Shown here in pieces: positions 1 through 64,000 of a stretch of DNA of 64,000 nt. The position numbers and the translations under genes are program-made. Below the pieces are notes generated by a model. That model made no database searches and was not told where the DNA came from. It worked only from the letters and a program-made list of their open reading frames with translations. Source of the stretch: a virus; the IMG/VR virus record IMGVR_UViG_3300008952_000004, positions 125,714-189,713 of that record; one strand, given 5' to 3'. Within the stretch, counting starts at the first letter, position 1. Each line of letters begins with the position of its first letter.

Positions 1-2325
1 GACACGCCAAGCGCGATGCACGACCGCCTAGCAGAAGAATTTTCAAGAATTGAGGAGAAGTTCGGCGGCAAGCGACAGCTTTCTTATGATGAGATTCGCG
101 ATTCATTTGAAAATTTTCAATATATTGTGCCGCAAGGTTCGGTTATGTTTGGTTGTGGGAACGCCCATGTACATGCCTCTCTTTCGAATTGTGTTGTTGT
201 ATCACCTCCGGAAGACAATATGTCCTCTATTATAGAGTCGGGTAAAGATTTAGCTAACCTGTTCAAGCGACGTTGTGGAGTAGGAATCGACATCTCAGGG
301 CTTCGTCCGGAAAACACGCCGGTTAATAATTCTGCTGGCACGACTACCGGTGCGTGGTCTTTCGCAGATTTTTATTCTTATGTGTGTCGAATGGTTGGTC
401 AGAATGGTCGACGCGGGGCTTTGATGATCTCGATGGATGTTAGACATCCTGATATTGAGCAATTTGTTACAATGAAACAAGATCTGTCAAAGGTGACCGG
501 CGCGAATGTATCGATAAAATTGAGCGATGATTTTATGCATGCAGTTGATTCAGACGCTGATTTTCTTTTACGGTATCCGGTAGACTCAGAACCTGATGAG
601 GCAGTGAGTTATACGAAGACAATTCGCGCACGAGATTTGTGGACAAAGATCGTTGAGAGTGCAGCAAAGACGGCAGAGCCAGGGCTGCTGATGTGGGATA
701 ATATTAGAAAAAATCTTCCAGCGGAGTGTTATGCTGATGTCGGATTTCAGACTGTTTCAACCAATCCTTGTGCAGAAATTCCCCTGTCTTCTCATGATAG
801 TTGTCGTTTGATTTCTGTTAATTTAAAAAACTTTGTAAAGAAACCATTTACTAAAGACGCCTACTTTGATTATGAACATTTCGGTAAGACAATTACTATG
901 GCTATGCGACTGTCTGATGACTTGGTTGAGCTTGAAGCAGAGCAACTCTCAAAAATAATTAAAATTGCTGATACTAAAGATGAAAAGAAGTTGTGGACAA
1001 AATTACGAAAGGCTTGTCTTCAAGGACGCCGAACGGGATTAGGAACTCACGGTCTGGCAGACGCTATAGCACGCATGTGCCTGCGATATGATTCAACCCA
1101 AAGTGTTTCTGAAATCGATAAAATTTATAGCACTCTGAGAGACAAGGCATATGAGGAAAGCGCTCGCTTGGCTCAAGAAAGAGGCTCCTTTCCGGTGTTT
1201 GATTGGGCGAAGGAAAAAGATAATTTATTTATTAAGCGACTCCCCTCTCGCATTCAAAAAATGATTGCAGATTCCGGTCGACGAAATATATCTATCCTAA
1301 CTAACGCTCCAACTGGAAGTGTGTCCATCCTCTCTCAAACCAGTTCAGGGCTGGAGCCTGTCTTTCGAAATTCTTATGTTCGGCGCCGGAAGATAAATCA
1401 CAATGAGCAGAACATTGAGCCGGATTTCGTCGACGACTTAGGTGATCGCTGGGTGGAATATACGGTGTTTCATCACAACGTCAATGACTGGATTAAACTT
1501 AACGCGAAGAAACCGGATTGTGAGTTGCCTGGGTTTTTCGTAGAAAGCAACCAGATCGATTGGTTGCGTCGTGTTGAAATACAGGCAACTATTCAAGAGA
1601 ATATCGATCACGCTATTAGTTCCACCATTAATCTTCCGGAAAATACTTCACCTTCGGTTGTTGGTGAACTTTATATGAAGGGTTGGAAAGATGGTCTGAA
1701 AGGGATCACTGTTTATGTGGATGGCAGTCGAACTGGGGTGTTGATAACGAAACAGGACGAGGGAAAGGGAGAACCATTTCCTCAAAACGGCGCCCCACTC
1801 AGACCGGAAGTGGTTGACTGTGATATCCACCACACAACCATTAAAGGTGAAAAGTGGACCATCCTTGTTGGTCTGTATGAGGGTCGACCTTATGAGGTGC
1901 TTGGCGGGTTATCTAATTTAATTGAAATTCCCAAGCGGCACACTAAAGGGCGCCTTACCAAGCACCGCTTTAAAACAAAAGCTAATAGGTATGACTTAAC
2001 GTTTGGCGTTGATGATGACACAACGGTTGTGAGAGATATTGTGCGAGTGTTCGACAATCCGAACGAATCGGCTTTCACTCGAATGATCTCTCTAACCCTG
2101 CGCCATGGCGCTCCACCTCGCCTCTTGGTAGAACAGCTACAAAAAGATAAGGATAGCGATATGTTTAGTTTCGCTAGGTGTATCGCCAGAATCCTCAAAA
2201 ATTATATTCAAGATGGCGAGCCAGCAGGGGATAAATCTTGTCCTGAATGTGGTGCCGAAGAAGGGCTAGTGTATCAGGATGGTTGCCAGTCTTGTAATCA
2301 GTGCGGTTACGCAAAATGTGGATAA
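1..2325 (+). CDS. nrdJ: Class II (adenosylcobalamin-dependent) ribonucleotide reductase, N-terminally truncated by window edge
   Basis: Frame open from base 1; TNPCAEI catalytic loop, RRTGLG, TNAPTGS, HAISSTIN motifs, C-terminal TSCPD-like domain and CPEC..CQSCNQCGYAKC zinc ribbon typical of NrdJ. Confidence 0.92.
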   Translation, partial: DTPSAMHDRLAEEFSRIEEKFGGKRQLSYDEIRDSFENFQYIVPQGSVMFGCGNAHVHASLSNCVVVSPPEDNMSSIIESGKDLANLFKRRCGVGIDISGLRPENTPVNNSAGTTTGAWSFADFYSYVCRMVGQNGRRGALMISMDVRHPDIEQFVTMKQDLSKVTGANVSIKLSDDFMHAVDSDADFLLRYPVDSEPDEAVSYTKTIRARDLWTKIVESAAKTAEPGLLMWDNIRKNLPAECYADVGFQTVSTNPCAEIPLSSHDSCRLISVNLKNFVKKPFTKDAYFDYEHFGKTITMAMRLSDDLVELEAEQLSKIIKIADTKDEKKLWTKLRKACLQGRRTGLGTHGLADAIARMCLRYDSTQSVSEIDKIYSTLRDKAYEESARLAQERGSFPVFDWAKEKDNLFIKRLPSRIQKMIADSGRRNISILTNAPTGSVSILSQTSSGLEPVFRNSYVRRRKINHNEQNIEPDFVDDLGDRWVEYTVFHHNVNDWIKLNAKKPDCELPGFFVESNQIDWLRRVEIQATIQENIDHAISSTINLPENTSPSVVGELYMKGWKDGLKGITVYVDGSRTGVLITKQDEGKGEPFPQNGAPLRPEVVDCDIHHTTIKGEKWTILVGLYEGRPYEVLGGLSNLIEIPKRHTKGRLTKHRFKTKANRYDLTFGVDDDTTVVRDIVRVFDNPNESAFTRMISLTLRHGAPPRLLVEQLQKDKDSDMFSFARCIARILKNYIQDGEPAGDKSCPECGAEEGLVYQDGCQSCNQCGYAKCG

Positions 2326-2333
2326 AAAAATAC

Positions 2334-2362
2334 TTGACAAAAGTATAAATAGAGTGTATATT
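2334..2362 (+). promoter_or_regulatory. sigma70-like promoter
   Basis: TTGACA-N17-TATATT; AAGGAG SD before ATG 2394. Confidence 0.7.
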
Positions 2363-2393
2363 ATATATAACTTTTCAATTAAAGGAGAACTTA

Positions 2394-2654
2394 ATGTCTG
2401 ATTCAGCAACTAATGAATATCAAGAAAAAGAAAATAAAATTACTAATTACATCAAGTCTTTAAGAACGATTGAAGATGCGATGGAGCCCTATAAAGATCA
2501 GAAAAGGGCACTGAAAAGTAATTATGTTGAGAATGGCTGGCTTTCGAAAGAAGAGATCAGTGTAGCTGTTAAAGCCTATCGTATGGTAAAAGAAGATACT
2601 GATATTGATCAACTAATGGACTTTTACAACCACGTGAGGAAGACTTGCAAATGA
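2394..2654 (+). CDS. Small helical dsDNA-binding protein (T4 DsbA/GapR-like, tentative)
   Basis: 86 aa helical; pattern IKSLRTIEDAMEPYKDQKRALK..LSKEEISVAVKAYRM resembles DsbA/DUF2312 proteins; strong SD. Confidence 0.45.
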   Translation: MSDSATNEYQEKENKITNYIKSLRTIEDAMEPYKDQKRALKSNYVENGWLSKEEISVAVKAYRMVKEDTDIDQLMDFYNHVRKTCK

Positions 2655-2938
2655 TGCTTGTTCCAAAAAATAGACACCTTCTGATCGAAATCGTTGAGGA
2701 TAAGGAGGAATCCTCCTCAACGATTTTAGTACCAGAAGATTATAGGGCGGCTTCACTTAAACAATATCAAACGGTGAACATTCTAGCCACTTCCCCACAC
2801 TCTCTTGACTATGATCCCGGTCAACAGGCAATTGTTGAGGGTCACATGATCAAGACAGTGAGTGTTGCGGGCACAACTTATCAGTTGGTATTGGAAAATG
2901 CTGTACTGGCTTTGTTAGGTGATGAAAAAGAACTGTGA
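2645..2938 (+). CDS. groES: Co-chaperonin GroES-like
   Basis: LVPKNRHLLIE start, mobile-loop TILVPE, C-terminal YQLVLENAVLALL match the Cpn10 pattern; 97 aa. Confidence 0.7.
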   Translation: MQMMLVPKNRHLLIEIVEDKEESSSTILVPEDYRAASLKQYQTVNILATSPHSLDYDPGQQAIVEGHMIKTVSVAGTTYQLVLENAVLALLGDEKEL

Positions 2939-3830
2939 TCATTTAGTTATAGGATCGGGGTTGGCGGCTATTGTTTATGCATATTTAAATGACGCTTTAT
3001 ATATTAACAATGATCCTGAATATTCCCCTTTCCTGTTTGACTATTTCGATCCAGAGTTTCCGCTCGAAGCCTTCGGTATTGAACCAGCATCTCGTGTCTT
3101 GAAAACAGATCTTAAAGATAGAACGGTCGGGCATCCAAAGGTCGATTTGTGGCAACGGATTTCATTTGTTTTGTCTTTAGGCGGCAACGCTCCATTTGGA
3201 GACAAGGTAGCCAGCCTAAGAATAAACCCAGAAGAAAAAACTGCCCGGATTATCACAACAGGAAACGCCGCACTTGAGTATGAATATAATAATGCGGTTA
3301 TTTTTAATCCTGAGAACATTCATGGGATAGTTCCTGTACCGAATGACCGAGAAGAAATATTTAGAGTGGAAGATTGGTTTGATGTACGTACTGGTGGCAA
3401 ACATCAATATGATTATGTGTTGACCGAAGACGAATTTATTAACGAAATCTACTTTTATCCATCGCCGCGAATGTCGACGCAGAACTCCAAAATCAAGGAC
3501 TTAGTGGCTGTTTCTTATGCGACAAGAGAACAATTAAATAATATAGACTACTCGGATGTGGCAGCTAGATTTAAAATTTTAAGTATATTAAAGGGGATGG
3601 GTCTTCGTGGCGCTCGCAATGGTCGCGACCCTAAAAATCCCGACCTTTATAAATATTATGCAATAAAAATTGAGGCTAGGCGAAGAGAGGTCTTTCCAAA
3701 GACAAAACAAGTATATAAGGATATGAATGGTATCCGCTTCGATACAAGAAGCGCAGAAGAGATTATTTTATGCCACTCCTTAAAAGAAAATAAGCCATAT
3801 AATGTACTCAAAGGGCTATTTACTTTATAA
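2919..3830 (+). CDS. Rossmann-fold (FAD/NAD-binding-like) protein
   Basis: N-terminal HLVIGSGLAA dinucleotide-binding-like motif; rest unrecognised. Confidence 0.45.
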   Translation: MMKKNCDHLVIGSGLAAIVYAYLNDALYINNDPEYSPFLFDYFDPEFPLEAFGIEPASRVLKTDLKDRTVGHPKVDLWQRISFVLSLGGNAPFGDKVASLRINPEEKTARIITTGNAALEYEYNNAVIFNPENIHGIVPVPNDREEIFRVEDWFDVRTGGKHQYDYVLTEDEFINEIYFYPSPRMSTQNSKIKDLVAVSYATREQLNNIDYSDVAARFKILSILKGMGLRGARNGRDPKNPDLYKYYAIKIEARRREVFPKTKQVYKDMNGIRFDTRSAEEIILCHSLKENKPYNVLKGLFTL

Positions 3831-3855
3831 TGCAGGAAGCATTAAGGAGGTGAGT

Positions 3856-4290
3856 ATGAGTGGTGCAGGAGGTGCCGGTGGAGCCGGAGCAGCAGGTGGC
3901 GGTGGCGCAGCAGCTACGGCAGGAGGAACAATGGCTGGAGGCGCCGCAGTTTCTAGCGGAGGCGAAGGTGGAGGCTCTGCTCTCGGAGCAGCAGAAGGAG
4001 CAAATGTGGGTTCGACAGATAGCGTGGGGAACACCGCCCAAGAATTAGCCACATCGGATCCAAAACAGAATCTTAATGACGATATTGCAGCGCAGGTTAT
4101 GCAGCCACATCAGTGCAACAATCAGTCTTATATTAATATGTCAACACAGCAATTTATAAATGTGCAGAACACATCGATTGAACAATATCAGTGTACACCA
4201 GAACGCATGTCAGAACAAGAGTTTGATTTAAAGAAGATGCTGGAAATGATGATTGCGTTAAAACTTTTAGAAGCGATGAACGAAAAATAA
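3856..4290 (+). CDS. Gly/Ala-rich hypothetical protein
   Basis: AAGGAGG SD before ATG 3856 (ORF track start 3802 is likely too far upstream); low-complexity N-terminus. Confidence 0.6.
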   Translation: MSGAGGAGGAGAAGGGGAAATAGGTMAGGAAVSSGGEGGGSALGAAEGANVGSTDSVGNTAQELATSDPKQNLNDDIAAQVMQPHQCNNQSYINMSTQQFINVQNTSIEQYQCTPERMSEQEFDLKKMLEMMIALKLLEAMNEK

Positions 4291-4541
4291 TGAAAGTAGA
4301 AAAAATAAGCGGAATACAATCCTTATATCCTATTCCAATAGAGCACCATCGGTGGGCTGGCTTCGACAAAGCCACGCCTGAGAAAGAGACTCTAGTAGTA
4401 GAAGTAGAAGCGAACCCTGTTGACGAGAAAGAGTCTGAGTTTAATTTATATGTTGAAGATCTTGCAGAAGATCCTGGCTTATATAATCGTTGGGGTAAAA
4501 TAAAGAAAAATAATTTGCCAAAATTAATAAAAATTATTTGA
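4290..4541 (+). CDS. Hypothetical protein
   Basis: 83 aa ORF coupled to upstream stop (TAATG). Confidence 0.55.
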   Translation: MKVEKISGIQSLYPIPIEHHRWAGFDKATPEKETLVVEVEANPVDEKESEFNLYVEDLAEDPGLYNRWGKIKKNNLPKLIKII

Positions 4542-4566
4542 CTTATTGAAACAAGTTTGGTAATAT
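4538..4566 (+). promoter_or_regulatory. sigma70-like promoter (extended -10)
   Basis: TTGACT-N17-TAATAT with TGn. Confidence 0.55.
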
Positions 4567-4572
4567 ATCTTT

Positions 4573-5475
4573 ATGTCTTTGCACAAGAGTTCAATTAGTG
4601 AAAAATCATTTCATCTGGCTGGGATTGTCCCGGTGGCTGGGCAGAAGTTAGACTTTAATTGTCCGTGGCATGATTCTTTAATGCCGATTGCGCCAGACTA
4701 TCTAGCCGTTGAAAGAGCGGTACTTGAGTGTGCTTGGGCAGGCTGTGAAACGATCTGGATCGTGTGTAACGACGACGTTCAACCTTTAATCAGGTATCGA
4801 TTGGGCGATTATATATACGATCCTGTAAATCTACGCAGGCAATATAGAATTAAACCAGTGGATGAAAAGAAACCGATAACAATATATTATGTTCCAGTAC
4901 ACCCTAATGATAGAGACAAACGAGACTGCTTGGGGTGGAGTGTTTTATATGGAGCAAAGACCTCTTTCGAGGTTTCAAAACAAATAAGCACTTGGGTTGC
5001 ACCAGACCGCTATTATGTGGCGTTCCCGTATGGTGTATACAGTCCAGAAGTTCTACGTCCACATCGTTTGGAAATTTCCAGCCGCCGTGGTTTTTTCTTG
5101 AGTCACTTGGACGAGACTGTAAGAGAAGGCAAATATCTTGGCTTTACTTTCGATGCTAGTGATTTTTCTGAATTTGTAGGTGTGATCCGTACAGGTACGG
5201 GTGAAAAGATACCCGGTCAATCTATATCTGACGGAATCCCTAAAGAAAAATTGCCGTTACATAAAAGATGGTCAGCACGGTTTTTTTCACTTGACAAAAT
5301 ATTTCAATCTGCTAAAGTAGAGGGAGCATTAGTTCAAGAAGTTGACTGGTATTATAATATTGATAGTTGGGAAAATTATAGCAATTATTTGTCGTGCGGC
5401 ATTGATTTAAAAAAGCCAGCAAAGTGTATTTTGGCATATAGAGAGTGGAATTCGATGGGAGTTAATAATGAGTGA
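4573..5475 (+). CDS. Sugar-phosphate nucleotidyltransferase-like (GT-A fold) protein
   Basis: N-terminal LAGIVPVAG..(P)WHDSLMPI resembles the NTP_transferase signature, followed by AGCETIWIV. Confidence 0.55.
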   Translation: MSLHKSSISEKSFHLAGIVPVAGQKLDFNCPWHDSLMPIAPDYLAVERAVLECAWAGCETIWIVCNDDVQPLIRYRLGDYIYDPVNLRRQYRIKPVDEKKPITIYYVPVHPNDRDKRDCLGWSVLYGAKTSFEVSKQISTWVAPDRYYVAFPYGVYSPEVLRPHRLEISSRRGFFLSHLDETVREGKYLGFTFDASDFSEFVGVIRTGTGEKIPGQSISDGIPKEKLPLHKRWSARFFSLDKIFQSAKVEGALVQEVDWYYNIDSWENYSNYLSCGIDLKKPAKCILAYREWNSMGVNNE

Positions 5476-8400
5476 GCAAATACAATCTAGTATTCCTTTT
5501 GTGGGGCTACATGCCCACAGTGGATTATCGTTATTTGATGGTTTGGGGTATCCGCAGGATCATATGGATTTTGCATACAAGAACGGCTGTGACGCATTGG
5601 CTCTTACCGATCATGGGCACATGAATGGATTGTCATATCAAGTCCTTCATGCAAAAAAAATGAAAGCTGCCGGAAAAGATTTTAAGCCTATCTTTGGTGT
5701 CGAGGCATATTTTCTCCCGTCTGTCTCTAAGTGGAAAGCTGCATATGAAGAATCAAAAGAGGCAAAAAAGAAACAGAAGAAGGGCGGCTTGGTCATCGAG
5801 GACGAGAACGCAAGCAAGAGCGCTAAGAGTTTACTGAATAAAAGAAACCATCTTATTTTGTTGGCAATGAACCAAACAGGTTTGAACAACATATTTAGGC
5901 TCATATCGGAGAGCTATGATGGGACAAATTTTTATAGGTATCCTCGCGTTGATTATGATATGCTTGCTGTTCATAGTGAGGGTGTTATTGCCACGTCTGC
6001 TTGTCTTGGCGGTGTGTACGCTGGTAATTATTGGGATAATAAGAATGATGGTCCTGATGCTATTATGGATGCAATGAGGTTGACCACCGAGAAGATGCAA
6101 TCTATCTTTGGAGATCGGTGGTACGGAGAACTTCAGTGGAACAACATTCCAGAACAACACGAACTAAACAAATATATTATTCAAGTCGCAACCGAATACG
6201 GACTGGAACTAGTTTCTACAGCCGATAGCCATTATCCAACTCCTGATGCTTGGCGTGACCGAGAACTGTACAAGCGTCTAGGATGGCTGGGCAAGGGAGG
6301 CATGCCCGACTGGATGAGTTCAGAGCTTCCCGAAGGAATTGAGGAGATTGGCTACGAACTATATCCTAAGAACGGCGATGAAATGTGGGCAGCGTATAAA
6401 AAGTATTCATCCGGACTCAATCAACAATACGACGATGACTTGGTGATGGCTTCGATCACTCGCACACACAATATTGCACATAAGCGAATTGAGTCTTTTA
6501 TGCCGGATGATACTGTTCGGCTACCTGATTTCGTTGTACCAGAGGGTAAGACAGCAGAGCGTGCATTGAGAGAATCTTGTGTAGCTGGGCTCCGCGAGTA
6601 CATCGATGCGAATGACCCTAAGTTGTCTGAATACATCGAGCGTATTAAGTATGAGTTGGATGTTATCGAGGATCGTGGCTTCACAAAATATTTTTTGACA
6701 ATGAAGACCATCGCGGATAAAGCCCTAGAGCGACAGCTTGTAGGTGTAGGCAGAGGCTCGGCTGCTGGCTCACTAGTGTCTTTTTTAATTGGTATTACAC
6801 AAGTTGATCCGCTTAAATATAATCTACTCTTTGAGCGCTTTATGCGTAAGGATCAGACTGATTATCCAGATATTGATTATGATGTCTCTGACCCGATGAT
6901 ACTTAAAGAGCGACTTATCGAGGAGTGGGGTGACGGAACAGTTGTACCAATTTCAAATTTTAATACTTTAAAGTTGCGGTCTTTGATTAAAGATATTGCA
7001 AAGTTATATGAGGTACCATTTACAGAAGTTAACTATGTCACTTCGCGAATGATTAATGAAGCTACGCCCGAAGCCAAGAAAAAACATGGCATCAAAGCCG
7101 GTGTTTATGTTCCAACGTTCGATGAGGTGGTGGAGTTTTCGCCCACACTTCAGAAATTCTTTGATAAGTACCCGGACATCAAGACACATATCGAGGCTTT
7201 GCACGGGCAGGTTCGCAGTGTCAGTCGCCACGCTGGTGGCGTTGTTGTCGGGGAAAATCTTGACAAATGGATGCCGTTGATTAACAGCGGAGGCATCCGA
7301 CAAACCCCGTGGTCGGAGGGGCAGAACGTCCGACACTTGGAACCACTCGGGTTCATTAAGTTTGATATTCTTGGACTGGCTTCTCTGCGGATGATGGAAG
7401 GAGCTATTAAGCACATTCTCCGTCGCCACAAGGGCATCGCAGAACCAACTTTCGCACAGGTCAAAGAATATTATGACGAACATCTTCACCCGGATAAGAT
7501 TAATTTTGATGACCAAGTGATCTATGAAAATATTTTCCATAAGGGGAAATGGGCTGGAGTCTTTCAGTTTACAGAGAAAGGTGCACAGACATTTTGCCAG
7601 AAAGCCAAGCCGACAAGCATCATTGATATCTCAGCTATCACATCGATCTATCGTCCCGGTCCTCTGAGCGCCAACGTGCACGAGTTGTATGTGGAGGCAA
7701 AAACTAATCCAGACGAAGTTTCCTATGGGCACGACCTAATCAGGGAAGTAACTGAGGAGACTTATGGGTTCCTAATCTTCCAAGAGCAGATTGCACTACT
7801 AGCACACAAGCTGGGCAAGGATCTGACGCTGGACGAAGGGAACATGCTTCGTAAACTTCTAACTAAAAAGGGAACAGGTTCTACTGATGCCAAGAAAATT
7901 AAAATCTACAACAAGTTCATCGAAGGTTGTACCGATAAAGGACTATCAAAAAGCTTCGCCGAAGGACTGTGGGAGAAATTCGAATACTTCTCGGGGTATG
8001 GTTTTAATAAGTCCCACGCTGTTAGCTACAGTATTCTTAGTTATCAGTGTGCCTATCTTCTGCATCATTTCCCTTCAGAGTGGATGGCGGCGTTTCTGGA
8101 CAAAGAGCCCGAAGCCAGAAAAGAAGCGGCAATCAATGTAGCCAAGTCACAAGGCTTTACAATTGCCCCGCTAGACATCAACACATCTGGAACTGTGTGG
8201 GAGATTTCAGATGATGGTAATACTCTAATTCAACCGCTGACATCCGTCAAGGGTCTGGGTGACGCAGCTATTGAACAGATTATTAATCATCGTCCGTTTG
8301 GAGCTATCGAAGAACTATTATTTAATGAAGAAATTGTTTACTCTAAATTAAATAAAAAAGCTCTTGATGTGCTTGCAAGAGCGCAGGCATTAAACGATCT

Positions 8401-8893
8401 GGTTGACAAAAGATTTACCGGACTTAAACATTTTTGGTCCGCAGCGGTTGTTGATCGTCCTAAAACCCGGAAGAAGTTACACGAAAACATTGAACTGTAT
8501 GAACCCGAAGGTGACTTTACTGATGAAGAGAAGATTGAATACTTGGTCAACCTAACCGGTGTCTTTCCCTTTGCGTTGGTGATGGACGATTACATTGAGG
8601 AACAGTTGGCTGACCACTGTGTCCCGCCGCTAGGAGACTGGGATCAGGACCTCGGCGTGGCGTGGTTCATTCCGCGTGAGGTGATTGAAAAGAAAACCCG
8701 GAAGGGTCGTACATATTGGCTAGTAAAGGTTGTCGACTCAACCAGTAAAAATACTACTATTAAATGCTGGGCGGTCGACCCAAAGAAGGATGTTGTCCAC
8801 CTTAATCGACCATACATGGCACGATTGGACTATAGCGATGACTGGGGATTTAGTACACGTTCAGTAAGATATAATTTTAAACTTTTAGGATAG
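5468..8893 (+). CDS. dnaE: DNA polymerase III alpha subunit (family C) with PHP domain
   Basis: LHAHS, TDHG, GRGSAAGSLV, YPDIDYD, HAGGVV, KFDILGL, IFQEQ, GYGFNKSHA motifs; C-terminal OB fold; 1141 aa, no intein-sized insertion. Confidence 0.97.
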   Translation: MSEQIQSSIPFVGLHAHSGLSLFDGLGYPQDHMDFAYKNGCDALALTDHGHMNGLSYQVLHAKKMKAAGKDFKPIFGVEAYFLPSVSKWKAAYEESKEAKKKQKKGGLVIEDENASKSAKSLLNKRNHLILLAMNQTGLNNIFRLISESYDGTNFYRYPRVDYDMLAVHSEGVIATSACLGGVYAGNYWDNKNDGPDAIMDAMRLTTEKMQSIFGDRWYGELQWNNIPEQHELNKYIIQVATEYGLELVSTADSHYPTPDAWRDRELYKRLGWLGKGGMPDWMSSELPEGIEEIGYELYPKNGDEMWAAYKKYSSGLNQQYDDDLVMASITRTHNIAHKRIESFMPDDTVRLPDFVVPEGKTAERALRESCVAGLREYIDANDPKLSEYIERIKYELDVIEDRGFTKYFLTMKTIADKALERQLVGVGRGSAAGSLVSFLIGITQVDPLKYNLLFERFMRKDQTDYPDIDYDVSDPMILKERLIEEWGDGTVVPISNFNTLKLRSLIKDIAKLYEVPFTEVNYVTSRMINEATPEAKKKHGIKAGVYVPTFDEVVEFSPTLQKFFDKYPDIKTHIEALHGQVRSVSRHAGGVVVGENLDKWMPLINSGGIRQTPWSEGQNVRHLEPLGFIKFDILGLASLRMMEGAIKHILRRHKGIAEPTFAQVKEYYDEHLHPDKINFDDQVIYENIFHKGKWAGVFQFTEKGAQTFCQKAKPTSIIDISAITSIYRPGPLSANVHELYVEAKTNPDEVSYGHDLIREVTEETYGFLIFQEQIALLAHKLGKDLTLDEGNMLRKLLTKKGTGSTDAKKIKIYNKFIEGCTDKGLSKSFAEGLWEKFEYFSGYGFNKSHAVSYSILSYQCAYLLHHFPSEWMAAFLDKEPEARKEAAINVAKSQGFTIAPLDINTSGTVWEISDDGNTLIQPLTSVKGLGDAAIEQIINHRPFGAIEELLFNEEIVYSKLNKKALDVLARAQALNDLVDKRFTGLKHFWSAAVVDRPKTRKKLHENIELYEPEGDFTDEEKIEYLVNLTGVFPFALVMDDYIEEQLADHCVPPLGDWDQDLGVAWFIPREVIEKKTRKGRTYWLVKVVDSTSKNTTIKCWAVDPKKDVVHLNRPYMARLDYSDDWGFSTRSVRYNFKLLG

Positions 8894-8944
8894 TATAGTA
8901 AAATGAATAAAGAAAAAGAAATGTATATGATTGGGGAAGAGTAA

Positions 8945-9415
8945 ATGAATTTAAAGGTTAAATTGTTACGAGAAGGCGCTAAACCACCTCTCAGAACTTA
9001 TCCGACCGATGCGGGTGCTGATGTTTTTTATTGCAGAAATCCGCAAGAAAGAAACCACTGCATCGGAGAAGAAAATGAATATTGGATTGGTCCAAAAGAT
9101 TCTTGTGTTATTCCAACTGGGATCAAAGTAGAAATACCAGAAGGGTATATGCTTGAGGTAAAAAACAAATCCGGTATTGCTTCGAAGCGAAGGCTGGTCG
9201 TGGGTGCTTGTGTTATAGATTCAGGTTATGATGGAGAAGTATTTATTAACTTACACAACCTTGGTCCGACCACACAAAAGGTCTACCCAGGAGATAAATT
9301 GGCTCAGGTAGTCTTGGTACCAATTAACACATGTGGCTTTGAAATCGTCAATGGCGAGATAAACCAAAATAGCACTCGTGGTTCTGGAGGTTTTGGTTCA
9401 ACGGGGGACAGATGA
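8945..9415 (+). CDS. dut: Trimeric dUTPase
   Basis: DAGADV, KSGIA, VIDSGYDGE, LAQ, RGSGGFGSTG motifs. Confidence 0.95.
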   Translation: MNLKVKLLREGAKPPLRTYPTDAGADVFYCRNPQERNHCIGEENEYWIGPKDSCVIPTGIKVEIPEGYMLEVKNKSGIASKRRLVVGACVIDSGYDGEVFINLHNLGPTTQKVYPGDKLAQVVLVPINTCGFEIVNGEINQNSTRGSGGFGSTGDR

Positions 9416-9675
9416 GTTTTAAGAGAAAAATAAAAAGAAAGCAGGAAAAGGAAGCCAACAAACAACTTAAAAAAGATATTGCACAGAAGGTGAATATGTT
9501 TGATAAATTACCAGATGAGTGCAGTGCCTGTCAAAAGGGATTTGATAAAAAGGATCGTGAAATGGTTATGAGTTGGAACGTGGTGGTTAGAGAACAAGAG
9601 AAAATTGTTAGATTATATTGCCCAGAGTGTTGGGGAAAAGCAAAAAGTATTATTAAGGAGTTACAAGATGCATGA
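9412..9675 (+). CDS. Hypothetical protein with CxxC...CxxC zinc site
   Basis: CSAC and CPEC pairs, basic N-terminus. Confidence 0.6.
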   Translation: MSFKRKIKRKQEKEANKQLKKDIAQKVNMFDKLPDECSACQKGFDKKDREMVMSWNVVVREQEKIVRLYCPECWGKAKSIIKELQDA

Positions 9676-10687
9676 GGCTTTGACATATGATGATGTATTG
9701 TTGGTACCTCAATATTCCGATATTGAGAGCCGAAAGGAAGTTGACTTATCAAATTATTTAGAGGCAGACCTCAAACTGAATATGCCTATTATTTCTAGTC
9801 CCATGGACACCGTTACAGAGGTGGATATGGCACGTGCAATGGGGATGTCAGGCGGTTTAGGGATCGTACATCGCTATAATAATATTGGAAAGCAGTCTGA
9901 AATGGTTTTTCATTCTGCCGACGAAGGCTGGACCGTAGGAGCCGCTATTGGCATGACGGGGGATTATCTAAAGCGAGCAGAGTCGCTTGTTGAGCACGGT
10001 GCACGAATTCTATGTGTTGACGTTGCTCACGGGCACCATGCCATGATGGAACGTTGCCTTAAAACTTTAAAAGACCGGTTTGGTGAAGACGTTCATATTA
10101 TGGCGGGAAATGTCGCCACGAGGGTTGGCTACGAGGCATTAGCTTCTTGGGGCGCTGACTCGGTGCGTTGTAATATTGGCGGAGGTTCTATTTGCTCAAC
10201 TAGAATCCAGACAGGGCACGGCATTCCTGGTTTGCAAACTATTTTTGAATGTGCTTCTGCCGGATTGGACGTGCCCATCATCGCTGACGGAGGAATTAAA
10301 AACTCGGGAGATATAGCTAAGGCTCTTGGCGCGGGTGCTGACTTCGTTATGTTAGGCTCCCTTCTTGCGGGCACAGACGAGTCGCCTGGAATGCTGCTTG
10401 TCGATTCTTCTGGAAAGAAGCAAAAAATTTATAGAGGTATGGCTAGTCACGAAGCACAAAAGGACTGGCGAGGTAAAATGACGTCAGCACCAGAAGGTGT
10501 AACCACATCAATCCCATACAAGGGGTCTGTCTTATCCGTGCTGGGAGATCTCGCTATGGGTGTCCGCAGTGGCTTTTCCTATACCGGGGCGCGTACAGTT
10601 TTAGAATTTCAGACTAAGGCTAAATTCATTAGGCAGACTGGAGCATCTCAAGTGGAGAGCGCTGCTCATATTTATAAGAGAACATAA
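9668..10687 (+). CDS. guaB: IMP dehydrogenase / GMP reductase family (no CBS domains)
   Basis: ALTYDDVLLVP, SSPMDTVTE, DVAHGH, IGGGSICSTR catalytic Cys, IADGGI, YRGMAS, PEG; likely start ATG 9668; IMPDH versus GMPR not resolved. Confidence 0.85.
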   Translation: MHEALTYDDVLLVPQYSDIESRKEVDLSNYLEADLKLNMPIISSPMDTVTEVDMARAMGMSGGLGIVHRYNNIGKQSEMVFHSADEGWTVGAAIGMTGDYLKRAESLVEHGARILCVDVAHGHHAMMERCLKTLKDRFGEDVHIMAGNVATRVGYEALASWGADSVRCNIGGGSICSTRIQTGHGIPGLQTIFECASAGLDVPIIADGGIKNSGDIAKALGAGADFVMLGSLLAGTDESPGMLLVDSSGKKQKIYRGMASHEAQKDWRGKMTSAPEGVTTSIPYKGSVLSVLGDLAMGVRSGFSYTGARTVLEFQTKAKFIRQTGASQVESAAHIYKRT

Positions 10688-10690
10688 AGT

Positions 10691-11020
10691 ATGGCAGAAT
10701 ATGGGCATAACAGAAAGAAGATCGTCTTTTATTCAACCGACAAGATCCACGCCGATATGAAAATACGGCTGAAATATGACGGCTTGACTCAAAGTAAATT
10801 TTTCCGGAGTCTCGTGGAAGGATATATTAATAAAGATCCTGCGATAAATGATTTTATTGATCGTCTCAAGACAGAAGAGGAAACTCAAAGCGTTGCTAAG
10901 CGGAAAAAAACACGAAAGATGCTAGCAGACGGCGAGAAAACCGCTGCCCTATTTGGCTTAAACGAGCAAGACCTTGAAAACATATTTGATATTATCGAAA
11001 AGGAACACCCAGAACTATGA
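10691..11020 (+). CDS. Hypothetical protein, possible ribbon-helix-helix DNA binder
   Basis: KIVFY..LKYDGLTQSKFFRSLVEGY pattern. Confidence 0.5.
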   Translation: MAEYGHNRKKIVFYSTDKIHADMKIRLKYDGLTQSKFFRSLVEGYINKDPAINDFIDRLKTEEETQSVAKRKKTRKMLADGEKTAALFGLNEQDLENIFDIIEKEHPEL

Positions 11021-11343
11021 GTAACAGAAAAATATTTAAAGATAAAGGGATACCCGAATGCTCGCGCCGCTGCCTTGAGCTTGGCGTGTCTTGTCCCATT
11101 AAAGACTGCAAAGAGTGGATTGACTATGCCGAGGATGCAAATTGTACTTCAATAGCAATTGCTAAGAATGGTGGTATGACCTTGCGCGAGGTTGCTGACC
11201 GATTACATGTAAGTTTTGTTAGAATTAAGCAGATAGAGGACAAAACAATGGACAAAATCCACCGAGCTTTAGCAAGACGCTTCAACATTAATCGGAAAGA
11301 GTTAGCCAAATTCGTTTTAGAATGTTTTAATGAACGAGAATAG
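11017..11343 (+). CDS. Sigma70 region-4-like HTH protein with Cys-rich N-terminus
   Basis: MTLREVADRLHVSFVRIKQIEDKTMDKI matches sigma70 r4.2 (xTLxEVGxxFxVTRERIRQIE); CxxxC..CxxxxC upstream. Confidence 0.75.
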   Translation: MSNRKIFKDKGIPECSRRCLELGVSCPIKDCKEWIDYAEDANCTSIAIAKNGGMTLREVADRLHVSFVRIKQIEDKTMDKIHRALARRFNINRKELAKFVLECFNERE

Positions 11344-11430
11344 TGAAAAAAAATATTGTTGACGAGCGTTTAAACCCCGCAACAGACTATTTATTTGAGA
11401 AACACTCTATTATTCTAAGGAGAAAAAGTA

Positions 11431-12012
11431 ATGAGTAAAAACAGACTTGATGAGAGTACGATTCGTCGTTTTATGGGTTTGGCGGGTATCCAACCGCTGG
11501 GCGAGAATTTTCTTGATAGACTTCAAGAGGAAGAGCCAGAAGAGGTTCCAATGGATGATATGGCAGCAGAAGAGCCTCCAATGGACGCCGAACCAGCACC
11601 AGAGATGGACGCTGAGCCAGCCCCGGAAGCTGGCGAAGCAGCAGCAGAGATCGCACAAGACGTGGCATCAGCAGTAGCCGACGCGATGACTCAGGCGCTC
11701 AGCAAGCACGGCGTAACAGTTGATGCTGGCGAGGGTGGCGAAGAAATGGCTCCGGTTGAGGAACCCGCGCCGGAGATGGAGCCTCCAATGGACGCCGAAC
11801 CAGCACCAGAGATGGACGCCGAGGAGCCTGCCCTAGAGGAAACCGCCAATACTACAGAGGCTGAAGAAGAAACTCTTGAGGAAAACACACCCGAGGATGA
11901 TGCTCTGACTCAGCTTGAGACAGTCACTAACGACTTGGAAGAAAAAGAAGAAGTGGTTCAAGAAGTTGCACGTCGTGTAGTTAAGCGTCTTTTAGACACC
12001 ATTCAAAAATAA
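11431..12012 (+). CDS. Acidic low-complexity protein (scaffold/internal head-like)
   Basis: Extremely Glu-rich, MDAEPAPE repeats, preceded by AGGAG SD and ACTATTTAT. Confidence 0.65.
   Translation: MSKNRLDESTIRRFMGLAGIQPLGENFLDRLQEEEPEEVPMDDMAAEEPPMDAEPAPEMDAEPAPEAGEAAAEIAQDVASAVADAMTQALSKHGVTVDAGEGGEEMAPVEEPAPEMEPPMDAEPAPEMDAEEPALEETANTTEAEEETLEENTPEDDALTQLETVTNDLEEKEEVVQEVARRVVKRLLDTIQK
11572..11819 (+). repeat. 41-bp exact direct repeat within acidic protein
   Basis: GAGCCTCCAATGGACGCCGAACCAGCACCAGAGATGGACGC at 11572-11612 and 11779-11819. Confidence 0.9.
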
Positions 12013-12093
12013 TTAAGAGAGGTTGGTTTGAGCAGCGCAAGCACTGCCAGAACTAAACATATCTATGCCCACCATAGCATAAAGAGAATCTAT

Positions 12094-12138
12094 ATAAGCG
12101 CAAGTTATATGCCGCATGGTTGTATAACTTGCGCTTAT
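12094..12138. repeat. Perfect 16-bp inverted repeat (intergenic hairpin)
   Basis: ATAAGCGCAAGTTATA (12094-12109) and TATAACTTGCGCTTAT (12123-12138), 13-nt loop. Confidence 0.9.
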
Positions 12139-12244
12139 TTGTGTTTAAAGTGCTGAAACACAGCGAGACTTGAAAAGTGCAAATTATAAAATTTTTGTCG
12201 CTTAGGATTTTTGAGATTTTGGTTTTTTAAAAAGGAGAACAAAA

Positions 12245-12610
12245 ATGGAAGCATTATGGTTTTTTGGAGGAGCACTCACTTTTCAATTGTTAGCAAGGCT
12301 CTTCAGAGCAGGGCAGTTGGTACATTTGTCGGTTGAGGTCGGAGCGCGACTTCTCGTTCTGATCCAGCATACTGATTCTTTATTAGATGACATTCAGGAG
12401 ATGAGATATAAAAAAATGTTGGAAAGCGGATGGGATTCTGAAGATTTGAAACTAATTAAAGAGATGGATAAAAAGACTGTCGAAGCTTGGCGAGAGAGTT
12501 TAATCTTCAGTTTCAGGAACTCCCTGCCCGCCCCAATGAGAAATGTTTATAAATTTGATAATTGGGATGATGCAATGAGATTCTTAAACAAGCACGTAAA
12601 AAGAGGGTAG
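12245..12610 (+). CDS. Hypothetical protein with N-terminal hydrophobic segment
   Basis: AAGGAG SD; hydrophobic first 35 aa. Confidence 0.6.
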   Translation: MEALWFFGGALTFQLLARLFRAGQLVHLSVEVGARLLVLIQHTDSLLDDIQEMRYKKMLESGWDSEDLKLIKEMDKKTVEAWRESLIFSFRNSLPAPMRNVYKFDNWDDAMRFLNKHVKRG

Positions 12611-12622
12611 GGGCTTATAACA

Positions 12623-13768
12623 ATGCAAATAACAAGGGAAAACTTAAAGAAAATGATTATGGAGTCGATGAAGGCAACAAAGCACTCATCTTTATTGGAA
12701 GCTCCAGAAATGCTTGATGAAAAAAGCATTTTAAAGAACAAATATCCATTTAAGGCAATTTATATTTTTGGACCGGCAGGCTCCGGAAAATCATATATTA
12801 GTTCGAACCTTTTAGGAATTCCTAAAGATTTTGTTGTTTCCAACCCTGACGAGCGAATTGAAGAGGTATTCCCCGCATTCGGAATTAGCATGAAATTTGC
12901 AAATTCAGAAACAGGTGGGGATGCAGACTTGGAAGCATTACAACAAAAATCTCGTGTTATTTTGCAAAATGCCAGCAGAGCGCACACAGCCAATCTAATT
13001 GGTATTGCAAACCCCATCATCTTTGATACCACCGGAGAGGAAGTTCCTAAAATGGTTAAACGCATCGAGGGGTTAACTAAGTTGGGGTATGACGTGGCTG
13101 TATTTATGGTCAACGTACCGACACAAGCATCTGTTGACCGCGATGCGCGACGACAGCGAACTGTGGGTACTAATCGGACCTCAGCCATCTCTGTACAATA
13201 CCAAAAAGAAGTGGTGCAAGGGCAGGGTTACCTTAAAGCACTAGCATCAAATAAAAATGTGACAGTATTGTCTGACGTGTATAATAACATATTTGATTTG
13301 AATACAGGCGAGCTTTTAACGAAACCTACAAAAATCGCACCAGAGATGCTTCCAGATGAACTAAATCCTGAGAAAAACCCTGAAGCATTTGCAAATGAAA
13401 AAGCCAAAATGGAACAGGCTATTAGCAGACTGCAACAATGGGTCAGCACTCCTGTCGAGAATCCGGCAGGACAGGTGGTTCTCAAGGGCATGCGTATGCT
13501 GGTTAAAAAATCCGGAGGCAAGCTGGGGCAGAATTTGAACGATTTGGTGGTGGCTACTGCCAACAAGGAATTTCAGGATTCCGAGATCGTTGCAGCCGCC
13601 GAGCACCTTAGTTTACTCGGCGGAGGAGAAAAGGCAGTGTCTGGTACTATCCGAGGTCAGAAACCTTCCAGCGCTGATACAATTCGTGGAATGACACAGA
13701 ACGAAAATTTAGACTATGATGGGCTTTTAACAAAAGTTCGTGATATCATTTATAATAGACATGAATAA
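12623..13768 (+). CDS. P-loop kinase (zeta-toxin/AAA_33-like) with class B N-terminal leader
   Basis: GPAGSGKS Walker A, IIFDTTG Walker B, R-x3-R lid (RDARRQR); begins MQITRENLKKMIMES. Confidence 0.7.
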   Translation: MQITRENLKKMIMESMKATKHSSLLEAPEMLDEKSILKNKYPFKAIYIFGPAGSGKSYISSNLLGIPKDFVVSNPDERIEEVFPAFGISMKFANSETGGDADLEALQQKSRVILQNASRAHTANLIGIANPIIFDTTGEEVPKMVKRIEGLTKLGYDVAVFMVNVPTQASVDRDARRQRTVGTNRTSAISVQYQKEVVQGQGYLKALASNKNVTVLSDVYNNIFDLNTGELLTKPTKIAPEMLPDELNPEKNPEAFANEKAKMEQAISRLQQWVSTPVENPAGQVVLKGMRMLVKKSGGKLGQNLNDLVVATANKEFQDSEIVAAAEHLSLLGGGEKAVSGTIRGQKPSSADTIRGMTQNENLDYDGLLTKVRDIIYNRHE

Positions 13769-14042
13769 AAGTGGTGGATATAATAGACTTTCTGCTCGAA
13801 AAGCGCTTTTAAGAGCCTTTCTCGACAAGGAAAAACTTTTCGAAAAAGAGGATAACATACTCTATGGCGGCAAAAAAGTTTTTGTCATTAATTCGATATT
13901 GGCTCATTCTTTAGATTTGCGCGCAAAAAAAATAATTTCCTTGACAGAGGTACAATATTATGTTAATCTGATTCAGCAATACATAGACGATCAAGTCGAT
14001 CTGTGTTGGAAAGATAACAAATTGATGATTAAAATTAAATAG
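13761..14042 (+). CDS. Hypothetical protein
   Basis: ORF overlapping upstream stop; ATG 13761 preferred. Confidence 0.5.
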   Translation: MNKSGGYNRLSARKALLRAFLDKEKLFEKEDNILYGGKKVFVINSILAHSLDLRAKKIISLTEVQYYVNLIQQYIDDQVDLCWKDNKLMIKIK

Positions 14043-14065
14043 TCTATTTAAGAGAGAGGTGTTTT

Positions 14066-14386
14066 ATGGAAGCTACAGCTTGGAAAGAACAATATTGTGG
14101 ACCAAACGAATACTTGTATAGATTGCAAATTAATAATGTGTGTGGAAGATCTGAAAAGAAAATTCAAAAAATTGTAGAAGATTGGAGCAATTCTGGTCGA
14201 GGCTACAACCCAGGAAACCAGACGAGAATGCTTTTGTTTTCAAAAGTATTTGAATCAGAACAAGAATGGTTAAAATGGGCTAAACAATTTCCTTACAAGC
14301 TGATAGAATTAAACAGCAAGGGAAACCCAAAGAGGACAAAACTGGGCATCGATGCAATTAGCAAAAGTAAGAAGAAGGGCTCATAA
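14066..14386 (+). CDS. Hypothetical protein
   Basis: GAGGT SD, 106 aa. Confidence 0.6.
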   Translation: MEATAWKEQYCGPNEYLYRLQINNVCGRSEKKIQKIVEDWSNSGRGYNPGNQTRMLLFSKVFESEQEWLKWAKQFPYKLIELNSKGNPKRTKLGIDAISKSKKKGS

Positions 14387-15071
14387 TTTGAAATTTGCAA
14401 CAAAAAAAACAAAAGAAAAAAAAGAGAAGAAAGAAGAAGTTGTTGAAGAAAGCGACTCTTCTAACCTGCTTGAGTCTATCTTAATTGCGGCGCAGGATGA
14501 GAAGCCCAAACCTCAGTTGATTAACCTATATGGTGAAATAGATGAAGAGAAAATTGGTGATGTGACTTTTGCACTTCGTGTTATTAGTGGTCTTAATGTT
14601 CACGGTAGAGCAGTGCATGAGTCTTCTGGGAAAGATAGTGAATTTGAATCTACCCCGATTGAATTAATCGTTTCGAGCCACGGCGGCTCTGCCGCAGATA
14701 TGTTTTCGCTATATGATACCATAAGGTTTTGCAAAGAACACGACCGGACAGAAATTGCGACTACGGGCTTAGGTAAGGTTATGTCTGCTGGAGTACTTCT
14801 GCTAGCTGCTGGTACTAAGGGCAGGCGCCGCATTGGAGAGAACTGTCGTGTTATGCTGCACGGTGTTGCATCCGGTCACGTTGGTCAAATCCACAATTTA
14901 GAAAATGAATTGGATGAAGCCAAATGGACGCAAGATCGTTATGTGAAAGCTCTTGTCCGAGAAACGAATATGACTGCTCGATATATTAAAAAGCTTTTTG
15001 ACCGTCGGCAGAATGTTTATCTTACTGCCGAACAAGCCGTTGAGTTAGGCATTGCCGATGTGGTGTTTTAA
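14352..15071 (+). CDS. clpP: Divergent ClpP-family (S14) protease
   Basis: LYGEI, SSHGG, GKVMSAG (Ser), VMLH (His), YLTAEQAVELGIAD; start uncertain. Confidence 0.85.
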   Translation: MQLAKVRRRAHNLKFATKKTKEKKEKKEEVVEESDSSNLLESILIAAQDEKPKPQLINLYGEIDEEKIGDVTFALRVISGLNVHGRAVHESSGKDSEFESTPIELIVSSHGGSAADMFSLYDTIRFCKEHDRTEIATTGLGKVMSAGVLLLAAGTKGRRRIGENCRVMLHGVASGHVGQIHNLENELDEAKWTQDRYVKALVRETNMTARYIKKLFDRRQNVYLTAEQAVELGIADVVF

Positions 15072-15113
15072 TCGCAGAAATAACTAATTACATTTGATCA
15101 AGAGGGTTAACTT

Positions 15114-16568
15114 ATGACGAAAAAGATTAGTGTGTTCCGCGAGCACGATGCGAAATATTTTAAAGATTATCTTGCTGGTATCATTCGAGAAGTGATTCGC
15201 GAACAGGAGCCGGACACTGCGTCCATTGAGCAGATTGCGTCCGACGCTACAGCAGCAGTTGGAAAAGCAGTTGAAGACTTGCAGATGGGCGAGTTCGACG
15301 AATCAGCCGTTGATATTAGCGGCAATAATGTTACAATTAGCGTGCCAACCAATAAAGGCAGGGCTGAACTGGCTGAGTATATTAAAGCAGCCCTTGAGAA
15401 ACATGCGTCTGGGGCGCCCGTGACCCCTTTAAAAGGCTCCAGCGGCTTTCCGATTGGGTATCGGATTAAAGGCGGAGTGTCCGTACAAATGAAGCCCCAG
15501 AAAGGAGCAGGCGTGCGCAACAAAGGCGACGTCGCGGAGGGCATCTTGGGCGCCGCAGTCGCCGCTAGTTTTCTTAGCGGAGATCAGCAGGTTTCAGCAG
15601 CGGAGGCTGAGGCACTGCTGGAAGAACTGGCAACACAGCCGGATACCAACGACAGCGAACGACAGACCTCAAAGGCTCTAACTAAAAGAGTGGAGCGCGA
15701 TGACGGTACCGTTGATGAGATTACTTTAGATATCCGATTGGGGAAAGTAAACTTTGACGATTTGATGGACCCGAGAAAGCGCGGTGAGTTAGTCTCACTT
15801 TTTAAATCTTCGGCAGCATATGCCAACTCTGGCGAGGTATTAGAAGCTTCGCAAGCAATCGCAGTTGATAATAACTCAAGCAAGATCACTGTTCTATCGG
15901 ATGGCGTCGGCGACCAAAAGGGCACGAAGGTCGATGTTCGTATTTTTATGGACGGTAAGGAAATTCCCATAGGTAAAATCTCTTTGAAAGCTGGTTCAAC
16001 AAAACAGTTGGGGCAGATTGGAAAAACTTGGGAAGCCATGGCAGGCGACAAGGGTATGTTTAATGTGATGTTTGGTGTCCAACCCGATCCGTCGCTGGAA
16101 GAAGAGTGGGTCAAGGTTTCTACCGACCCAGCATTAAGAAATACAGAAAACATCAAGACAGTGGCATACAAAATATATGAAGACGCCGCCAAAAAAATAA
16201 AATCATATCTGGCTGGGGACGACCCCGAGCAAGAGTTAGAGTTTTTTGAAACCCTAGCGCGAGGCGTTCGGTATCAGGCTGTTTTAGAAGAGCAGGGTGT
16301 TAGGCTCATTCAGCTATCAAAAGGTACATTTAAAGTTTTAGATTTTGATAAATTGGAAGAAGTGTTAACAAATATTGATTTAGATGTTAGACTACAGAAA
16401 GAAAGTTCTAAGGGGGCAATATCTCCGAAGATTATTATTTTTGATAAAACGTCGGGCGGAAGTCTCGTCTCGATGCGAGTTAAGGTTGAAGGCGGCGGCA
16501 AGACGATACGACATTATATTGAAAAGGAAGACGGCTTGGTTGAGTTAATCAACGTCGCAAAAAAATAA
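15114..16568 (+). CDS. Large hypothetical protein with possible PD-(D/E)xK nuclease-like motif
   Basis: GDVAEG helix, GTKVDV..KISLKAG; N-terminus contains IIREVIRE. Confidence 0.5.
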   Translation: MTKKISVFREHDAKYFKDYLAGIIREVIREQEPDTASIEQIASDATAAVGKAVEDLQMGEFDESAVDISGNNVTISVPTNKGRAELAEYIKAALEKHASGAPVTPLKGSSGFPIGYRIKGGVSVQMKPQKGAGVRNKGDVAEGILGAAVAASFLSGDQQVSAAEAEALLEELATQPDTNDSERQTSKALTKRVERDDGTVDEITLDIRLGKVNFDDLMDPRKRGELVSLFKSSAAYANSGEVLEASQAIAVDNNSSKITVLSDGVGDQKGTKVDVRIFMDGKEIPIGKISLKAGSTKQLGQIGKTWEAMAGDKGMFNVMFGVQPDPSLEEEWVKVSTDPALRNTENIKTVAYKIYEDAAKKIKSYLAGDDPEQELEFFETLARGVRYQAVLEEQGVRLIQLSKGTFKVLDFDKLEEVLTNIDLDVRLQKESSKGAISPKIIIFDKTSGGSLVSMRVKVEGGGKTIRHYIEKEDGLVELINVAKK

Positions 16569-16579
16569 AAGAGGTTCAA

Positions 16580-18166
16580 TTGAGTAAGGTTTATAGTTCG
16601 AATAAAGTTCTTCAAGAGAAGATTTTAAAAGGTATTAATAAGTTGGCAGACAACGTTGCCAGCACCCTTGGTCCCAAGGGAAGAAACGTTATCCTTCATC
16701 AGAAGGGCAAGCGACCAATCATCACAAAGGATGGTGTGACTGTAGCGGAGTTTGTGGATTTGAAGGATCCGGTTGAAAATGCTACTGCACAAATTTTAAA
16801 GCAAGCCTCGGCACAAACAAACTCGGTTGCGGGCGATGGCACCACAACAGCTACAGTTTTGGCACGTGCAATATATACTGAAGCTTATAAATATTTGTCT
16901 TCTGATACCAGCCCAGTTGAATTAAAGAGGGGAATCGACAAAGCAGTTGAAGAGTTAGTTTTGAAACTAAAAGAAATTTCCATTCCAATCTCTAGTGTCG
17001 AGGATATTGAAAATATTGCTCGAATTTCTGCCAATGGAGATACAGCTATTGGAAAAATGATTGCCACGGCAGTTGATCAAGTTGGTAAAAATGGCGCAAT
17101 CACTGTAGAGGAGGCTCGCTCCCTAGATTCTAGCTTGGAGGTTGAAGAGGGTTTTCGATTCGACGGTGGCTTCTTTTCAACTCAGTTTATGACTGACGAG
17201 CGACGTGGTGTGGGTTCTTATAACGATGCACTAGTACTTGTCACTGATCAAAAACTGTCAACGGTTGATGAGCTAATGCCGGCACTAGAGCTAACTGCTC
17301 GCGAGTCGCGCCCTTTGATTATTGTTGCAGAAGAGGTTGAAGGGCAAGCATTGGCGGCATTAATCATGAATGCAGTGCGTGGCACTTTAAAAGTGATGGC
17401 TGTTAAAGCTCCAAGATACGGCGAAGAGCGAAGAAACATTTTAAAAGATTTGGCTCTGTCAATTGGTGCTTCGTTCGTGAGCAGAGAATCTGGAAAAAAG
17501 CTTCGTGATGCACAATTAAATGATTTAGGTCAGGTGAAAACTGTGGAGGCTTCAAAATATAATACAACTTTTGTTGGCGGTAGCGGCGAAAGAGCCAAGA
17601 TAGAAGAAAAAATTGAGTTGCTAAAAGAAGAAATTAAACAAACAGAAAATATTCATGAATGTGAACGTCTTCAAGAGCGTGTCACAAGGTTGGCAAGCGG
17701 AGTAGCCGTGATTAGAGTTGGCGCTGCAACAGAGGTGGAGATGATTGAGAAAAAGCACAGGGTCGAGGATGCTCTAGAGGCTGTACGAGCCGCCCGAATG
17801 GATGGTATTGTACCGGGTGGCGGCTGCGCGCTACTAGCAGCGCGAGAGTTGGCGCAGATCACAATTGAACACCCAGAACAAGCCCACGGAGCCCAAGCAG
17901 TGCTTGAGGCGGTGTCTGCTCCTATATGTCAAATGGCAGAAAATGCAGGTTTGTCACCAGATTTGACATTGGCTAGGGTTATGGAAATACAAAAAAAGAA
18001 CTCCTCAGCCACGATTGGCTTCAACTTTCGTACTGGAAAGATGGAAAGCCTTCAGGAATCTGGAATCATTGATCCTGTGCTCGTGACCATATCTGCGCTT
18101 CAAAACGCTGCTTCGGTTGCTTCAACTCTTTTAACCACAAATTATGCAATCATAGAAGAGGAATGA
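16580..18166 (+). CDS. groEL: Chaperonin GroEL
   Basis: TLGPKGRNV, ITKDGVT, AGDGTTTATVLA, KAPRYG, RVEDAL, GIVPGGG, GIIDP; TTG start; lacks the C-terminal GGM tail. Confidence 0.95.
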   Translation: MSKVYSSNKVLQEKILKGINKLADNVASTLGPKGRNVILHQKGKRPIITKDGVTVAEFVDLKDPVENATAQILKQASAQTNSVAGDGTTTATVLARAIYTEAYKYLSSDTSPVELKRGIDKAVEELVLKLKEISIPISSVEDIENIARISANGDTAIGKMIATAVDQVGKNGAITVEEARSLDSSLEVEEGFRFDGGFFSTQFMTDERRGVGSYNDALVLVTDQKLSTVDELMPALELTARESRPLIIVAEEVEGQALAALIMNAVRGTLKVMAVKAPRYGEERRNILKDLALSIGASFVSRESGKKLRDAQLNDLGQVKTVEASKYNTTFVGGSGERAKIEEKIELLKEEIKQTENIHECERLQERVTRLASGVAVIRVGAATEVEMIEKKHRVEDALEAVRAARMDGIVPGGGCALLAARELAQITIEHPEQAHGAQAVLEAVSAPICQMAENAGLSPDLTLARVMEIQKKNSSATIGFNFRTGKMESLQESGIIDPVLVTISALQNAASVASTLLTTNYAIIEEE

Positions 18167-18219
18167 TATCACCTCTCACTATTTAGTATGTCTTACATAA
18201 CGCAAGGGGTGTACGCTAT

Positions 18220-18555
18220 ATGTCTGATGAAAAAACGCCAAATATAAAAAAGAAACTTGATCCGACGATCACCGCTCATATACTGGATCTTACTAATAAA
18301 ATTGATCTACTCATAGAGTCACACAAAACTCTAGTCATGTCGGTTGAAAAAATAAATGATGCAATTTACCATCCAGATAAGGGAATTTATTCTAGAATTC
18401 GAGAGCTTGAACGAGAAGTGATCAAAGAAGGCGATGTACGTATTTCAAAACTGGAAGAAACGGTCGAAGGTATCAAAAAGCTTCAATGGATGGTGATCGG
18501 CTCCGGCGTGGCTGCTGTTGTCAGTGTGCTTATCCGAACATTCGTGATACCTTAA
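18220..18555 (+). CDS. Coiled-coil protein with C-terminal transmembrane helix (XhlA/holin-like, tentative)
   Basis: Heptad region followed by WMVIGSGVAAVVSVLI. Confidence 0.55.
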   Translation: MSDEKTPNIKKKLDPTITAHILDLTNKIDLLIESHKTLVMSVEKINDAIYHPDKGIYSRIRELEREVIKEGDVRISKLEETVEGIKKLQWMVIGSGVAAVVSVLIRTFVIP

Positions 18556-18583
18556 CTTTTTTTAATTATTTTTCATTTTTTCC

Positions 18584-18612
18584 TTGACAAAGTGAACAAA
18601 TGCTGTTATTCT
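18584..18612 (+). promoter_or_regulatory. sigma70-like early promoter
   Basis: TTGACA-N17-TATTCT with TGn. Confidence 0.7.
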
Positions 18613-18645
18613 ACATGTGTTCTTGAGAGATAAGGAAGAAAATTA

Positions 18646-19296
18646 ATGGGTTATTATTACAATCGTCGCTATTCCGCCCCTGAGAAAGTTGAGAATGAAA
18701 CTATCACACCTCGCCTCAAGGCACTCCTTGAGAATACCACTGTCCCTGCGAATACCATTTCTTTTTTGCAGTCCTTGTTAGAGGCTAATGAGAAATATAA
18801 GGGTTTAACCGTCAATCAATACGGCGCCTTGGAAAAGGTTGAGGCTAGATTCTCTGCTGAAGCTGTGGCTAAACGATTGGCTTGGTCTGATCAATACGGT
18901 CCTGAGCAGAAGAAGATAGCTAAAATTTGCGCGGCGTATTACTTGGCTAACCCTCCATACTTCAGGGACATAGCCCAAAAGATTATAGCCGATCCTCAAT
19001 TCGTTCCCACCGAACGACAGTATCGTTCATTGTGTGAAAATAAATATGCCAAAAAAGTTTTAAGCGCTTCGTTGTCGGAGCCTAAGTTTGTTGTGGGTTC
19101 CATGGTTTCAGGTCGTGCGACTGCTCACCCCAGTCTCCAGAATAAACTGCTAGTAGTGATTGAAGCTGACGCTAAGCCGGTTGAACGCGCAGCGAAAGGT
19201 TCCAAGATCTATCGTGTTCTTCCTGTCGGTAGTGCCCAGGTACTCTTTTGTGAAGAGCGAAATCTTAAAAAGGCTAAGGGAATTAAACAGGTATAA
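18646..19296 (+). CDS. Hypothetical protein, C-terminal SH3-like region
   Basis: AAGGAAG SD; C-terminal FVVGSMV..LLVVIE..YRVLP. Confidence 0.65.
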   Translation: MGYYYNRRYSAPEKVENETITPRLKALLENTTVPANTISFLQSLLEANEKYKGLTVNQYGALEKVEARFSAEAVAKRLAWSDQYGPEQKKIAKICAAYYLANPPYFRDIAQKIIADPQFVPTERQYRSLCENKYAKKVLSASLSEPKFVVGSMVSGRATAHPSLQNKLLVVIEADAKPVERAAKGSKIYRVLPVGSAQVLFCEERNLKKAKGIKQV

Positions 19297-19298
19297 AG

Positions 19299-19610
19299 TT
19301 GTCTGATAAAAGAGTAAATATTACTTATGCGGTAGATTTAGATGAAGTGCCATCTAGGGTGGCTCATCTTTTAAGAGAGGCTCTAGAACAATTTGAAAAT
19401 GTGTGCAATGATATACACAATGCTACCAATCGTTTAGATTCGGGTCAATCTACTGTGAAGACCTGTCGTTCTATAGACGAAGTTCGCCAGCGCCTAATGA
19501 AACTGGACGTTCGACTAGAGGATTGCCAAGCACTATTAGCAGGTTACCAAAAGACCGTATCAGAATTGAGTCAGCCATTGGTGGTTGAAAAATTAGAAGA
19601 AGAGGAGTAA
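19299..19610 (+). CDS. Hypothetical coiled-coil protein
   Basis: 103 aa helical ORF in operon. Confidence 0.6.
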   Translation: MSDKRVNITYAVDLDEVPSRVAHLLREALEQFENVCNDIHNATNRLDSGQSTVKTCRSIDEVRQRLMKLDVRLEDCQALLAGYQKTVSELSQPLVVEKLEEEE

Positions 19611-19638
19611 CAGTTAATCAACACTGTAGATAAAGAAA

Positions 19639-19878
19639 ATGATTAATAACCATTCTAAAGGAGATCTCGTTTGCTTACCAGCGGGTGTCAGACTATTGCA
19701 GTTTCACCCATTGAAAACGAGTCCACACTCCAGTGTAAAAAAATATAAAGATGTGAAAAAGCCAACTAACGTTTTACTTATTAATAGAGGCTCATTATAT
19801 AATGAGGTCATTTATCAGGGCGAGCGCTGGCACGTAGAACGTCATGACGTTTACCCGAAGAGGTTAAAAAATGAATAG
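19639..19878 (+). CDS. Hypothetical SH3-like protein
   Basis: KGDLV motif, beta-rich. Confidence 0.55.
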   Translation: MINNHSKGDLVCLPAGVRLLQFHPLKTSPHSSVKKYKDVKKPTNVLLINRGSLYNEVIYQGERWHVERHDVYPKRLKNE

Positions 19879-20203
19879 TATTAAATTGGTGGAAGTAGTT
19901 CCACAGAGAAATTTAACTAACGAGGGGACGTCTGAGAGACGTCAGGCATATACCTTGAGAGAAGTGTTTGTAAACCCAGAGCATGTGGTCTGTATGCGCC
20001 CAGACGAATCGATGAGACAAAAACTTGCCGATAGTATGCTACCAGATGATATGGATTCTAGGCAGGAATTCACAAAGATTTACATTAATCGAGGTCAGAC
20101 CGGCTTAGATATAACAGTCGTTGGCTCGCCCGCGATGGTTGAAAAGAAGATCCGTGAAAAACAAAATAAAATAAGAAAACAACTGTTAAGGGGGAACACA
20201 TAG
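19871..20203 (+). CDS. Hypothetical protein
   Basis: GAGG SD, coupled ORF. Confidence 0.6.
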   Translation: MNSIKLVEVVPQRNLTNEGTSERRQAYTLREVFVNPEHVVCMRPDESMRQKLADSMLPDDMDSRQEFTKIYINRGQTGLDITVVGSPAMVEKKIREKQNKIRKQLLRGNT

Positions 20204-20207
20204 TAAA

Positions 20208-20525
20208 ATGTATTATCAAGTTTTTGGAAAACGTCGTTGCAAATTTTGTACAAAGGCAGCGAAATTGCTAGAGTCAAAAAAGATTGAATATGTTATAACC
20301 TATTTTGACAAGGCACCCAATGTTCTTAAAGATTTAAAAGATAATTTGGAATGGGAAACAGTACCGATGGTCCTTGAGGTTAGTGGACCACGATCAACTT
20401 TTTTGGGTGGATATACAGAATTGGAGGAGTATCTAAATGGCACGAAAACAGAAGAAAAAACAGGTCGCGGCGAAGGTGTCGACGTCGATGCAGCCCATAC
20501 CGTGCAAGCTGAGGGAACTAACTGA
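20208..20525 (+). CDS. Glutaredoxin/NrdH-like redoxin
   Basis: CKFC active site, TVP cis-Pro, FLGGYTEL. Confidence 0.9.
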   Translation: MYYQVFGKRRCKFCTKAAKLLESKKIEYVITYFDKAPNVLKDLKDNLEWETVPMVLEVSGPRSTFLGGYTELEEYLNGTKTEEKTGRGEGVDVDAAHTVQAEGTN

Positions 20526-20895
20526 GTATGGCAAAGTATTGCCAACGTGGAATCCCGACAAGAAGCGCAAAGGCAGATACACTTCCAGTTGCTATGGAAA
20601 AATTGGCAAAAAGAACTATTGTATTATAGTGGTTGTTGACGGAGACTTCGAGCGCTGGGTCAACGAAGGTCACAGTGATGAAGAAATTCTTTTGGGGTGT
20701 ATTAACTTTTTAAACACTCCACCTCCTAGAAAAAAATATGCTAAAAAAACACCCCAGCCGTTGTACGGCGACCTAGCCCTTATAAAGCACCAGCGGAAAG
20801 AAGATTCAGAACATGGGCTTTATTATGTGGCTGTGCTCAAGACGAATCAGAAGAAAAATAAAAACTTTTGGGGAGTTGGGTACGAAACAAAGTGA
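20437..20895 (+). CDS. Hypothetical basic protein
   Basis: GGAGGAG SD upstream; overlaps the glutaredoxin tail by 89 nt. Confidence 0.6.
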   Translation: MARKQKKKQVAAKVSTSMQPIPCKLRELTEYGKVLPTWNPDKKRKGRYTSSCYGKIGKKNYCIIVVVDGDFERWVNEGHSDEEILLGCINFLNTPPPRKKYAKKTPQPLYGDLALIKHQRKEDSEHGLYYVAVLKTNQKKNKNFWGVGYETK

Positions 20896-21245
20896 ATCAG
20901 GTAAACAAAGGACTTTTATTTGAAAAAGAGAGGGTTTTAAATCTTCTTAGGGATAACTCACGCCGAAAGACGCTAGTCAAGTGCCACATAGGTGAACAAG
21001 CATCAATATGGAACGACATCGATGCCGTTTTGCAAACTTTGTGTGAATTATATATTTCGATCTGTGCACTAGATAAAATTCTTAAAAAGGTAATCGAAAA
21101 TAATCAGACGGAAGAGTATAATGGTAAGGAGAACTATGTAGTATCAGAGCAAGAGGGCATGATAATGCAGAGTCTCTTGATTCCAGCGATATTAGATCTT
21201 AAACTTCAGACAGAGGCTTATGGTTTAAGCCTTGCAATCAACTAA
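20892..21245 (+). CDS. Hypothetical protein
   Basis: GTG start overlapping upstream TGA (ORF track starts at 20868). Confidence 0.5.
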   Translation: MNQVNKGLLFEKERVLNLLRDNSRRKTLVKCHIGEQASIWNDIDAVLQTLCELYISICALDKILKKVIENNQTEEYNGKENYVVSEQEGMIMQSLLIPAILDLKLQTEAYGLSLAIN

Positions 21246-21259
21246 CGGGGTTAAATATA

Positions 21260-21478
21260 ATGAAAGATGATTATCAACCAAAATACTCTGTTGGGTATAG
21301 CTATAGAATCGGTAATGTATTATACATAATTGAGAAAATTAAAGATGGGATGTATTATGAAAGAAGCTCGAATTTTATTGGCTATAGTTGTGTTCGTTGT
21401 GATGTGTTTGATTCCAATCACGGTTCTAGCGTAGCAGTATCTAGGGGCATCGGGCTACCATCCCATCCGGAGGCTTAA
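21260..21478 (+). CDS. Hypothetical protein
   Basis: 72 aa ORF in operon. Confidence 0.45.
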   Translation: MKDDYQPKYSVGYSYRIGNVLYIIEKIKDGMYYERSSNFIGYSCVRCDVFDSNHGSSVAVSRGIGLPSHPEA

Positions 21479-22395
21479 TGGTGGATCCACACCAGAGGTT
21501 TAAGTCTTACAGAGGTACGAAATGCTGGCAGGCTCATATCTCAGAGATTAATCGCGAAGATGATCTAAGGATCGCAAATCTTACGGAAGAAAACGTGGCA
21601 AAATTACGAATTAGCGATTTTGAATTTTCCTATGTTCCAAGTAATCAGAAGAACCTGTGCAGAGAAATTAAAGAGTTCATTGAGCGGCACGAGTGGCTTG
21701 CAAAACTTCCGAATCGACCAACACATAGATTCACAGTGAGGTTAAAAAAGAGTGGGGTTCTGGCAGGTACTATTATTATGGCTACACCCAATGCATTTTC
21801 AAACTTATTGGGAAAAGAAAATCGGGACAAAGAAAAATTAATTTCCCGAGGTGCCTGTATTTCTTGGGGTCCAAAAAACCTTGGTTCTTGGCTGATCATG
21901 CAGTCCATTAGATGGATGGTTCAAAACACCAACTTTCGCTACTTTACAGCATATTCCGATCCGGAGGCTAAAGAGCTTGGTACCATATACCAAGCATGTA
22001 ATTTTCATTATCTAGGGCAGACAAGCGGAACAACTTTTCAATACTTAGACCCAGATCACCCTGAGAAGGGTTGGTTTAGTGATAGGGAATTTCGCAAGAA
22101 ATCAAAATATTATCGTTATGCCGCAGCTATTGGAATCGATAAAGAAACTTGGAAAAGTTGTATGAAAAAATATTCTCCAAACTGGGATGTTATTCCTCCG
22201 AATGTAAAAGTTAAAATTAAAGCAGAGGAGGCAAAATATAGAGACAGTTGTATAAAACGCTCTGTACCCGCTAAACACAAATATTGCTATATTCTGGGTA
22301 AGGGAAAGAAAGAAACCAAAACCTTGCTTGAGAATTTCGCTAAAAATAGTCCAGGTAAACAAAACTTATCTTACCCGAAAAACAGGGGGAGTTAG
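21478..22395 (+). CDS. Mom-like GNAT-fold DNA adenine modification protein
   Basis: KEFIERHEW, ISRGAC, LGSWLI, AYSDP..E.GTIYQACNFHYLGQT match the Mu Mom family pattern (SYAD...GTIYQA.NW.Y.G). Confidence 0.75.
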   Translation: MVDPHQRFKSYRGTKCWQAHISEINREDDLRIANLTEENVAKLRISDFEFSYVPSNQKNLCREIKEFIERHEWLAKLPNRPTHRFTVRLKKSGVLAGTIIMATPNAFSNLLGKENRDKEKLISRGACISWGPKNLGSWLIMQSIRWMVQNTNFRYFTAYSDPEAKELGTIYQACNFHYLGQTSGTTFQYLDPDHPEKGWFSDREFRKKSKYYRYAAAIGIDKETWKSCMKKYSPNWDVIPPNVKVKIKAEEAKYRDSCIKRSVPAKHKYCYILGKGKKETKTLLENFAKNSPGKQNLSYPKNRGS

Positions 22396-22429
22396 TAAGT
22401 TACTATTGGTACTTTTTATAAAAAAAAAC

Positions 22430-22457
22430 TTGACATTCCGCGCCAGATGCTTATAAT
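22430..22457 (+). promoter_or_regulatory. sigma70-like promoter of hsp20
   Basis: TTGACA-N16-TATAAT. Confidence 0.75.
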
Positions 22458-22463
22458 ATAGAT

Positions 22464-22531
22464 AAGCCATCAACACCGCTATTAGGGTGTAATGGCTTTT
22501 GTAACTTGCTTTAAAAGGAGAAAACAAAATG
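22464..22531 (+). promoter_or_regulatory. ROSE-like RNA thermometer candidate in hsp20 5' UTR
   Basis: 5' hairpin AAGCCAT..ACACC/GGTGT..ATGGCTT plus CUUGCUU able to pair with the AAGGAG SD with a bulged G. Confidence 0.55.
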
Positions 22532-22981
22532 ACAAATGCAGCACTTACAACCTATTTCAATAGACGACCGAGCCTTGTTGGCGAGAATGTCTTTAATGAG
22601 TTTTTTAACGGAATGTTTCAAGACATTCCAACTTTGGTCAAGCAGACCACACAGGGATACCCCGTCACTGATATCTATGAGGACGAGACTGGTAACACAG
22701 TCTTAGAATTCGCCTTAGCTGGCTTTCAAAAGGAGAATGTGCATGTCACAGTAAATCCAGAGAAAAATAGAATTGACGTCAGTTCTGATAGTCATGGTGA
22801 TGAGGACAGTTCAGCGCTGAAAACTCGTAGGATTGCTCGGAGAGCTTTTCATAAGACGTTTGTAAATTATAATAATAATTTGGATTTAGCAAAGGTATCT
22901 GCGTCGTTCGAGAATGGGTTGTTGCGCGTTACAGTGCCGGTACGCCCGGAAGCTGAACCGTTAGTTGTTAAAATTAAATAA
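22529..22981 (+). CDS. Small heat shock protein Hsp20/IbpA family
   Basis: GYPVTDI, LEFALAGF, RRIARRAFHKTF, ASFENGLLRVTVP alpha-crystallin motifs. Confidence 0.92.
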   Translation: MTNAALTTYFNRRPSLVGENVFNEFFNGMFQDIPTLVKQTTQGYPVTDIYEDETGNTVLEFALAGFQKENVHVTVNPEKNRIDVSSDSHGDEDSSALKTRRIARRAFHKTFVNYNNNLDLAKVSASFENGLLRVTVPVRPEAEPLVVKIK

Positions 22982-23007
22982 AATTATTACAACTTTTATA
23001 TTATAAT

Positions 23008-23045
23008 AAAGGGGGACGGAATCCGTCCCCCTTTTGTGTTTTTAC
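23008..23045 (+). terminator. Intrinsic terminator
   Basis: GGGGGACGG-AAT-CCGTCCCCC stem followed by TTTTGTGTTTTT. Confidence 0.85.
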
Positions 23046-23088
23046 CTTTCGAAAGAACTAATTATTAAAGTTAGTAACAGGAGCCCAC

Positions 23089-23352
23089 GTGATGATAATA
23101 ACAAAACAAGTCTTAAAAGAGATGATAGTCGAAGAGATACAAAAAAGTCTTCTAAGCGAAGAGATAGCCGAAGAGGCAGATCCCGCTCAGGCATATGTTG
23201 ATTGGATCGTTGCGATTCAAGAAGCTGCTACTGAAGCTTTAAAAGAAGTTGAGAGCGGCACCGAACCTTATGAAGCTGCATTTAGCTCTCGACTAAACCA
23301 ATTGGCGTTCGGCTTAACTGGTGAAGATTTTTACCACCACTACTTTAGCTAG
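23089..23352 (+). CDS. Hypothetical protein with class B leader
   Basis: (M)IITKQVLKEMIVEE; AGGAG SD. Confidence 0.65.
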   Translation: MMIITKQVLKEMIVEEIQKSLLSEEIAEEADPAQAYVDWIVAIQEAATEALKEVESGTEPYEAAFSSRLNQLAFGLTGEDFYHHYFS

Positions 23353-23363
23353 GAGAATAAATA

Positions 23364-24296
23364 ATGGGAAAGAAAAGACTTACAGAAATTGCAGTTAGGG
23401 AGTGGGCTCAGTATTTGCGCGAGGCAGAATCTGCCACTGCTGCTGCCAGTGAGGCAGAAGTCACTGCGACTACTGATTTATCTGATTTGCATAAAAAAGC
23501 AAAAGATGCTCACAAAAATCGGGGTAAGGCTCTACAGGACCTAGCCTCTGCTGCTGAAGTTGAGAAAAAGGTTGCAACTGACGCCCAGGCAATTGAGGGC
23601 GATCGCGCTAATGCCTATAAAGCTGCCATTACGGCAAGGGACACCTCCAGTGATTTGCGTGATCAAAACAGCAAAGCAAACAAGAAAAAAGAAGATATTT
23701 TAAAAAGGTCAGCCGATGCACAAGAAAAGAAGGCGAAGGCTGATGAACTTAGCGCCAAAGCCGCAGAAGCAATTGCAAAATCGGCTGAAGAAGTGGCTGA
23801 TCTTGAAAACACAATGGCGAAAATTAACTCTCAATTTGAAAAAGCAAATCAAGAATTAAATAAAGCATCTGAAATGTTTGCAGATCTGGATAATCAAGCC
23901 GCAGACATATCAAAGCAGAAAGCCGCTGCTGCTGAGCAGCGCAAATCTGCTCAAGAGCAAGCAGCGACCGCTGCTGAGGAAGCAAGCAAGTTGAGCGATG
24001 AGTTCCAAAAGGCACATCAAGCATCTGCTGACGCTGCCGAAGATACAGCAACAGCTATAGAGGATGATGAAGAAGCCGAAGAAGCGGAAGAAGAAGCCGA
24101 AGAAGAGGAAGAAGAAGAGGAAGAAGAAGAGAAAGAAGATGAGGAGCAAGAGAGGGAAGAAAAAGAAGCAGATCGGCAAGCGGCAGACGAAGAAGCTGCG
24201 GAAGAAGCCGAGGAAGAAGCTGCGGAAGAAGCCGAGGAAGAAGCTGAGGAGCCTGATCTAAAGGATATTAAGGAGATATTTAAGAGATATCTATAG
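23364..24296 (+). CDS. Ala/Glu-rich coiled-coil protein with acidic tail
   Basis: AGGAG SD; N-terminal LTEIAVREWAQYLRE; poly-Glu C-terminus. Confidence 0.75.
   Translation: MGKKRLTEIAVREWAQYLREAESATAAASEAEVTATTDLSDLHKKAKDAHKNRGKALQDLASAAEVEKKVATDAQAIEGDRANAYKAAITARDTSSDLRDQNSKANKKKEDILKRSADAQEKKAKADELSAKAAEAIAKSAEEVADLENTMAKINSQFEKANQELNKASEMFADLDNQAADISKQKAAAAEQRKSAQEQAATAAEEASKLSDEFQKAHQASADAAEDTATAIEDDEEAEEAEEEAEEEEEEEEEEEKEDEEQEREEKEADRQAADEEAAEEAEEEAAEEAEEEAEEPDLKDIKEIFKRYL
24189..24246 (+). repeat. 24-bp tandem repeat (about 2.4 copies) encoding EEAAEEAE
   Basis: GAAGAAGCTGCGGAAGAAGCCGAG repeated. Confidence 0.85.
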
Positions 24297-24302
24297 AGGT
24301 GA

Positions 24303-24611
24303 TTGATGCGACGTCGTGCAACAAACCAATATAAAAATTTAAAATATTTAGTATATTTTTTACTCATGGTTGCATTTTGGACAATGCTATTGTGTGGTCC
24401 AATGGTCGCTAATGGAAAAACCGCACCGCCAAATTCTGCCAGATCTAAATTTTATGACTTTAGTGAGCAGTTGATCGACGGTGAAATAAAAAAGCCAACT
24501 GCTCTATATACAGACGCCCGCGCCCGCGCAAAATTCGAACGACTTTTAAGACTCAAGAGATCATTTATGAGAGAATTATTCAATACAGCAAAAGAAAAAG
24601 TTTTTAAGTAA
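24303..24611 (+). CDS. CglF/GltF-like (myxobacterial gliding motility) exported protein
   Basis: Signal/TM segment then DFSEQLIDGEIKKPTALY..R..FERLLRLKRSFMREL, matching the recalled CglF pattern DFxDxxVEGELxKPxxxY..RxxxxFxxLIxxRxxFxxEL. Confidence 0.65.
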   Translation: MMRRRATNQYKNLKYLVYFLLMVAFWTMLLCGPMVANGKTAPPNSARSKFYDFSEQLIDGEIKKPTALYTDARARAKFERLLRLKRSFMRELFNTAKEKVFK

Positions 24612-24627
24612 CGCAAGGAGATAATAA

Positions 24628-24747
24628 ATGTCTAAATATGACGATTTGATGCATAGTTATACTGTTGCCAAAGCGGCTGAAAATATTGATTGGTCCTCTG
24701 AATCTGGCACCACCAAGTTAATCGCTTGCACTTATCACGCGGGGTAG
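24628..24747 (+). CDS. Small hypothetical protein (39 aa, absent from ORF track)
   Basis: AAGGAG SD, ATG 24628, TAG ending 24747. Confidence 0.5.
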   Translation: MSKYDDLMHSYTVAKAAENIDWSSESGTTKLIACTYHAG

Positions 24748-24751
24748 AAAA

Positions 24752-24928
24752 ATGAAATTGCCTGACATGAAACAAGTTTTAATCGCCTGCGTGGGTATCA
24801 ATGTTGCCCTCCTTGCCGGAGGTTTAGCCTTGGAGGACTACCAACTCGTAACACTGGCAGTGCTTTCAGGAGCTTCTTGCTTGCTGGGCATCCGTGTTAG
24901 AAGGCAGATCGACGAGGAGCAGGAATGA
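24752..24928 (+). CDS. Small two-TM membrane protein (58 aa, absent from ORF track)
   Basis: MKLPDMKQVLIACVGINVALLAGGLAL..LVTLAVLSGASCLLGIR; stop overlaps next ATG. Confidence 0.55.
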   Translation: MKLPDMKQVLIACVGINVALLAGGLALEDYQLVTLAVLSGASCLLGIRVRRQIDEEQE

Positions 24929-25530
24929 AACTTATAATGGAAAGCTTCAGGAAGTTTATTAACGAGGCTCCAATGGAGTTGTCTAAAACGACAGGTCTTT
25001 ATGTGGAAGATTCTTTTATCGCTGTTTATGATTATTATGCGATGAGGGCATCAATTAAAAGATCTTTGGGCAGCGAAGAGCACATGGAGAAAGTAGGTAA
25101 AGCGATTCTCGGTGCTATGCGCTTGGGCTTTCGCTCTGGAAATATGGTTGTTGAAGAAGTATGGGCACAGAAAGGCTACGGACCACTCCTGTACAGGCTT
25201 GCTCTTGAACAGTCTTCGCAGCACGGGTTAGCCCCATCCAGAGTCAAAGGCGAGGTTTCCGATGCTGCGTCAAGCGTGTGGAAGGAATTCTATGACGGCA
25301 AGGGTGCCGAGTACGCAAAACACAAACCGGCAGAAGAACAAATCCACGGGATAGAGTGGCTGGATGCTGTTTATTATCCCACCAGTACAGTTCAAGGTAA
25401 GGACACATCCGTTGCTTTGAATAAAAAAGTTTTTAACAGAACCTCTGATCCTTACGAGGAGTTGGAAACGAATTTTCTTGAGATTGCCCACTCAAAGTTG
25501 CGAGACGAAATGTCAAAGGTGGGGTACTGA
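24925..25530 (+). CDS. Class A leader + GNAT-like domain
   Basis: MKLIMESFRKFINE; AQKGYGPLLYRLAL..VSDAASSVW resembles the acetyl-CoA-binding loop. Confidence 0.6.
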   Translation: MKLIMESFRKFINEAPMELSKTTGLYVEDSFIAVYDYYAMRASIKRSLGSEEHMEKVGKAILGAMRLGFRSGNMVVEEVWAQKGYGPLLYRLALEQSSQHGLAPSRVKGEVSDAASSVWKEFYDGKGAEYAKHKPAEEQIHGIEWLDAVYYPTSTVQGKDTSVALNKKVFNRTSDPYEELETNFLEIAHSKLRDEMSKVGY

Positions 25531-26594
25531 TGAAGCTAATAATGGAAAACTGGCGCAGGCACTTGAATGAGATTACCTCTGTTCCGCAGGAGCATATGCA
25601 AGCTTTTAAGGATGCTATAGCCGATTCCAAATTTTGGACGCTCCCACACACTGAAGATGAAATAGACATAGGACCAGCAGAAGAGCTTACCACCCCCGCT
25701 GTTGAGGCTTTGGCTAATTCTTTAAACGATGTTGCCGAAGCCTTGGGAACAGAAATATATTTTCTTTTTACCACGATAAGCGAAGAGGAATATGCGTTGG
25801 GACCGGATAGTCCATATCCCGGCTACCCAAACAACTGGCTGATGCAGGGTGCATATCAGGGACCACAAAAGGGAAAGCATGTGGTTTGGTTTCAATTTCG
25901 ACCGCTAGCTGAAGACTTCGAGATGGCTAAGCTTAATTCCGAGGCTCTGGTTAAGGTGTTATCTCAAACTTTAAATCATGAGCTTGTGCACTATTATCAG
26001 CTTAAAAAGCAAGCTGCAAACAAAGGGATCAGCGACGAAGAAGCATGGGCTGAGCTTGAAAAGGATCCAAAGCAATTGCCACAAGACGGCGAGGAGCAGA
26101 CTTACCTTGGCTTGCACAACGAGATAGATGCATATGCCCATGAAGCAGCAGAGCAACTGTTGGACAAACACTCGCCAGAAGAGGCGCTGGATATAATCCG
26201 AAAGCTGTCGGCAGATAACTTAGAAAAATATCCAGAAATATCTTCGGTTGTTAAAAGATATGTGGAAGTCTTCAAGAGTGATCCAAAAACACTGGACAAA
26301 TTCCGAAAGAAGCTGGTTAAACAGATTGAAAGCCAGTCGGGTATGCAGGAAATATTTAATAATTGGCGAGGGTATTTAAAAGAAATGATTGATTTGGACA
26401 TTGAAGTAGGGGATGTGATCCTCGGTGGGAAATATAAAAATAAAAGAATGATCGTCAAGGACATCGGCGAAGATGAGTTGGGGCAGCCAACCGTAAATGG
26501 GAAACCAATTTTAAAATTCAGGATTGAGAAATTTTTGCCCGACGAAAAAAAGAGCAAGAAGACACTTGATGCGGAGAAGGAGAAAGACGAATGA
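25530..26594 (+). CDS. Class A leader + HExxH metallopeptidase-like domain + internal leader + C-terminal beta module
   Basis: MKLIMENWRRHLNE; LNHELVHYYQ..NEIDAYA; internal MQEIFNNWRGYLKE at 26343. Confidence 0.7.
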   Translation: MKLIMENWRRHLNEITSVPQEHMQAFKDAIADSKFWTLPHTEDEIDIGPAEELTTPAVEALANSLNDVAEALGTEIYFLFTTISEEEYALGPDSPYPGYPNNWLMQGAYQGPQKGKHVVWFQFRPLAEDFEMAKLNSEALVKVLSQTLNHELVHYYQLKKQAANKGISDEEAWAELEKDPKQLPQDGEEQTYLGLHNEIDAYAHEAAEQLLDKHSPEEALDIIRKLSADNLEKYPEISSVVKRYVEVFKSDPKTLDKFRKKLVKQIESQSGMQEIFNNWRGYLKEMIDLDIEVGDVILGGKYKNKRMIVKDIGEDELGQPTVNGKPILKFRIEKFLPDEKKSKKTLDAEKEKDE

Positions 26595-26881
26595 AATTTC
26601 TAATGGAAAGATGGAAAAGGTTTGTGAACGAGAACGAAGTCTACGACCAGAAGAGCTACGACTTGGGCTTGTCCAACGAAGACGGCACCAGAACTCAATC
26701 CGGCAAGCTTCTAGGGAATATCGCAAAGAGAGGACGAGAAGGTTATACCCCATCTGCGGGGCAAAAAACGATTCTTTCCATTCTCAGTGATGAAGGCTTG
26801 ATCAGTTATGGACTTCACCCTATGGGCGGCTCAAGAGCAGTCATCACTGATAAAGGACTAGACGCATTGTCTGGTATATAG
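26591..26881 (+). CDS. Class A leader + small domain (possible winged helix)
   Basis: MKFLMERWKRFVNE; LSILSDEGLI..ITDKGL. Confidence 0.6.
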   Translation: MKFLMERWKRFVNENEVYDQKSYDLGLSNEDGTRTQSGKLLGNIAKRGREGYTPSAGQKTILSILSDEGLISYGLHPMGGSRAVITDKGLDALSGI

Positions 26882-26898
26882 AAGAAGGAAAAAGAAGA

Positions 26899-27351
26899 AT
26901 GAAACTTATAATGGAAAACTTTAGGAAATTTATTAAAGAGGCACAATGGGGAGGCTTTACTGGAGGCGCCGCGCCATTAGATGAACCAGCACCAGACAGC
27001 GGAGTTGTCCCTCCCGAACAGCTAAGAAAGATGTGGGAGATCTATATTGAAATGGGTATGAGCCCCGAAGAGATTTTACAAACCCCAGAGTTTGTTGAAG
27101 CTGGGATTACCGATCCCGAGCAATTGCAAGAAGCAATCACTCTTGATATTGAAGTCGGAGATATTGTTCTCGGCGGCAAGTATAAAAATAAAAGAATCGA
27201 GGTCAAAGAGATTGGCACAGATGATATTGGTCAGCCGACCATCAATGGCAAATCGCTTTTAAAATTTAGAATTGAGAAACAACTACCAGACAGCAAAAAG
27301 AGCAAAAAAACGCTTGATGCGGAAAAAAAGGAAGAGGGGTCAAAAGAATGA
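26899..27351 (+). CDS. Class A leader + C-terminal module paralogous to that of 25530-26594
   Basis: MKLIMENFRKFIKE; LDIEVGDIVLGGKYKNKR..GQPTING..LKFRIEK. Confidence 0.75.
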   Translation: MKLIMENFRKFIKEAQWGGFTGGAAPLDEPAPDSGVVPPEQLRKMWEIYIEMGMSPEEILQTPEFVEAGITDPEQLQEAITLDIEVGDIVLGGKYKNKRIEVKEIGTDDIGQPTINGKSLLKFRIEKQLPDSKKSKKTLDAEKKEEGSKE

Positions 27352-27929
27352 AGAAAATACTAACAGAGTGGCGTAAATATGCCATGAAAGAAGCTTACTA
27401 TGGGGGCGTACCGGGCGAACCAGAAACGCCAGCAGGGTATGGAGGTGCGCTTGACGCAGCGAAGGCTCAGCAACACTTGAGCGATGAGATCGATGACCTA
27501 GTTCGTTTGGGCAAGATAGATATTAATGACTTGTCCGTTGAAACCCTCAGAGCAAATCAAGAAATCCCGTGGGATAAATTTCAAGCCATTGACGATGAAG
27601 TTTTAGGAGATATCATTCGAGACTATCAGAGGAAAAAGAAATTTTATAGAGAGAGTTTGCAAGAAGAACCGCGTGGAGTCTCAGACTTACTTAAGTCGGC
27701 AGAGATGATCCGGTGGCACCTTGGAGCGCTTACAAATGATGCGGGGGACTTGGCTATGCTCACGCAACAACATCAAGAAACCATTGATGAGCTTTTAGCA
27801 GGGCAGAATTTTGAAGAAGCTGTCAAAGCCCTTGAACCCTATATTGAAAAGCTGGGACCATTGGCTCAGGACATCGCGACTGCCCATAAAGATCTTCAGC
27901 TTTTGAAAGACTCACTCAAGGACGGCTAG
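27348..27929 (+). CDS. Class A leader + helical hypothetical
   Basis: MKKILTEWRKYAMKE. Confidence 0.65.
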   Translation: MKKILTEWRKYAMKEAYYGGVPGEPETPAGYGGALDAAKAQQHLSDEIDDLVRLGKIDINDLSVETLRANQEIPWDKFQAIDDEVLGDIIRDYQRKKKFYRESLQEEPRGVSDLLKSAEMIRWHLGALTNDAGDLAMLTQQHQETIDELLAGQNFEEAVKALEPYIEKLGPLAQDIATAHKDLQLLKDSLKDG

Positions 27930-27932
27930 CCC

Positions 27933-28592
27933 ATGAAAGATATAATGGAACAATGGAGAGAGTACTCCAGCGGAGACGCGACACAAACCCAATTAGATGA
28001 AGGGTTGATCGACGACGCCATGTCATGGGTCAAAGAGAAGGGCGCCGCAGCTAAAGAGGCGACCATAGATTTCTTTCAGAAGCTCAAGGTTGAGCTTGGT
28101 GAAACTAAGGAAGGCGCGCTTTTATTGGCTAAAATGGTGCGAGGCGAACAGCTAACGCCAGAAGAAGAACAAGCACTCACAACACAGGCTCAGGACATCG
28201 GCAAGGGTCTTCCACTGTTGGCAATATTTGTCTTGCCGGGAGGTGGCATAGCTGCTGCAGCGTTGGTGAAGTTAGCAAAGAAGTTTGGCGTCGACTTGAT
28301 GCCCACAGCATTTGCTGATGAGACGAATGAAAGCCCTATAAAAGAACGAGCAGTCAACGTGGGACCTATCTGGCGAAAATTTAAACCAGAGTTGCAAGCT
28401 GCCATGGCTGAGTTCATGACGTCATACCTCGCAAACCAGAATGAGGTGGAAGGCTTAGAAGATCTCAATCAAGAGCGTCTGGTCACGGCTATGACAACGG
28501 CTGCTACGTCTGAAGTGTCCAAGGTGTGTCTGGTCGTGAAAGCAACGCCAACCAAACACGGGATTCTGAACGCTGGGAAACAAAATAAGTGA
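27933..28592 (+). CDS. Class A-like leader + LETM1-like membrane segment
   Basis: MKDIMEQWREY; LTPEEE..DIGKGLPLLAIFVLPGG..LMPTAF resembles the bacterial LETM1-related motif. Confidence 0.6.
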   Translation: MKDIMEQWREYSSGDATQTQLDEGLIDDAMSWVKEKGAAAKEATIDFFQKLKVELGETKEGALLLAKMVRGEQLTPEEEQALTTQAQDIGKGLPLLAIFVLPGGGIAAAALVKLAKKFGVDLMPTAFADETNESPIKERAVNVGPIWRKFKPELQAAMAEFMTSYLANQNEVEGLEDLNQERLVTAMTTAATSEVSKVCLVVKATPTKHGILNAGKQNK

Positions 28593-29155
28593 AATTAATA
28601 ATGGAAAGTTGGCGAGGCTTCTTGAACGAGGGATCCAAAGAAACCATTGTAGCATTTTTCGGTTCCTCTGGCTCTGGTAAGAGTCACGCTAAGAAATACT
28701 TTGTAGATCAAGGCTGGCGCGAGATTAGAACCAACTCCACCCGCCCGCCAAGAGGGGCGGAGGATAAAGAATATAATTTCTGGTCCGAAGAAGAGTTCAA
28801 AGAACTCATGGACGCTGGCAAGCTCGTTAATACGAATGAATATCAAGGAAACTGGTATGGTACTCACGTTGATGATCTTAACGAGCCGGGTTCAGCCGTG
28901 ATGCTTACAGACACAACCAGCTTGGACAAGCTCAAGCAGGTAGCCGGGGATCGCCTTACCCTTGTGTACACCGCCCCACCTTCAGACGCAGAGATGGAAA
29001 AGAGACACAAGGATCGTGGCACACCAGAACGACTGGCAGTTGCAGCCGCTGAGAAGGAACGGGATACTGCCGAACTCGCGGATCGCGGCGACGTACTGAC
29101 CGTCAACAACCAACAAGAAATTGAAGATTTAGAGCAGCAATTGCGGGCTTTTTAG
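28589..29155 (+). CDS. gmk: Class A leader + guanylate kinase-like protein
   Basis: MKLIMESWRGFLNE; GSSGSGKS, STRPPRGAE..EYNF, EYQGNWYGT GMP-binding motifs. Confidence 0.8.
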   Translation: MKLIMESWRGFLNEGSKETIVAFFGSSGSGKSHAKKYFVDQGWREIRTNSTRPPRGAEDKEYNFWSEEEFKELMDAGKLVNTNEYQGNWYGTHVDDLNEPGSAVMLTDTTSLDKLKQVAGDRLTLVYTAPPSDAEMEKRHKDRGTPERLAVAAAEKERDTAELADRGDVLTVNNQQEIEDLEQQLRAF

Positions 29156-29212
29156 GCACTGACGCTCTACTTAGACCAACGCCAGAAGTGGCTGCAAAAT
29201 AGGAGGTAGAAC

Positions 29213-29347
29213 GTGGAATACTTTATTGTTTCCCCCAATCATCAGGAGCTATACGAACAGATCAAAAAGATCGTGGTTGACTGGAATATGGATCACCGAA
29301 TCAAAGTCGTTAAAAGTGCTCAAGGCTCTCTTTGCGAAAAAAAATAA
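29213..29347 (+). CDS. Small hypothetical protein (44 aa, absent from ORF track)
   Basis: AGGAGG SD, GTG start. Confidence 0.5.
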   Translation: MEYFIVSPNHQELYEQIKKIVVDWNMDHRIKVVKSAQGSLCEKK

Positions 29348-29469
29348 TTATTTTTACCTTAAAACCTCTTTTAGAAGTTTCAGCACTTAATTAATAACAG
29401 GTGTGTAAGACTATTCGCACCGCCTAATCCAATGAATTAGACTTTAAATTAATAGGAGAGCGACTATAA

Positions 29470-30093
29470 GTGGCACTAAAGGTCAAGGCTAAATACATAT
29501 TATCTTGGTTGTTAGCTACCAGCTTTATGTATTTCCTTGTACAGTTTGTCGTTACTGATGATTACTCTTTCATGATTCCTGCTGATCACGTGGTACCTTT
29601 CATTCCGGAATTTATATGGATATATCATACGCTTATGCCGGTTATTGTGATTAGTACTATCTTTTCAATGGAGCGCCGGGATGTGTTTTTTAATACTTTG
29701 CTGGCGTTAACGTTTTCTGTAATAATTTTAACTGCTTTTCATATTCTCTTTCCATCGTTTTATCCACGACAAGAAATAGAAGCTGACTCATTATCTCTGA
29801 TGCTGGTGGAGTTTACGAGATTGGTGGATGCTTCCTGTAACACTTTTCCGTCCGGTCATGTAACGTTTGCTTGGATCCTGTACTTTTGTATTAGAGACGC
29901 AAATTGTTTAAAAAGAACAAAGGTTCTCCATCTAGCCTACTTACTATGGGCTATATTAATAGCCGTGTCTACAATTGTACTAAAGCAGCATTATTTATTC
30001 GATGTTGCCGCCGGGGTTTTATTGGCTTGGTGCAGCGTGGTTGTGGCAAAGAGAACAAGAGGCGGCTTTATAGGTGGAAAACGACACTCCTGA
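29470..30093 (+). CDS. PAP2-superfamily membrane phosphatase/phosphotransferase (AUR1/IPC synthase-like)
   Basis: Multiple TM helices, NTFPSGHV and STIVLKQHYLFDVAAG motifs. Confidence 0.85.
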   Translation: MALKVKAKYILSWLLATSFMYFLVQFVVTDDYSFMIPADHVVPFIPEFIWIYHTLMPVIVISTIFSMERRDVFFNTLLALTFSVIILTAFHILFPSFYPRQEIEADSLSLMLVEFTRLVDASCNTFPSGHVTFAWILYFCIRDANCLKRTKVLHLAYLLWAILIAVSTIVLKQHYLFDVAAGVLLAWCSVVVAKRTRGGFIGGKRHS

Positions 30094-30700
30094 AGATTAT
30101 CAGCGTCAAAAAAATCTGACAATAATTTGTGAGATTTTGCAGACTGATTATGTTTCTCTCTCGTTTAAAGAGTCAACCATAATGGAGAGCGAGGGCAAAT
30201 CAACACATATTGAGTGCGTCATTAAAGAATCGTCAGGCGCTGAAAGACTTATCAGCGGCACCGGTCTTGGCGCGGTAGATGCTTTGTTTAATGCATTAAT
30301 TAAAACATATATGTCGACCTGCATCACATTGGAAGACATAGTTGTGCAAGAATTTCATATTTTTGTCGACCGGACAGATTTAAGGAGACGTCATAGAACA
30401 GGGCATCTTGGCGCCGATGCGCTAGTTAATACTTGCTTGGTGATCAATAACGGTCTTGGTCCTATCGTCCCGTTTCGCAGTCAAAATACGTCAGCAGTAC
30501 GTGCAATGCTAGATGTAGTTTTGTCAGCGATTGAATTTTATATAAATTCCGAACAAGCTGTACGGCGATTAAGGGAATATATAGAGGACGCAAGAAGCCG
30601 ACGACGCCAAGACTTAGTGGAATTTTATACTTCAAGGATGGTCGACTTGGTTAAAAATGTGTCATACGAAAGAGTGTTACGAGGTGTTGATGAAAATTAG
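30074..30700 (+). CDS. Stand-alone 2-isopropylmalate synthase (LeuA) regulatory-domain-like protein
   Basis: ISGTGLGAVDALFNAL, GADA, SAVRAMLDVVLSAIE follow the allosteric domain pattern GxGPVDAxxxAL..DA..S. Confidence 0.6.
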   Translation: MENDTPEDYQRQKNLTIICEILQTDYVSLSFKESTIMESEGKSTHIECVIKESSGAERLISGTGLGAVDALFNALIKTYMSTCITLEDIVVQEFHIFVDRTDLRRRHRTGHLGADALVNTCLVINNGLGPIVPFRSQNTSAVRAMLDVVLSAIEFYINSEQAVRRLREYIEDARSRRRQDLVEFYTSRMVDLVKNVSYERVLRGVDEN

Positions 30701-31034
30701 TTCTAAAATAAAGAAGGCAACTGACGATGCTTGTCGACAGCTAACGCAAGGAGCTTTAATAAGATACCTCGATATTTATAGTGTCGCCATCGAGGATACG
30801 CTTAAAACTCAATATGACCTTTCAGCATTACCGAAAGATTGTGTTGGAATGGTGGTTGATGTGTTCGCGGCTTCTTCTTGGGATCCAACAACTAATCAAG
30901 AAGAGGTTTTTTGGAATTATGAAATATACAGGACCGAAGGCTTTAGAGAAGTGATAACGAGTGAAGATATTTCTTGGCTCTTGAAAGAGGGGCACTTCGA
31001 AATACTTTGGTCACCGGAGAAAAACAATGAGTGA
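30690..31034 (+). CDS. Hypothetical protein
   Basis: GAGGTG SD before ATG 30690. Confidence 0.55.
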   Translation: MKISSKIKKATDDACRQLTQGALIRYLDIYSVAIEDTLKTQYDLSALPKDCVGMVVDVFAASSWDPTTNQEEVFWNYEIYRTEGFREVITSEDISWLLKEGHFEILWSPEKNNE

Positions 31035-31470
31035 AATAGTTATGGACCGGACCAAACTTAAAATACCTTGCGAGCCGGTTACTAGTTTAGAAGAGGGCAT
31101 GGAAATCGCAAACCGCCTTATTCAGATTCTTGATAGACAATCTAATGCTGTTGGGTTGGCAGCGAATCAGGCGGGTATAAACAAACAGGTGTGTGTTATC
31201 AGGGTCGATCGCACGCTAATTTTAATAAATCCTGAAATAGTTGATGTGTCTGGAGAGATTTCTTATACTGAGGGGTGCTTATCGTTTCCGAATGAACAAG
31301 TCGCGACAAAAAGATTTTTTTCAATTTCTGTTAAAGCCGATAATTATAAAGAAATTCAGAGTTTTATACCAAACGGTCCAAACAGTCTGTTGGAATGTGT
31401 TTGTATACAACATGAAGTTGATCACCTGATGGGGTTGACGATGCACGATCGCGCAAGGGAGGATGTGTAG
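31027..31470 (+). CDS. def: Peptide deformylase
   Basis: GLAANQ, EGCLS, QHEVDHL motifs. Confidence 0.93.
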   Translation: MSEIVMDRTKLKIPCEPVTSLEEGMEIANRLIQILDRQSNAVGLAANQAGINKQVCVIRVDRTLILINPEIVDVSGEISYTEGCLSFPNEQVATKRFFSISVKADNYKEIQSFIPNGPNSLLECVCIQHEVDHLMGLTMHDRAREDV

Positions 31471-31473
31471 CTT

Positions 31474-31668
31474 ATGTCTAGGATGCTTATAAAAAAAATA
31501 ATTACTCTATTAGAAGAGAGAATAGATGAACATGAGCCCTTTCTTGCTGATGACGAGGGTTATCACGAGGGATATATTGACGCCTGCCGCTGGCTCGAAA
31601 ACAAAGTAGAAGACATGGTTTTAGACTATAACGAGTTAGACGAGGATGAAAACGATCAACAATGGTAA
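31474..31668 (+). CDS. Hypothetical acidic protein
   Basis: GGAGG SD; 64 aa. Confidence 0.5.
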   Translation: MSRMLIKKIITLLEERIDEHEPFLADDEGYHEGYIDACRWLENKVEDMVLDYNELDEDENDQQW

Positions 31669-31889
31669 AAAAAGAAAATTATAATGAATTTAAAGTTGGT
31701 GACATGATAAGAATAACAAAAGCGCAAGATTGTGTTGGGTTTATTTTAGAATTATCGGATACGTGGACACCCAGCCAAAAACACCACGCTAAGGTTTTCT
31801 GGATTGCGGGGGACTATGCTGAAACTTCATCTGCGCCAACTTGGATGCCTGTAAACTTATTAGAATGTATATCAAAAAATAAAAATTGA
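31662..31889 (+). CDS. SH3/KOW-like small protein (VGD family)
   Basis: FKVGDMI..GFILE..LLECIS. Confidence 0.6.
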   Translation: MVKKENYNEFKVGDMIRITKAQDCVGFILELSDTWTPSQKHHAKVFWIAGDYAETSSAPTWMPVNLLECISKNKN

Positions 31890-31911
31890 AAAGCCAAAAA
31901 GAGAGTGCGTC

Positions 31912-32187
31912 TTGACAGATATAAAAATTATTAAATATCAGTATCAGGTGGGTGATTTAATCACGTTCAGACGCTACAACGCAACAGCAATTCGCCGGGA
32001 AGAAGTGGTTGCTCTTGTCGTAAAGAGAAATGTGCTGAGTTCATTTTGGTATGAAGAAGCAGAAAGAAAAGTTTTTCAAACGGGGCAAGATTTTCTGATC
32101 TACGATGTTGTGGTTTGTGACAGCGGTCAGCGATTTTCTATTAAAGAAGGAGATATTATAAGAGTTATTTCAACAAAGGATGATTAA
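31912..32187 (+). CDS. SH3/KOW-like small protein (VGD family)
   Basis: YQVGDLI..ALVV..IRVIS. Confidence 0.55.
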   Translation: MTDIKIIKYQYQVGDLITFRRYNATAIRREEVVALVVKRNVLSSFWYEEAERKVFQTGQDFLIYDVVVCDSGQRFSIKEGDIIRVISTKDD

Positions 32188-32219
32188 CATTTATCTTTAT
32201 TTGTATTATTATTGTTACT

Positions 32220-33173
32220 ATGGAAAACATAAATACTATCTTTAGAGATCGTGGTGGATACGTTGGATTGGTGGATCGCGTTGGCAGCGACTTAACCATA
32301 CTTAACAATCCCCATTCGTCTCCCGACAAAAAACTTGAAATAACCGATGCAGACCATTATAAAATTGAGCGTTTGATCGATCGAGAGCGTGATGACGTGC
32401 TAGCTGGTTGCAGTGCGATGTTTAAGATTCGCGCCCCGCTCTTTGTTGCTCGCGAACATACGTCTTTAGCTGATTGGAATTGCACCGAACTAGACAAATA
32501 TCTTGCAACTCCAAACACAAAGTTTTACGAACCCGGTGCTTATAGAGCGCAGGTTCGACATGGGTTCGATGAAGAAGTAATTAATCCCGTCTTGCAAGAT
32601 AAAGTTAGACTAGCTAGATTTCGAGTCTATCGCACCACTCGTGCATTAAGTATGCATCACGAAATGTCGTTGCAGCTATACAAAAATATGGTACAAGCGG
32701 GCATATGCCAAGAACAGGCTATGGCAACGTTGCCGCAAAACGTCTATGTCGAATATTACGCTGCTGCTAGTTTAGACAATATTTTAAAGTTTACAAACTT
32801 AATCACTGATGAAAAATCTTTACCAGAATTGAGAGAGATCGCGAAAGCCGTACTAAATATAATTAGAGAAGAGTTTCCTGTGACTACACACAAATGGGAA
32901 AGCTCTGTTCGTAGAAAAAAAGCTGAAGTCGCTCAAAGATTTAATAAACTAAGTCAATTGATTGATGCTAGTGAGAAACTGCACCAAGCACAAGTTGAAC
33001 AAATTATAAAAATTAAAGAGCGCTTCCTTCATGGCGAGGAGAAAAATAAAGATGAAAATGCCGAAAATAACATATCAAAAGGGCAGCAAGGGTCAGGAAG
33101 TTCGGAGGCTCCAAAAAGCACTGGGCGTAAAGCCCGATGGAGTTTTTGGAAAAAGAACAGGAGAAGCGGTTAA
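32220..33173 (+). CDS. ThyX (FAD-dependent thymidylate synthase)-like protein with degenerate active site
   Basis: GYVGLVD..GSDLTI, FKIRAPLFVARE, GICQEQA..LPQ, ELREIAKAV; the RHRx7S motif is missing. Confidence 0.7.
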   Translation: MENINTIFRDRGGYVGLVDRVGSDLTILNNPHSSPDKKLEITDADHYKIERLIDRERDDVLAGCSAMFKIRAPLFVAREHTSLADWNCTELDKYLATPNTKFYEPGAYRAQVRHGFDEEVINPVLQDKVRLARFRVYRTTRALSMHHEMSLQLYKNMVQAGICQEQAMATLPQNVYVEYYAAASLDNILKFTNLITDEKSLPELREIAKAVLNIIREEFPVTTHKWESSVRRKKAEVAQRFNKLSQLIDASEKLHQAQVEQIIKIKERFLHGEEKNKDENAENNISKGQQGSGSSEAPKSTGRKARWSFWKKNRRSG

Positions 33174-33891
33174 GCTTTATCAGTTCGATAATCAACTGAG
33201 CACGGATGGCATTGTTGGACCTTTGACCTTAGCTTCCTTGGGACTTGAACATTCCCATGGCATTGATGTTAGTCGTTGGAATGGCAATATCCGCTGGGGC
33301 AATATTGATTTAGACAATTGTCAATACGCTTGGGTTAAATGTTCACAAGGTGTTGATTGGTATGATAAGAAGAGGGAGCATAATTTCCAAGGCGCCCGAT
33401 CAATGAACATCCCAGTTGGTGGATATCATTTTCCGTCGCCCCACATCGGCAACTCTCAAGATCCAAAGAAAGAGGTGCAGCAATTCCTTCGGGCGCTGGG
33501 AACCATTCAGTCTGGTGATATGTTACCAGTGCTGGACCTAGAAGCGGGGGTTAAAGGTGACCCCGAGCACAATAGACAGTGGGCTTTGGAATTCTTAAAA
33601 GAATTTGAAGCCGAAACTGGAATCCGTTGTGCAGTTTATACTGCTAGATGGTATGTGGGTTCGTACCTTAAAGGGAAGATTGGCGATCTTAAAAATTATC
33701 CGCTATGGGTTGCGGACTATACCAACAGCAGAACAGAACCAGATTCTCTATGCGGCTGGGATGAATGGTCTATTTGGCAATGGACAGGTAGTGGCTATGT
33801 CGCAGGGCTGGACGAAACAGGCATACGCAGGGTGGACCGAAATATTATCCCCGGTGGAAAAGCTGGCTTTGATAAGCTAAGGGTAAAATAA
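33052..33891 (+). CDS. Endolysin: peptidoglycan-binding domain + GH25 muramidase
   Basis: KGQEVRRLQKAL..DGVFG..T..AVK..Q..DGIVGPLT; GIDVSRWNG, VKCSQG, GYHF, DLE, LWVADY, WQW, VDRN. Confidence 0.92.
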   Translation: MKMPKITYQKGSKGQEVRRLQKALGVKPDGVFGKRTGEAVKLYQFDNQLSTDGIVGPLTLASLGLEHSHGIDVSRWNGNIRWGNIDLDNCQYAWVKCSQGVDWYDKKREHNFQGARSMNIPVGGYHFPSPHIGNSQDPKKEVQQFLRALGTIQSGDMLPVLDLEAGVKGDPEHNRQWALEFLKEFEAETGIRCAVYTARWYVGSYLKGKIGDLKNYPLWVADYTNSRTEPDSLCGWDEWSIWQWTGSGYVAGLDETGIRRVDRNIIPGGKAGFDKLRVK

Positions 33892-33892
33892 T

Positions 33893-34018
33893 ATGTATAG
33901 AATTAAAATGGTCTGGGCTGCTATTAAGCACAAGTTGGGTCTTGGAAAACATATGACTCGACTTGACGCAGCTAAATTAATCCTTGCTTGGGCAATTATT
34001 AATAAATTTTTATTTTAA
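33893..34018 (+). CDS. Small hypothetical protein (41 aa, absent from ORF track)
   Basis: Starts 1 nt after the lysin stop. Confidence 0.4.
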   Translation: MYRIKMVWAAIKHKLGLGKHMTRLDAAKLILAWAIINKFLF

Positions 34019-34050
34019 ATTGCGATTCAACTGTTTAATCCCCTAATTAA

Positions 34051-34533
34051 AATAAGGACATAAGGAGGCAGTCGAATTTACAGCATGGGATAACTTGGCA
34101 AATAGGACTAGCGCTCTTCGTCGCCAACTTCTATGAGTGGGTAGTTCACAAATATGTTTTACACAATTTAGGTAAAAAATATAAGTTCTTACGCTTTCAC
34201 TGGTCCCATCATCAATCAACTCGAAAAACAGATGGTTATGACTTTGACTACAAAACTTTATTTCCATTATCAAAAGAAGCAATCTCGCTTCTTTTTTCGT
34301 TTGTGCTCCATATTCCCTTGTTTTGGTTCTTTCCGTATTTCGCCGCTACAATGGGAGTCTATGCTCTTGCTTACTTCGTTGTGCATCGCAAAGCACACTT
34401 AGACCCAATCTGGGGGAGAAGGTGGATTCCTTGGCACTTTGACCACCACATGGGAAAGAACCAAGACCTGAACTGGTGTGTGCTGTTTCCATTATGGGAT
34501 TATATCTTAGGTACAAGAAAAAAATATAATTAA
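34051..34533 (+). CDS. Fatty acid hydroxylase/sterol desaturase-family membrane protein, start codon anomalous
   Basis: Frame is open from 34051, with His boxes EWVVHKYVLH, FHWSHH, VHRKAH, WHFDHH and LWDYILGT; first canonical in-frame start is GTG 34303, downstream of two His boxes. Confidence 0.75.
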   Translation, partial: NKDIRRQSNLQHGITWQIGLALFVANFYEWVVHKYVLHNLGKKYKFLRFHWSHHQSTRKTDGYDFDYKTLFPLSKEAISLLFSFVLHIPLFWFFPYFAATMGVYALAYFVVHRKAHLDPIWGRRWIPWHFDHHMGKNQDLNWCVLFPLWDYILGTRKKYN

Positions 34534-34551
34534 GTGTGAGGAGAAAATAAA

Positions 34552-34668
34552 ATGACATATAGCATGAATGAATGCTGGAGCGATGCAATATTGCTCGTAC
34601 TGGCAACCGCAGGTGTTTTCCTGCTTGTATTATTGCCCAGTGTTTTTAAAAAAAATAAAAAAAAGTGA
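34552..34668 (+). CDS. Small single-TM protein (38 aa, absent from ORF track)
   Basis: GAGGAG SD; ILLVLATAGVFLLVLLP followed by a basic tail. Confidence 0.5.
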   Translation: MTYSMNECWSDAILLVLATAGVFLLVLLPSVFKKNKKK

Positions 34669-34678
34669 CAATTAATAC

Positions 34679-34707
34679 TTGACTTTCTTATCAAACCATG
34701 GTCTAAT
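34679..34707 (+). promoter_or_regulatory. Early promoter (ATGT class)
   Basis: TTGACT-N17-TCTAAT, TGn, N4-ATGT. Confidence 0.65.
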
Positions 34708-35020
34708 GTATATGTAAGTTGGTTGAGAGGGGTGCCCCCGTCATAGGGTAAGTTAACAACTCGACTCTTAACCGCTTCGCTCTTTTCAAAACTGGAAGGC
34801 GGGCACCCTCAGAGGTGCTGCAATCTGTGGGGGACACAGGCGATCTGTCAGCATTCAAGATCACCGGGCACTTTAAAGTGGCATGCCGGTTGCGGTGTTG
34901 GAGTCGTTGCGGAAGCGTGATTCTGGAGAACGTCAATAAAAGGCGGGAGGAATTGTTAGGCTGTGTCTGGCGTGGGGAAGTTGGGAACTCCATGCACTTT
35001 TTGGATTGCCAATATGGGAG
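34708..35020 (+). ncRNA. Candidate structured non-coding RNA/long leader
   Basis: About 310 nt GC-rich segment after a promoter; GGGTGCCC (34730-37) can pair with GGGCACCC (34801-08); CACTTTAAAGTG hairpin; no SD-supported long ORF. Confidence 0.35.
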
Positions 35021-35027
35021 AATTATT

Positions 35028-35348
35028 TTGGCTTTAGATTTTTCAGATTTTACTTTTGTTCCGTGTGCATCAGGTGGTGCTAAGGGAGATGGGGCTGTTT
35101 TAGTTCCTCTGTCCTCAGTGGTATCTAGTGATGGTCCTCCTTCTACTATTGCGGTTGTTGATTGTGGTGGTAGATCTGTTGCTTATGATGGTGGAGGTAG
35201 AGTTTCTTACGTTGATTCTCTTGCTGGTACTGAAGCTTTTATAGGTTGGTCTTATTGGGAAGCAGAAGCCACTGAGGCTTTGGACGGTCCATGTGTTAAT
35301 CTTGTTGTTCTTGCTGATGGTTTTGATCCGGCTGATTATCGCGGTTAA
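35028..35348 (+). CDS. Hypothetical protein, paralog of 43908-44189
   Basis: GGAG SD + TTG 35028; LDFSDFTFVP..VLVPLSS..FIGWSYW..CVNLVV. Confidence 0.65.
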   Translation: MALDFSDFTFVPCASGGAKGDGAVLVPLSSVVSSDGPPSTIAVVDCGGRSVAYDGGGRVSYVDSLAGTEAFIGWSYWEAEATEALDGPCVNLVVLADGFDPADYRG

Positions 35349-35365
35349 AATAAATTAAAAAGTAC

Positions 35366-35393
35366 TTGACTTTCTCTGAGAATATGCTATTAT
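35366..35393 (+). promoter_or_regulatory. Early promoter (ATGT class)
   Basis: TTGACT-N16-TATTAT, TGn, N4-ATGT. Confidence 0.7.
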
Positions 35394-35427
35394 GTATATG
35401 TAAGATAAAGAAATAAAGGAAATAAAA

Positions 35428-35790
35428 ATGCCAGCACTTCCCATTTATGATAGAAACTTTACTCAAGAGGAAATTGACTTTGGGTTCGAGAAGTTTCTCG
35501 AAGGTCTTCAACAACTCGTTGCCGATCATTATGCCGATAACTTTCCTACGCTGACACCACAAGAAATTCGCGTCGACGCAGGTCGAGTTTATTGGAAGCT
35601 AGTCAAGCATACTCCAGGCAGCGACATGCATACCTCTGTTCACTGCTTTGTCCGAAAAGCTGACGGAGCGATTCTCAAGTCTGCGACTTGGAGAGCACCT
35701 GCCTTAAATCACGCACGTGGGTTTGTCACCGAATCGGACTTCGGTCTTCACTGTGTTGGTCCTTATGGCGCTGTCTATTTACGAGGGTAG
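35428..35790 (+). CDS. Conserved phage-type hypothetical protein
   Basis: SVHCFVRKADGAILKSATWRAPA..ARG, a motif recalled from small phage early proteins. Confidence 0.65.
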   Translation: MPALPIYDRNFTQEEIDFGFEKFLEGLQQLVADHYADNFPTLTPQEIRVDAGRVYWKLVKHTPGSDMHTSVHCFVRKADGAILKSATWRAPALNHARGFVTESDFGLHCVGPYGAVYLRG

Positions 35791-35793
35791 AGG

Positions 35794-36009
35794 TTGTCAG
35801 TGAAAGTCGGCGACCTTGTTAAGATAAAGAACATTCCTGAAGTTGTGCGCGTGCACGTGCCCGATAACGTTAATGTCGAGTCTGTCGGGATTGTGATGGA
35901 ATGGAAGTCCCACTATGAATATCCCCACGGGCTTATTCTTTGGAATGCTCATCATGATTGGTGTATAGAATATGAAGAAGATTTGAAGTTAATAAGTGAA
36001 GCAGCATAA
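35794..36009 (+). CDS. SH3/KOW-like small protein (MKVGDLV family)
   Basis: VKVGDLVKI..GIVME..LKLISEA. Confidence 0.7.
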   Translation: MSVKVGDLVKIKNIPEVVRVHVPDNVNVESVGIVMEWKSHYEYPHGLILWNAHHDWCIEYEEDLKLISEAA

Positions 36010-36012
36010 GGA

Positions 36013-36234
36013 GTGAATGTGCGGAAAACAATCATAGCCGGTAAGCTGGTAGAAGTGAGGAACACTTACACAGGCGACAGTCCTTGGGTCGTGGAGCTTT
36101 ACGCCAAGCGTATACCTGTTCTTGTCGTTCAGACCAGCATTGGCGTTGATAACACCACAGAACACTGCGCGGTTTTGTATCAAGGACGTCCGCGTTTTAT
36201 CAAGAAGGATAGGCTGAAAGTGGTGTCTGATTGA
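36013..36234 (+). CDS. Small beta-rich hypothetical protein
   Basis: AAGGAG SD; ends LKVVSD. Confidence 0.55.
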   Translation: MNVRKTIIAGKLVEVRNTYTGDSPWVVELYAKRIPVLVVQTSIGVDNTTEHCAVLYQGRPRFIKKDRLKVVSD

Positions 36235-36437
36235 AAATTGGCGACCTAATTAGAATAAAAGAATATGGCAGCAGGTTTGCGCCGAATGGTACAGTGGGGA
36301 TAATCATTAAGAAGTTACCCAAGTGGAACCCTCATCATCTTTATCACCAGTGTTATGAGGTACGCTTTAACAATGGGCATATCGGTCGGCATGCTCATTT
36401 CTGCCTGGAGATAGTCAGTGAAGGTTTTCAGAAATGA
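36231..36437 (+). CDS. SH3/KOW-like small protein (MKVGDLV family)
   Basis: MKIGDLIRI..GIII..YEVRF..LEIVSE. Confidence 0.7.
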   Translation: MKIGDLIRIKEYGSRFAPNGTVGIIIKKLPKWNPHHLYHQCYEVRFNNGHIGRHAHFCLEIVSEGFQK

Positions 36438-37719
36438 TGAATTTTGGAGAAAGATCCCATTGTGGGCTGATGTGGATTATAAAACTTTTATCGACCATCG
36501 CTGGCAAGAAAAGAATGCAATAACGAATCATAAAAAACTTTTAAACACAATTCAGGACTTGGTTAGTACAGACTTTTTAGAGGATGCCAAAGAAGGATTA
36601 CTCAGGGCGCCAATGGCAACACGTATCACTCCCTATCTTCTTTCTTTAATGAATTGGGATAGTCCAGCGGAGTGTCCCATAAGAAAACAATTTCTAACCC
36701 TTGCATCACATCTTCAACCTGACCATCCAATGTTAAGATTTGATAGTCTAAATGAACAGAAGGATTCACCAGTAAAAGGATTGACCCATCGCTACGAAGA
36801 CAAAGTTTTATTTCTTGCTCTCGATACATGTCCTGTGTATTGTCGTTACTGCACTCGTGCTTACGCAGTTGGTAACAGCACGGCAGCAGCAGAAAAAGTG
36901 TCTATCAAAGCCTCTAGAGACAGATGGGGAGACATATTCGAATACTTGCGTATCCACAAAGAAGTAAGGGATGTCGTGATATCTGGTGGAGATTCGTTTC
37001 GCTTGAAGGCTTCACAAATAAAAGAGTTGGGTGAAAACTTACTCAAGATAGAGCACATCAGGCGCTTCCGTTTCGCGACTAAAGGCTTGGCAATTATGCC
37101 TATGAAAATTTTAACTGACAACGACTGGACAGATGCAGTCTGCGACATTGTTGATAAAGCTAGGCAACAATATAAAGAGGTTTGTATACATACACACTTC
37201 AACCACTCAACCGAAATAACTGAGATCACTCAAGACGCTATGAATCTTTTGTTTTCTAGAGGGGTAAAAGTTCGTAACCAGTCAGTTTTTCAAAATGGGG
37301 TTAACGATACAGTGGAGAGTATGGTATCCTTGGTTAAGGACTTGAGTCATATTAATGTACAACCGTACTATGTGTATGTGCATGACTTGACAGGAGGCAC
37401 TGAGGATATGAGAACGTCAGTTCAAACGGCAATCAAGGTGGAGAAGTCGGTGCGAGGTGTTACCGCAGGGTTTAATACACCGCTGTTTGTTGTCGACGCC
37501 CCTGGTGGTGGTGGGAAAAGAGACGCCCATTCGTATGAGTGGTACGATAAGTATAGTGGGATTAGTGTTTGGGAGGCTCCAATGGTTAAGCCCGATCAGA
37601 AATTTTTATACTTTGATCCCTTGCATTCTTTGCAAGAAAATGCTAAGATGGCTTGGATGAATAAAACAACACGTGAGGATATGATTCAACACGCCTTACA
37701 GAGTCGGAGTTACGCATAA
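36418..37719 (+). CDS. kamA: KamA-family radical SAM protein (lysine 2,3-aminomutase-like)
   Basis: THRYEDKV, CPVYCRYCTR, VISGGD, HTHFNH, NQSV, PYYVY, DAPGGGGK (PLP lysine). Confidence 0.9.
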   Translation: MKVFRNDEFWRKIPLWADVDYKTFIDHRWQEKNAITNHKKLLNTIQDLVSTDFLEDAKEGLLRAPMATRITPYLLSLMNWDSPAECPIRKQFLTLASHLQPDHPMLRFDSLNEQKDSPVKGLTHRYEDKVLFLALDTCPVYCRYCTRAYAVGNSTAAAEKVSIKASRDRWGDIFEYLRIHKEVRDVVISGGDSFRLKASQIKELGENLLKIEHIRRFRFATKGLAIMPMKILTDNDWTDAVCDIVDKARQQYKEVCIHTHFNHSTEITEITQDAMNLLFSRGVKVRNQSVFQNGVNDTVESMVSLVKDLSHINVQPYYVYVHDLTGGTEDMRTSVQTAIKVEKSVRGVTAGFNTPLFVVDAPGGGGKRDAHSYEWYDKYSGISVWEAPMVKPDQKFLYFDPLHSLQENAKMAWMNKTTREDMIQHALQSRSYA

Positions 37720-37982
37720 TGAAAGTTGGAGATCTAGTTGTCGATGCAGATAAATCGCCATGGCGTCCAACCTCACCGGGGATCGTCCTCTCTGTCAAGA
37801 GGGAGAAGTTCGGCAAATCTTGGGTCTTGGTCGCTTGGTCATCATCTGACTCTCGTAATAGAAAAATTTTAAAATGTAAGAAGAACCAACTAGAAGTGGT
37901 TTCTAGTGGGAAAGAGGAGATAGAGGATGTTCAAAATTGGAGACTTGATTCGAACAGCCGATGGCGACAGACCCGAGGATGA
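37719..37982 (+). CDS. SH3/KOW-like small protein (MKVGDLV family)
   Basis: MKVGDLVV..GIVL..VLVAW..LEVVS. Confidence 0.65.
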   Translation: MKVGDLVVDADKSPWRPTSPGIVLSVKREKFGKSWVLVAWSSSDSRNRKILKCKKNQLEVVSSGKEEIEDVQNWRLDSNSRWRQTRG

Positions 37983-38115
37983 AGCAATTGCCCTAGTACT
38001 AAAAGTATATGGTGAAAACGATATAGAGGTGTGCTATTGCAGCGGTCCCTGTGACGGTGATATATCTAGAGAAGCTTCAGAGCATTTTGATTTGGTTAGC
38101 AGGACAAATTCATAA
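37927..38115 (+). CDS. SH3/KOW-like small protein (MKVGDLV family)
   Basis: MFKIGDLI..ALVLKV..FDLVS; GAGG SD. Confidence 0.65.
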   Translation: MFKIGDLIRTADGDRPEDEAIALVLKVYGENDIEVCYCSGPCDGDISREASEHFDLVSRTNS

Positions 38116-38116
38116 A

Positions 38117-38368
38117 ATGAAAACAGTTATTGTATTTGACACTGAAGATAAGAAGGGGATGGAGAATGCTTACCGAATGGTGCTTTCTTTGGCAAAAGAA
38201 TATATGGATCTCAGCCCTTCCAAAAAGATAGAGATTAGCCGTGCTCAACTTTTAAAAATCTTAAAAGATTTTGATGATTTGAACACAGACTTTAAACTAA
38301 AGCCTGCTTTAAAATTTGTTAATGACATCATGGAGAAGTATGGAATTTCAATGGTGGAGAAGAGTTGA
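38117..38368 (+). CDS. Hypothetical protein
   Basis: ATG 38117 follows the upstream stop. Confidence 0.55.
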   Translation: MKTVIVFDTEDKKGMENAYRMVLSLAKEYMDLSPSKKIEISRAQLLKILKDFDDLNTDFKLKPALKFVNDIMEKYGISMVEKS

Positions 38369-38547
38369 AAAGCCAACAAATAAAAAACCGTTGTATTAAC
38401 GCCGCTATCAAGGGCGCAAGCGCAAGCCTAGTTATAGTTGCAATGCCGATGTTGTTTACTGTTGGCTTGGTTGGATATGCCGCAGTGAAAGTATTTGAAA
38501 CAGGAGAAAAAACATGCCAGCTTGCGAGAAGAATTGTTGATAAATAA
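38365..38547 (+). CDS. Small membrane-associated hypothetical protein
   Basis: Central hydrophobic stretch. Confidence 0.45.
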   Translation: MKSQQIKNRCINAAIKGASASLVIVAMPMLFTVGLVGYAAVKVFETGEKTCQLARRIVDK

Positions 38548-38625
38548 AAAAGTTTCGAATTGATGAAAAGGGGGAAAAACGTTGCTTAGCAACATATTTA
38601 TTATAAGGATAAAAGGTGAATACTC

Positions 38626-40017
38626 ATGAGTGATGATACTCCAAAGTCTACTTTGTGCTGTTCTTTTTGCGGAAAGAGCAGGAAACAGGTTATGACGCTT
38701 ATTGCAGGTACCCGCGTTTATATTTGTGATGAATGTATTGACCTCTGTGCTGAGGTTGTGGAAGACGAGCGCGAGCGAAAAGATACGACTCATCAAAAGG
38801 AAGATTGGATACTTCCGACCCCTAAAGAAATATTTGACCAACTTGAAGAGTATGTTATTGGTCAAACTGAGGCTAAAAGATTATTATCTGTAGCCGTCTA
38901 TAATCATTATAAGCGCGCTGCAATCAACCACAAAGTGAAAGCTGCCGAACGAAAGAACAAAAAACGTCATAGAAAAAAGAAGGTTGACCCAAACCATATT
39001 GATCTAGAGAAGTCCAATATCCTTCTGCTGGGACCAACAGGTTCTGGTAAGACATTACTAGCAAAAACGCTAGCGAAGATCTTGAATGTTCCGTTTGCAA
39101 TTGCTGATGCGACGTCCTTGACCGAAGCGGGATATGTGGGCGAAGATGTTGAGAGTATTTTACATTATTTGGTTCAAAACGCAAACGATGATGTGTCTCG
39201 TGCAGAGCGCGGCATTGTCTACATCGATGAAATTGACAAGATAACTAGAAAGGGCGAAAATACCTCAACAACGCGAGATGTTTCAGGCGAAGGTGTACAG
39301 CAGGCTCTTCTTAAAATTATAGAGGGTACTGTTGCTAGCGTATCTCCGAAGGGCGGACGAAAGCATCCAAATGCAGAATCTATCAAAGTTGATACGAATA
39401 ATATTTTATTTATTTGCGGCGGTGCCTTTGGCGGAATTGAGGATCACGTTGCTGAGCGTTTTAAAGCAAAAGGTGGGCAGGCACTTGGCTTCCTCAAGGG
39501 AGAAGCTGAAGATGGACAGGAACAGATCAACATCAAAGATATTGATAAGGACAGAGTGTATGAATTGGTCGAGCCATCTGATTTGGTTTCCTATGGTCTA
39601 ATATCAGAGTTCATTGGGAGAATCCCTGTTTTAGCTCCGCTTGAAACACTCAGCGAAGAAGCGTTCTTAAAAATCTTAACCGAACCACGTGGCGCCATCA
39701 CGAAACAGTATCAAAAACTCTTCGAAATCGATGGTATAGAGTTGTCTTTTACAAAGGATGCACTTGCCGCCGTTGCAAAAGAGGCTATAAAGAGGGAAAC
39801 TGGTGCGCGTGGACTGCGGGCAATATTTGAATCAGCCATGGCAGATGTTATGTTTGATGCCCCAACAGATAAAGAAAATATTGAGAAAATAACCATTACA
39901 AAGGAGGTGATCACAGATAAGGCAGAGCCCGATATAATTTGTGTATCACCAGACCAGAACGATATGGGCGATATTGAATCAGACCCAGACGTCATCGTAG
40001 AAATTAAAAAAAGTTAA
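38626..40017 (+). CDS. clpX: ATP-dependent Clp protease ATPase subunit ClpX
   Basis: CSFCG..ICDEC zinc-binding domain, [36 protein letters not shown] loop, TGARGLR. Confidence 0.97.
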
Positions 40018-40075
40018 AAATCTACCCTATGGAGTATTTATAAGAGCTACTAGATAATAAAAGGAGTGGTTTAAA

Positions 40076-40261
40076 ATGAGCGTTACAGAGAAACTTCAAG
40101 CGATCATCGATAGTTTGACTGAGGCTATGACCGACGCAGCAAAGCACGAGAGGGGCAACAGTGCAGCAGCCACACGCCTACGCAAAGAGCTTCAAGCGAC
40201 CGTGCATGCCTGTCGTGATCTTCGCCAAGACATTCAAGACGAGCGTCACGCAAGAAAATAA
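40076..40261 (+). CDS. Histone H1-like Hc1-family nucleoid protein (short form)
   Basis: DAAKHERGNSAAATRLRKELQ matches the GNxAAxTRxRK signature. Confidence 0.7.
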   Translation: MSVTEKLQAIIDSLTEAMTDAAKHERGNSAAATRLRKELQATVHACRDLRQDIQDERHARK

Positions 40262-40275
40262 AATATATTTTTTTA

Positions 40276-40304
40276 TTGACAATTCATCCAAATTATGATG
40301 TAAT
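40276..40304 (+). promoter_or_regulatory. sigma70-like promoter
   Basis: TTGACA-N17-TGTAAT with TGn. Confidence 0.55.
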
Positions 40305-40310
40305 ATAGAC

Positions 40311-40502
40311 ATGATTGATGAAAGACTTTGTATTGGTGATTTGGTAGCCTGCAAGGGTTTCGGACCCAACGGTTCAGTCGGAGAGGTTGGTCTTATTGTT
40401 CGCCCCTTCGCCCGTATTGTGAAGTGCTGGGAAGTTTTGATTGCGGGTTGTATCCATGTGATTGCCCAAGATGGTTTGGAGTTGGTTGATGAAAGTCGGT
40501 GA
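40311..40502 (+). CDS. SH3/KOW-like small protein
   Basis: IGDLV..GLIV..LELVDESR. Confidence 0.6.
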   Translation: MIDERLCIGDLVACKGFGPNGSVGEVGLIVRPFARIVKCWEVLIAGCIHVIAQDGLELVDESR

Positions 40503-40662
40503 TTTAGTCAGACATAAAAGTACGAATGCCGTGGGCATTCTTATAGAGATTCTTGATTCATATTGGGATAATGTTTATAATATTCAATGGTTTGGAGCGA
40601 GATCGGGACATTATAATTCTCACTTCATTAGAGAGTTGGAGGTAATCAGTGAAAGTCGGTGA
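40489..40662 (+). CDS. SH3/KOW-like small protein (MKVGDLV family)
   Basis: MKVGDLVRH..GILIE..YNIQW..LEVISESR; 14-nt overlap with upstream gene. Confidence 0.75.
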   Translation: MKVGDLVRHKSTNAVGILIEILDSYWDNVYNIQWFGARSGHYNSHFIRELEVISESR

Positions 40663-40816
40663 TTTGGTTAAATGTGTTTGGTCTGGCTCTCTTGGTGTGG
40701 TGGTGGTCTTAAAGCCTCGCTCACCAGTACCCGGTTATTGGGTTGATTTTCTTAGCCAGCGCACTGGTACAGTTATGTTGATGGATTCCCGTGAATTAGA
40801 AGTGGTGAAGAAGTGA
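40649..40816 (+). CDS. SH3/KOW-like small protein (55 aa, absent from ORF track)
   Basis: MKVGDLVKCVWSGSLGVVVV..YWVDF..LEVVKK; GGAGG SD. Confidence 0.7.
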   Translation: MKVGDLVKCVWSGSLGVVVVLKPRSPVPGYWVDFLSQRTGTVMLMDSRELEVVKK

Positions 40817-41061
40817 CAAGTAGAGGTCGATGGGTCGATGTCGGCGATTTGGTGATTGTTAAAGTTGACCGCGCCAACAAGAAGGCTCCGTGGGTTGGAC
40901 TAGTAATAAAGATTGAAGAGATTCATGGTTCTAAGACGGTTTTTCTGAATTGGACTCCCGAAGATCCTCCCGGCTATCAACGCCAGTATGGACTTTTACG
41001 CACGAACATTCATAATATGTTTGGCAATTATGATATTGTGAAAAAAACAAAAATAATTTAA
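40813..41061 (+). CDS. SH3/KOW-like small protein
   Basis: VDVGDLV..GLVIKI. Confidence 0.6.
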   Translation: MTSRGRWVDVGDLVIVKVDRANKKAPWVGLVIKIEEIHGSKTVFLNWTPEDPPGYQRQYGLLRTNIHNMFGNYDIVKKTKII

Positions 41062-41119
41062 AAAGATGATCAGGATATTGTAAAATGAGTATCATAACCA
41101 GGGGAGTATTACTAAAGAA

Positions 41120-41689
41120 ATGGCGATAAACAAGGGAAGATTAGAGGTAGTATGCGGTCCTATGTTTTCTGGCAAGTCGGAAGAACTGCTTAGGAGACTT
41201 AAAAGAGCACAAATAGCCAAGCAACCTTTCCAGCTATTTAAGCCATCGATCGATGATCGTTATTCGGAGACACATGTCGTTTCACACTCTGGTATCGAAA
41301 TGAAATGCAGAGTTATTGAAGATGCGGAAGAACTTTTGTCGGTACCTAGAGACGTCCAGATTGTGGGGATCGACGAATGTCAGTTTCTAGGAGACAATAC
41401 ATCCAAGATAATTGAGGCTCTTGTGACGGACGGCAAGCGTGTCATCGTTGCAGGGCTTGACATGGATTCGAACGGTATACCGTTTGATCCAATGCCTGCT
41501 CTGTTAGCACGTGCTGAATCTGTCCTAAAAGTGGCTGCGGTGTGTGAGGTGTGTGGAGAGGACGCCACCCACACATACCGCCATAGTACAGTAGATGTGG
41601 GAGACAATGTTAACATTGGTCCCTCTGTGTTAGTCGGGGCATCCGACCACTATGAAGCGAGATGTAGAAAACACTGGCAGAGATGGTGA
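41120..41689 (+). CDS. tdk: Thymidine kinase (type II)
   Basis: GPMFSGKSEEL, FKPSIDDR, GIDECQF, AGLDMD, CEVC, YEARCRKH. Confidence 0.95.
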   Translation: MAINKGRLEVVCGPMFSGKSEELLRRLKRAQIAKQPFQLFKPSIDDRYSETHVVSHSGIEMKCRVIEDAEELLSVPRDVQIVGIDECQFLGDNTSKIIEALVTDGKRVIVAGLDMDSNGIPFDPMPALLARAESVLKVAAVCEVCGEDATHTYRHSTVDVGDNVNIGPSVLVGASDHYEARCRKHWQRW

Positions 41690-41901
41690 AAAGGGGTGAC
41701 TTAATATTATTTAATGGCGGTAAGTCGGGAAACATACTTTCCGGATTGGTACTTAAAGTTGAAACGTTTCCTTCTGATTGGCAAGGTAGAGATAGTTCGA
41801 CACAAGAATATGCCACGGTTCATTGGCAACAGACAGGAAAAACCACAATTATGCCAACTAATTATGAAGGTCTTCGAGTGCTGAGTGAAGCTCCGGTATG
41901 A
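41683..41901 (+). CDS. SH3/KOW-like small protein
   Basis: KRGDLI..GLVLKV..LRVLSEA. Confidence 0.65.
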   Translation: MVKRGDLILFNGGKSGNILSGLVLKVETFPSDWQGRDSSTQEYATVHWQQTGKTTIMPTNYEGLRVLSEAPV

Positions 41902-41931
41902 CCCCCAAAGGAAGCTTAAATGCTGGTGTAA

Positions 41932-42153
41932 TTGATAATGAGCAAGTTTAAGGTTGGTGATCTAGTGATGATCAAAAAAATGTATAGGGATTGCGGTCTG
42001 GATTGGAAGCCGAAACTTATAACCGCTGTATATGAAGACGATGACGGTTACCACTGGTATCGACTTCATACTGGTGTAGCCCATCCAGTTGCACACCATT
42101 GGGCGCAAGAATTTGAGTTAGGCTTGGTGACATCAAGCAAGGAGAAAAAATGA
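41932..42153 (+). CDS. SH3/KOW-like small protein
   Basis: FKVGDLVMI..LGLVTS. Confidence 0.6.
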   Translation: MIMSKFKVGDLVMIKKMYRDCGLDWKPKLITAVYEDDDGYHWYRLHTGVAHPVAHHWAQEFELGLVTSSKEKK

Positions 42154-42551
42154 AATTAACAGAGAACTTTTCCCTTTGGGAATTTAAATGTAGAGACGGC
42201 ACATCGGTGCCAGATGAGTGTATGGATAACGTACAAAAACTAGCGGATAACCTGCAAATTTTAAGAGATCTAATTGGCAAACCAATTCGTGTAATATCGG
42301 GCTATCGTTCACCAAAATACAATCGCCGCATCGGCGGAGCACGAAAAAGCCAGCACATGAAAGCCAAAGCGGCTGATATTAAGATTAAAGGAATGAGTCC
42401 GAAAGAGGTGAAAGACTTGATTGAAAGTCTTATCAAGCAGGGTAAGATGCACAAGGGCGGCATTGGGCTGTATAAAACCTTTACGCACTATGATATTCGC
42501 GGACGAAATACGCGCTGGTATGGTAAGGGGGTTAAGGATGACCGTCCATAA
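42150..42551 (+). CDS. Peptidase M15A (Zn D-Ala-D-Ala carboxypeptidase/endolysin-like)
   Basis: NFSLWEFKC, SGYRSPKYN..GGA..SQH...AADI, HYDIRG. Confidence 0.9.
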   Translation: MKLTENFSLWEFKCRDGTSVPDECMDNVQKLADNLQILRDLIGKPIRVISGYRSPKYNRRIGGARKSQHMKAKAADIKIKGMSPKEVKDLIESLIKQGKMHKGGIGLYKTFTHYDIRGRNTRWYGKGVKDDRP

Positions 42552-43431
42552 GCTTATATTTATATTTTTTCTGTGTATTGGCGCGACAGCAAGCCACGCA
42601 GCGGGTGTCACAACAGACCCCGGTACCTATAGTACAACAATTAAGAGAGTTAAAGCCTTTGTTTCAAGTGAGTCTAATCTTGAAGCATGGGTTTTCCAGT
42701 CCAAACATAATGGCTGGCGAGATATGCAACATAAAAATAAAAGAAGGGATAATGTTTTATTTTTACCAAAAGAGATCAACGCTCTCAATGATAACGATAT
42801 TACTTTGGTTGTTTGGTATCACGGACTCGGCGGTTTCAAGGAAAGCACCTTCAGGCGCAGTTGGTCACAGGCTAGAGAGGTGATGGCAGAGACGGAACAT
42901 ATCGTCGCACTGGTAGTGCCAGAAATGCCTTGGTCGGTCAATACAAAGACGCCTAGGGGCAGACAGGGAAGAATCTGGAGAGGTGTTGGAGAGGCTGGAG
43001 GCTTTATTAAAAACACTTTAAAAATATTAAGTAATGTTTCTGGGTTTGGCGGGAGAGTGAATATAATTGTGGTTGGGCATTCTGCCGGAGGATCTGCAAT
43101 TGCCTCGGCATCAACAGAAGGTAGCATATGTGAGCTTGTACCAAACATTATAACTACTGTTGTTTGGTCAGACGCCTCATACGGTAATTGGTTATTAAGA
43201 GCACATAATGGCTGCTTGGGAAAGCAGGCAAAGCTGGAGAACGTTGATATTAAGGTCGTGGTGAGAGAGTGGGATACACCACATAAAAAAGCAACTCGCT
43301 TTTTTAAACGGAAAGCACGCAGAGAGATATACGATTATCTGGTCCTTCCGCGAAGGAAATACACACATACTGGAATAGGAAACAATGTGTTGCTAATATT
43401 ACTTAGCGAACTTTTCCCACCTGGGTGTTAA
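42538..43431 (+). CDS. Secreted alpha/beta hydrolase-fold protein
   Basis: Signal peptide from ATG 42538; YHGLGG and GHSAGG nucleophile elbow. Confidence 0.7.
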   Translation: MTVHKLIFIFFLCIGATASHAAGVTTDPGTYSTTIKRVKAFVSSESNLEAWVFQSKHNGWRDMQHKNKRRDNVLFLPKEINALNDNDITLVVWYHGLGGFKESTFRRSWSQAREVMAETEHIVALVVPEMPWSVNTKTPRGRQGRIWRGVGEAGGFIKNTLKILSNVSGFGGRVNIIVVGHSAGGSAIASASTEGSICELVPNIITTVVWSDASYGNWLLRAHNGCLGKQAKLENVDIKVVVREWDTPHKKATRFFKRKARREIYDYLVLPRRKYTHTGIGNNVLLILLSELFPPGC

Positions 43432-43432
43432 T

Positions 43433-43843
43433 ATGAAAGAATTATTATTTATTGCAATACTAATAATATCATTCGCTCCAGCGTTATTTGAGGCGCCCCA
43501 CGACGCTCGCGCAGAGACAAGCAAGAGCGATCCGTACAATATTACTAGATACCTACATTACCCTGAAGGCGTTAAAAAAAGAGTAATTGCGATTATTAAA
43601 TTTGAGCCACGTGGTGAGTGGAAGTGGAACAAGAACTATCCATTTAAGTTTAAATTAAGTGAAGACACTCAGCATAAATTACTTGAAAAATATGTTGAAT
43701 ATAGTCAGAGAGGTGAGAAGAAGATTATAGTATCGCTGCACATTGAGTTGAACGGAGAGCTTCAACCGCTGACAGTTCTTGCATCTTGGGGGCTATGCAC
43801 CCCATCGACATGTCGGGTTTATAAAAAAGAAATTAAATTTTAA
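43433..43843 (+). CDS. Secreted beta-rich protein with C-terminal Cys pair (DsbD-N-like, tentative)
   Basis: Signal peptide; WKWNKNYPFK, GLCTPSTC. Confidence 0.5.
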   Translation: MKELLFIAILIISFAPALFEAPHDARAETSKSDPYNITRYLHYPEGVKKRVIAIIKFEPRGEWKWNKNYPFKFKLSEDTQHKLLEKYVEYSQRGEKKIIVSLHIELNGELQPLTVLASWGLCTPSTCRVYKKEIKF

Positions 43844-43851
43844 GAATTCCC

Positions 43852-43880
43852 TTGACAGTTAGCCGAATATATGTTTTAAT
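43852..43880 (+). promoter_or_regulatory. Early promoter (ATGT class)
   Basis: TTGACA-N17-TTTAAT, TGn, N4-ATGT. Confidence 0.7.
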
Positions 43881-43907
43881 GGATATGTAACAAAAAAGGT
43901 TAGTGTA

Positions 43908-44189
43908 ATGCTTCTTCAATTTTCAGATTATGAATTTGTACCAGATGATTCTGGTCGTGATTTACACGGAGATTTACTTGTGCCTATCTCTGCGCTATCG
44001 TCAGAACATGTACCGTGGCTTCTTGAGGTTCAGTACCCAGAAGGTTTAGTTGGTCGCTTTAAGTTGGCAGGGCGTACTTTTATTGACCGTCAATTTTTAG
44101 GTTGGTCTTATTGGGATGAGGATGACGACGGTGATGCCTGTGTTAATTTAATTCTTAAACCGTCGTTTCCATCTTTTTCAGGAGATTAG
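43908..44189 (+). CDS. Hypothetical protein, paralog of 35028-35348
   Basis: LQFSDYEFVP..LLVPISA..FLGWSYW..CVNLIL. Confidence 0.65.
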   Translation: MLLQFSDYEFVPDDSGRDLHGDLLVPISALSSEHVPWLLEVQYPEGLVGRFKLAGRTFIDRQFLGWSYWDEDDDGDACVNLILKPSFPSFSGD

Positions 44190-44200
44190 AGGAGAAAATT

Positions 44201-44692
44201 ATGTCACCAGAACAAGAATATCTTTCACTTTATAAAGCCATGGCTCAACTTTGTGAGAAGCAGGGCTGGGGCGATCCCTTTAGTTACGCGAGATCGAAGG
44301 AAATCCTTGCCGCAATCGCACTCGGACACAGCGTTGCTGATACTTTCAGTGGCGCGGATGCGTTTGACGAGAACGGAAAGCCTTGTGAGTATAAATCAAC
44401 AACCGGCAAATCTTGCAAGGGCGCATACACAGGCGTTTCAGTACAAGAGAATTGGGAAGCGCAAGAGAAATATCTGGTTGAAAAGAAGATTAAGCCTTAT
44501 CAACATTTTTACAATCGTTTCGAAAATGGTCAACTCGTCGAGGCGTGGACCATCCCCGGCAACGTGGTGCACGATCTTCTGCTTCCAAAGTTCAAGAAGA
44601 AGTTCAGCACAGTGCTCACTAAGAAAGATCCGCGCTTAAGCGCAAATATTACAAATACAGAAATCAAGAAATATGGAAAACAGGTGATTTAA
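44201..44692 (+). CDS. PD-(D/E)xK restriction endonuclease-like protein
   Basis: E-helix (RSKEILAA), GADA..CEYKST catalytic pattern. Confidence 0.6.
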   Translation: MSPEQEYLSLYKAMAQLCEKQGWGDPFSYARSKEILAAIALGHSVADTFSGADAFDENGKPCEYKSTTGKSCKGAYTGVSVQENWEAQEKYLVEKKIKPYQHFYNRFENGQLVEAWTIPGNVVHDLLLPKFKKKFSTVLTKKDPRLSANITNTEIKKYGKQVI

Positions 44693-46093
44693 ATGCAATT
44701 AACTGATAAATATGATGCCATAGAAGATAAGAAAAATCTTTTTATGCTCCAAAAGATGTACGAGAAGACCAAACTAGATGGAGCATTCCAGCGCTGGGGA
44801 GGAAAGGATAGAGGATCGGGCTGGACCAACTCTCAAGGCATTGCCTACATTCAAAACTTTCTTCAGGGCGGAACGTTTAATTATATTATCAACGTCTCTG
44901 TGCCGGATGCACTGCGATATGCTCATGAGATAAGAGAACAACAGTCAATAAAATACTTCACCCAACTCACCACCGAAGGTGTGGAATATGTTAGCGTTGA
45001 CGGCAACAACAGCGCGAGTTATCTTTGTGGGTTTATTGACGACGACCAAAGCATTAAAATCCGCTCTGACAAGCGCTCAAACCCTGTTTCCTTTTCAGGT
45101 TTGAGTGAGGAACTTCAGCAGGATATCAAGTATACAGAAAAAATGCGAGTGGTGGTCCTTCGAAGGATTACTGTACAGGAAATGTGTGTGTTGTTTAGAG
45201 CGCTCAACACATCGACACAACTCAACCACCAAGAATACCGCCAAGCCCGCTGGTCACCGTTGTCGAAATACATTCGCGACAAGGGCGACGAAATGAGAGA
45301 GTTTTTCCTTAACTTTAATACAAATCGCGAAATGGATCTTGATACGAGGGGTCATGAAGAAAAGTTGGCGGCATATGCCCTTAAGGTCGAAAAGAGCGGG
45401 GAGCCGAACAAAAAGGGTCTAGATGCTTTTTACGAGAACACTAGCGAGCTTTCACAACGTGCGCGGAAGACCATAGAAACCGTCTTGGACAATGCCAAAG
45501 CTATTAGCAAAGACCAAGGGGCACTTCAGAAAAAGCTGCCCGTTGGCGTTATCCATACTCTTTTTGATGTAATCCAAATCGCATGCGTCGATGAGCCCTT
45601 TAAAATTGTAGACCCCGTAGGGTTTCTAAGATGGTTTCTCGATAAGGATGGGGCTTTTAAAGCAGCAGCAGCCCAACTCCCTGATGACGAAGAGGTAAAA
45701 CAGAAAAGGTCCTACACCTATTGGCAAAAGTTTTATAGCAAATCGGCTTACTATGAGAACATTCGAAAGCTTTTCAAAACTAGTTTTCTAGAGGAGGTGG
45801 AGGATCTTTGCAATGACGGCACACTTAAGTATGTGAGGGGTCCGAAGGATAGCTTCTCTTGGGCTGATAAACTTGAGCTTTTCGAAAAGCAAAATGCAGA
45901 AACTCGCGAGGGCGACAAGATCAGCATGCTAGATTTGTATTTGGGCAAGTATGAAGCAGATCACGTCAAGTCTGTGGCTGACGGTGGCGCCACTGTAATA
46001 GAAAATGGAGAGTTGATGGAAAGGTCAAAAAATCGAAGCAAGGGTGCTAAAAGCAATGAGCCACACTTTGAATTCCAAAAAGAGACAGGTTGA
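44693..46093 (+). CDS. DUF262-like + C-terminal HNH protein (GmrSD-like)
   Basis: FQRW, SVDGNNS, FRALNTSTQLNHQEYRQA; EADHVKSVADGGATVIENG..NRSKG HNH. Confidence 0.7.
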   Translation: MQLTDKYDAIEDKKNLFMLQKMYEKTKLDGAFQRWGGKDRGSGWTNSQGIAYIQNFLQGGTFNYIINVSVPDALRYAHEIREQQSIKYFTQLTTEGVEYVSVDGNNSASYLCGFIDDDQSIKIRSDKRSNPVSFSGLSEELQQDIKYTEKMRVVVLRRITVQEMCVLFRALNTSTQLNHQEYRQARWSPLSKYIRDKGDEMREFFLNFNTNREMDLDTRGHEEKLAAYALKVEKSGEPNKKGLDAFYENTSELSQRARKTIETVLDNAKAISKDQGALQKKLPVGVIHTLFDVIQIACVDEPFKIVDPVGFLRWFLDKDGAFKAAAAQLPDDEEVKQKRSYTYWQKFYSKSAYYENIRKLFKTSFLEEVEDLCNDGTLKYVRGPKDSFSWADKLELFEKQNAETREGDKISMLDLYLGKYEADHVKSVADGGATVIENGELMERSKNRSKGAKSNEPHFEFQKETG

Positions 46094-46097
46094 TATA

Positions 46098-47036
46098 GTG
46101 GACAATATTAGAATCTTTCATAAAGAAGGGCTTGAGTTCTTATCCGAAATACGCGATGAGTCAATTGACTTAATATTGACAGATCCACCTTACATCACAT
46201 CCAGAGAAACTGGTATGGACAAGTGGGTCGATCATGTTGCAAAGCAAGACGCCGGTTCTGCTGATATCAAAACAGAGGAAGACTGGAATAGATATAAAAC
46301 TCCGGAGCAGTGGGGCGCTTGGTTCGAAACCGGCAATGTGCCGGAGAACAAAAGAGAGAAAAAGCTAGAGGAGCTTAAACAAAATTATATAAAATATGGC
46401 AGCATTTACGGAAAGAAATATGCTGTCAAGACAGATTACGGAAAATGGGACTCTGAGTTCACAATGGAACAATTGCAACTCTTTGTTAATCACTTTTACC
46501 GTATACTTCGCAACGGTGGGACATGTATTATATTCTTTGACCTTTGGAAGATTTCGCACCTTAAAGAACAATTGGAGTCTGTCAAGTTCAAGCAGTTGAG
46601 ATTTATCGAATGGATTAAAACAAACCCTCAACCGGTTAACAGCGGCATCAACTATCTTACAAATTGTCGTGAGATTGCACTACTAGCTATTAAAAAGAGC
46701 AAGCCCACATTCAACAGTAAGTATGATAAAGGTATCTATGAGTATCCTATCTATGGGGGTAAAGATCGATTTCACCCAACGCAAAAGAGCTTGCCGTTGT
46801 TTGAGGAACTAATTCTTAAGCACTCTAACGAGGGTGATGTTGTTCTGGACTGCTTCTTAGGTTCTGGCACTACGGCTGTCGCAGCGTTGGCTACAGGAAG
46901 AAAGTTTATCGGATGCGAATTAGACGAAGGTTACTTCCAAAAGGCGCACGCGAGGATAGCAGAGGCAGAACATCATGAAAGAATTAATAATTCCAAAGAA
47001 AAAACTGGTTCGATTATAAAAGAGGAGATAATATAA
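46098..47036 (+). CDS. Site-specific DNA methyltransferase (N6A/N4C, beta class)
   Basis: LILTDPPY, HPTQKS, VLDCFLGSGTT, GCELD; GTG 46098 is a plausible start. Confidence 0.9.
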   Translation: MDNIRIFHKEGLEFLSEIRDESIDLILTDPPYITSRETGMDKWVDHVAKQDAGSADIKTEEDWNRYKTPEQWGAWFETGNVPENKREKKLEELKQNYIKYGSIYGKKYAVKTDYGKWDSEFTMEQLQLFVNHFYRILRNGGTCIIFFDLWKISHLKEQLESVKFKQLRFIEWIKTNPQPVNSGINYLTNCREIALLAIKKSKPTFNSKYDKGIYEYPIYGGKDRFHPTQKSLPLFEELILKHSNEGDVVLDCFLGSGTTAVAALATGRKFIGCELDEGYFQKAHARIAEAEHHERINNSKEKTGSIIKEEII

Positions 47037-47153
47037 ATGTTAGTACATTATGTAACAGTGGCTTTAGTTTCTTTTACCGTTACGCTAGTGGGTTGCTATC
47101 TGGCTGAGCGTTGGATCTTGAGTCGCACAAACAAAAAAAATGAAAAGCGGTGA
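47037..47153 (+). CDS. Small single-TM protein (38 aa, absent from ORF track)
   Basis: GAGGAG SD; VTVALVSFTVTLVGCYLA. Confidence 0.45.
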   Translation: MLVHYVTVALVSFTVTLVGCYLAERWILSRTNKKNEKR

Positions 47154-47377
47154 TAAAATATGTCTTTGAGCGAGCATCGGCAGTTGTGGAGGCGCTAGAT
47201 AATCTTGCACCGAAGACGGGACCATTTATAAAAAAGAATTTTGCTCAGGTAGATGAATTAAAAACATTTCGCGAAAAATTTTGTCAATCATCATTGATAA
47301 TCGCTTCTTTTCTGAGAGCGTGGCATCAAGAATATTACAAAATAGTTTATATGCGAGAAGAAAATAATCAATATTAA
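47150..47377 (+). CDS. Hypothetical protein
   Basis: Coupled ORF. Confidence 0.45.
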   Translation: MIKYVFERASAVVEALDNLAPKTGPFIKKNFAQVDELKTFREKFCQSSLIIASFLRAWHQEYYKIVYMREENNQY

Positions 47378-47387
47378 CTAAATAAAG

Positions 47388-47681
47388 GTGAAGAGTATGC
47401 TTAACAGCACTATGAAAGAAGATAAATATAACCCAAATAAGAAGAGAAAGCGCCGTCGTCGCATCCCGATTGCGATTGAAGAAAAGCTCGTCGAGCTAGA
47501 CATTCGAGGGAAGATCAGGGAGCTTTCGTATAATCCAGAATTGCTTAGTGAAAATGATAAACACGCACTTACAATAATTCGTCAAAACTTGGGAATCCAT
47601 GGGCGGATTGATTTAACAGCTATCAAAGACATTCAGGTGATATTCAAGCGTTACGAGAAGACCAAGAAGAAAGAGTGTTAA
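47388..47681 (+). CDS. Hypothetical basic protein
   Basis: 97 aa, AAGGTG SD. Confidence 0.55.
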   Translation: MKSMLNSTMKEDKYNPNKKRKRRRRIPIAIEEKLVELDIRGKIRELSYNPELLSENDKHALTIIRQNLGIHGRIDLTAIKDIQVIFKRYEKTKKKEC

Positions 47682-47765
47682 TCTACGATAGAGAGACATA
47701 CGAAGAGCACAAGGGAGCCGCGCTGTGGCTCGCGGGAATAATTATAAGCATACCTAAGCGATTAC

Positions 47766-48059
47766 TTAATCTTTTACGACGGGTATTTCTTGGGTGATTT
47801 CGAGATCGCAGTCGGAGTTAACGTATACTTGGTGCATGCGTGGTATCAACATCGTCTCGATCTTCTTGCTTTGTAATTCAATTTCGCTTGTGATGGCTGC
47901 TTGTACTTCAGGCAGCACCTCTTCGATGTCTTTAACTTTGCGTAAGGCATAGTTTGCACGTTGTTTCGTTCCTTCGATGAGAATTGTTATGATTACACCA
48001 AGAGAGAAGCCAAAAGCAAAGAGCCCAATCGCAATCACTGCCGTTAAGAAGGTATCCAT
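47766..48059 (-). CDS. Membrane-anchored coiled-coil protein (only credible minus-strand gene)
   Basis: ATG at 48059; TM FLTAVIAIGLFAFGFSLGVIITILI; fills a gap with no + strand ORF. Confidence 0.6.
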   Translation of the reverse strand: MDTFLTAVIAIGLFAFGFSLGVIITILIEGTKQRANYALRKVKDIEEVLPEVQAAITSEIELQSKKIETMLIPRMHQVYVNSDCDLEITQEIPVVKD

Positions 48060-48152
48060 AATATAACTATGGTAAAGGAACAGAAAAATGTTGAACAAAA
48101 GCGTTAAAACGTGTTTTAATAATCATTATAGAATGAAAGGAGCATAATACAT

Positions 48153-48773
48153 ATGTCATACTACCCACCCACGGTGATTGAGAAGACAAAAGACGGCGAA
48201 AGAAGTTACGATATCTATTCAAGACTTTTAAAAGACCGGATTGTTTTCTTGGGTACGCCGGTTGATAACAACGTTGCGAACTCAATCATCGCACAGATGC
48301 TTTTCTTGGAGGAAAGTGATCCGGAAAAGGATATTTTATTTTATATTAATTCGCCCGGTGGCTCTGTGACGGCTGGGCTGGCTATTTTGGATACGATGAA
48401 TTTCGTGCGCCCGGATGTTGCAACGGTGTGCATCGGGCAGGCAGCATCGATGGGCGCGCTCTTGTTGTGCTCGGGTGCTAAAGGCAAAAGGGTAATATTA
48501 CCAAATGCCCGCGTGCTGATTCACCAACCTTTGGGTGGTGCTCAAGGGCAAGCTAGTGACATTGAAATTCAAGCCAATGAGATATTGCGAATGAAAAAGC
48601 GCTTGAATGAAATTATGTCCAAGGCGACTGGGCAACCAATTAAGAAAATTAAACTGGACACTGACCGTGACTATATTATGGAAGCGGAACAGGCGGTTGA
48701 ATATGGCTTGGTTGATAAGGTTGTAGAGAACAATCATCGACCTGTGAACAATGAAGAAGATGAAGATCGGTGA
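48153..48773 (+). CDS. clpP: ATP-dependent Clp protease proteolytic subunit (canonical)
   Basis: [47 protein letters not shown]. Confidence 0.97.
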
Positions 48774-48948
48774 TTTAGTAAGAATAAAGATTTATGACAG
48801 CAAGCCGATCGGTGTGATTATCGATGTAAGGTTGTCCACTAGGTGGAAAGCTTTATATAACGTGAGCATACCAGCGGCTAGCTGGCATCAATCTTACGCA
48901 ATTCTGACCAAAGATCAATTAGAACTGCTTAGCGAGGCAAAAAAATGA
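48760..48948 (+). CDS. SH3/KOW-like small protein (MKVGDLV family)
   Basis: [20 protein letters not shown]. Confidence 0.7.
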
Positions 48949-49009
48949 TAGGCTTAATTTGTATGGCAGCAATTGTTGCTTGTCTTATCATATGGTGGGG
49001 TGACAAGAA

Positions 49010-49219
49010 GTGAAGGTGGGTGATCTAATAGCACCACATTATCCCGACGAGCACGACGTCGCTTATTCAACACTTGCAATGGTTGTTGAGATGGTGCCAG
49101 AGTGTCACAGTGCAAAAGGGCATCCAAATGAGGCAATAAAGATTATATGGTGCAATGACCCTTACAGAAAGAAATCCTCTCTTAAGAGTCTTTGGATGGT
49201 GGTAAGTGAAGCAAGGTGA
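49010..49219 (+). CDS. SH3/KOW-like small protein (MKVGDLV family)
   Basis: MKVGDLI..AMVVE..IIW..VVSEAR. Confidence 0.65.
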   Translation: MKVGDLIAPHYPDEHDVAYSTLAMVVEMVPECHSAKGHPNEAIKIIWCNDPYRKKSSLKSLWMVVSEAR

Positions 49220-49373
49220 TAAAATTAAAGCCACGTGGTCAGACGGTCTGGTATTGATTGGGCATTATGTCGGGATTGATCGAGGATATATCATTCTTAT
49301 GGATAAAGGTGGGAAAAAGATTGCTTGCAACCAAGACTCTGTAACCTTTGAGGTAATAAGTGAAGGTCGGTGA
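49206..49373 (+). CDS. SH3-like small protein (55 aa, absent from ORF track)
   Basis: MKQGDKIKATW..FEVISEGR; 14-nt overlaps at both ends. Confidence 0.65.
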   Translation: MKQGDKIKATWSDGLVLIGHYVGIDRGYIILMDKGGKKIACNQDSVTFEVISEGR

Positions 49374-49578
49374 CTTAGTACGGCTTGATTATGGGTATAT
49401 GGGATATCCACTAAGTCACAGTGGGCTTAATGAAGAGTCATTAGGAATAATAGTGGGAATATACATACAAACAGATATAGAGGAAGAAGTGGCAGATGTT
49501 TGGTGGGGCGCGTCAATTGGTACGATACCGTCATATACAAAATATCTCATTTTAGCAACAAATTCGGAGGAAGAATGA
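49360..49578 (+). CDS. SH3/KOW-like small protein (MKVGDLV family)
   Basis: MKVGDLVRL..GIIVG..DVWW. Confidence 0.7.
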   Translation: MKVGDLVRLDYGYMGYPLSHSGLNEESLGIIVGIYIQTDIEEEVADVWWGASIGTIPSYTKYLILATNSEEE

Positions 49579-50006
49579 AAAATAAAAAAGATGCAACAGA
49601 GAAGTTTTGGAAGAGGTTATGGAGGAACGTGAATATGTCATCCATCTCAGGAGCAGCAGGGATGAGGACAGAGAATAATCCTAAGCTCAGTGGTAGACTA
49701 CGCAAGGGGAACCAGAGCACAAAGCGCCACGAGGTAACAATCACAATCGAGGACTTAAAAGAAATTTTCCACCAACAGGACGGAAACTGTTTCTGGTTGA
49801 ATATCCCAATGAGCTTGGAGGACTTGTTTGTCTCTCATTCCCCGTTCGCCCCTAGCGTGGACAGGATAGATAATGAGCGAGGATACCATAAAGATAATAT
49901 TGTTCTCACCACACGCTTTGCCAACAAGGGGAGAGGCGCATACATGGGAGAGGACTTTGGACCGAGGATTAAAAAACTTTTAAAGGAGAGTATCAGTGAC
50001 AGTTGA
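49575..50006 (+). CDS. His-Me finger (HNH-like) endonuclease
   Basis: QQDGNCFW..PSVDRIDNERGYHKDNIVL..FAN; GGAGG SD before ATG 49575. Confidence 0.7.
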   Translation: MKNKKDATEKFWKRLWRNVNMSSISGAAGMRTENNPKLSGRLRKGNQSTKRHEVTITIEDLKEIFHQQDGNCFWLNIPMSLEDLFVSHSPFAPSVDRIDNERGYHKDNIVLTTRFANKGRGAYMGEDFGPRIKKLLKESISDS

Positions 50007-50057
50007 TAAGAAGTTGTTGCGAGGACTATAAAAAAAGAAAAACGAAGGAGGACAAGA

Positions 50058-50243
50058 ATGAAAAAATTAATTATATTATTTATAGGAATGCTTTTCTGCG
50101 GTGGATGTTATACACGCATGCCAACCGTTGGTGTAAAAACATTGCAGCCGGTTAAATCACAAGAAAAAGTTTGTGTGACAAAGCGCAATCCCGCAAATCC
50201 TGCGACATTGGTCACCAGATGTAGTTTGGTTACAAGGAGGTGA
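50058..50243 (+). CDS. Small lipoprotein
   Basis: MKKLIILFIGMLFCGGC lipobox-like signal; AAGGAGG SD. Confidence 0.6.
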   Translation: MKKLIILFIGMLFCGGCYTRMPTVGVKTLQPVKSQEKVCVTKRNPANPATLVTRCSLVTRR

Positions 50244-50297
50244 TCATCGCGGTGGCTGTGGGTGCTAATATTAATTTTAAAAAAGTTATAAAAAGAC

Positions 50298-50326
50298 TTG
50301 ACTTTCGTTTCAAGTTATGTTGAAAT
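50298..50326 (+). promoter_or_regulatory. Weak sigma70-like promoter
   Basis: TTGACT-N17-TGAAAT with TGn. Confidence 0.4.
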
Positions 50327-50365
50327 AGAATATAGAACTTATAGGAGAAAATAAAAAGAATTCAT

Positions 50366-51109
50366 ATGAGAAAATATATTAGCTTAATTGTTTATGGAAT
50401 CGTTATGTGGGGCTGTGGAAATGACACCCCATTGCGCGCTGAATCGTCAACAACCACAAGTGACGCCCACACAGTGACACAACAGGTGCCTAATGACGTC
50501 GCAACCGAATTGATTGGAATGGTTAAAGATGCATATGCGGAGGTTACAGATGAAGATGGTACCAGTGTAGATACTATTTTTCAAGACTTCTGCGAGCAAA
50601 CAAAAGAATGTCCATTCTATCCAAGTGTCGATGTCTGTGTTTATGAAACTTATGGGACTTACATGAGCCTTAAGAGTAAATGCAGAGACAGTATGCTTAA
50701 AATGATGACTGACTGCAATCCTGACCCCGCCAATCCTTGTTTGGAACCAACTGGACCAGGGTGTAAAGAGATGATAACCACTTTTCAAGGAGCGTGTATG
50801 GGCTTCAAGACACCCGGCAATATAGCTATTCGCTGGCAACAAGTGTGCGAGGCTTATAAAATGAAAGAACCAGAGGACTGTGATTCATCGGTGTCAATGG
50901 ATGATGTAATAGAATTGTGTGAATTTGTTGGAGCAATACTTAAGGATACTCCGGAGTGCATAGAGAAGGTAGACTTATATCTAGAGTGTTTACCTCAAAC
51001 AAAATATTATTGCCCACCGGGGCAATTGGTGCCACGACCTGATCCTGATACTGGTTGCTACAAAGAGGCTGAACCGTTTACATTCCCAACAGGCGAGTGC
51101 GTCAATTAA
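50366..51109 (+). CDS. Cys-rich lipoprotein
   Basis: MRKYISLIVYGIVMWGC lipobox-like signal; more than a dozen Cys in the C-terminal two thirds. Confidence 0.7.
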   Translation: MRKYISLIVYGIVMWGCGNDTPLRAESSTTTSDAHTVTQQVPNDVATELIGMVKDAYAEVTDEDGTSVDTIFQDFCEQTKECPFYPSVDVCVYETYGTYMSLKSKCRDSMLKMMTDCNPDPANPCLEPTGPGCKEMITTFQGACMGFKTPGNIAIRWQQVCEAYKMKEPEDCDSSVSMDDVIELCEFVGAILKDTPECIEKVDLYLECLPQTKYYCPPGQLVPRPDPDTGCYKEAEPFTFPTGECVN

Positions 51110-51111
51110 AC

Positions 51112-51825
51112 ATGAGCGAGAACAATAAAAATAAATATCAACACAACGATGATGGAACAACATACATCTTTGTGGAGAGTAAGAGTAAACGCTTCCCCGG
51201 TAAGCACACAATCATTATAGACACAGAAGACTGGGATAAGGTCAAGGAGCATAGGTGGTGTATTATGACGAACAATTGCTGCCCTTATGCGACTGCCAAT
51301 ATCCCTCACCCAGACGGGGGATGGTATTATTCTACTTGGCAAGGAAAAGAAAGAAGACAAAGGCGAAATACCGTTCTTCTATTCCACCACGCTATAATGG
51401 GGAAACCTCAAAAGGGAAAGGTTGTTGACCACATAAACCATAATGGGCTGGATAACAGAAAAGATAATTTAAGGCTCGTGACTGTGGCACAGAACTCTCA
51501 AAACAAAAGGGTTCGGAAGGACAGCAAGTCTGGCTATAAGGGTGTGTATGAGGTTCGTCCGTATATACATAAGTACAAGCAAGCGTATACCAGCAAGAAG
51601 ACCGGCAAGACGAAGATATACGAGTACGAGTATCTGAAGAAGCTCAAGAAACCTTGGGTGGCATATATTAGCGATCCCGACACAACCTATCCCAATAAGA
51701 GGAATATCAAGCTGGGCTACTTTGCAACAGCAGAAGAAGCAGCCCTAGCATATAATAAAAAAGCCAAGGAACTGTTTGGAGAATACGCTCTATTGAACGA
51801 GGTGAATAATGAGCGAGAACAATAA
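51112..51825 (+). mobile_element. HNH-AP2 homing endonuclease gene
   Basis: VVDHINHNGLDNRKDNLRLVT..QN HNH; SGYKGV, WVAYI..KLGYFATAEEAALAYNKKAKELFGEYA AP2 domain. Confidence 0.9.
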
Positions 51826-51832
51826 AAATAAA
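51112..51832 (+). repeat. 24-bp exact direct repeats flanking the HNH-AP2 gene
   Basis: ATGAGCGAGAACAATAAAAATAAA at 51112-51135 and 51809-51832. Confidence 0.9.
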
Positions 51833-51933
51833 ACTTTAATAAAGAAACTATCAACCCCTGGTGAATCAACTATAGTAGGAATGGATACAGTTTCCCCAGT
51901 AGTAACAGTACTAATGAAAGCTAAATAAACCCT

Positions 51934-51979
51934 AGTGGGAACGAGTGGTGTATAAGTGGTAATAAGTGGGGTAGAGTGG
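51934..51979 (+). promoter_or_regulatory. Helically phased AGTGG repeats (MraZ-box-like)
   Basis: AGTGG at 51934, 51944, 51955, 51965, 51975 (10-11 bp period). Confidence 0.6.
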
Positions 51980-52134
51980 GAACACCGTAAGTGTGTTAAA
52001 ATAGTTATATAGAAAGTGTAATTGGGCAGCTTAAATAAGGTGGGTTGAGAACAGTGCGAAAATATACTAGTATTTAGGGGGTTCGCGTTGTCCTTGTCAA
52101 GCGCAATCTTTTTTATTTTATTTGCGTTATTTGC

Positions 52135-52163
52135 TTGACAGCAGGGTCGATTTATGTTCTAAT
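52135..52163 (+). promoter_or_regulatory. Early promoter (ATGT class)
   Basis: TTGACA-N17-TCTAAT, TGn, N4-ATGT. Confidence 0.7.
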
Positions 52164-52224
52164 GGCCATGTAGTGATGGTGATCAGCCATCCTAAACCCT
52201 TTGCTTTTATAAGAGGTGTCTAAT

Positions 52225-52905
52225 ATGTCTTGGTCTGGTACTGTCACTTGTAAACACTGTTGGAAGACCGGTCACAACCGTCGGGGCTGTCCGGAGCTTA
52301 AAGAGCTAATGGCTCAGCGGCTCGCGAACGACCCGGATGACTGGAGAGCGAAGCGTTACTTTGAGAAGAAGCAGGGAGCTAAGGTTCGCCGATGCACCTT
52401 CTGTAACCTCAAGGGTCACAACCGCGCCACGTGCGAGGAGCTTAAAACAAAGGTTGCCAATTGGAAGGTAAAGAACTCCTCTTTCCGTCGCAAGTTAGCT
52501 GCTAAATTGCTTGAGGTTGGGGTCGGTGTTGGCGCTCTCATTGAGCATCACGGCGCTGGCTGGCGCATCGACACCGTAGGCAACATGGTAATGGTGAAGG
52601 GTCTTAACCACGAGACACACGTCGGGACACCCCATGCCTGCTTGATCGTTTGCGGGATTCAGAATCCGCAGCAAACTAACCACGTTGGATTGTCGACCGA
52701 GTTGATCAACGAGATAGCAGCAGATGAATCTGGATATTACTACGGTACTCCAATGAAGGTGTTGTCTCCTACCAAGCACTGCCTTCTCCGGACTATCCCC
52801 AATCACGAAGAGTGGTTAAAAGGTGGGGACGCCAAGTGGATCAAGAAGGAAATCTTTGGTAATTCCCAGTCGGATAATTGGTACGAGAACAAATATAATG
52901 AATAA
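52225..52905 (+). CDS. Double CCHC zinc-knuckle protein
   Basis: CKHCWKTGHNRRGC and CTFCNLKGHNRATC; GAGGTG SD before ATG 52225. Confidence 0.75.
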   Translation: MSWSGTVTCKHCWKTGHNRRGCPELKELMAQRLANDPDDWRAKRYFEKKQGAKVRRCTFCNLKGHNRATCEELKTKVANWKVKNSSFRRKLAAKLLEVGVGVGALIEHHGAGWRIDTVGNMVMVKGLNHETHVGTPHACLIVCGIQNPQQTNHVGLSTELINEIAADESGYYYGTPMKVLSPTKHCLLRTIPNHEEWLKGGDAKWIKKEIFGNSQSDNWYENKYNE

Positions 52906-52930
52906 AAGTAAAAATAAATGCATTTTATAC

Positions 52931-52959
52931 TTGACTTTTGTTTAAACCTCTGATACTAT
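52931..52959 (+). promoter_or_regulatory. Early promoter (ATGT class)
   Basis: TTGACT-N17-TACTAT, TGn, N4-ATGT. Confidence 0.75.
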
Positions 52960-53012
52960 GTGTATGTAAGGTGATCGAGAGAGATACTTATTAAAGGGAG
53001 AGAAAAGAGATA

Positions 53013-54089
53013 ATGGCTGTTGATTTTAAAACTTTTAATCAGGTTGCCCCGCTTGTCGCGGCTGTAAAGAAACCTATTCTTCTTCGCGGACGTCACGGTG
53101 TTGGTAAATCTTGTGTTGTTTATCAAACTGCTGAGGCACTCGGTCTGCCTATTGTGGAGCGCCGAGCTTCTCAAATGACCGAGGGCGACCTTGTTGGTCT
53201 GCCCAGTACTGATGGTAATTGTACTACCTTTAATCCTCCTGACTGGTTTAAAGAGGCGTGTGAGCATGCCGTTGTCCTCTTCTTGGATGAGGTCGACCGT
53301 GCTACTATGGAAGTACGTCAAGGAATCTTCGAGTTGACCGACTCGCGAAAGCTAAACGGTCATGTACTTCATCCTGAGACTCTCGTCTTCGCTGCCGTCA
53401 ACGGTGGTGAGCATGGCGCGCAGTATCAGGTTGGTGAGATGGACCCAGCGGAACTCGACCGTTGGACTGTCTTTGATGTTGAGCCTACTGTTGAAGACTG
53501 GCTTAACTGGGCAAACGGGAAGGTTGATGGTGTCGTTTGGGACTTCATTAATCAGAACCGTGGTCATCTTGAGCACGTTGGGGAGTTTGAGCCTAATAAG
53601 GTTTACCCCAGTCGTCGTTCTTGGGACCGTTTGAACGAGTGCCTCATGGGAGGTACTCTTTTGGGTGAAACTATTAAGGAGAACACTGAAACCATTTATC
53701 ACCTCGCGACTGCTTTCGTTGGTTTCGAAGCTGCCGTTGCTTTCACTGATTTCGTCAAGACCTACGAGAAGCAGGTAACTGTCGAAATGATTCTGAAGCA
53801 AGGCAAAATCGAAGCGACCAACGATTTCGGCATCAACGAGCATACAGCCCTCGTTGAGAAGTTGGAAGCAGAAAAGGTCTTTGAGACTGAGCTTCCCGCT
53901 GAGCAGATTGCGAACGTCGCAGCCTACTTCGTAACTCTCCCGAGTGAAGTAGCAATGAAGCTGTGGACCGTGATGGGTGAGGGCGATATCCAGAATACAC
54001 TATCGCTCCACCAGAGTGAAGTAAATGGAGTCGCAGTTTCGACTTTCTTGGTTGAACTGCTGACCGGTGACACTGCCGACAATAGTTAA
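53013..54089 (+). CDS. MoxR/AAA_5-type AAA+ ATPase
   Basis: GRHGVGKS Walker A, FLDEVDRA Walker B, AAVN sensor I, MDPAELDRW Arg finger, PSRRSW. Confidence 0.88.
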   Translation: MAVDFKTFNQVAPLVAAVKKPILLRGRHGVGKSCVVYQTAEALGLPIVERRASQMTEGDLVGLPSTDGNCTTFNPPDWFKEACEHAVVLFLDEVDRATMEVRQGIFELTDSRKLNGHVLHPETLVFAAVNGGEHGAQYQVGEMDPAELDRWTVFDVEPTVEDWLNWANGKVDGVVWDFINQNRGHLEHVGEFEPNKVYPSRRSWDRLNECLMGGTLLGETIKENTETIYHLATAFVGFEAAVAFTDFVKTYEKQVTVEMILKQGKIEATNDFGINEHTALVEKLEAEKVFETELPAEQIANVAAYFVTLPSEVAMKLWTVMGEGDIQNTLSLHQSEVNGVAVSTFLVELLTGDTADNS

Positions 54090-54149
54090 TTCACCTAAGT
54101 GGGGGGGAGTCAGGAAGATAAAAAAACACTGAAATGACGTGTTTTCTTC

Positions 54150-54178
54150 TTGACTTCCCCCGCGATATATGTCATAAT
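54150..54178 (+). promoter_or_regulatory. Early promoter (ATGT class)
   Basis: TTGACT-N17-CATAAT, TGn, N4-ATGT. Confidence 0.75.
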
Positions 54179-54205
54179 CATCATGTAGTCAGTTGAGAGG
54201 TACTA

Positions 54206-55465
54206 ATGACATTTGATCTGAATAAGCATGTTGCTCGTCTTTTAATGAACGAGCCTTTCTTTGCAGCGCTCTCTAGAACAGTAGATAAGAAGGTTGGTCC
54301 TATTCCAACTGCTTGTGTTCGTGTCAACCCTGACACCGCTCGTTTTGAAATGATGTATAACCCTGAGTTCCTAGCACCTCTTACTGATACGGAGTTGACT
54401 GGGATTCTCAAGCATGAGTTCTATCACTTGCTCTTCGAGCACGTTACAGGTCGTATGCCAGAAGAGGTTCGCGCTGACTTCGCGAAGTACGGCAAGTGTT
54501 GGAACTTCGCAACTGACCTCGCTATTAACTCCCACCTGATTAATGAATTGCCCGAAGGCGCGTTGATCCCTGGCGTTGCGCCATTCGAAGATCTTCCTGC
54601 TGGTCGGTCTGCTGAGTGGTACTACGAAGAATTAAAAAAGCAAGCTGAAGAGGGTGGTGATCCGGATGACGGTGAAGGTCAGGAGGGTGACGAGGGAGAA
54701 GAAGGAGAAGGTCCTGCTAACGGAGAACAGGGCGAGGGTGAAGAAAATAAAAAAGGTTCCGGTAAAGGTAAGCCTCAGACCCTTGATGACCACTCGATGT
54801 GGGGAGACACTCCTGAGACTGCACGAGAGATTGCTAAAGAGCGTCTTAAAGAAACAGTAAAGAAGGCAGCAGCGGAAGCTGCCAAAGCTGGTAGCTGGGG
54901 AAGCGTTGGCAGTGACTGTCGCCGAGACATCACTGACCGTCTGTTGACCACTAAGGTTGACTGGCGTAACGTTCTCCGTTACTTCATCAAGACAAGCCAG
55001 AAGGCTAACCGTCGCTCCACTATCAAGCGGATCAACAAGCGTTACCCTTACATTCATCCCGGTCGCAAGCAGACCCGTCAGGCTAAGATTGCTATCAGCA
55101 TTGACCAATCGGGTAGTGTTAATGACCAGATGCTTCAAGCGTTCTTCGCTGAGTTGAACAAGCTGGCTGCTCTTGCTGAGTTTACAGTGATTCCTTTTGA
55201 TACTGAAGTTGCTGAGACTAAGATCTTCACATGGAAGAAGGGCGAGAAGCGAAAGTGGGAACGTGTTGCTTGTGGTGGTACTTGCTTCGAGGCTCCAACA
55301 GACTACGTTAATAAGAATAACTTTGATGGTCATATCGTCCTAACTGATATGTGCGCTCCAAAGCCTAAGGCTAGCAAGTGTCAACGAATGTGGATGACTA
55401 CTGAGTATTACGCTAAGAACCCATACTTTAAAACTAGCGAGCGTGTTATCGGAATCGAAACTTAG
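54206..55465 (+). CDS. DUF2201-type putative metallopeptidase + VWA-like domain protein
   Basis: HEFYH, NFATDLAIN, acidic linker, DDHSMW, IDQSGS MIDAS, GGT, LTD. Confidence 0.85.
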   Translation: MTFDLNKHVARLLMNEPFFAALSRTVDKKVGPIPTACVRVNPDTARFEMMYNPEFLAPLTDTELTGILKHEFYHLLFEHVTGRMPEEVRADFAKYGKCWNFATDLAINSHLINELPEGALIPGVAPFEDLPAGRSAEWYYEELKKQAEEGGDPDDGEGQEGDEGEEGEGPANGEQGEGEENKKGSGKGKPQTLDDHSMWGDTPETAREIAKERLKETVKKAAAEAAKAGSWGSVGSDCRRDITDRLLTTKVDWRNVLRYFIKTSQKANRRSTIKRINKRYPYIHPGRKQTRQAKIAISIDQSGSVNDQMLQAFFAELNKLAALAEFTVIPFDTEVAETKIFTWKKGEKRKWERVACGGTCFEAPTDYVNKNNFDGHIVLTDMCAPKPKASKCQRMWMTTEYYAKNPYFKTSERVIGIET

Positions 55466-55503
55466 GTCGAGGGTTATAAAAATAATAAACTTAAAGACAA
55501 TAA

Positions 55504-55830
55504 GTGATGCAGAAAGATATTTATAGAGGTATGCCAGAAGAAGGACATAACGCTAGGGTAATAGACCTAACTGCATTCAGGCTAGAGAAGATGCTAGACG
55601 ATAACTCTGCGGATGAGTGGCTGCATCAGATCTTACTTGATATCCTAGGGGACTATTACTTAGGACTAATAGCTATAGGATGGGAAGAAGGGTTACCAAT
55701 CATTATGCCCACCGCTGACTCTTGGCATTGGAGTAAAGGTATACCACCAGGCTTCTCTATTATTAGCCACGAGGCAGAGAGGATAATAGATAAGGAGTAC
55801 TCCGACGATGATGACTATGATGGAGACTAG
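55504..55830 (+). CDS. Hypothetical acidic protein
   Basis: 108 aa ORF. Confidence 0.5.
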   Translation: MMQKDIYRGMPEEGHNARVIDLTAFRLEKMLDDNSADEWLHQILLDILGDYYLGLIAIGWEEGLPIIMPTADSWHWSKGIPPGFSIISHEAERIIDKEYSDDDDYDGD

Positions 55831-55968
55831 CTTGACAGCTAGGGGTATATATGATAGGGGGGTACCGGTACCACCTACCCTACCCCTCTCCTACCGGAAT
55901 CTATGTCCCACCCCCCTAGGAGGGGGTATTTTGGGGGCTAGGGTCATTTTCGATATCGCCGAGAAAAA

Positions 55969-56256
55969 TTGAGATTTGAAGAACTAAAAATTATGCCCAA
56001 AAAAAAAGAAGTAAAAGTAGGCGCGCTAGTAAAATGCTATCGGAGGAAAGTACCGGGGCTAGGACTGGTGCTTAAAACGTATACGAGACAAGAAGCGATC
56101 GAGGAGCACATCCAGACATGGCAATATAAAAAAGTGCCAGACGCAACCATCGCAAAGATTAAGTGGTTTCGCATACCATCGTGTTGGGATTATGGTGAAC
56201 CGGCAGAGAGTTATATGCCAGAGTCATGGTTAAGGGTTGTGAGTGAGGCAAAATGA
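55969..56256 (+). CDS. SH3/KOW-like small protein
   Basis: VKVGALV..GLGLVL..IKW..LRVVSEAK. Confidence 0.6.
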   Translation: MRFEELKIMPKKKEVKVGALVKCYRRKVPGLGLVLKTYTRQEAIEEHIQTWQYKKVPDATIAKIKWFRIPSCWDYGEPAESYMPESWLRVVSEAK

Positions 56257-56486
56257 CAGAAAATAAAAAAGAGTTTATTGAAAACATTATTAAATACGAA
56301 AATGGCGAGATGACAGAGGGCGAAGAGATTATTTTTTTTCAAGAGCTAGTCATTTCAGGGAAGCTATATTCACTACAGGGGCATTATCGTAGGCATGCCG
56401 AACGTCTTTTGCTAGAGGGAAAGATAGAAAGAGCAAAGATGTTTTGCGAAAGATTAAGAAATAACTTGACAACAGACGACAATTAG
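56253..56486 (+). CDS. Conserved phage-type hypothetical protein
   Basis: YENGEM..FQELV.SG..YSLQGHY.R.A..L motif. Confidence 0.65.
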   Translation: MTENKKEFIENIIKYENGEMTEGEEIIFFQELVISGKLYSLQGHYRRHAERLLLEGKIERAKMFCERLRNNLTTDDN

Positions 56487-56494
56487 TGTATATT
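56466..56494 (+). promoter_or_regulatory. sigma70-like promoter
   Basis: TTGACA-N17-TATATT, followed by N4-GTGT. Confidence 0.65.
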
Positions 56495-56518
56495 GCAAGT
56501 GTAGCAGGATAAGGCGAG

Positions 56519-56848
56519 ATGAAATATTTAAAAAATCATAGAGAGCTTTATAAGGAATATATTATTATTCAGAGAAGAGCGGACGATAATCTATATGGTG
56601 AAGAGTACAATGCGCGGAAGTATCGCGAGCACTTGGTATGGCGCTTTCCCAATGATTGGGGTGCCAGTTTGTCTTGTTCTTCTATGACGTCATATACGCC
56701 CGAGCTAGCAGTGCTTAGATATAAGAATGAAGAACCTGTATTGTCTTACAGTACTAGTATTACATCTGATGTAATCCCCGGAGTAACAGTACCAGATCTG
56801 GCTTTGCTTCTTGCCCGCATACAGGGGCTAGCCAATGAACGAACTTGA
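56519..56848 (+). CDS. Conserved phage-type hypothetical protein
   Basis: WRFPNDWGAS..ELAVL..YSTSITSDV motif. Confidence 0.65.
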   Translation: MKYLKNHRELYKEYIIIQRRADDNLYGEEYNARKYREHLVWRFPNDWGASLSCSSMTSYTPELAVLRYKNEEPVLSYSTSITSDVIPGVTVPDLALLLARIQGLANERT

Positions 56849-57203
56849 TGACGACGTATTAATCCCAGACCCCTCTTGGGGCAATTACGAATTATTTAAA
56901 GTATACGAAGAAATAACAATGGAGAGCAAGATGCGACGATCAAAAAGAAAGCAGCAACTAACAGCGGAACAGCGTTTGCAGTTCAAACGTGAGCGTGAAG
57001 CTCTAGTCGGTAAATTAATTACGCAGAAAGGTCCGCTTTGCGGCGCTTTGGTAAAAGAGCACGTCAGAGGCTCTCAGTACGTCGTTTGCCTTGCAAATGG
57101 TACCGAGGCATATGTTAGTCATAAAAAGGCTCACAGGGGGCATTCTAAGCCCTCTACAAGCCTCTCTGGCGAAGGCTGGCGTTTGTGGGAGGATCGCAAC
57201 TAG
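56835..57203 (+). CDS. Hypothetical protein
   Basis: 122 aa coupled ORF. Confidence 0.5.
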   Translation: MNELDDDVLIPDPSWGNYELFKVYEEITMESKMRRSKRKQQLTAEQRLQFKREREALVGKLITQKGPLCGALVKEHVRGSQYVVCLANGTEAYVSHKKAHRGHSKPSTSLSGEGWRLWEDRN

Positions 57204-57205
57204 AC

Positions 57206-57634
57206 ATGTCGGATTACGAGAAACTTGAAGCTGTCGCTGCCTTGGCTCATCGACAATGGTGTAACTGGGCAAGATACATGCTAGATAATTTAACTGAAGA
57301 GAATAAGGTAAGATGGTATAAGCAAATTGATACTAGCTATCTAGAGTTGCCCGAAACACAAAAAGATAGTGATCGGGCTTGGGCTGCGCTTTATTTATTC
57401 TTACTAAGTTCTGACCACCTAGATACCACTGAAGAAGACGTGAATATGGAACAAGCCGTTTATAAACAAATTAATAATATTCTTTCTGCCCTCGCGGAAG
57501 CTTATGGAAAAGACACTCAAAGTGCTGCTGGTTATCATGCCGCGTTAACCCACGTGAAAGCCGAAGTTGACAAATTACAAAAAGAACACAAAGTTGGCAT
57601 GGATGAGTTTGGTGCTGGTCTTGTGGATATTTAA
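57206..57634 (+). CDS. Hypothetical protein
   Basis: GGAGG SD before ATG 57206; AALAHRQW..W..Q..T.Y.EL. Confidence 0.55.
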   Translation: MSDYEKLEAVAALAHRQWCNWARYMLDNLTEENKVRWYKQIDTSYLELPETQKDSDRAWAALYLFLLSSDHLDTTEEDVNMEQAVYKQINNILSALAEAYGKDTQSAAGYHAALTHVKAEVDKLQKEHKVGMDEFGAGLVDI

Positions 57635-57884
57635 ATTTATGAGTCTCGACTCAAACATAGATCCACCCGAGAAGTTTACCGCTTCCTACCGCTATTTGCT
57701 TGGCATATTGTTTTTTAGCATTGTCTTATTATTGTCTATTGCCATATCGATAGGCAGTCCTACTAATTTCAATGAGTGTATCGAGAGATGTGATGATGCA
57801 CATAAACACAAAGTAATCACCGGTAGCTCTTGGCTAGACTGCGAAAAGAAGTGTTTAAAGAGATTCAAACCTAATCGAAGATAA
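57567..57884 (+). CDS. Membrane protein with Cys-rich C-terminus (start uncertain)
   Basis: TM LLGILFFSIVLLLSIAISI; CIERC..CEKKC. Confidence 0.45.
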   Translation: MTNYKKNTKLAWMSLVLVLWIFKFMSLDSNIDPPEKFTASYRYLLGILFFSIVLLLSIAISIGSPTNFNECIERCDDAHKHKVITGSSWLDCEKKCLKRFKPNRR

Positions 57885-57911
57885 AAAATTTTTCGGAAAG
57901 CTTTCTTTTAC

Positions 57912-57999
57912 TTGACAAAAATATTTTTTTGTGCGACAATTGTTGCGTAATGATGAAAGACAAAAAAAACTTGACTTCATCTGTATCGTATGATATATT
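57912..57999 (+). promoter_or_regulatory. Tandem sigma70-like promoters
   Basis: TTGACA-N17-GACAAT (57912-40) and TTGACT-N17-TATATT (57971-99; TGn, N4-ATGT). Confidence 0.7.
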
Positions 58000-58032
58000 C
58001 TGGATGTAGTATTGAGAAACGGAGTTTGTAGA

Positions 58033-58278
58033 ATGATTCAAATTGGCAATAAGGTTCGTAGTTTCGACTTTCAACAGCAACGCGATTGTTATATTGAAGG
58101 TGTTGTTGAAGGATTTAAAAAAGTCGAAGGTTGTATTCGATATGAAATTCGAGTAGAACGTAAAGTATGGGCTGGCGCAGAAGTTGATGAACCGCTGGCT
58201 TGTCACGTATATCCTCCTCTAAATGGTACGCCTCGCACGTTTGGTGGTGAGTGCAACGGTGTGGAGTTAATTGCATAA
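58033..58278 (+). CDS. SH3-like small protein
   Basis: GGAG SD; MIQIGNKVRS..GVVE..GVELI. Confidence 0.65.
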   Translation: MIQIGNKVRSFDFQQQRDCYIEGVVEGFKKVEGCIRYEIRVERKVWAGAEVDEPLACHVYPPLNGTPRTFGGECNGVELIA

Positions 58279-58413
58279 ATGTGGGTGTTTTATAATATCG
58301 CAACATCATCACAAGTGTCGACTGGCGCTGTGATGTTTATCGAGTTTGTCGCGACAGTTTTAATTGCAGGGTTGATTATTATGGCTCCTTCATTTTTTGA
58401 GAAGAAGAAATGA
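58279..58413 (+). CDS. Small single-TM protein (44 aa, absent from ORF track)
   Basis: FIEFVATVLIAGLIIMAP followed by KKK. Confidence 0.45.
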   Translation: MWVFYNIATSSQVSTGAVMFIEFVATVLIAGLIIMAPSFFEKKK

Positions 58414-58577
58414 TACAAGTCGGAGATTTAGTACGCGCCCAATTGGGCGACGATGGTGATTTAGGAATTGGTATTGTGGTTCGTGGCGGCAAACATGGCG
58501 TGGCAGTACAATTTATTGATAACAGTTACTGTTGGCTTAGTCCAAAATATTTAGAGGTGTTAAGTGAACGTCGGTGA
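58410..58577 (+). CDS. SH3/KOW-like small protein (55 aa, absent from ORF track)
   Basis: MIQVGDLVRA..GIGIVV..VAVQF..LEVLSERR. Confidence 0.7.
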   Translation: MIQVGDLVRAQLGDDGDLGIGIVVRGGKHGVAVQFIDNSYCWLSPKYLEVLSERR

Positions 58578-58788
58578 TATGGTGCAAGCAATTTCTTGGG
58601 GGGGTAGTTCCCCCGGTTGGGCGCCAGAAGGCGCGATCGGCATTGTTACCGAAAAAAGCGGTCGACTTTGCACAGTGGTGTGGCTTCAGAACAACACTAT
58701 GCCAAATGGTCAAAAGATTCGCCAGTCGGTTAGTTCAGATATGCAATTGCGAATAAAAGTACTTAGTCCTTCAGAACAGGGGAAATAA
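58564..58788 (+). CDS. SH3/KOW-like small protein (MKVGDLV family)
   Basis: MNVGDMV..GIVTE..VVW..IKVLS. Confidence 0.7.
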   Translation: MNVGDMVQAISWGGSSPGWAPEGAIGIVTEKSGRLCTVVWLQNNTMPNGQKIRQSVSSDMQLRIKVLSPSEQGK

Positions 58789-58878
58789 TTTGTTTAATAA
58801 GATAGATAAAGATTTATTAATAGAAATTTTTAATGCTGGCATACTCTTTGTAATGATATATGTGTTGACAGTATTAAT

Positions 58879-59061
58879 GTGTTGTTTGTAATCATAAAAG
58901 GAGAAAAAATGATTTCAAGAGAAGAAGAACTACAAATGATGAAAGACTTTATTGAAAAAAAGGGAGTCACAAAATTACCACCCGACGATCGACTGCGGGT
59001 ACAGAGCGCAGAATATTGGAAAGATAAAAAGAAAGAAAAAAGAAAGCGAAAGGAGAAATAA
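58879..59061 (+). CDS. Small basic hypothetical protein
   Basis: AAGGAG SD suggests the internal start MISREEE. Confidence 0.5.
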   Translation: MLFVIIKGEKMISREEELQMMKDFIEKKGVTKLPPDDRLRVQSAEYWKDKKKEKRKRKEK

Positions 59062-59062
59062 C

Positions 59063-59245
59063 ATGTATTTGTGCATATGCAACGCAATATCAGAACGCGA
59101 CTTGCAGAATGCAGCAAATCAATATGTGAGTGTGGAGGACTTTCTTTTGTCAAGAGAAAAAAATTACAAATGCGCGCTATGCAAAAAAATAATGGAGTCG
59201 CATTTCGAAATCCACAAGAAGGAAAATAAAAATGAAAAAAACTAG
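59063..59245 (+). CDS. bfd: Bacterioferritin-associated ferredoxin-like (BFD [2Fe-2S])
   Basis: MYLCICNAISERDL..CALC matches the Bfd pattern MYVCxCNGVSD..CGxC; AAGGAG SD. Confidence 0.8.
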   Translation: MYLCICNAISERDLQNAANQYVSVEDFLLSREKNYKCALCKKIMESHFEIHKKENKNEKN

Positions 59246-59570
59246 TTTAATACTATTCTTTATGATGTTCTCTTTATTGTTCGGTTGTGAGATCGGATTA
59301 GTTGATCACCATAAACATCGCCCGCATCACAATCATCATAATGCTGCTTCTGTAACCGTCACTCCGCTGGCTTGTAATTACGATGCTTATTATTACACTT
59401 TACCATATTATGATGAACCCCTCGTGTGTTATAACGACATCGATGGCTATGAATATTGCGAATGGGTCTTCTCAGGATATTTTCCATATAGTGAATGTTT
59501 AGAAGTATGGACCTATGATGATTTGGCTTGTTCTTGGGGACTGTTGGAAGAATATTGTTATCCGATATAG
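59232..59570 (+). CDS. Cys/Tyr-rich lipoprotein with His-rich segment
   Basis: MKKTSLILFFMMFSLLFGC lipobox-like signal; HHKHRPHHNHHN. Confidence 0.65.
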   Translation: MKKTSLILFFMMFSLLFGCEIGLVDHHKHRPHHNHHNAASVTVTPLACNYDAYYYTLPYYDEPLVCYNDIDGYEYCEWVFSGYFPYSECLEVWTYDDLACSWGLLEEYCYPI

Positions 59571-59806
59571 TTACGTCTGTGGACATCTTCAATCTAAACC
59601 CATGGCAATCCTTTACGATTGGTGATATGGTACAGCAACCAGCTACCGGACATATTGGTGTGTTAATAGAAAGAGAGCAGGGAAGGACTGGGTATTGGAT
59701 TGTCGAATGGATATTAGGTCCAAGAGGTGGCATCCTTAAAAAACGTGTACAGACTTATGAGTACGATAAAACTTTAAAACTATATGCGAAAGCAGCCGAG
59801 GCATAA
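59528..59806 (+). CDS. SH3/KOW-like small protein (start uncertain)
   Basis: TIGDMV..GHIGVLIE..VEW. Confidence 0.5.
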   Translation: MFLGTVGRILLSDIVTSVDIFNLNPWQSFTIGDMVQQPATGHIGVLIEREQGRTGYWIVEWILGPRGGILKKRVQTYEYDKTLKLYAKAAEA

Positions 59807-59853
59807 TATCACATCAATAAAATAAAATCTTAAATTATCTAGCCTTGTCTTTT

Positions 59854-59891
59854 ATGGCACTGTGCGCCTGCACAGTGCCATTTTGCGTTTT
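59854..59891 (+). terminator. Intrinsic terminator
   Basis: 12-bp stem ATGGCACTGTGC/GCACAGTGCCAT, 4-nt loop, T-rich tail. Confidence 0.8.
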
Positions 59892-59944
59892 TGCTCTTTT
59901 ATCCACACTCCAATATAATTACCACAAGAATAAAGGCTATATTT

Positions 59945-60232
59945 ATGGGTATAAAAATTGGAGATATCGTAATATTTAAATACCAAAGAGGCAACCCAGG
60001 TTGTAAAATCGGGTTGGTTATTAAAAAAGAGATGAGAGATATACAACCATATGGTACTTGGAACCGGGTTTTACCTCACCACGATATACCATTAACTAAC
60101 AATCGGGAAGAGATGTGTTGTTATTGTTTATGGACCCACAGAGAAAGGGTCGATGGCAGGGGACCGGGAAAGTGGTGGGCTCCTGAAAGAAATTTAATCT
60201 TATATGATGAGAGAGGAAAAGACGATGCTTGA
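59945..60232 (+). CDS. SH3/KOW-like small protein
   Basis: IKIGDIV..GLVIK. Confidence 0.6.
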   Translation: MGIKIGDIVIFKYQRGNPGCKIGLVIKKEMRDIQPYGTWNRVLPHHDIPLTNNREEMCCYCLWTHRERVDGRGPGKWWAPERNLILYDERGKDDA

Positions 60233-60347
60233 ATTTATTTCCACTGTGTGTTTAGTTTATATTTGTTACAAATTAAGCGCTCCCGATAATTGTGATGTCC
60301 CTTCGAAACATAAAAAATCTTGCCGAAGATATTAATATTTAATTTTA

Positions 60348-60569
60348 ATGGTCGATGAACATAAATCTAATTTAAATATAAAGGTAGGCGATTTAGTTAA
60401 ATGGCGATATTGGCAATCAGATGTGTTCGAAGGACGTCAACCAATTGGGCTTGTGGTAAAAATACATACGTTTTACACTCCAGCTTTTGTAGAAGTGTTA
60501 TATGTTAATGGTAAAATACAATATGAATCGATCGATGCGCTTGAATTGGTGAGTCTAAATAAAGAATAG
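60348..60569 (+). CDS. SH3/KOW-like small protein
   Basis: IKVGDLVKW..GLVVKI..LELVS. Confidence 0.7.
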   Translation: MVDEHKSNLNIKVGDLVKWRYWQSDVFEGRQPIGLVVKIHTFYTPAFVEVLYVNGKIQYESIDALELVSLNKE

Positions 60570-60612
60570 CATACTATTTATTCAAGCGATTGCCAGTGTA
60601 AAGGAACTCAAT

Positions 60613-60924
60613 ATGTCAACAATCACAAAGACTCAACTTAAACAAATTATTAAAGAAGAATACGAAGCAGTAACACGCGATAAATCCGTGACCGAAGGTA
60701 ACAATACAAGCCGAATGATTACGAAGCTTGAACTCATTCTAAACACAGTAGAAGGGGCTATGGGTTATATTGAAAACCCTGCCGCCGAACAACGCTTCCA
60801 AAGGGCTTTGGATCTCGGACAAGAACTTTGGGAAGAGATGCATAATCTACTCGAAACGAAATCAACCGCGACAGAGCCTGACGTCAATCACAAAGAAACA
60901 AATCATGGAGGAAACTTAAAATGA
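60613..60924 (+). CDS. Class B leader hypothetical protein
   Basis: MSTITKTQLKQIIKEE. Confidence 0.7.
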   Translation: MSTITKTQLKQIIKEEYEAVTRDKSVTEGNNTSRMITKLELILNTVEGAMGYIENPAAEQRFQRALDLGQELWEEMHNLLETKSTATEPDVNHKETNHGGNLK

Positions 60925-61226
60925 AAATCACAAGAGAACAACTTTTAAAAATTATTCAAGAAGAACTAGCCCACTCTGACATCGGCGCTGCGCGATCACC
61001 CGAAGAAGTATTTGCGTCTGCTGACGAAAGCCTCAATCAAGCACACAAGGATTTGCAGATGTTATCTATGCACCTTAAAAATGGAGGGTTTGATACGCAG
61101 CCAGTAGAAAAGATACTTAAGGACGTGGAGAACGATATCATCAATTTAAATGGTCTTGTGAAGGAAGATGTAGAAAAGCTTGGTTCTCTTAAGGGACCAC
61201 TTGAGAGAGGGACAAGAGACAAATGA
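60921..61226 (+). CDS. Class B leader hypothetical protein
   Basis: MKITREQLLKIIQEE. Confidence 0.7.
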   Translation: MKITREQLLKIIQEELAHSDIGAARSPEEVFASADESLNQAHKDLQMLSMHLKNGGFDTQPVEKILKDVENDIINLNGLVKEDVEKLGSLKGPLERGTRDK

Positions 61227-61720
61227 AAATCACAAAGTCACAATTGAAAAAAATTATTTTAGAAGAATATGCCGCTGTCCACGAACTTGGACCGGCAACA
61301 GGACACGAACCGCGCACCGCTCCACTTAAAGCACTACAAGAGATTATCGCAGCGCTCGCAGAGGTGGCTGGCATTATGAAAGATTCCCCTTCACATCGCC
61401 CTGCTGACGAATTCGCTGGTTATTTGAAAAGCATCAGTGAGGAGCTTCAAGCAATCTTTGACGAGTTTTATGGTATTGCCAAACGCACCGGGCATTTGGA
61501 TTTGCCTGAGGGACAAGGACCGAACACCACTAAGACAGATTTTCCAGCAGGTGCTTCTTCAGAATATCCAAAAATGCTGGACAGTTTATATGATGAGATG
61601 CAGAGCTACGAAGCTCGTTATGGAAAGGCACTTCCTAATCCTAAACTGTTGGAAGCTGTTTTGGATACTATTATAAGCCTAGAAGCACATTTAAAAAGAT
61701 TAGAGGAGTCACTTTATTAA
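61223..61720 (+). CDS. Class B leader hypothetical protein
   Basis: MKITKSQLKKIILEE. Confidence 0.7.
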   Translation: MKITKSQLKKIILEEYAAVHELGPATGHEPRTAPLKALQEIIAALAEVAGIMKDSPSHRPADEFAGYLKSISEELQAIFDEFYGIAKRTGHLDLPEGQGPNTTKTDFPAGASSEYPKMLDSLYDEMQSYEARYGKALPNPKLLEAVLDTIISLEAHLKRLEESLY

Positions 61721-62229
61721 TGAAAATCACCAAGTCACAATTGGAAAAAATTATTTTAGAAGAAATCGCTGCTGTTGAAAAAGAAGCCCTCACCGACCGC
61801 GATCTTGCCGGGGGAGACGAGTATGAAGGATTAGATAAAGCAAAATACATGCTTGGGCTATTGCTAGCAAAGATGTCCTCTGACCCAAATACAACAAGAT
61901 ACGCTGATCAGTTGGATAAAATTTTAGTGATGATGCAAGGCGCGGGCGTGAGTGAGGGACGCCTCCCGTTCGGTGATATACACCACGAATATAAACTTAT
62001 TAGAGAATTTGTTTTAAAGCTTCTCACAAAATACGGAGAAACTTATGTGATAGAATCTCTTCGAACGGTATTAGAAGAACTAGAAGATGGGATTCTTGCA
62101 AATGATTTAAATGAAAGGCAGACCGTTGAAGAATCTGACGAGAATTGGCCAACCAAGAGACATCCAGACTTTGAACAATCTAAGATGAAGAAGCTATGGA
62201 TCTTCAAAAGACTTGGGAAAGTGAAATAA
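61720..62229 (+). CDS. Class B leader hypothetical protein
   Basis: MKITKSQLEKIILEE. Confidence 0.7.
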   Translation: MKITKSQLEKIILEEIAAVEKEALTDRDLAGGDEYEGLDKAKYMLGLLLAKMSSDPNTTRYADQLDKILVMMQGAGVSEGRLPFGDIHHEYKLIREFVLKLLTKYGETYVIESLRTVLEELEDGILANDLNERQTVEESDENWPTKRHPDFEQSKMKKLWIFKRLGKVK

Positions 62230-62361
62230 TGAATCATCTACAAAACCAGTTTAACGCAGGATATCCTCTAGAAAAATCTTCTGAATTGCCAGTAATTCTT
62301 AAAGCACTAGATAACGTTCGTATTAAATTGAAAGATGCTCATAGAGGATCAATGAGAGAAA

Positions 62362-62952
62362 ATGAAAATAACTAAACAAGAATTAGCCAAAATCGTCGCC
62401 GAAGAAACAATGGGATACTTCCGAGAGGGTCGGCTTATTAGTAAAAATATAACTGATAATTTAGTAGATCAAATGAACAAAATGGCTGATGTGTTAAATC
62501 AGTTCGACCCTTCCACCGTCGACGATCAAACAGCGGAAGAACTTAATGCTGCACAACAAGCATTAAATTCTGCACTGGAAACAACCTTTGGTGATATGTT
62601 AGCCGCTCCGGTAAAGCAGGCAATGCCCAGTACTCTCGGTGAAGGGTGCGGAGATTTATCACCTGAACCGATGCCTATGCCGGGTCCTCCTCCAGAGGGT
62701 CATGACGCAGAAACGCACACCATTGAGCCAGCATATGATGACCACGAAGGGAAAATGGCAAAGTCCCAGCTTTATAAAATGAATAAATATTCTGAAGAGC
62801 TTATGAGCATACTCAGCGATCATGATCAGCTTCCTTCTTGGGTACAAGCAAAGATTACAAAAGCTGCCGATTATCTTGGAGCCGTTAAACACCATTTAGA
62901 ATATGATCGAGAAGTGGCTCAGATTAATGAAAAGTCTGGGAAAGAAAACTAA
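62362..62952 (+). CDS. Class B leader protein with C-terminal helical domain
   Basis: MKITKQELAKIVAEE; C-terminal HEGKMAKSQL..LPSWVQAKITKAADYL. Confidence 0.75.
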   Translation: MKITKQELAKIVAEETMGYFREGRLISKNITDNLVDQMNKMADVLNQFDPSTVDDQTAEELNAAQQALNSALETTFGDMLAAPVKQAMPSTLGEGCGDLSPEPMPMPGPPPEGHDAETHTIEPAYDDHEGKMAKSQLYKMNKYSEELMSILSDHDQLPSWVQAKITKAADYLGAVKHHLEYDREVAQINEKSGKEN

Positions 62953-62992
62953 ATTCTTTACACTTTGTACATTATAAAATATTATAAAGAAC

Positions 62993-63211
62993 ATGTTTGA
63001 TCCAAATAATCCACATATGCCCGACATGTCGCAGGCAGAAGACTATCTTTGTGAAAGATGTAGTTGTCCCTTCTTTGATTCGGTAATGGCTGTTAAAAGA
63101 TTATCCGCTATATTATCTCCTACCGGTCAACAAATGCTTATTCCTCAACCAGTGTTTAGGTGCGCTGAATGTAAATTTGTTAATCGTTCGCAATTTGAAA
63201 TTGAAGAATAA
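62993..63211 (+). CDS. Zinc-ribbon protein
   Basis: CERCSC..VFRCAEC. Confidence 0.65.
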   Translation: MFDPNNPHMPDMSQAEDYLCERCSCPFFDSVMAVKRLSAILSPTGQQMLIPQPVFRCAECKFVNRSQFEIEE

Positions 63212-63233
63212 ATAAAAAAAGTGCATTTTTTAC

Positions 63234-63262
63234 TTGACTTCTCTCTCATAATATGGTGTAAT
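63234..63262 (+). promoter_or_regulatory. Early promoter (ATGT class)
   Basis: TTGACT-N17-TGTAAT, TGn, N4-ATGT. Confidence 0.7.
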
Positions 63263-63289
63263 GTACATGTCTTCTGGGAGAGGAAAAAA

Positions 63290-63781
63290 ATGAAACTAGA
63301 AAAAGCAATCAAAAAAATCGAGAAAGCTCTTGGTGTCAAAGTAATACGTCCTACGGATGATAGAAGCCGTCACTATTTTCAATACGGAAACTCAGTCGGC
63401 TCATTTCTGGCACAGCAAGCTTATGGCGACAGAGAAGACGGTACTTATGGTCCTATTGAGGGAGAGCAGGAAGCTTGTAACTGGCATACTCGCCGACAAA
63501 ATGATATAAGTGATCCTCATACAGATTATTTTGCTGGTTATCATCTTGATAATTGTGCACAATTAATTCGCAGTTTTAAGCCTCCAACTCCAAAGTATCC
63601 CGTCGGGTGTCTCGTTCGCGGCAAACAAAACAAACGAGCACAGCGCTGTGGTTATGCTGGTAAAACTGGTATGGTTGTCGATGCCGGTGACTATATGAGA
63701 ATTCAGTGGCTTGATTATAAGCCTGGGTATGATTATTTAACCTATCCCCAACGAGACATGGAATTAGTATCAGGAGTATAA
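63290..63781 (+). CDS. Hypothetical early protein with C-terminal SH3-like region
   Basis: GAGAGG SD before ATG 63290; YPVGCLV..GMVV..MELVS. Confidence 0.65.
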   Translation: MKLEKAIKKIEKALGVKVIRPTDDRSRHYFQYGNSVGSFLAQQAYGDREDGTYGPIEGEQEACNWHTRRQNDISDPHTDYFAGYHLDNCAQLIRSFKPPTPKYPVGCLVRGKQNKRAQRCGYAGKTGMVVDAGDYMRIQWLDYKPGYDYLTYPQRDMELVSGV

Positions 63782-63787
63782 TTTTTA

Positions 63788-63828
63788 GGGCTCTTAGCTC
63801 AGCAGGTTCGAGCCCTCCAATGCTACCA
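63788..63828 (+). pseudogene. Internally deleted/chimeric tRNA remnant
   Basis: GGGCTCTTAGCTCAGCAGG (acceptor + D arm start) joined directly to GGTTCGAGCCCTCC T arm and a 3' CCA. Confidence 0.65.
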
Positions 63829-63849
63829 AAATCAGGAAACTATAAATAT

Positions 63850-63886
63850 GCCGGGGTAGCTCAGCGGATAGAGCATGCGGCTCATA
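63850..63886 (+). pseudogene. 5' half of tRNA with CAT anticodon (Met/Ile2), truncated
   Basis: GCCGGGG TA GCTC AGCGGATA GAGC A TGCGG CT CAT A, with no 3' anticodon stem, T arm or acceptor afterwards. Confidence 0.7.
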
Positions 63887-63904
63887 TGAGGAAAAGAGTG
63901 AAGA

Positions 63905-64000
63905 ATGAAAGTCGGTGATTTAGTTAAGATTAAAGACGAGTTTATTGGCGCAAGCGAAGAGACTAATCTTCTTATGCTCATCACAGAAATTGAGAAAGGC
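63905..64000 (+). CDS. SH3/KOW-like small protein, truncated by window end
   Basis: MKVGDLVKIKDEF. Confidence 0.65.
   Translation, partial: MKVGDLVKIKDEFIGASEETNLLMLITEIEKG

Follow-up and report, generated by a model that had tools for sequence, protein, structure and literature searches.

A lone GltF/CglF-family gene in a large T4-like phage genome and its possible role as a periplasmic linker

GltF and its described counterparts

GltF, also named CglF (MXAN_4868; NCBIfam family NF033764), is the least understood subunit of the Agl-Glt machinery. In Myxococcus xanthus it comprises 89 aa, carries a signal peptide and is indispensable to gliding motility; its recruitment to focal adhesions is AglQ-dependent, and the clustering of GltD requires GltF (PMC3169522). 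The gene has been found solely in Myxococcales and Bdellovibrionales (Luciano et al. 2011, PMC3169522). In a published AlphaFold model, GltF is a mostly disordered bridge between the outer-membrane platform and the motor-linked periplasmic module: a strand (residues 94–111 of a 147-aa form) is laid onto the TonB-like C-terminal domain of GltG, further contacts are made to GltD, and the C-terminal helix is inserted into a crevice of GltC (PMC11761067). Here we describe a gene of this family that resides in a phage genome, alone and without any other glt gene.

A second machine of this type exists in M. xanthus: NfsF belongs to the Nfs spore-coat machine, a paralogue of Glt that is encoded in an operon running from nfsA to nfsH. 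Many Myxococcota genomes have two to three matches to the CglF family. The phage gene differs from nfsF in standing alone, and its subfamily may belong to either the Glt or the Nfs branch.

Two kinds of phage genes provide further points of comparison. Some small accessory phage proteins are aimed at the envelope or at a motility machine of the host. Tip and Aqs1 of Pseudomonas phages act on PilB and thereby switch off motility organelles against superinfection, and the small proteins that T4-type phages export, such as Sp, Imm and RI of T4, typically serve in exclusion or in the timing of lysis, the usual gain being superinfection exclusion or lysis control. The phage GltF resembles these proteins in being small, accessory and likely directed at such a machine but, unlike them, is a conserved homologue of a structural subunit of the machine itself. 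It can also be compared with cyanophage psbA, whose product (D1) replaces a short-lived host part: both genes encode a conserved, host-derived subunit of a multi-protein machine, evolve under purifying selection and have the base composition of the phage. Unlike psbA, the gene described here relates to a motility or envelope-transport machine and not to a metabolic one. Full-text literature searches yielded no report of a phage-borne GltF/CglF, only myxobacterial literature on GltF, and the term Glt is absent from a 2026 preprint on myxobacterial viruses. Almost no viruses are known for marine and freshwater Myxococcota.

A GltF/CglF-family gene in a phage genome

The window, i.e. the whole stretch of DNA that was analysed, comprises the final 64 kb of a 189,713-bp IMG/VR record that is rated 100% complete by CheckV. 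That the gene is phage-borne, as a sequence-only reading of the window had claimed, was confirmed by the record as a whole, which encodes a large terminase (TerL), a portal, a T4-type major head protein (MCP), a tail fibre, PhoH and glycosyltransferases, has a GC content of 41.6% and carries almost all of its genes on one strand. The phage is uncultured, marine and T4-like. Among cultured phages, the closest are Flavobacterium phage immuto (48% identity in MCP and 46% in TerL), Microcystis phage Mel-JY01 and Rhodothermus phage RM378, and MCP identities to these phages are 40–48%.

Window positions 24303–24611 (plus strand) hold an intact open reading frame of 102 aa, matching the peptide quoted in the sequence-only reading. 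Its first codon, TTG at 24303, directly precedes an ATG at 24306, from which a 101-aa protein is encoded (24306–24611, plus strand, stop codon included). We consider the ATG the likelier start because the GAGG at 24296–24299 lies 6 nt upstream of it and because the public protein cluster P0001 represents the 101-aa ATG form. This GAGG belongs to a Shine-Dalgarno-like GAGGTGA (24296–24302, plus strand) read from the sequence, which overlaps the stop codon TAG (24294–24296) of the upstream gene. All residue numbers below are counted from the TTG form.

The tight junction suggests that the gene is co-transcribed with the upstream gene at 23364–24296. Two genes (23089–24296, plus strand), encoding proteins of 87 aa and 310 aa without a Pfam family, precede the GltF gene; the 310-aa protein is very acidic, rich in Glu and Ala and likely a coiled coil. 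Both are kept beside the GltF gene in its nearest relatives, the viral contigs L082 and L104. Upstream of them, 3' of an Hsp20 gene, lies a strong terminator-like hairpin of the intrinsic type (23008–23034, plus strand; 12-bp stem with 8 G-C pairs and a T-run), which probably marks the start of a transcription unit spanning 23089–24611; neither promoter-like sites nor T4 late motifs were detected between this hairpin and the GltF gene. On the 3' side, a possible 39-codon open reading frame with a good ribosome-binding site (24629–24748) lies between the GltF gene and a gene at 24752–24928 (140 nt 3' of the former), whose 58-aa product has two predicted membrane helices, is 95% identical in L082 and could be holin-like or serve as a membrane anchor. 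A run of genes whose products have a common leader (MKLIME..W/FR.F..E) begins directly after the GltF unit and occupies 24925–29155.

We modelled the phage protein as a single chain with AF2, using an alignment of 25 sequences (the phage protein and 24 homologues). Residues 1–38 (24303–24416, plus strand) form a predicted Sec-type signal peptide, as judged from a basic n-region and a hydrophobic h-region, the homologue alignment and the AF2 helix (residues 4–31, pLDDT ~90). The predicted cleavage site after A36-N37-G38 aligns to signal-peptidase sites of the form AXA↓K in the 24 homologues. A lipoprotein was considered and ruled out, because Cys31 of the motif LLCG is not conserved among the homologues. 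The conserved C-terminal domain of the protein comprises 55 aa, and two of its blocks stand out. An extended segment at residues 47–64 (RSKFYDFSEQLIDGEIKK; 24441–24494, plus strand) is surrounded and occupied by invariant residues (K49, F50, Y51, D52, F53, Q56, I58, D59, G60 and P65), and is modelled as coil within an extended middle part of low confidence (residues 40–66, pLDDT ~50). Residues 67–101 (24501–24605, plus strand) form an amphipathic helix (pLDDT 76–81) with invariant F78, R80, L81, L82, L84, K85, S87, F88, L92, T95 and F101. With its disordered middle and long C-terminal helix, the model resembles the published picture of GltF.

Among family profiles, only NF033764 (gliding_CglF) matched the phage protein (E 2.8e-8, 33.7 bits), without a gap, over 62 positions (residues 36–97 against profile positions 25–86 of 88). 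The score lies below the equivalog cut-off of 90 bits. This cut-off marks close relatives of Myxococcus and not the whole family, since 226 of 301 sampled Myxococcota genomes match the profile while only 3 of the 301 pass 90 bits, and since a copy located inside a Glt-type cluster of a metagenome-assembled genome (MAG) scores 41 bits. A profile–profile comparison by hhalign, with the phage protein and its 24 homologues on one side and the ten top-scoring canonical sequences on the other, gave a probability of 96.2% (E 2.1e-9); phage residues 47–98 were aligned with the canonical C-terminal domain in 52 columns without a gap. These two results uphold the proposal of the sequence-only reading that the protein is a CglF/GltF homologue. 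We found 945 homologous protein clusters in the protein database, whereas a Pfam search returned no domain, only a sub-threshold ACBP match, and a PHROGs search gave no match. A further NF033764 match in the phage, weak (E 0.03) and lying within a frame of 425 aa, was considered as a second GltF copy and treated as noise.

Three CglF subfamilies can be told apart, and all have one motif in common. The canonical Myxococcus type reads ...YDFEDDVVEGSF.RPEGEY....R.....SLI.IRE.F.PEMLKSAEDI, the Bdellovibrionota type ...NFEDQLI.G...KP.L.YL....F....LI.LRENF.PE, and the type found in the phage and in MAGs KFYDFSEQLIDGEIKKPTALYTDAR...KFERLLRLK.SF...LF.TAKEKVFK. The CglF pattern that the sequence-only reading had given was essentially right. 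Like M. xanthus GltF (~90–100 aa, N-terminal signal peptide), the phage protein is short (101–102 aa), has a predicted signal peptide and lacks a Pfam domain; it shares with GltF/CglF the ungapped pattern [YF]-[DN]-F-x-[DE]-x-[LIV]-[IV]-x-G-x3-[KR]-P ... [LI]-[IL]-x-[LI]-[RK]-x-[SN]-F ... [ST]-A, the mostly disordered chain with a C-terminal helix, and cellular relatives located directly after gltD and gltE. It differs from the canonical protein in its low identity (~21% to the Myxococcus-type sequence) and profile score, and belongs to a distinct subfamily that the phage shares with uncultured aquatic Myxococcota. The phage gene itself lies outside any glt/nfs cluster, whereas cellular members of its subfamily are located within one. 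Compared with the GltF-like proteins of Bdellovibrionota, it falls in the same family and length class.

The gene is widespread among viruses. At least 107 IMG/VR contigs, many of them 150–200 kb long, carry a GltF copy in at least four different syntenies, always alone and never with a glt neighbour. In one arrangement, also present here, GroEL is followed at some distance by the GltF gene and two conserved genes of unknown function; in another, the GltF gene is part of a T4 replication module (SSB, UvsX, exonuclease, protease, GltF, DnaB-like helicase). The ESM Atlas clusters nearest to the phage protein are 100% viral. Searching 50,697 GenBank phage records with megablast and tblastn revealed no GltF homologue, and a tblastn search of the whole phage genome with all proteins neighbouring the MAG copies revealed no other glt gene. 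The same capsid type occurs in at least 600 IMG/VR contigs. Five related large contigs of this capsid type, one of them a 100%-complete 185-kb genome, do not contain the GltF gene, which is therefore accessory. The gene has the features of a host-derived accessory gene (moron): it sits in a real phage, has close cellular homologues, is absent from some relatives and is under purifying selection.

We compared the 55-aa mature domain of viral and MAG copies. Viral copies share on average 69% identity with one another and 63% with MAG copies, the corresponding value within the MAG group being 65%, and the two consensus sequences are nearly identical. GC3 is 0.34 for viral copies and 0.87 for the MAG group, so that the gene has completely adopted the base composition of the phage. 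The dN/dS of ~0.21 (75 viral pairs with unsaturated dS) shows that the phage copies evolve under purifying selection. A tree of 143 sequences built on 55 columns has little resolution; labels are clustered by viral or cellular origin (9 changes, as compared to 47 in shuffles), but rows of the two groups interleave. The phage protein groups weakly with copies from two MAGs of 52% GC (L024 and L040).

Cellular relatives and the probable host

A scan of 185,579 prokaryote species, represented by one genome each, yielded 84 relatives of the phage-type GltF. Nearly all of them are encoded in MAGs titled Myxococcales, Myxococcota or Deltaproteobacteria; the others come from a single Oligoflexia MAG and from a few bins that evidently carry wrong labels, and none of the relatives in this set is labelled Bacteroidota or Cyanobacteria. 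We called open reading frames around the MAG copies, clustered the neighbouring proteins and identified them with NCBIfam. At 76 MAG loci the gene is the last in an array of two outer-membrane barrels, GltC, GltD, GltE and GltF: the two barrels match OMP_myx_plus (TIGR04565) and are followed by a 640-aa GltC-like protein (NF033756, 160 bits), a 1140-aa TPR protein with repeated YbgF-like units that is GltD-like by position and size, a 515-aa GltE-like protein (NF033758, 86 bits) and the small gene. The clusters resemble the nfs operon in running through A/B-like barrels, C, D, E and F in one array, and may serve either gliding or an Nfs-like form of surface transport. By these profile matches, the best cellular homologues of the phage gene reside in Glt/Nfs-type loci. 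The sequence-only reading had named two outcomes that would speak against it, the lack of a significant profile match and best homologues outside gliding-motility loci. Both searches were run; the profile match is significant, and the closest cellular homologues lie in Glt-type loci.

Two MAG loci (L027 and L029) hold two genes that are 51–59% identical to genes of the phage and were considered as a prophage link. This link was rejected, as the two genes belong to the ordinary clpP-clpX(-lon) operon, and ClpP and ClpX are also encoded by the phage itself.

The host is probably a member of the Myxococcota, and the phage-borne GltF suggests an aquatic one. With the phage-type profile, four Myxococcota MAGs gave full-length small proteins at 103–122 bits, compared with 44 bits, inside frames of 419–453 aa, in the Oligoflexia MAG, and with no more than 48 bits in each of the 65 matching genomes among 301 of Bdellovibrionota. 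On these profile scores, Bdellovibrionota are an unlikely source or host. The sequence-only reading had proposed Myxococcota or a related predator; the first part of this proposal is supported, and the second, as far as Bdellovibrionota are concerned, is not.

The tmRNA of the phage concurs. It is encoded at genome positions 16142–16449, outside the window, and specifies the tag ANDNVEVDYALAA, which starts with ANDNVE like the tags of some Myxococcota that have a phage-type GltF. We read the tags of 33 Myxococcota and 27 Bdellovibrionota. Eight of the 33 Myxococcota tags have the 11-residue form AN[DN][DN][VL]E[LFY]ALAA (e.g. ANDNVELALAA, ANDDVELALAA), and the tag ANDNVDFALAA of the L024 genome comes close to it as a ninth; this form was found in none of the 27 Bdellovibrionota tags. 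Five of the eight tagged genomes with a phage-type GltF of at least 86 bits have this form or the L024 variant, as compared to 4 of the 25 others, which have intermediate GltF scores; this association concerns short tags, is inflated by relatedness and covers the two phyla surveyed. Beyond the universal 3' end, the phage tmRNA has one MAG match, 26 nt in the tag-coding region of G001 (the genome that holds L024), which is too short to weigh much. A literature search for published tmRNA tag strings returned none. Hence two unrelated phage genes, GltF and tmRNA, point to the same part of the Myxococcota.

Against a host in this phylum stand the GC content of the phage (42%), which is far below that of the MAG loci (48–72%), and the closest cultured phages, which infect Flavobacterium, Microcystis and Rhodothermus. 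T4-type phages often have a GC content 10–20 points lower than that of their hosts.

Two features of the cellular relatives may be added. In the Oligoflexia MAG (G004, the genome of L080), a GltF-like segment occurs in three frames (C289:1594–1764, C57:6174–6347 and C209:1692–1829) and covers the first, strand-forming half only; these frames of 419–453 aa may represent linkers that have been fused or repeated. Several Myxococcota genomes (L134, L116, L146 and L149; G134:C20, G116:C43 and G149:C11) have a pair of GltF-type genes on the same contig, separated by a few hundred bases (e.g. 103847–104089 and 104555–104803 of G134:C20), which looks like a tandem duplication of the linker.

Proposed function and alternative explanations

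The two segments used for docking in the published GltF model are the best-conserved blocks of the phage protein. Going by profile positions, residues 47–64 would be the counterpart of the GltF strand that pairs with the TonB-like domain of GltG, and the ungapped profile match makes residues ~86–100 the likely counterpart of the helix inserted into the GltC crevice. We propose that the gene product is exported to the periplasm of the infected cell and would act there as a GltF-type linker. Through the segment at about residues 47–64, it would contribute one more strand to the TonB-like C-terminal domain in a GltG-type inner-membrane protein of the host, and the C-terminal helix would sit in the crevice of a GltC-type TPR protein beneath the outer-membrane platform, so that the linker would join, or rejoin, the two sides of a Glt/Nfs-type envelope machine, that of the motor and that of the surface. 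The gene may have been taken long ago from an aquatic Myxococcota lineage and kept as a stand-alone accessory gene; our best guess is that it serves as a working replacement which keeps or re-tunes the machine once host gene expression has been shut down, in the manner of cyanophage psbA. With moderate confidence, we favour this reading of a working periplasmic linker that docks in the Glt/Nfs-type machine of the host, was acquired from aquatic Myxococcota and likely acts as a replacement. The sequences show that the protein is homologous to GltF, carries an export signal, is encoded by a phage, is widespread among phages and is kept by purifying selection, and that its cellular relatives lie in Glt loci; which proteins it docks to, in which direction it acts and which host is infected are inferred. 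We place a working replacement first because both ends of the protein, its length and its spacing are kept under purifying selection without any phage-specific departure. The limits of this reading lie in the NF033764 score far below the cut-off, the ~21% identity to the canonical protein and the accessory status of the gene.

The same conservation would be needed if the phage linker served to disable the machine. Made in excess, different molecules of this two-ended linker could occupy GltC and GltG, so that surface platform and motor would no longer be linked; gliding would then stop, or a Glt outer-membrane component used as receptor or for entry would be de-energised, resulting in superinfection exclusion. 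The sequence-only reading had proposed such a role, with the phage jamming or remodelling the Glt complex; the conserved docking segments suit a native-like linker no less than a poison. This explanation is a serious second choice behind the working replacement, although rather doubtful in absolute terms. The conservation of both docking segments is what uncoupling by excess requires, and an accessory, moron-like gene in variable regions would suit it, as would the precedents of Tip and Aqs1 and of Sp, Imm and RI, together with the fact that TonB/Tol-type systems are classic entry routes of phages. Against it, viral copies show no change of their own relative to cellular ones: the two consensus sequences hardly differ, and viral and cellular rows are mixed in the tree. 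A re-use that is unrelated to Glt appears improbable. The protein would then be a lysis regulator, or a binder of a TonB/TolA C-terminal domain in a host outside the Myxococcota, e.g. a marine member of the Bacteroidota. The T4 antiholin RI, with a signal or anchor segment and a helical periplasmic part of ~60 aa, has a similar architecture; the 58-aa protein with two membrane helices is encoded 140 nt downstream; the hosts of the closest cultured phages are not myxobacterial; and, by the general GC range of Flavobacteriia, the phage is closer to marine members of that class than to most Myxococcota MAGs. Yet in the 185,579 species genomes this GltF type is almost confined to Myxococcota-type MAGs and the one Oligoflexia MAG, an identity of 63% to cellular GltF is kept across all conserved positions, which is unexpected for a re-used protein, the tmRNA tag starts like those of Myxococcota, and the GC difference is of a kind often seen between T4-type phages and their hosts.

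An artefact, that is, host DNA mis-assembled or binned into a viral contig, or a spurious open reading frame, is refuted for practical purposes. Apart from the general risk of metagenome assemblies nothing speaks for it, whereas the GC content (36%) and GC3 (0.30) of the gene fit the phage and not the MAG copies, same-strand phage genes lie on both flanks, the neighbouring synteny is kept in the independent contigs L082 and L104, and more than 100 viral contigs hold the gene under a dN/dS of ~0.21.

A farther-reaching and less likely reading is that a large, uncultured group of marine T4-like phages infecting planktonic or particle-attached Myxococcota might use a stolen GltF to control the proton-driven envelope conveyor of the host, excluding rivals or steering surface behaviour. 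If this is true, these would be the first viruses known to encode a structural part of a bacterial gliding machine, and the gene would be a marker by which hundreds of marine phage genomes without a known host could be assigned to one. Host clues are rare for uncultured marine T4-like phages, a very large set, and the gene combined with the tmRNA tag provides one. The phage version of GltF, minimised and strongly conserved, marks the residues that matter and offers a ready tool for probing the GltC-GltG junction.

Several other genes of the window may be mentioned. GroEL, Hsp20, ClpX (with its zinc finger) and ClpP are encoded at 16580–18166, 22529–22981, 38626–40017 and 48153–48773, respectively; these quality-control genes, together with the tmRNA, suggest that the phage has its own tagging and degradation line. 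The 305-aa protein encoded at 21478–22395 matches the Mom family (PF25680, E 1.4e-12), is 76% identical in L153 and 68% in L082, and could be a DNA-modification enzyme. Nucleotide metabolism is represented by an enzyme of the IMPDH/GMP-reductase type (9605–10687), a guanylate kinase (28589–29155) and ThyX (32220–33173). At 53013–55465, a gene for an AAA_5 (MoxR-like) ATPase is followed by one for a DUF2201 metallopeptidase with a VWA-like domain, and the GC content of this region (~47%) exceeds that of the rest of the window.

Follow-up and report, generated by a model that had tools for sequence, protein, structure and literature searches.

Why should seven neighbouring phage genes start with the same short peptide and continue into different proteins? 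The genes in question belong to an uncultured marine T4-type phage (189,713 bp, a ~190-kb genome), one stretch of which, 64,000 nucleotides long, is here called the window. Seven consecutive plus-strand ORFs (24925-29155) have the common start MK[LF][IL]ME.[WF][RK].[FHY].. (14 residues; consensus MKLIMENWRxFLxE). The initial annotation took this leader for a portable tag that loads proteins into the phage head. We consider it fairly probable that the 14-residue leader is a T4-type capsid targeting propeptide, a variant of the T4 capsid targeting sequence (CTS). According to this explanation, an amphipathic N-terminal helix would dock the new protein onto the assembling prohead core, and the gp21-type (S77) prohead protease would cut after the Glu of a closing [LIVM]-x-E. 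The cargo would thus be freed inside the head, retained in the mature head and then delivered into the host.

The leader-bearing gene array

The features of the locus, with the residue that follows each leader, are the following:

23008..23034, plus strand: strong terminator-like hairpin (12-bp stem, 8 G-C pairs, T run)
23089..23352, plus strand: upstream gene of the same string, class-2 leader (M)MIITKQVLKEMIVEE
23364..24296, plus strand: acidic coiled-coil protein with a hybrid leader-like stretch, ..IAVREWAQYLRE, then A
24925..25530, plus strand: tagged gene 1, leader MKLIMESFRKFINE, then A and a 187-aa GNAT-like cargo
25530..26594, plus strand: tagged gene 2, leader MKLIMENWRRHLNE, then I; HExxH domain (residues ~15-270), internal leader relic, mini-domain
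26343..26384, plus strand: internal leader-like copy in gene 2, MQEIFNNWRGYLKE
26591..26881, plus strand: tagged gene 3, leader MKFLMERWKRFVNE, then N and an 82-aa orphan cargo (profile E 1.3e-6)
26899..27351, plus strand: tagged gene 4, leader MKLIMENFRKFIKE, then A; Pro/Gly-rich linker, mini-domain (27124-27336)
27348..27929, plus strand: tagged gene 5, variant leader MKKILTEWRKYAMKE, then A and a helical orphan cargo (profile E 6.5e-6)
27933..28592, plus strand: tagged gene 6, leader shortened to MKDIMEQWREY, cargo containing a hydrophobic segment (profile E 6.8e-7)
28589..29155, plus strand: tagged gene 7, GTG start, leader MKLIMESWRGFLNE, then G and a guanylate-kinase-family P-loop kinase

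All seven leader-bearing ORFs of the initial annotation were found on the plus strand at the starts that it had assigned to them. When all six frames of the entire 189,713-bp genome were scanned by regex, the leader core appeared as an ORF start at the seven array positions only; nine further loose core matches were internal or out-of-frame and had no remaining leader. The 15-column leader profile A3 gave exactly seven matches in the genome (E 3e-9 to 6.5e-6). On this evidence the motif in the seven ORF starts is more than chance. The genes are tandem and translationally coupled, and SD-like sites precede all seven starts. The leader ends with [LIVM]-x-E at residues 12-14 in five of the seven ORFs and at residues 13-15 in ORF 27348 (MKE). 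ORF 27933 has no such motif at residues 12-14, its next one being LDE at residues 21-23.

The hairpin at 23008..23034 is the probable upstream boundary of the 23089-29155 gene string. Class-2 leaders were also found at window positions 60921, 61223, 61720 and 62362 and at genome position 86610. In ORF 23364, for which a related stretch had been proposed, REWAQYLRE followed by A shows by eye a W-x-x-Y-L-x-E spacing identical to that of the leader, but leader profile A3 gave it no score.

The cargo labels fared unevenly. The guanylate kinase stood: gene 7 matched Pfam PF00625 (1.7e-13, residues 21-177) and phrog_1815 (3e-24, residues 17-183), and its leader lies outside the guanylate-kinase profile since the family matches begin at residues 17-21. 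A housekeeping-type enzyme such as guanylate kinase is an unexpected head content, a point against the CTS reading. The LETM1-like identity of gene 6 was not supported (E 0.01, below the Pfam cut-off). For gene 1 the GNAT-like label has indirect backing: a BLASTP match (E 2e-6) to a relative, L038, that passes the Pfam Acetyltransf_1 cut-off. The QKGYGPLLY motif of gene 1 aligns with its relatives, of which L038, L039 and L060 sit in the head-module slot described below; the AlphaFold model (pLDDT 41.8) was too poor for use.

Gene 2 has 144 homologues. H150, E151 and H154 are invariant (41 homologues for the HExxH motif), which upholds the motif in the HExxH peptidase-like label, but the peptidase part found no match among peptidase families and no fold match in the PDB. 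In the model of gene 2 (pLDDT 82.7) the leader is predicted as a separate helix of low confidence. Most homologues of the HExxH part have 265-290 aa and end before the internal leader copy; gene 2 therefore looks like a fusion of two tagged genes. The leader had been thought to be the only thing that the ORFs share. This was contradicted by the mini-domain common to genes 2 and 4 (ORFs 25530 and 26899), whose C-terminal 71 residues are 73% identical (E 2e-35); distant mini-domain matches were found in HTVC008M and uncultured huge phages. The region 24925-29155 can be read as a putative cassette array of cargo: GNAT-like and HExxH proteins, a kinase of the guanylate-kinase family, a small module rich in beta structure, and orphans.

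Spread and exchange of the leader

A back-translated pattern found at least 120 leader loci in IMG/VR (<1 expected by estimate), and an upstream stop is found within 30 codons of 107 of 117 pattern matches. The cargo proved diverse: by BLAST, the 110 tagged proteins that were compared formed 48 unrelated cargo clusters, with families including GNAT, M23 peptidase, P-loop kinases and C5 DNA methylase. Many relatives have an in-frame M-S-[ED] ahead of MK, and the true start may lie three codons earlier in many of them. Conservation extends to positions that the pattern left unconstrained, with F/Y at 11, L/V/I/M at 12 and E at 14. The [LIVM]-x-E end falls at residue 14 or 15 in 72 of the 110 tagged proteins and within residues 12-20 in 89; about a third of the relatives do not have it at residues 14-15. 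In the relatives the leader is encoded with every one of the six Leu and six Arg codons, which indicates that selection is acting at the level of the peptide.

In prokaryote genomes (596 Gb) the pattern matched only five times. Three of these matches were chance-like and one lay in a MAG that has S77 proteases on two contigs. The cultured relatives Flavobacterium phage immuto, Microcystis phage Mel-JY01, RM378 and HTVC008M do not carry the tag. By these searches the tag is confined to phages of this T4-type kind, some of which are apparently larger than 300 kb, as judged from contig completeness.

The HExxH family shows how the leader is exchanged. Among 120 homologues, 91 carry a class 1 tag and 20 a class 2 tag (18 by regex, with P0049 and P0097 added by eye), and nearly all full-length homologues keep one of the two. 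Both classes end with [LI]-x-E directly ahead of the conserved body, and the Glu column of this closing motif is at least 90% conserved across them. As both occur in this way on one cargo family, the two classes are interchangeable. This supports the view of the leader as a portable N-terminal module on unrelated proteins that can be replaced by a second class. For the idea that the tag by itself would be enough to load a foreign protein, the natural exchange is indirect support only.

Head module, protease and known packaging systems

The genome encodes a gp21-type Peptidase S77 prohead protease (PF03420, 4.3e-37; phrog_207, 1.7e-55) and a gp23-type capsid protein (PF07068, 1.8e-58), the N-terminus of which resembles the T4 propeptide by eye and contains an LRE site followed by A. 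An S77 protease was found in eight of ten other tagged contigs; the two without it are 15-22% complete. Moreover, 44 of the 120 leader loci have the tagged gene inside the head module, directly after the homologue of ORF 91242. The order there, named by the homologous genome ORFs, is portal, orf90410, ORF 91242, tagged cargo, tm91809 and protease. Two more tagged genes follow the protease gene and two the capsid gene. At least ten unrelated cargo clusters were found in the main slot.

A strand-biased motif, ACTATTTAT, occurs upstream of the tail sheath, tail tube, baseplate wedge and scaffold/capsid genes. Among relatives, 32 of 109 tagged genes have it in the 60 nt ahead of them, compared with 67 of 956 other ORFs, a point for the CTS reading. 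The array in the window has no exact copy of this virion-gene promoter motif, and its one-mismatch copy at 23057 is no more than expected by chance. The missing exact copy, ORF 27933, which does not have the usual closing motif, and the roughly one third of relatives without that motif at residues 14-15 are points against the CTS reading.

The initial proposal of a portable tag for head loading is partly supported, by the portability, the unrelated cargo, the exchange with a second class, the closing [LIVM]-x-E, after which T4 gp21 cuts, the occurrence in phages with S77 proteases and the head-module position; packaging, cleavage and injection of the tagged proteins are steps that we infer from these sequences.

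The CTS of the T4 internal proteins is reportedly treated by Mullaney and Black (1996). The T4 leaders, as read from NC_000866, are MKTYQEFIAE and MKTFKEF..ITE, both followed by A. In T4, the CTS of IPI, IPII and IPIII (and Alt) is cut off by the prohead protease gp21 (PMC9026906, PMC3012670); the first 10 residues of IPIII are enough for head incorporation before gp21 removes them (PMC9026906, PMC5694885). Additionally, the internal-protein genes with a CTS are polymorphic among T-even phages (PMC9026906, PMC3012670).

The leader resembles the T4 CTS in being a short N-terminal peptide with an MK start, an amphipathic-helix spacing of hydrophobic and aromatic residues, an acidic position 6 and an [LI]-x-E end directly before the mature protein. 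In both systems one tag is found on otherwise unrelated proteins, the phage has a gp21-type protease and a gp23-type capsid protein, and the tagged genes differ between relatives. The likeness is at the level of pattern only: profile A3 detected no sequence homology to the T4 CTS (MKTYQEFIAE) at E <= 10. The tag is 14 residues long compared with 10 in T4, and, unlike in T4, a single genome uses two interchangeable classes and in many relatives the tagged gene occupies a variable slot inside the head-gene cluster. Whereas T4 has three internal proteins and Alt, at least 48 cargo families were found among the 110 tagged proteins. The cargoes of the array are acidic enzymes with a mature pI of 4.5-5.8, in contrast to the small, basic IPI-III (pI 9.0-9.7); retention and injection are therefore less secure than uptake into the prohead.

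In phiKZ, 201phi2-1 and SPN3US, many head-internal proteins are likewise cut after Glu by a related prohead protease, and paralogous cargoes have identical N-termini and divergent bodies (PMC5694885, PMC7411985). However, phiKZ-type propeptides are mostly long (>100 residues), family-specific and end in A/S-x-E, rather than being one short tag across dozens of families. Loading of the Dar proteins of phage P1, a phage of another lineage with another protease, relies on a hierarchy of partner proteins and is not known to use a common cleavable tag. The Dar system is similar in that enzymes, including a methyltransferase-helicase, are packed in the capsid and delivered with the DNA (PMC9024508, PMC12810830).

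If the tag works as proposed, the packaged head proteins of abundant uncultured marine phages would be predictable from sequence alone, and the three internal proteins of T4 would represent a small-scale form of a far more extensive system with exchangeable cargo. The putatively injected enzymes, among them the HExxH family without a known fold relative, are candidates for a part in taking over the host or countering its defences. The natural 14-residue tag, together with its matching protease, would also offer a means of loading foreign proteins into the capsids of non-model phages. A further proposal, which we regard as doubtful, is that the interchangeable clipped tags form a small code loading a large, fast-changing enzyme set into the capsid for injection with the DNA. 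The head would then be a modular device for delivering effectors, and the two tag classes might further set the location, amount or time of release of a cargo within the head. The composition of that set would be equally tentative: acetyltransferase-like and HExxH proteins, kinases, a methylase and a peptidoglycan hydrolase.

Alternative roles of the leader

Among the alternatives, the one that survives best, although we think it unlikely, is that the tag brings proteins into the prohead for a role in assembly only. The cargoes would be core or scaffold accessories, or enzymes acting on the head or DNA, that are later degraded or expelled like T4 gp22, gp67 and gp68 and never injected. The acidity of the cargoes and their neighbours is typical of scaffold and core proteins, and the commonest position of the tagged gene, the portal-to-protease interval, is by synteny the site of T4 gp67/gp68. 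Internal [L]-x-E sites upstream of the mini-domain in both copies (genes 2 and 4) and a second [LIVM]-x-E within the leader itself (residues 4-6) would also fit this role. However, folded enzymes such as P-loop kinases, GNAT, M23 peptidase and C5 methylase have no evident role in assembly, and the fast turnover of cargo, with 10 clusters in one slot, is more typical of host-interaction genes. Moreover, packaging, clipping and injection of an enzyme have a precedent in T4 Alt (PMC9026906).

It is less probable still that the tag is recognised by some other machine than the prohead, as an N-terminal ClpXP degron, a radical-SAM maturase site or a docking helix for a replication or nucleotide-synthesis complex. 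The phage encodes ClpP (14352-15071), ClpX (38626-40017) and a radical-SAM-like protein (36418-37719), and guanylate kinase would fit a nucleotide-synthesis complex. The class 1 tag also fits Met-basic-hydrophobic x3-X5-hydrophobic, the pattern of such a degron. Class 2 tags, by contrast, misfit the ClpX pattern and yet replace class 1 on the same cargo, and the ClpX zinc-finger domain is missing in all five other tag-bearing genomes, three of which are complete. Radical SAM (PF04055) is above the cut-off in only two of five tagged genomes, and in these it is separated from the tagged genes by tens of kb; the radical-SAM-like gene in the window is 7 kb downstream of the array, behind unrelated genes. 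The conserved closing [LIVM]-x-E and the head-module position would be left unexplained by any such machine. Finally, the shared N-terminus might have no targeting role: it could be left over from tandem duplication and later divergence, or be preserved at the nucleic-acid level as a linker for translation start or recombination. The tandem, coupled genes could suggest this, as could the ~88% DNA identity between the leaders of ORFs 24925 and 26899, which points to copying within the genome. It is nevertheless very improbable: the cargoes come from unrelated families and folds, the peptide persists in at least 110 proteins although the synonymous codons that encode it vary freely, and nearly all full-length HExxH homologues have retained one of the two tags.

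Seven tagged genes and their cargoes

The source contig (189,713 bp, IMG/VR), of which the window is the final 64 kb, is rated complete by CheckV; all long ORFs are on the + strand. It encodes a prohead protease of the gp21 type (Peptidase_S77; genome 92210-92815; PF03420 4.3e-37, phrog_207 1.7e-55), a gp23-type major capsid protein and tail sheath, tail tube and baseplate wedge genes. The nearest cultured relatives by capsid protein are Flavobacterium phage immuto (48%), Microcystis phage Mel-JY01 and Rhodothermus phage RM378. These genes and relatives place the phage in the T4 superfamily, as a distant member. With immuto as the nearest cultured capsid relative, marine Bacteroidota are the likely hosts. 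By eye, the N-terminus of the capsid protein has motifs in common with the T4 gp23 propeptide, with LRE/A where T4 has LTE/A, and the S77 protease would cut the capsid protein at LRE/A. A blastn search of 24000-30000 against GenBank phages gave no match, and a tRNA scan of the window found none.

Genes of the window (window positions, + strand; starting position only for the tagged ORFs)
5468-8893, DnaE-type DNA polymerase III alpha
14352-15071, ClpP
16580-18166, GroEL-type chaperonin
21478-22395, Mom-like protein
24925, tagged, GNAT-like cargo
25530, tagged, HExxH cargo
26591, tagged
26899, tagged, C-terminal module in common with 25530
27348, tagged
27933, tagged
28589, tagged, GTG start, guanylate kinase
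31027-31470, peptide deformylase
38626-40017, ClpX

The seven tagged ORFs are consecutive and close-packed, and each opens with the leader MK[LF][IL]ME.[WF][RK].[FHY].. (the class 1 tag), preceded by a Shine-Dalgarno-like site 6-14 nt upstream of the start. In a six-frame regular-expression search of the whole genome, the leader core was found as an ORF start in these seven places only, the nine other loose core matches being internal or out of frame. A profile of the leaders (A3, 15 columns) likewise returned exactly seven matches in the genome (E 3e-9 to 6.5e-6), which bears out the leader shared by seven genes that the initial annotation had described. Its further statement that the leader is all they share holds for most of them, but not for ORF 25530 and ORF 26899, whose C-terminal 71 residues are 73% identical. 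Because a leader-like copy, MQEIFNNWRGYLKE, lies inside ORF 25530 ahead of this shared module, and because its HExxH part has homologues of mostly 265-290 aa, ORF 25530 looks like a fusion of two tagged genes. The leaders are strongly amphipathic, the observed hydrophobic moment being reached by fewer than 5% of shuffles for five of the seven. A tblastn search of the phages collection with ORF 24925 and a 20-aa leader piece, a short query with little power, gave no match. The same string of genes includes, at 24303-24928, two small predicted membrane proteins (102 and 58 aa) that separate the hybrid-leader gene 23364 from the first tagged ORF.

Among the cargoes, the guanylate kinase label of ORF 28589 was confirmed by family profiles, and since these begin at residue 17-21, the leader is an add-on to the kinase domain. 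The GNAT-like label of ORF 24925 stands only transitively, through a BLASTP match (E 2e-6) to a relative above the Pfam GNAT cut-off and through a QKGYGPLLY motif; its structure model (pLDDT 41.8) was too poor to use and was left out of the fold search. No support was obtained for the LETM1-like domain proposed for ORF 27933. ORF 25530 (window 25572-26340, residues 15-270) is part of a large marine viral family of at least 144 homologues, in which H150, E151 and H154 as well as H196, E198 and D200 are invariant. Its structure model is good (pLDDT 82.7), and the leader forms a detached helix in it. The HExxH cargo had no Pfam or PHROG family relative, and Foldseek of the model against the PDB returned nothing at E <= 0.001. 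A wide VIA-align search gave a best Z of 6.3, to helical bundles, with a zincin fold still compatible. In the protein atlas, the cargo matched viral hypothetical clusters only, LPD23 and SprT-like at 0.86-0.88 being a lead only.

The tag in other genomes and its place among the head genes

The back-translated pattern MK[LF]IME.WR, for which we estimate fewer than one chance match from base frequencies, matched at least 120 IMG/VR loci. An upstream stop lies within 30 codons for 107 of the 117 matches listed, and the matches are therefore N-termini. L006, L012, L017, L041 and some 45 more loci have a further ATG in frame, three codons before the tag, so that the protein would read M-S-[ED]-MKLIME..; in these the tag may not begin at residue 1. 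Positions that the pattern leaves free are conserved among the 110 listed proteins (F/Y at 11 in 84, L/V/I/M at 12 in 73, E at 14 in 67); an [LIVM]-x-E end falls at residue 14 or 15 in 72 of them and within 12-20 in 89, with divergence beyond. All six Leu and all six Arg codons occur in the tag, which places selection at the level of the peptide and not of DNA or RNA. The initial annotation had proposed a leader search for cargo diversity, and past residue 16 the 110 listed proteins did fall into 48 BLAST clusters, with 32 singletons. Their Pfam families include GNAT, M23 peptidase, guanylate kinase, zeta-toxin/AAA_33 kinases and C5 DNA methylase, among others. Each of five large tagged genomes has 2-7 ORFs with the tag, mostly clustered.

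In 596 Gb of prokaryote genomes, the same pattern was found in only five places, three of them chance-like. Another match is on a 116-kb MAG contig, probably of phage origin and mis-binned, since this MAG has S77 proteases on two contigs. Locus L131 (CP070664.1, WOR-3 MAG) is a 202-aa ORF opening with MKLIMENWRGYLAE in a 2.8-Mb bacterial chromosome in which an S77 protease was not matched; it may stem from a phage remnant or a misassembly, or be a rare cellular copy. Searched against immuto, Mel-JY01, RM378, HTVC008M and T4, the A3 profile gave nothing at E <= 10.

Of ten other tagged contigs tested, eight have an S77 protease; the other two are only 15-22% complete. In 44 of the at least 120 loci, the tagged gene directly follows a homologue of genome ORF 91242-91799, the gene order in relatives being portal, orf90410, ORF 91242, tagged cargo, tm91809, protease and orf92812 (for example, L012:8254-8859 and L043:8079-8828, within L006-L120). 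In two more loci the tagged gene directly follows the protease, and in two others the capsid gene. The main slot is hypervariable, with one tagged gene each and at least 10 unrelated cargo clusters, GNAT-like relatives of ORF 24925 included; between ORF 91242 and ORF 91809 of the present genome it is empty. At the corresponding position in T4 are the core proteins gp67 and gp68, which the protease processes; the comparison is one of synteny and not of homology. ORF 91242 is core-like by position only, since a PHROG and Pfam search of head-module ORFs 91242, 91809, 92812, 98382 and 86610 found no family; the protein of ORF 98382 (genome 98382-99362) is scaffold-like.

A second tag class and the function of the tags

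Of the at least 144 homologues of the HExxH cargo, the best 120 were compared; the class 1 tag stands on 91 of these and a different one on 20 (class 2; 18 scored by regular expression, with P0049 and P0097 added by eye), as in MKLSLADLREIILQEIILE followed by STAPD and MKITKKRLMQIIREEISLNE followed by ATE. Of the nine others, most are truncated and three bear a longer extension at the N-terminus in place of a tag. In the alignment, both classes finish in [LI]-x-E right before the first conserved cargo residues, the Glu column being at least 90% conserved. Because different peptides that share only an amphipathic N-terminus and the closing [LI]-x-E are exchanged on one family, the two classes most likely do the same job.

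Class 2 tag sites in the genome
window 23089 (ORF 23089), 60921, 61223, 61720 and 62362
genome 86610

The last of these sites opens a protein (genome 86610-86927) that has a class-2-like leader, MKMSKTRLLDIIREEIENISLFE, followed by A; immediately downstream of its gene come a 525-aa ORF and then the portal gene. Directly after the protease, the head-module protein at genome 92812-93234 has a class-2-like leader as well, MKKEQIKETLKPIIKQCIKEVLFEE, followed by G.

In T4 (NC_000866), the internal proteins IPII and IPIII begin with MKTYQEFIAE and IPI with MKTFKEFTSTTTPVSTITE, each followed by A. The first ten residues of IPIII are enough for head incorporation, residues 4 and 7 serving targeting and 8 and 10 processing, and the peptide is taken off by gp21 (PMC9026906). 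Related prohead proteases always cleave after Glu (PMC5694885), and T-even internal proteins are diverse outside the capsid targeting sequence (CTS; PMC3012670). The class 1 tag resembles the CTS in its MK start, its hydrophobic or aromatic residues at 4, 8 and 11 and the L-x-E that follows, whereas homology was not detectable with the A3 profile. The principle is that of T4's CTS; what differs from T4 is the tag family with its two interchangeable classes, the breadth of the cargo, its acidic, enzymatic kind and the variable head-module slot.

Capsid targeting is the best-supported reading of the class 1 tag and, judged from sequence, a likely one; by analogy with T4, the tagged proteins would be packaged, cleaved and injected. 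A live alternative is that the tag loads the prohead with cargoes that serve assembly and afterwards are destroyed or expelled instead of being injected. Both the acidic cargoes (pI 4.5-5.8 past residue 14) and the core-gene position agree with this, but the enzymatic content and rapid turnover of the cargo speak against it. A ClpXP degron, in turn, would suit a phage that encodes both ClpP and ClpX, and the tag presumably matches an N-terminal ClpX motif from the literature. However, five of five other tagged genomes lack the ClpX zinc finger, class 2 tags do not fit the motif, and the closing motif and head position are left unexplained. What speaks against a recognition site for a radical-SAM enzyme is that such a protein passes the cut-off in only two of five tagged genomes, and there it is encoded tens of kb away from the tagged ORFs. 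The unrelated folds and the free synonymous codon variation exclude divergent paralogues and a nucleic-acid signal as the origin of the shared leader.

A candidate late promoter

The motif ACTATTTAT(W) is strand-biased across the genome (19 on the + strand, one on the - strand). It stands 20-60 nt ahead of the genes for tail sheath, tail tube, baseplate wedge and scaffold/capsid, and ahead of the class 2 tag array as well (sites at window 11386 and 60573 and at genome 93465, 97771, 98335, 103979, 106926, 108655 and 112000). It is a candidate virion-gene (late) promoter of this phage lineage. The class 2 array in the window has the copy at 60573, and the class 1 array is without one. In relatives, 32 of 109 tagged genes have the core CTATTTA in the 60 nt before their start, an odds ratio of 5.5 over other ORFs (67 of 956); the control is rough, with spurious ORFs in its background. 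The T4 late promoter TATAAATA, considered before ACTATTTAT replaced it, is not enriched (eight on the + strand vs about 12 expected). A one-mismatch copy, ACTAATTAT, at 23057, just past a terminator, carries no weight as the promoter of the class 1 array because such copies occur at chance frequency (27 seen vs 23.6 expected). That terminator, a strong hairpin (23008-23034), follows an Hsp20-like gene (22529-22981) preceded by a perfect sigma-70 consensus promoter (TTGACA-16-TATAAT, 22430-22457), and the whole (22430-23034) makes up a host-type transcription unit, complete in itself, within the phage genome.

What the first reader, a model, noticed from the sequence alone, without database searches (positions are those of the whole stretch)
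60613..62952. Second leader class (MKITKxQLxxIIxEE) on five clustered genes plus 12623 and 23089, with DNA-level leader swapping
Seen: 60613, 60921, 61223, 61720 and 62362 begin with variants of MKITKSQLKxIIxEE, as do the P-loop kinase at 12623 and the ORF at 23089. The first 45 nt of 61223 and 61720 differ at only 2 positions, while the rest of the two genes shows no similarity, so the leader behaves as an exchangeable module. Both leader classes end at a Glu in an (I/L/V)xE context. Inference: two address codes for different destinations or timing (for example core versus shell), or recognition by two receptors; new cargo is recruited by recombining a gene behind the leader.
Basis: partly seen in the sequence, partly recalled or inferred. 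Interest (0 to 1): 0.8.

Follow-up and report, generated by a model that had tools for sequence, protein, structure and literature searches.

The report
Swappable capsid-loading tag on phage proteins
An uncultured marine T4-type phage starts five neighbouring, otherwise unrelated small proteins (and thousands of proteins in related phages) with the same 15-residue tag that ends in the cutting motif of its head protease, so it is most likely a larger, recombining version of phage T4's "load into the head, then clip off" signal, though no experiment shows this yet.

Summary
Five translationally coupled genes (60613-62952) begin with the same about 15-residue peptide. Genes 12623 and 23092 carry diverged versions. 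Genes 61223 and 61720 share 43 of 45 leader bases and nothing after about base 57.

The window is the end of a complete 189.7-kb viral record with a T4 gp21-type prohead protease. A degenerate DNA pattern for the tag hits 94 IMG/VR stretches, always at ORF starts, on 76 unrelated cargo groups. A profile of it finds 4,988 protein clusters, many with 2-4 in-frame copies.

All four other near-complete tag-bearing genomes have the protease. The tag ends in I-x-E, the T4 protease motif, and homology and fusion boundaries fall exactly at hydrophobic-x-Glu.

Leader-linked recombination is shown directly. A near-identical contig differs from gene 61223 at 17 bases, 15 of them inside the leader.

The "two destinations or timing" idea is not supported. 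Both leader classes are interleaved in the same arrays and swap on orthologous cargo.

Best reading (about 0.6): a T4 CTS-like propeptide system. This is a new variant of a known kind. This scan has reported the same kind of system before on other DNA. Virion proteomics is still missing.

The parts
60613..60924 (+). Leader-B gene 1 (103 aa). The tag is residues 1-16, with one extra residue after Met. The cargo is acidic (pI 4.8) and helical.
   Evidence: 30.6 bits. Ortholog L106:3571-3918, 58% identity.
60921..61226 (+). Leader-B gene 2 (101 aa). It overlaps the stop of gene 1 (ATGA).
   Evidence: 37.1 bits. Orthologs are L097:1260-1718 (58%) and the C-terminal part of the fused gene L106:5489-6004 (92%). 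The fusion joint lies exactly after I-x-E.
61223..61720 (+). Leader-B gene 3 (165 aa). It is mosaic: leader, N-domain and C-domain.
   Evidence: 46.5 bits. P0004 carries its C-domain behind the N-domain of gene 61720.
61228..61260 (+). Replaced tract inside the leader of gene 61223 (bases 6-38 of the gene).
   Evidence: Compared with the ortholog on L105, 15 of 17 mismatches in 500 bases lie in this tract (P about 1e-24). The tract matches the neighbouring 61720 leader. The ortholog's tract matches the 60921-type leader, and the sequence upstream of the gene also differs.
61720..62229 (+). Leader-B gene 4 (169 aa). It is a fusion of two cargo units: residues 1-82 (unit X) and residues 83-160 (unit Y). 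The tail is frameshifted.
   Evidence: 41.9 bits. L105 has only unit X (85 aa) and lacks window 61965-62341. P0159 carries unit Y and ORF 62196 in one frame.
62196..62375 (+). Leaderless 59-aa ORF. It is the out-of-frame remainder of cargo unit Y.
   Evidence: It is 49% identical to the cargo of the B-led gene L097:1724-1969. It is in frame with unit Y in P0159 and P0160.
62362..62952 (+). Leader-B gene 5 (196 aa): tag, N-domain, Pro-rich linker, then a conserved C-terminal domain (residues 127-182).
   Evidence: 37.6 bits. Its leader uses different synonymous codons from genes 1-4. The C-domain occurs without a leader in L100 and L101.
12623..13768 (+). P-loop kinase (AAA_33 / Zeta-toxin-like, 381 aa) with a diverged B-type leader and a conserved L-D-E one residue before the kinase core (which starts at the second residue after that Glu).
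   Evidence: Pfam: AAA_33 E 3e-7, Zeta_toxin E 5e-6. Of 107 orthologs, 92 have B-like, 7 A-like and 8 degenerate leaders. Where the core motif was found, an L-x-E (L-D/K/A/S/E-E) ends one residue before it.
23092..23352 (+). 86-aa ORF with a diverged B-type leader. An alternative GTG start lies at 23089.
   Evidence: It matches the loose pattern but not the profile. The cargo is very acidic (pI 4.1).
27348..27929 (+). Class-A-led gene whose ortholog in a related phage is B-led. This is evidence of a leader-class swap.
   Evidence: It is 55% identical to L097:1966-2616. Homology begins exactly after the hydrophobic-x-Glu that ends each leader. The L099 ortholog is A-led.

Best explanation
The tag is most likely a prohead-targeting propeptide of the T4 capsid-targeting-sequence (CTS) kind.

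Proposed mechanism:
1. An amphipathic N-terminal helix of about 15-22 residues gives each carrier affinity for the assembling prohead core.
2. After the shell closes, the phage's gp21-type serine protease cuts after Glu in hydrophobic-x-Glu. Candidate sites are I-x-E at residues 12-14, often a second site near residue 21-22, and L-x-E just before the kinase core.
3. Cutting releases the cargo inside the head. From there it is either delivered with the DNA or expelled as core debris.

Because the tag is a short sequence shared by neighbouring genes, it also serves as a site of homologous exchange. Leaders are therefore homogenised, swapped between classes, and cargo units are fused, split and lost.

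Shown: the tag's strict position, its portability, its spread, its co-occurrence with the protease, the motif at module boundaries, and the recombination events.

Inferred: binding to the core, cleavage, packaging and delivery.
For: 1. The genome encodes a Peptidase_S77 (T4 gp21) protease at genome 92210-92815, E 4e-37. It lies in a TerL-portal-protease-scaffold-MCP module.

2. The tag occurs only at ORF starts in this genome.

3. The IMG/VR pattern scan gives 94 stretches and 103 ORF starts. The 107 tag-led proteins compared, which include the window's own seven and genome 86610, fall into 76 cargo groups with no mutual BLAST hit. 73 of 75 have no Pfam family.

4. A 32-column leader profile finds 4,988 representatives at E<=1e-3 among 1.84 billion.

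5. The protease is present in 25 of 38 host records, in 12 of 13 records of at least 100 kb, and in 4 of 4 records at least 90% complete. It is also over-represented on short fragments (13 observed versus 6.3 expected, P 0.003).

6. Module boundaries coincide with hydrophobic-x-Glu:
- the A/B swap joint on the 27348 family;
- the fusion joint in L106:5489-6004;
- L-x-E ending one residue before the kinase core in the orthologs where the core motif was found;
- 89 of 130 internal tag copies have such a site within 7 residues upstream, against 21% expected.

7. In a MAFFT alignment the MCP of this phage places L-R-E|A at the column where T4 gp23 has L-T-E|A. That this is T4's Glu65/Ala66 cut is from my own knowledge. 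The L/I-x-E specificity of gp21 is stated in PMC9026906.

8. B-like N-termini sit on small genes inside the head module (genome 86610, and two genes of Flavobacterium phage immuto).

9. T4 control: ipII and ipIII share 30/30 CTS bases, and about 48 bases of continuous identity when the shared upstream sequence and the two bases after the CTS are counted. They are then unrelated. This is the same signature as 61223/61720.

10. Internal in-frame copies, 51 of 130 without a Met, show that the peptide works as protein and does not need a free N-terminus.
Against: - There is no proteomic, structural or genetic test. No cultured phage with the strict tag was found.
- All T4-type phages have the protease, so the co-occurrence may only mark a clade.
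- Several contigs in the enrichment test are near-duplicates.
- Cargo is mostly acidic (median pI 5.1), unlike the basic T4 internal proteins.
- The array sits about 95 kb from the head genes, among small accessory genes.
- I-x-E inside the strict set was fixed by my search pattern.
- The E-(N/G)-K-M motif before internal copies could instead reflect a Shine-Dalgarno sequence.
- The tag has no sequence similarity to the T4 CTS beyond the terminal I-x-E.
Confidence: 0.62

Rival explanations
1. The tag is a docking helix for some other shared partner, such as a chaperone, a membrane or replication compartment, or an oligomerisation platform. It is unrelated to capsid loading, and the hydrophobic-x-Glu ending is incidental to a Lys/Glu-rich helix.
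For: - The helix is amphipathic and predicted helical over residues 5-25, at low confidence.
- Cargo is acidic.
- The array lies among accessory genes far from the head module.
- Glu-rich helices give hydrophobic-x-Glu often: about 3% per position in these proteins.
Against: - Boundaries of homology, fusions and the kinase core fall exactly at hydrophobic-x-Glu.
- Such sites are enriched threefold before internal copies.
- The T4 signature is reproduced.
- No alternative partner gene was found. Phage ClpX is absent from 4 of 5 other large carrier genomes.
Confidence: 0.17
2. The carriers are targeted to the prohead and cut, but they are expendable core or scaffold fillers like T4 gp67, gp68 and gp22. 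They would be degraded and expelled before DNA packaging rather than delivered to the host.
For: - The cargo is acidic, helical and of low complexity.
- B-like leaders occur on small genes between portal and protease in immuto, and next to the terminase gene here.
- T4 gp67 is likewise small and acidic.
Against: - The cargo is extremely diverse: 76 unrelated groups and about 5,000 clusters.
- Carriers include a conserved P-loop kinase and, behind class-A leaders, proteins that the first readers of this window read by eye as enzyme-like (notes returned, not tested here). This is not expected of fillers.
- Turnover between close relatives resembles the T-even internal-protein loci (PMC3012670).
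Confidence: 0.1
3. The tag is the recognition sequence of a modifying enzyme (RiPP-like, for example a radical-SAM maturase). An earlier report of this scan reached that conclusion for a different shared tag in phage RB43.
For: An earlier scan note (e1-127136) shows that shared phage tags are not always capsid signals. Four of five large carrier genomes have a radical-SAM hit.
Against: - The radical-SAM genes differ in size (358-661 aa).
- One genome lacks any radical-SAM hit.
- The window's copy (36613-37719) is lysine-2,3-aminomutase-like and has no SPASM domain.
- The tag has no Cys, Ser or Thr pattern typical of such substrates.
Confidence: 0.04
4. The tag is an N-terminal degradation signal for ClpXP, which this phage encodes. 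Alternatively it is a nucleic-acid-level element (a translation enhancer), or the genes are ordinary paralogs.
For: The phage has ClpX (38626-40017) and ClpP (48153-48773). Class A fits the published Met-basic-hydrophobic ClpX N-motif by eye (own knowledge).
Against: - ClpX is absent from the other carrier genomes.
- Internal copies without a free N-terminus are common.
- Synonymous codons vary between leaders.
- Cargo parts are unrelated.
Confidence: 0.04

Closest known systems
Phage T4 capsid targeting sequence (CTS) of internal proteins IPI, IPII and IPIII, with the polymorphic ip loci of T-even phages
   Same: - A short N-terminal peptide is shared by otherwise unrelated small proteins.
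- It ends in I-x-E.
- The genome has a gp21-family protease.
- Adjacent genes share the leader at DNA level and then diverge: T4 ipII/ipIII share 30/30 CTS bases, the window pair 43/45.
- Cargo turns over quickly between relatives (PMC3012670, PMC9026906).
   Different: - There is no sequence similarity to the 10-residue T4 CTS.
- The tag is longer (15-22 residues).
- At least two interchangeable tag classes occur in one genome.
- There are thousands of cargo clusters rather than a handful.
- In-frame multi-unit polyproteins occur.
- Cargo is mostly acidic.
- A conserved kinase is among the carriers.
- Function is untested.
Propeptides of inner-body and ejection proteins of giant phages phiKZ, 201phi2-1 and SPN3US, removed by gp21-like proteases (gp175, gp245)
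   Same: - Many head-internal proteins are processed after Glu in a three-residue motif by a diverged gp21 homolog.
- Propeptides carry redundant cleavage sites (PMC9026906).
   Different: - Those motifs are S/A/G-x-E.
- Their propeptides are long and are not one shared short tag.
- Here the protease is a close S77 member and the tag is a conserved portable peptide.
T4 prohead core proteins gp22, gp67 and gp68, and the gp24 and gp23 propeptides
   Same: - They have N-termini with hydrophobic-x-Glu.
- Small acidic proteins are encoded beside portal and protease.
- They are cut into pieces by gp21.
   Different: They are conserved core components, not a variable cargo set. The tag-led genes here lie mostly outside the head module.
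Encapsulin cargo-loading peptides
   Same: A short portable peptide directs diverse cargo into an HK97-fold shell (own knowledge).
   Different: The encapsulin peptide is usually C-terminal, is not removed by a protease, binds the shell rather than a scaffold core, and is not a virus delivery system.

Membership tests
T4-type CTS / prohead-protease propeptide system | The genome encodes a gp21-family (Peptidase_S77) prohead protease. | tested here: met
   PF03420 at 124 bits, E 4e-37, genome 92210-92815. The nearest cultured homologs are annotated as prohead proteases.
T4-type CTS / prohead-protease propeptide system | A short peptide at the extreme N-terminus is shared by proteins that are otherwise unrelated. 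| tested here: met
   The 107 tag-led proteins fall into 76 cargo groups, and the five window cargos give no mutual hit.
T4-type CTS / prohead-protease propeptide system | The peptide ends in the protease motif L/I-x-E. | tested here: met
   - All seven window leaders have (I/V)-x-E at the equivalent position.
- L-x-E ends one residue before the kinase core in the orthologs where the core motif was found.
- Swap and fusion joints lie at hydrophobic-x-Glu.
- Caveat: in the strict IMG/VR set this position was fixed by the search pattern.
T4-type CTS / prohead-protease propeptide system | Sequence homology to the T4 CTS decapeptide. | tested here: not met
   The T4 ipII/ipIII CTS was retrieved. 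It has no similarity to the tag apart from the terminal I-x-E, so this is an analog, not a homolog.
T4-type CTS / prohead-protease propeptide system | The peptide is necessary and sufficient for incorporation into the prohead. | not testable with these tools
   This needs tag-reporter fusions in a carrier phage or a procapsid assembly system.
T4-type CTS / prohead-protease propeptide system | The peptide is removed by the protease during head maturation. | not testable with these tools
   This needs N-terminomics of virions or an in-vitro cleavage assay.
Radical-SAM/RiPP-type recognition tag | One maturase family strictly co-occurs with the tag carriers. | tested here: not met
   The radical-SAM hits are heterogeneous and absent from one of five genomes. 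The window's copy is KamA-like.
ClpX N-terminal degron | The signal needs a free N-terminus and a ClpXP partner. | tested here: not met
   There are 130 internal copies in polyproteins, 51 of them without Met. Phage ClpX is absent from the other carrier genomes. Host ClpX cannot be excluded.

The most novel reading that the evidence does not exclude
Marine T4-type phages may run a general protein-delivery platform. Under this reading, a small set of interchangeable N-terminal tags loads hundreds to thousands of fast-evolving proteins into the capsid for injection. The cargo would include enzymes and multi-unit polyproteins that the head protease cuts apart. The tags would double as recombination linkers that let cargo cassettes be swapped, fused and replaced between phages. 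A bolder sub-claim is that the two tag classes bind different receptors in the prohead. I put that sub-claim at about 0.15, because the classes swap on the same cargo.
Probability: 0.4. Interest if true: 0.8.

Novelty: new variant of a known kind. Interest (0 to 1): 0.6.

Why it matters
If the tag is a loading signal, T4's three-protein curiosity becomes a widespread, large-scale effector-delivery system of ocean phages. Thousands of "hypothetical" viral proteins would gain a predicted location (inside the capsid) and a predicted time of action (the first seconds of infection). Candidates for anti-defence or host-takeover proteins could be picked out by their tag. The system would also offer a natural, modular tag for packaging foreign proteins into phage heads. 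The recombination data show how a short shared coding segment can drive cassette shuffling of accessory genes.

Tried and rejected
- Complex prediction of the putative scaffold protein (L109:13382-14359) with residues 1-45 of gene 60921 gave no verdict. It is not counted either way.
- AlphaFold2 of gene 61223 with a 9-row alignment gave pLDDT 56, all helical, with helix 5-25 over the leader. This is too weak for a fold search, so none was run.
- The strict tag pattern with up to 2 mismatches is absent from Flavobacterium phage immuto, Microcystis phage Mel-JY01 and Synechococcus phage S-CAM3.
- tblastn of a 26-residue leader against 50,697 phage records found nothing. The query is short and the low-complexity filter was on, so this is weak.
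- tblastn of gene 61223 found only chance-level hits.
- Pfam and PHROGs give no family for the five cluster proteins or for the small head-module proteins.
- The protein atlas returned only viral hypothetical clusters for the C-domain of gene 62362.
- T4-type late-promoter words are not enriched, and sigma-70-like sites are at shuffle level. No timing information was gained.
- The search for related loci with gene 63290 found no relative.
- Full-text search found no paper that prints the tag and none that describes such a tag in marine phages.
- Searches were input slips.
- The ordinary-paralog reading is rejected for the window genes. However, relatives show that genes 61223 and 61720 belong to a mosaic set that shares domains (P0004, P0003, P0159).
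Full report
**What is there.**
The window is the last 64 kb of a 189,713-base IMG/VR viral record that CheckV rates as complete. All genes lie on the + strand.

Five ORFs at 60613, 60921, 61223, 61720 and 62362 are joined by ATGA/TAATG overlaps and have SD-like purine runs upstream. Each begins with M-K-I-T-K-x-Q-L-x-K-I-I-x-E-E; gene 60613 has one extra residue.

A loose pattern finds this peptide at exactly seven places in the genome. All seven are ORF starts on the coding strand. A profile built from 72 unrelated carriers scores the five cluster genes at 30-46 bits and nothing else above 8 bits. Genes 12623 and 23092 are therefore diverged variants. A further weak variant heads a 105-residue gene just upstream of the terminase gene (genome 86610).

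Genes 61223 and 61720 share 43 of 45 leader bases and 51 of 60, then nothing. The sequence upstream of each is unrelated.

**Genomic setting.**
The genome has a T4 gp21-type prohead protease (Peptidase_S77, E 4e-37) in a terminase-portal-protease-scaffold-MCP module. The closest cultured proteases are those of Flavobacterium phage immuto (46%), Microcystis phage Mel-JY01 and T4-like cyanophages.

In a MAFFT alignment with T4 gp23, the MCP of this phage places L-R-E|A at the column where T4 has L-T-E|A. That this is T4's maturation cut is from my own knowledge. The L/I-x-E rule for gp21 is stated in PMC9026906.

**Spread and portability.**
A degenerate DNA pattern for the tag carries about 55 bits of information, so essentially no chance hits are expected. 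It matched 94 IMG/VR stretches and 103 ORF starts.

The parts of these proteins after residue 17 fall into 76 groups with no BLAST hit to one another. 73 of 75 have no Pfam family.

Positions my pattern left free are still conserved. Residue 16 is L, I or V in 57 of 72. A second hydrophobic-x-Glu ends at residue 21 or 22 in 31 of 72. Conservation is gone by about residue 23.

An exhaustive profile search of 1.84 billion cluster representatives gave 4,988 proteins at E<=1e-3. Many top hits hold 2-4 in-frame copies. Of 130 internal copies, 51 lack a Met. 89 have a hydrophobic-x-Glu within the seven residues upstream, against 21% expected. The peptide therefore acts as protein, does not need a free N-terminus, and is flanked by protease-like sites. 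One caveat is that the E-(N/G)-K-M motif before internal copies could also be a fossil ribosome-binding site.

**Link to the protease.**
Of 38 host records searched, 25 have the S77 protease. This includes 12 of 13 records of at least 100 kb and 4 of 4 records at least 90% complete. Short fragments carry it twice as often as their completeness predicts (13 versus 6.3, P 0.003), though some of these contigs are near-duplicates.

All T4-type phages have this protease, so the link may partly be phylogenetic.

Phage-encoded ClpX is absent from 4 of 5 other large carrier genomes. Radical-SAM genes are heterogeneous, and the window's copy is KamA-like. I found no rival partner.

**Module boundaries sit at hydrophobic-x-Glu.**
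1. Gene 27348 carries a class-A leader. Its ortholog on L097 (55% identity) carries a B-type leader, and the ortholog on L099 carries a class-A leader. Homology starts exactly after the x-E that ends each leader.
2. L106:5489-6004 is a natural fusion. A cargo like that of L097:810-1259 ends in I-G-E and is joined directly to the cargo of gene 60921, at the residue after that gene's I-Q-E.
3. The kinase of gene 12623 has 107 orthologs of 41-100% identity. All carry a leader: 92 B-like, 7 A-like and 8 degenerate. Where the core motif was found, an L-x-E ends one residue before the conserved core.

**Recombination at the leader.**
Contig L105 (ENA) is 97% identical to window 61221-61964. Across gene 61223 it differs at 17 of 500 bases, and 15 of these lie at bases 6-38 of the leader (P about 1e-24). 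The sequence upstream of the gene is different as well.

The window's version of this tract equals the neighbouring 61720 leader. The L105 version, like most orthologs, resembles the 60921 type. The 43/45 identity is therefore a recent replacement, by gene conversion or by a crossover inside the leader.

The leaders of genes 60613-61720 share codons, whereas those of 62362, 12623 and 23092 differ at synonymous sites. This means local DNA homogenisation is superimposed on protein-level selection. Adjacent leaders in other contigs show the same pattern; L026 has 45/45.

Cargo is mosaic too:
- P0004 joins the N-domain of gene 61720 to the C-domain of gene 61223.
- P0159 shows that residues 83-160 of gene 61720 and the leaderless ORF 62196-62375 were once one B-led gene.
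- Gene 61720 in the window is therefore a fusion with a frameshifted tail.
- L105 lacks that 377-base segment altogether.

**T4 control.**
In T4, ipII and ipIII start with the same 30 bases and share about 16 bases upstream, then are unrelated. This is the same signature. Reviews describe T-even internal proteins as a diverse set united only by the CTS, which targets them to the scaffolding core and is removed by gp21 (PMC3012670, PMC9026906).

**Two classes.**
A pattern for class A hit at least 120 IMG/VR stretches. Class A and class B genes are interleaved in the same tandem arrays (L012, L099). They co-occur in 10 of 94 B-derived loci and 16 of 78 A-derived loci. Together with the swaps on orthologous cargo, this argues against different timing. 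It also makes different destinations unlikely, though not excluded.

**Differences from T4, and open points.**
- The tag is longer than the T4 CTS and unrelated to it in sequence.
- Cargo is mostly acidic (median pI 5.1).
- The array lies far from the head genes.
- No cultured carrier of the strict tag was found.
- No paper in the library prints the tag.
- The complex prediction gave no verdict and the fold was of low confidence.
- Packaging, cleavage and delivery are inferences.

**Verdict.**
The best reading (0.62) is a CTS-like, protease-clipped prohead-targeting tag that also acts as a recombination module. This is a new variant of a known kind. Earlier reports of this scan describe the same kind of system on other genomes.

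Noticed in passing
window 61720-62375: Gene 61720 is a fusion of two cargo units, and its tail is frameshifted against ORF 62196. Relatives carry the second unit as one B-led ORF (P0159, 224 aa). It is either a decaying gene or two products.
   Followed up: yes
P0009-P0158: Many metagenomic proteins are in-frame chains of 2-4 tag-plus-cargo units, often without a Met at the internal tags. They look like polyproteins for the head protease.
   Followed up: partly
window 62740-62910 (residues 127-182 of gene 62362); L100:4929-5294; L101:1108-1473: A strongly conserved roughly 55-residue C-terminal domain also occurs as a leaderless 121-residue protein in other viral contigs. Its function is unknown. 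It is preceded by D-H-E-G-K-M, which resembles the pre-tag motif of the polyproteins.
   Followed up: partly
window 36613-37719: A lysine-2,3-aminomutase-like radical-SAM protein (LAM_C E 8e-6; Radical_SAM below its cut-off). This is an unusual auxiliary gene for a phage.
   Followed up: partly
window 38626-40017 and 48153-48773: The N-termini read as phage-encoded ClpX and ClpP by eye; no family search was run on either. A search with the ClpX-like protein found no clear homolog in the other large tag-carrying genomes examined: none in four, and a weak 81-residue hit (E 3e-7) in G008.
   Followed up: partly
window 59854-59881: A strong terminator-like hairpin (12-bp stem, then a T run) on the + strand, upstream of the transcription unit that holds the array.
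   Followed up: no
window 35794-60569 and genome 945-1844: There are many small SH3/KOW-like genes that start M-K-V-G-D-L-V. Orthologs flank the array in L106 too, so the tag array sits at a conserved edge of this mini-gene region.
   Followed up: no
L097:3351-4403: The related contig has a 350-residue protein with a Gly-rich G-G-G-G-G-K motif next to its tag array. It is possibly tubulin/FtsZ-like. It has no counterpart in the window.
   Followed up: no
L096 (Flavobacterium phage immuto) 493-1251, 5937-6236, 10660-10881, 12546-12773: The nearest cultured phage has loose B-like and A-like N-termini on small head-module genes. This makes it a practical system for virion N-terminomics.
   Followed up: partly
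L227 (T4 64189-67218, minus strand): T4 ipII and ipIII share about 48 identical bases (ribosome-binding site plus CTS) and are then unrelated. This serves as a positive control for the DNA-level leader signature.
   Followed up: yes
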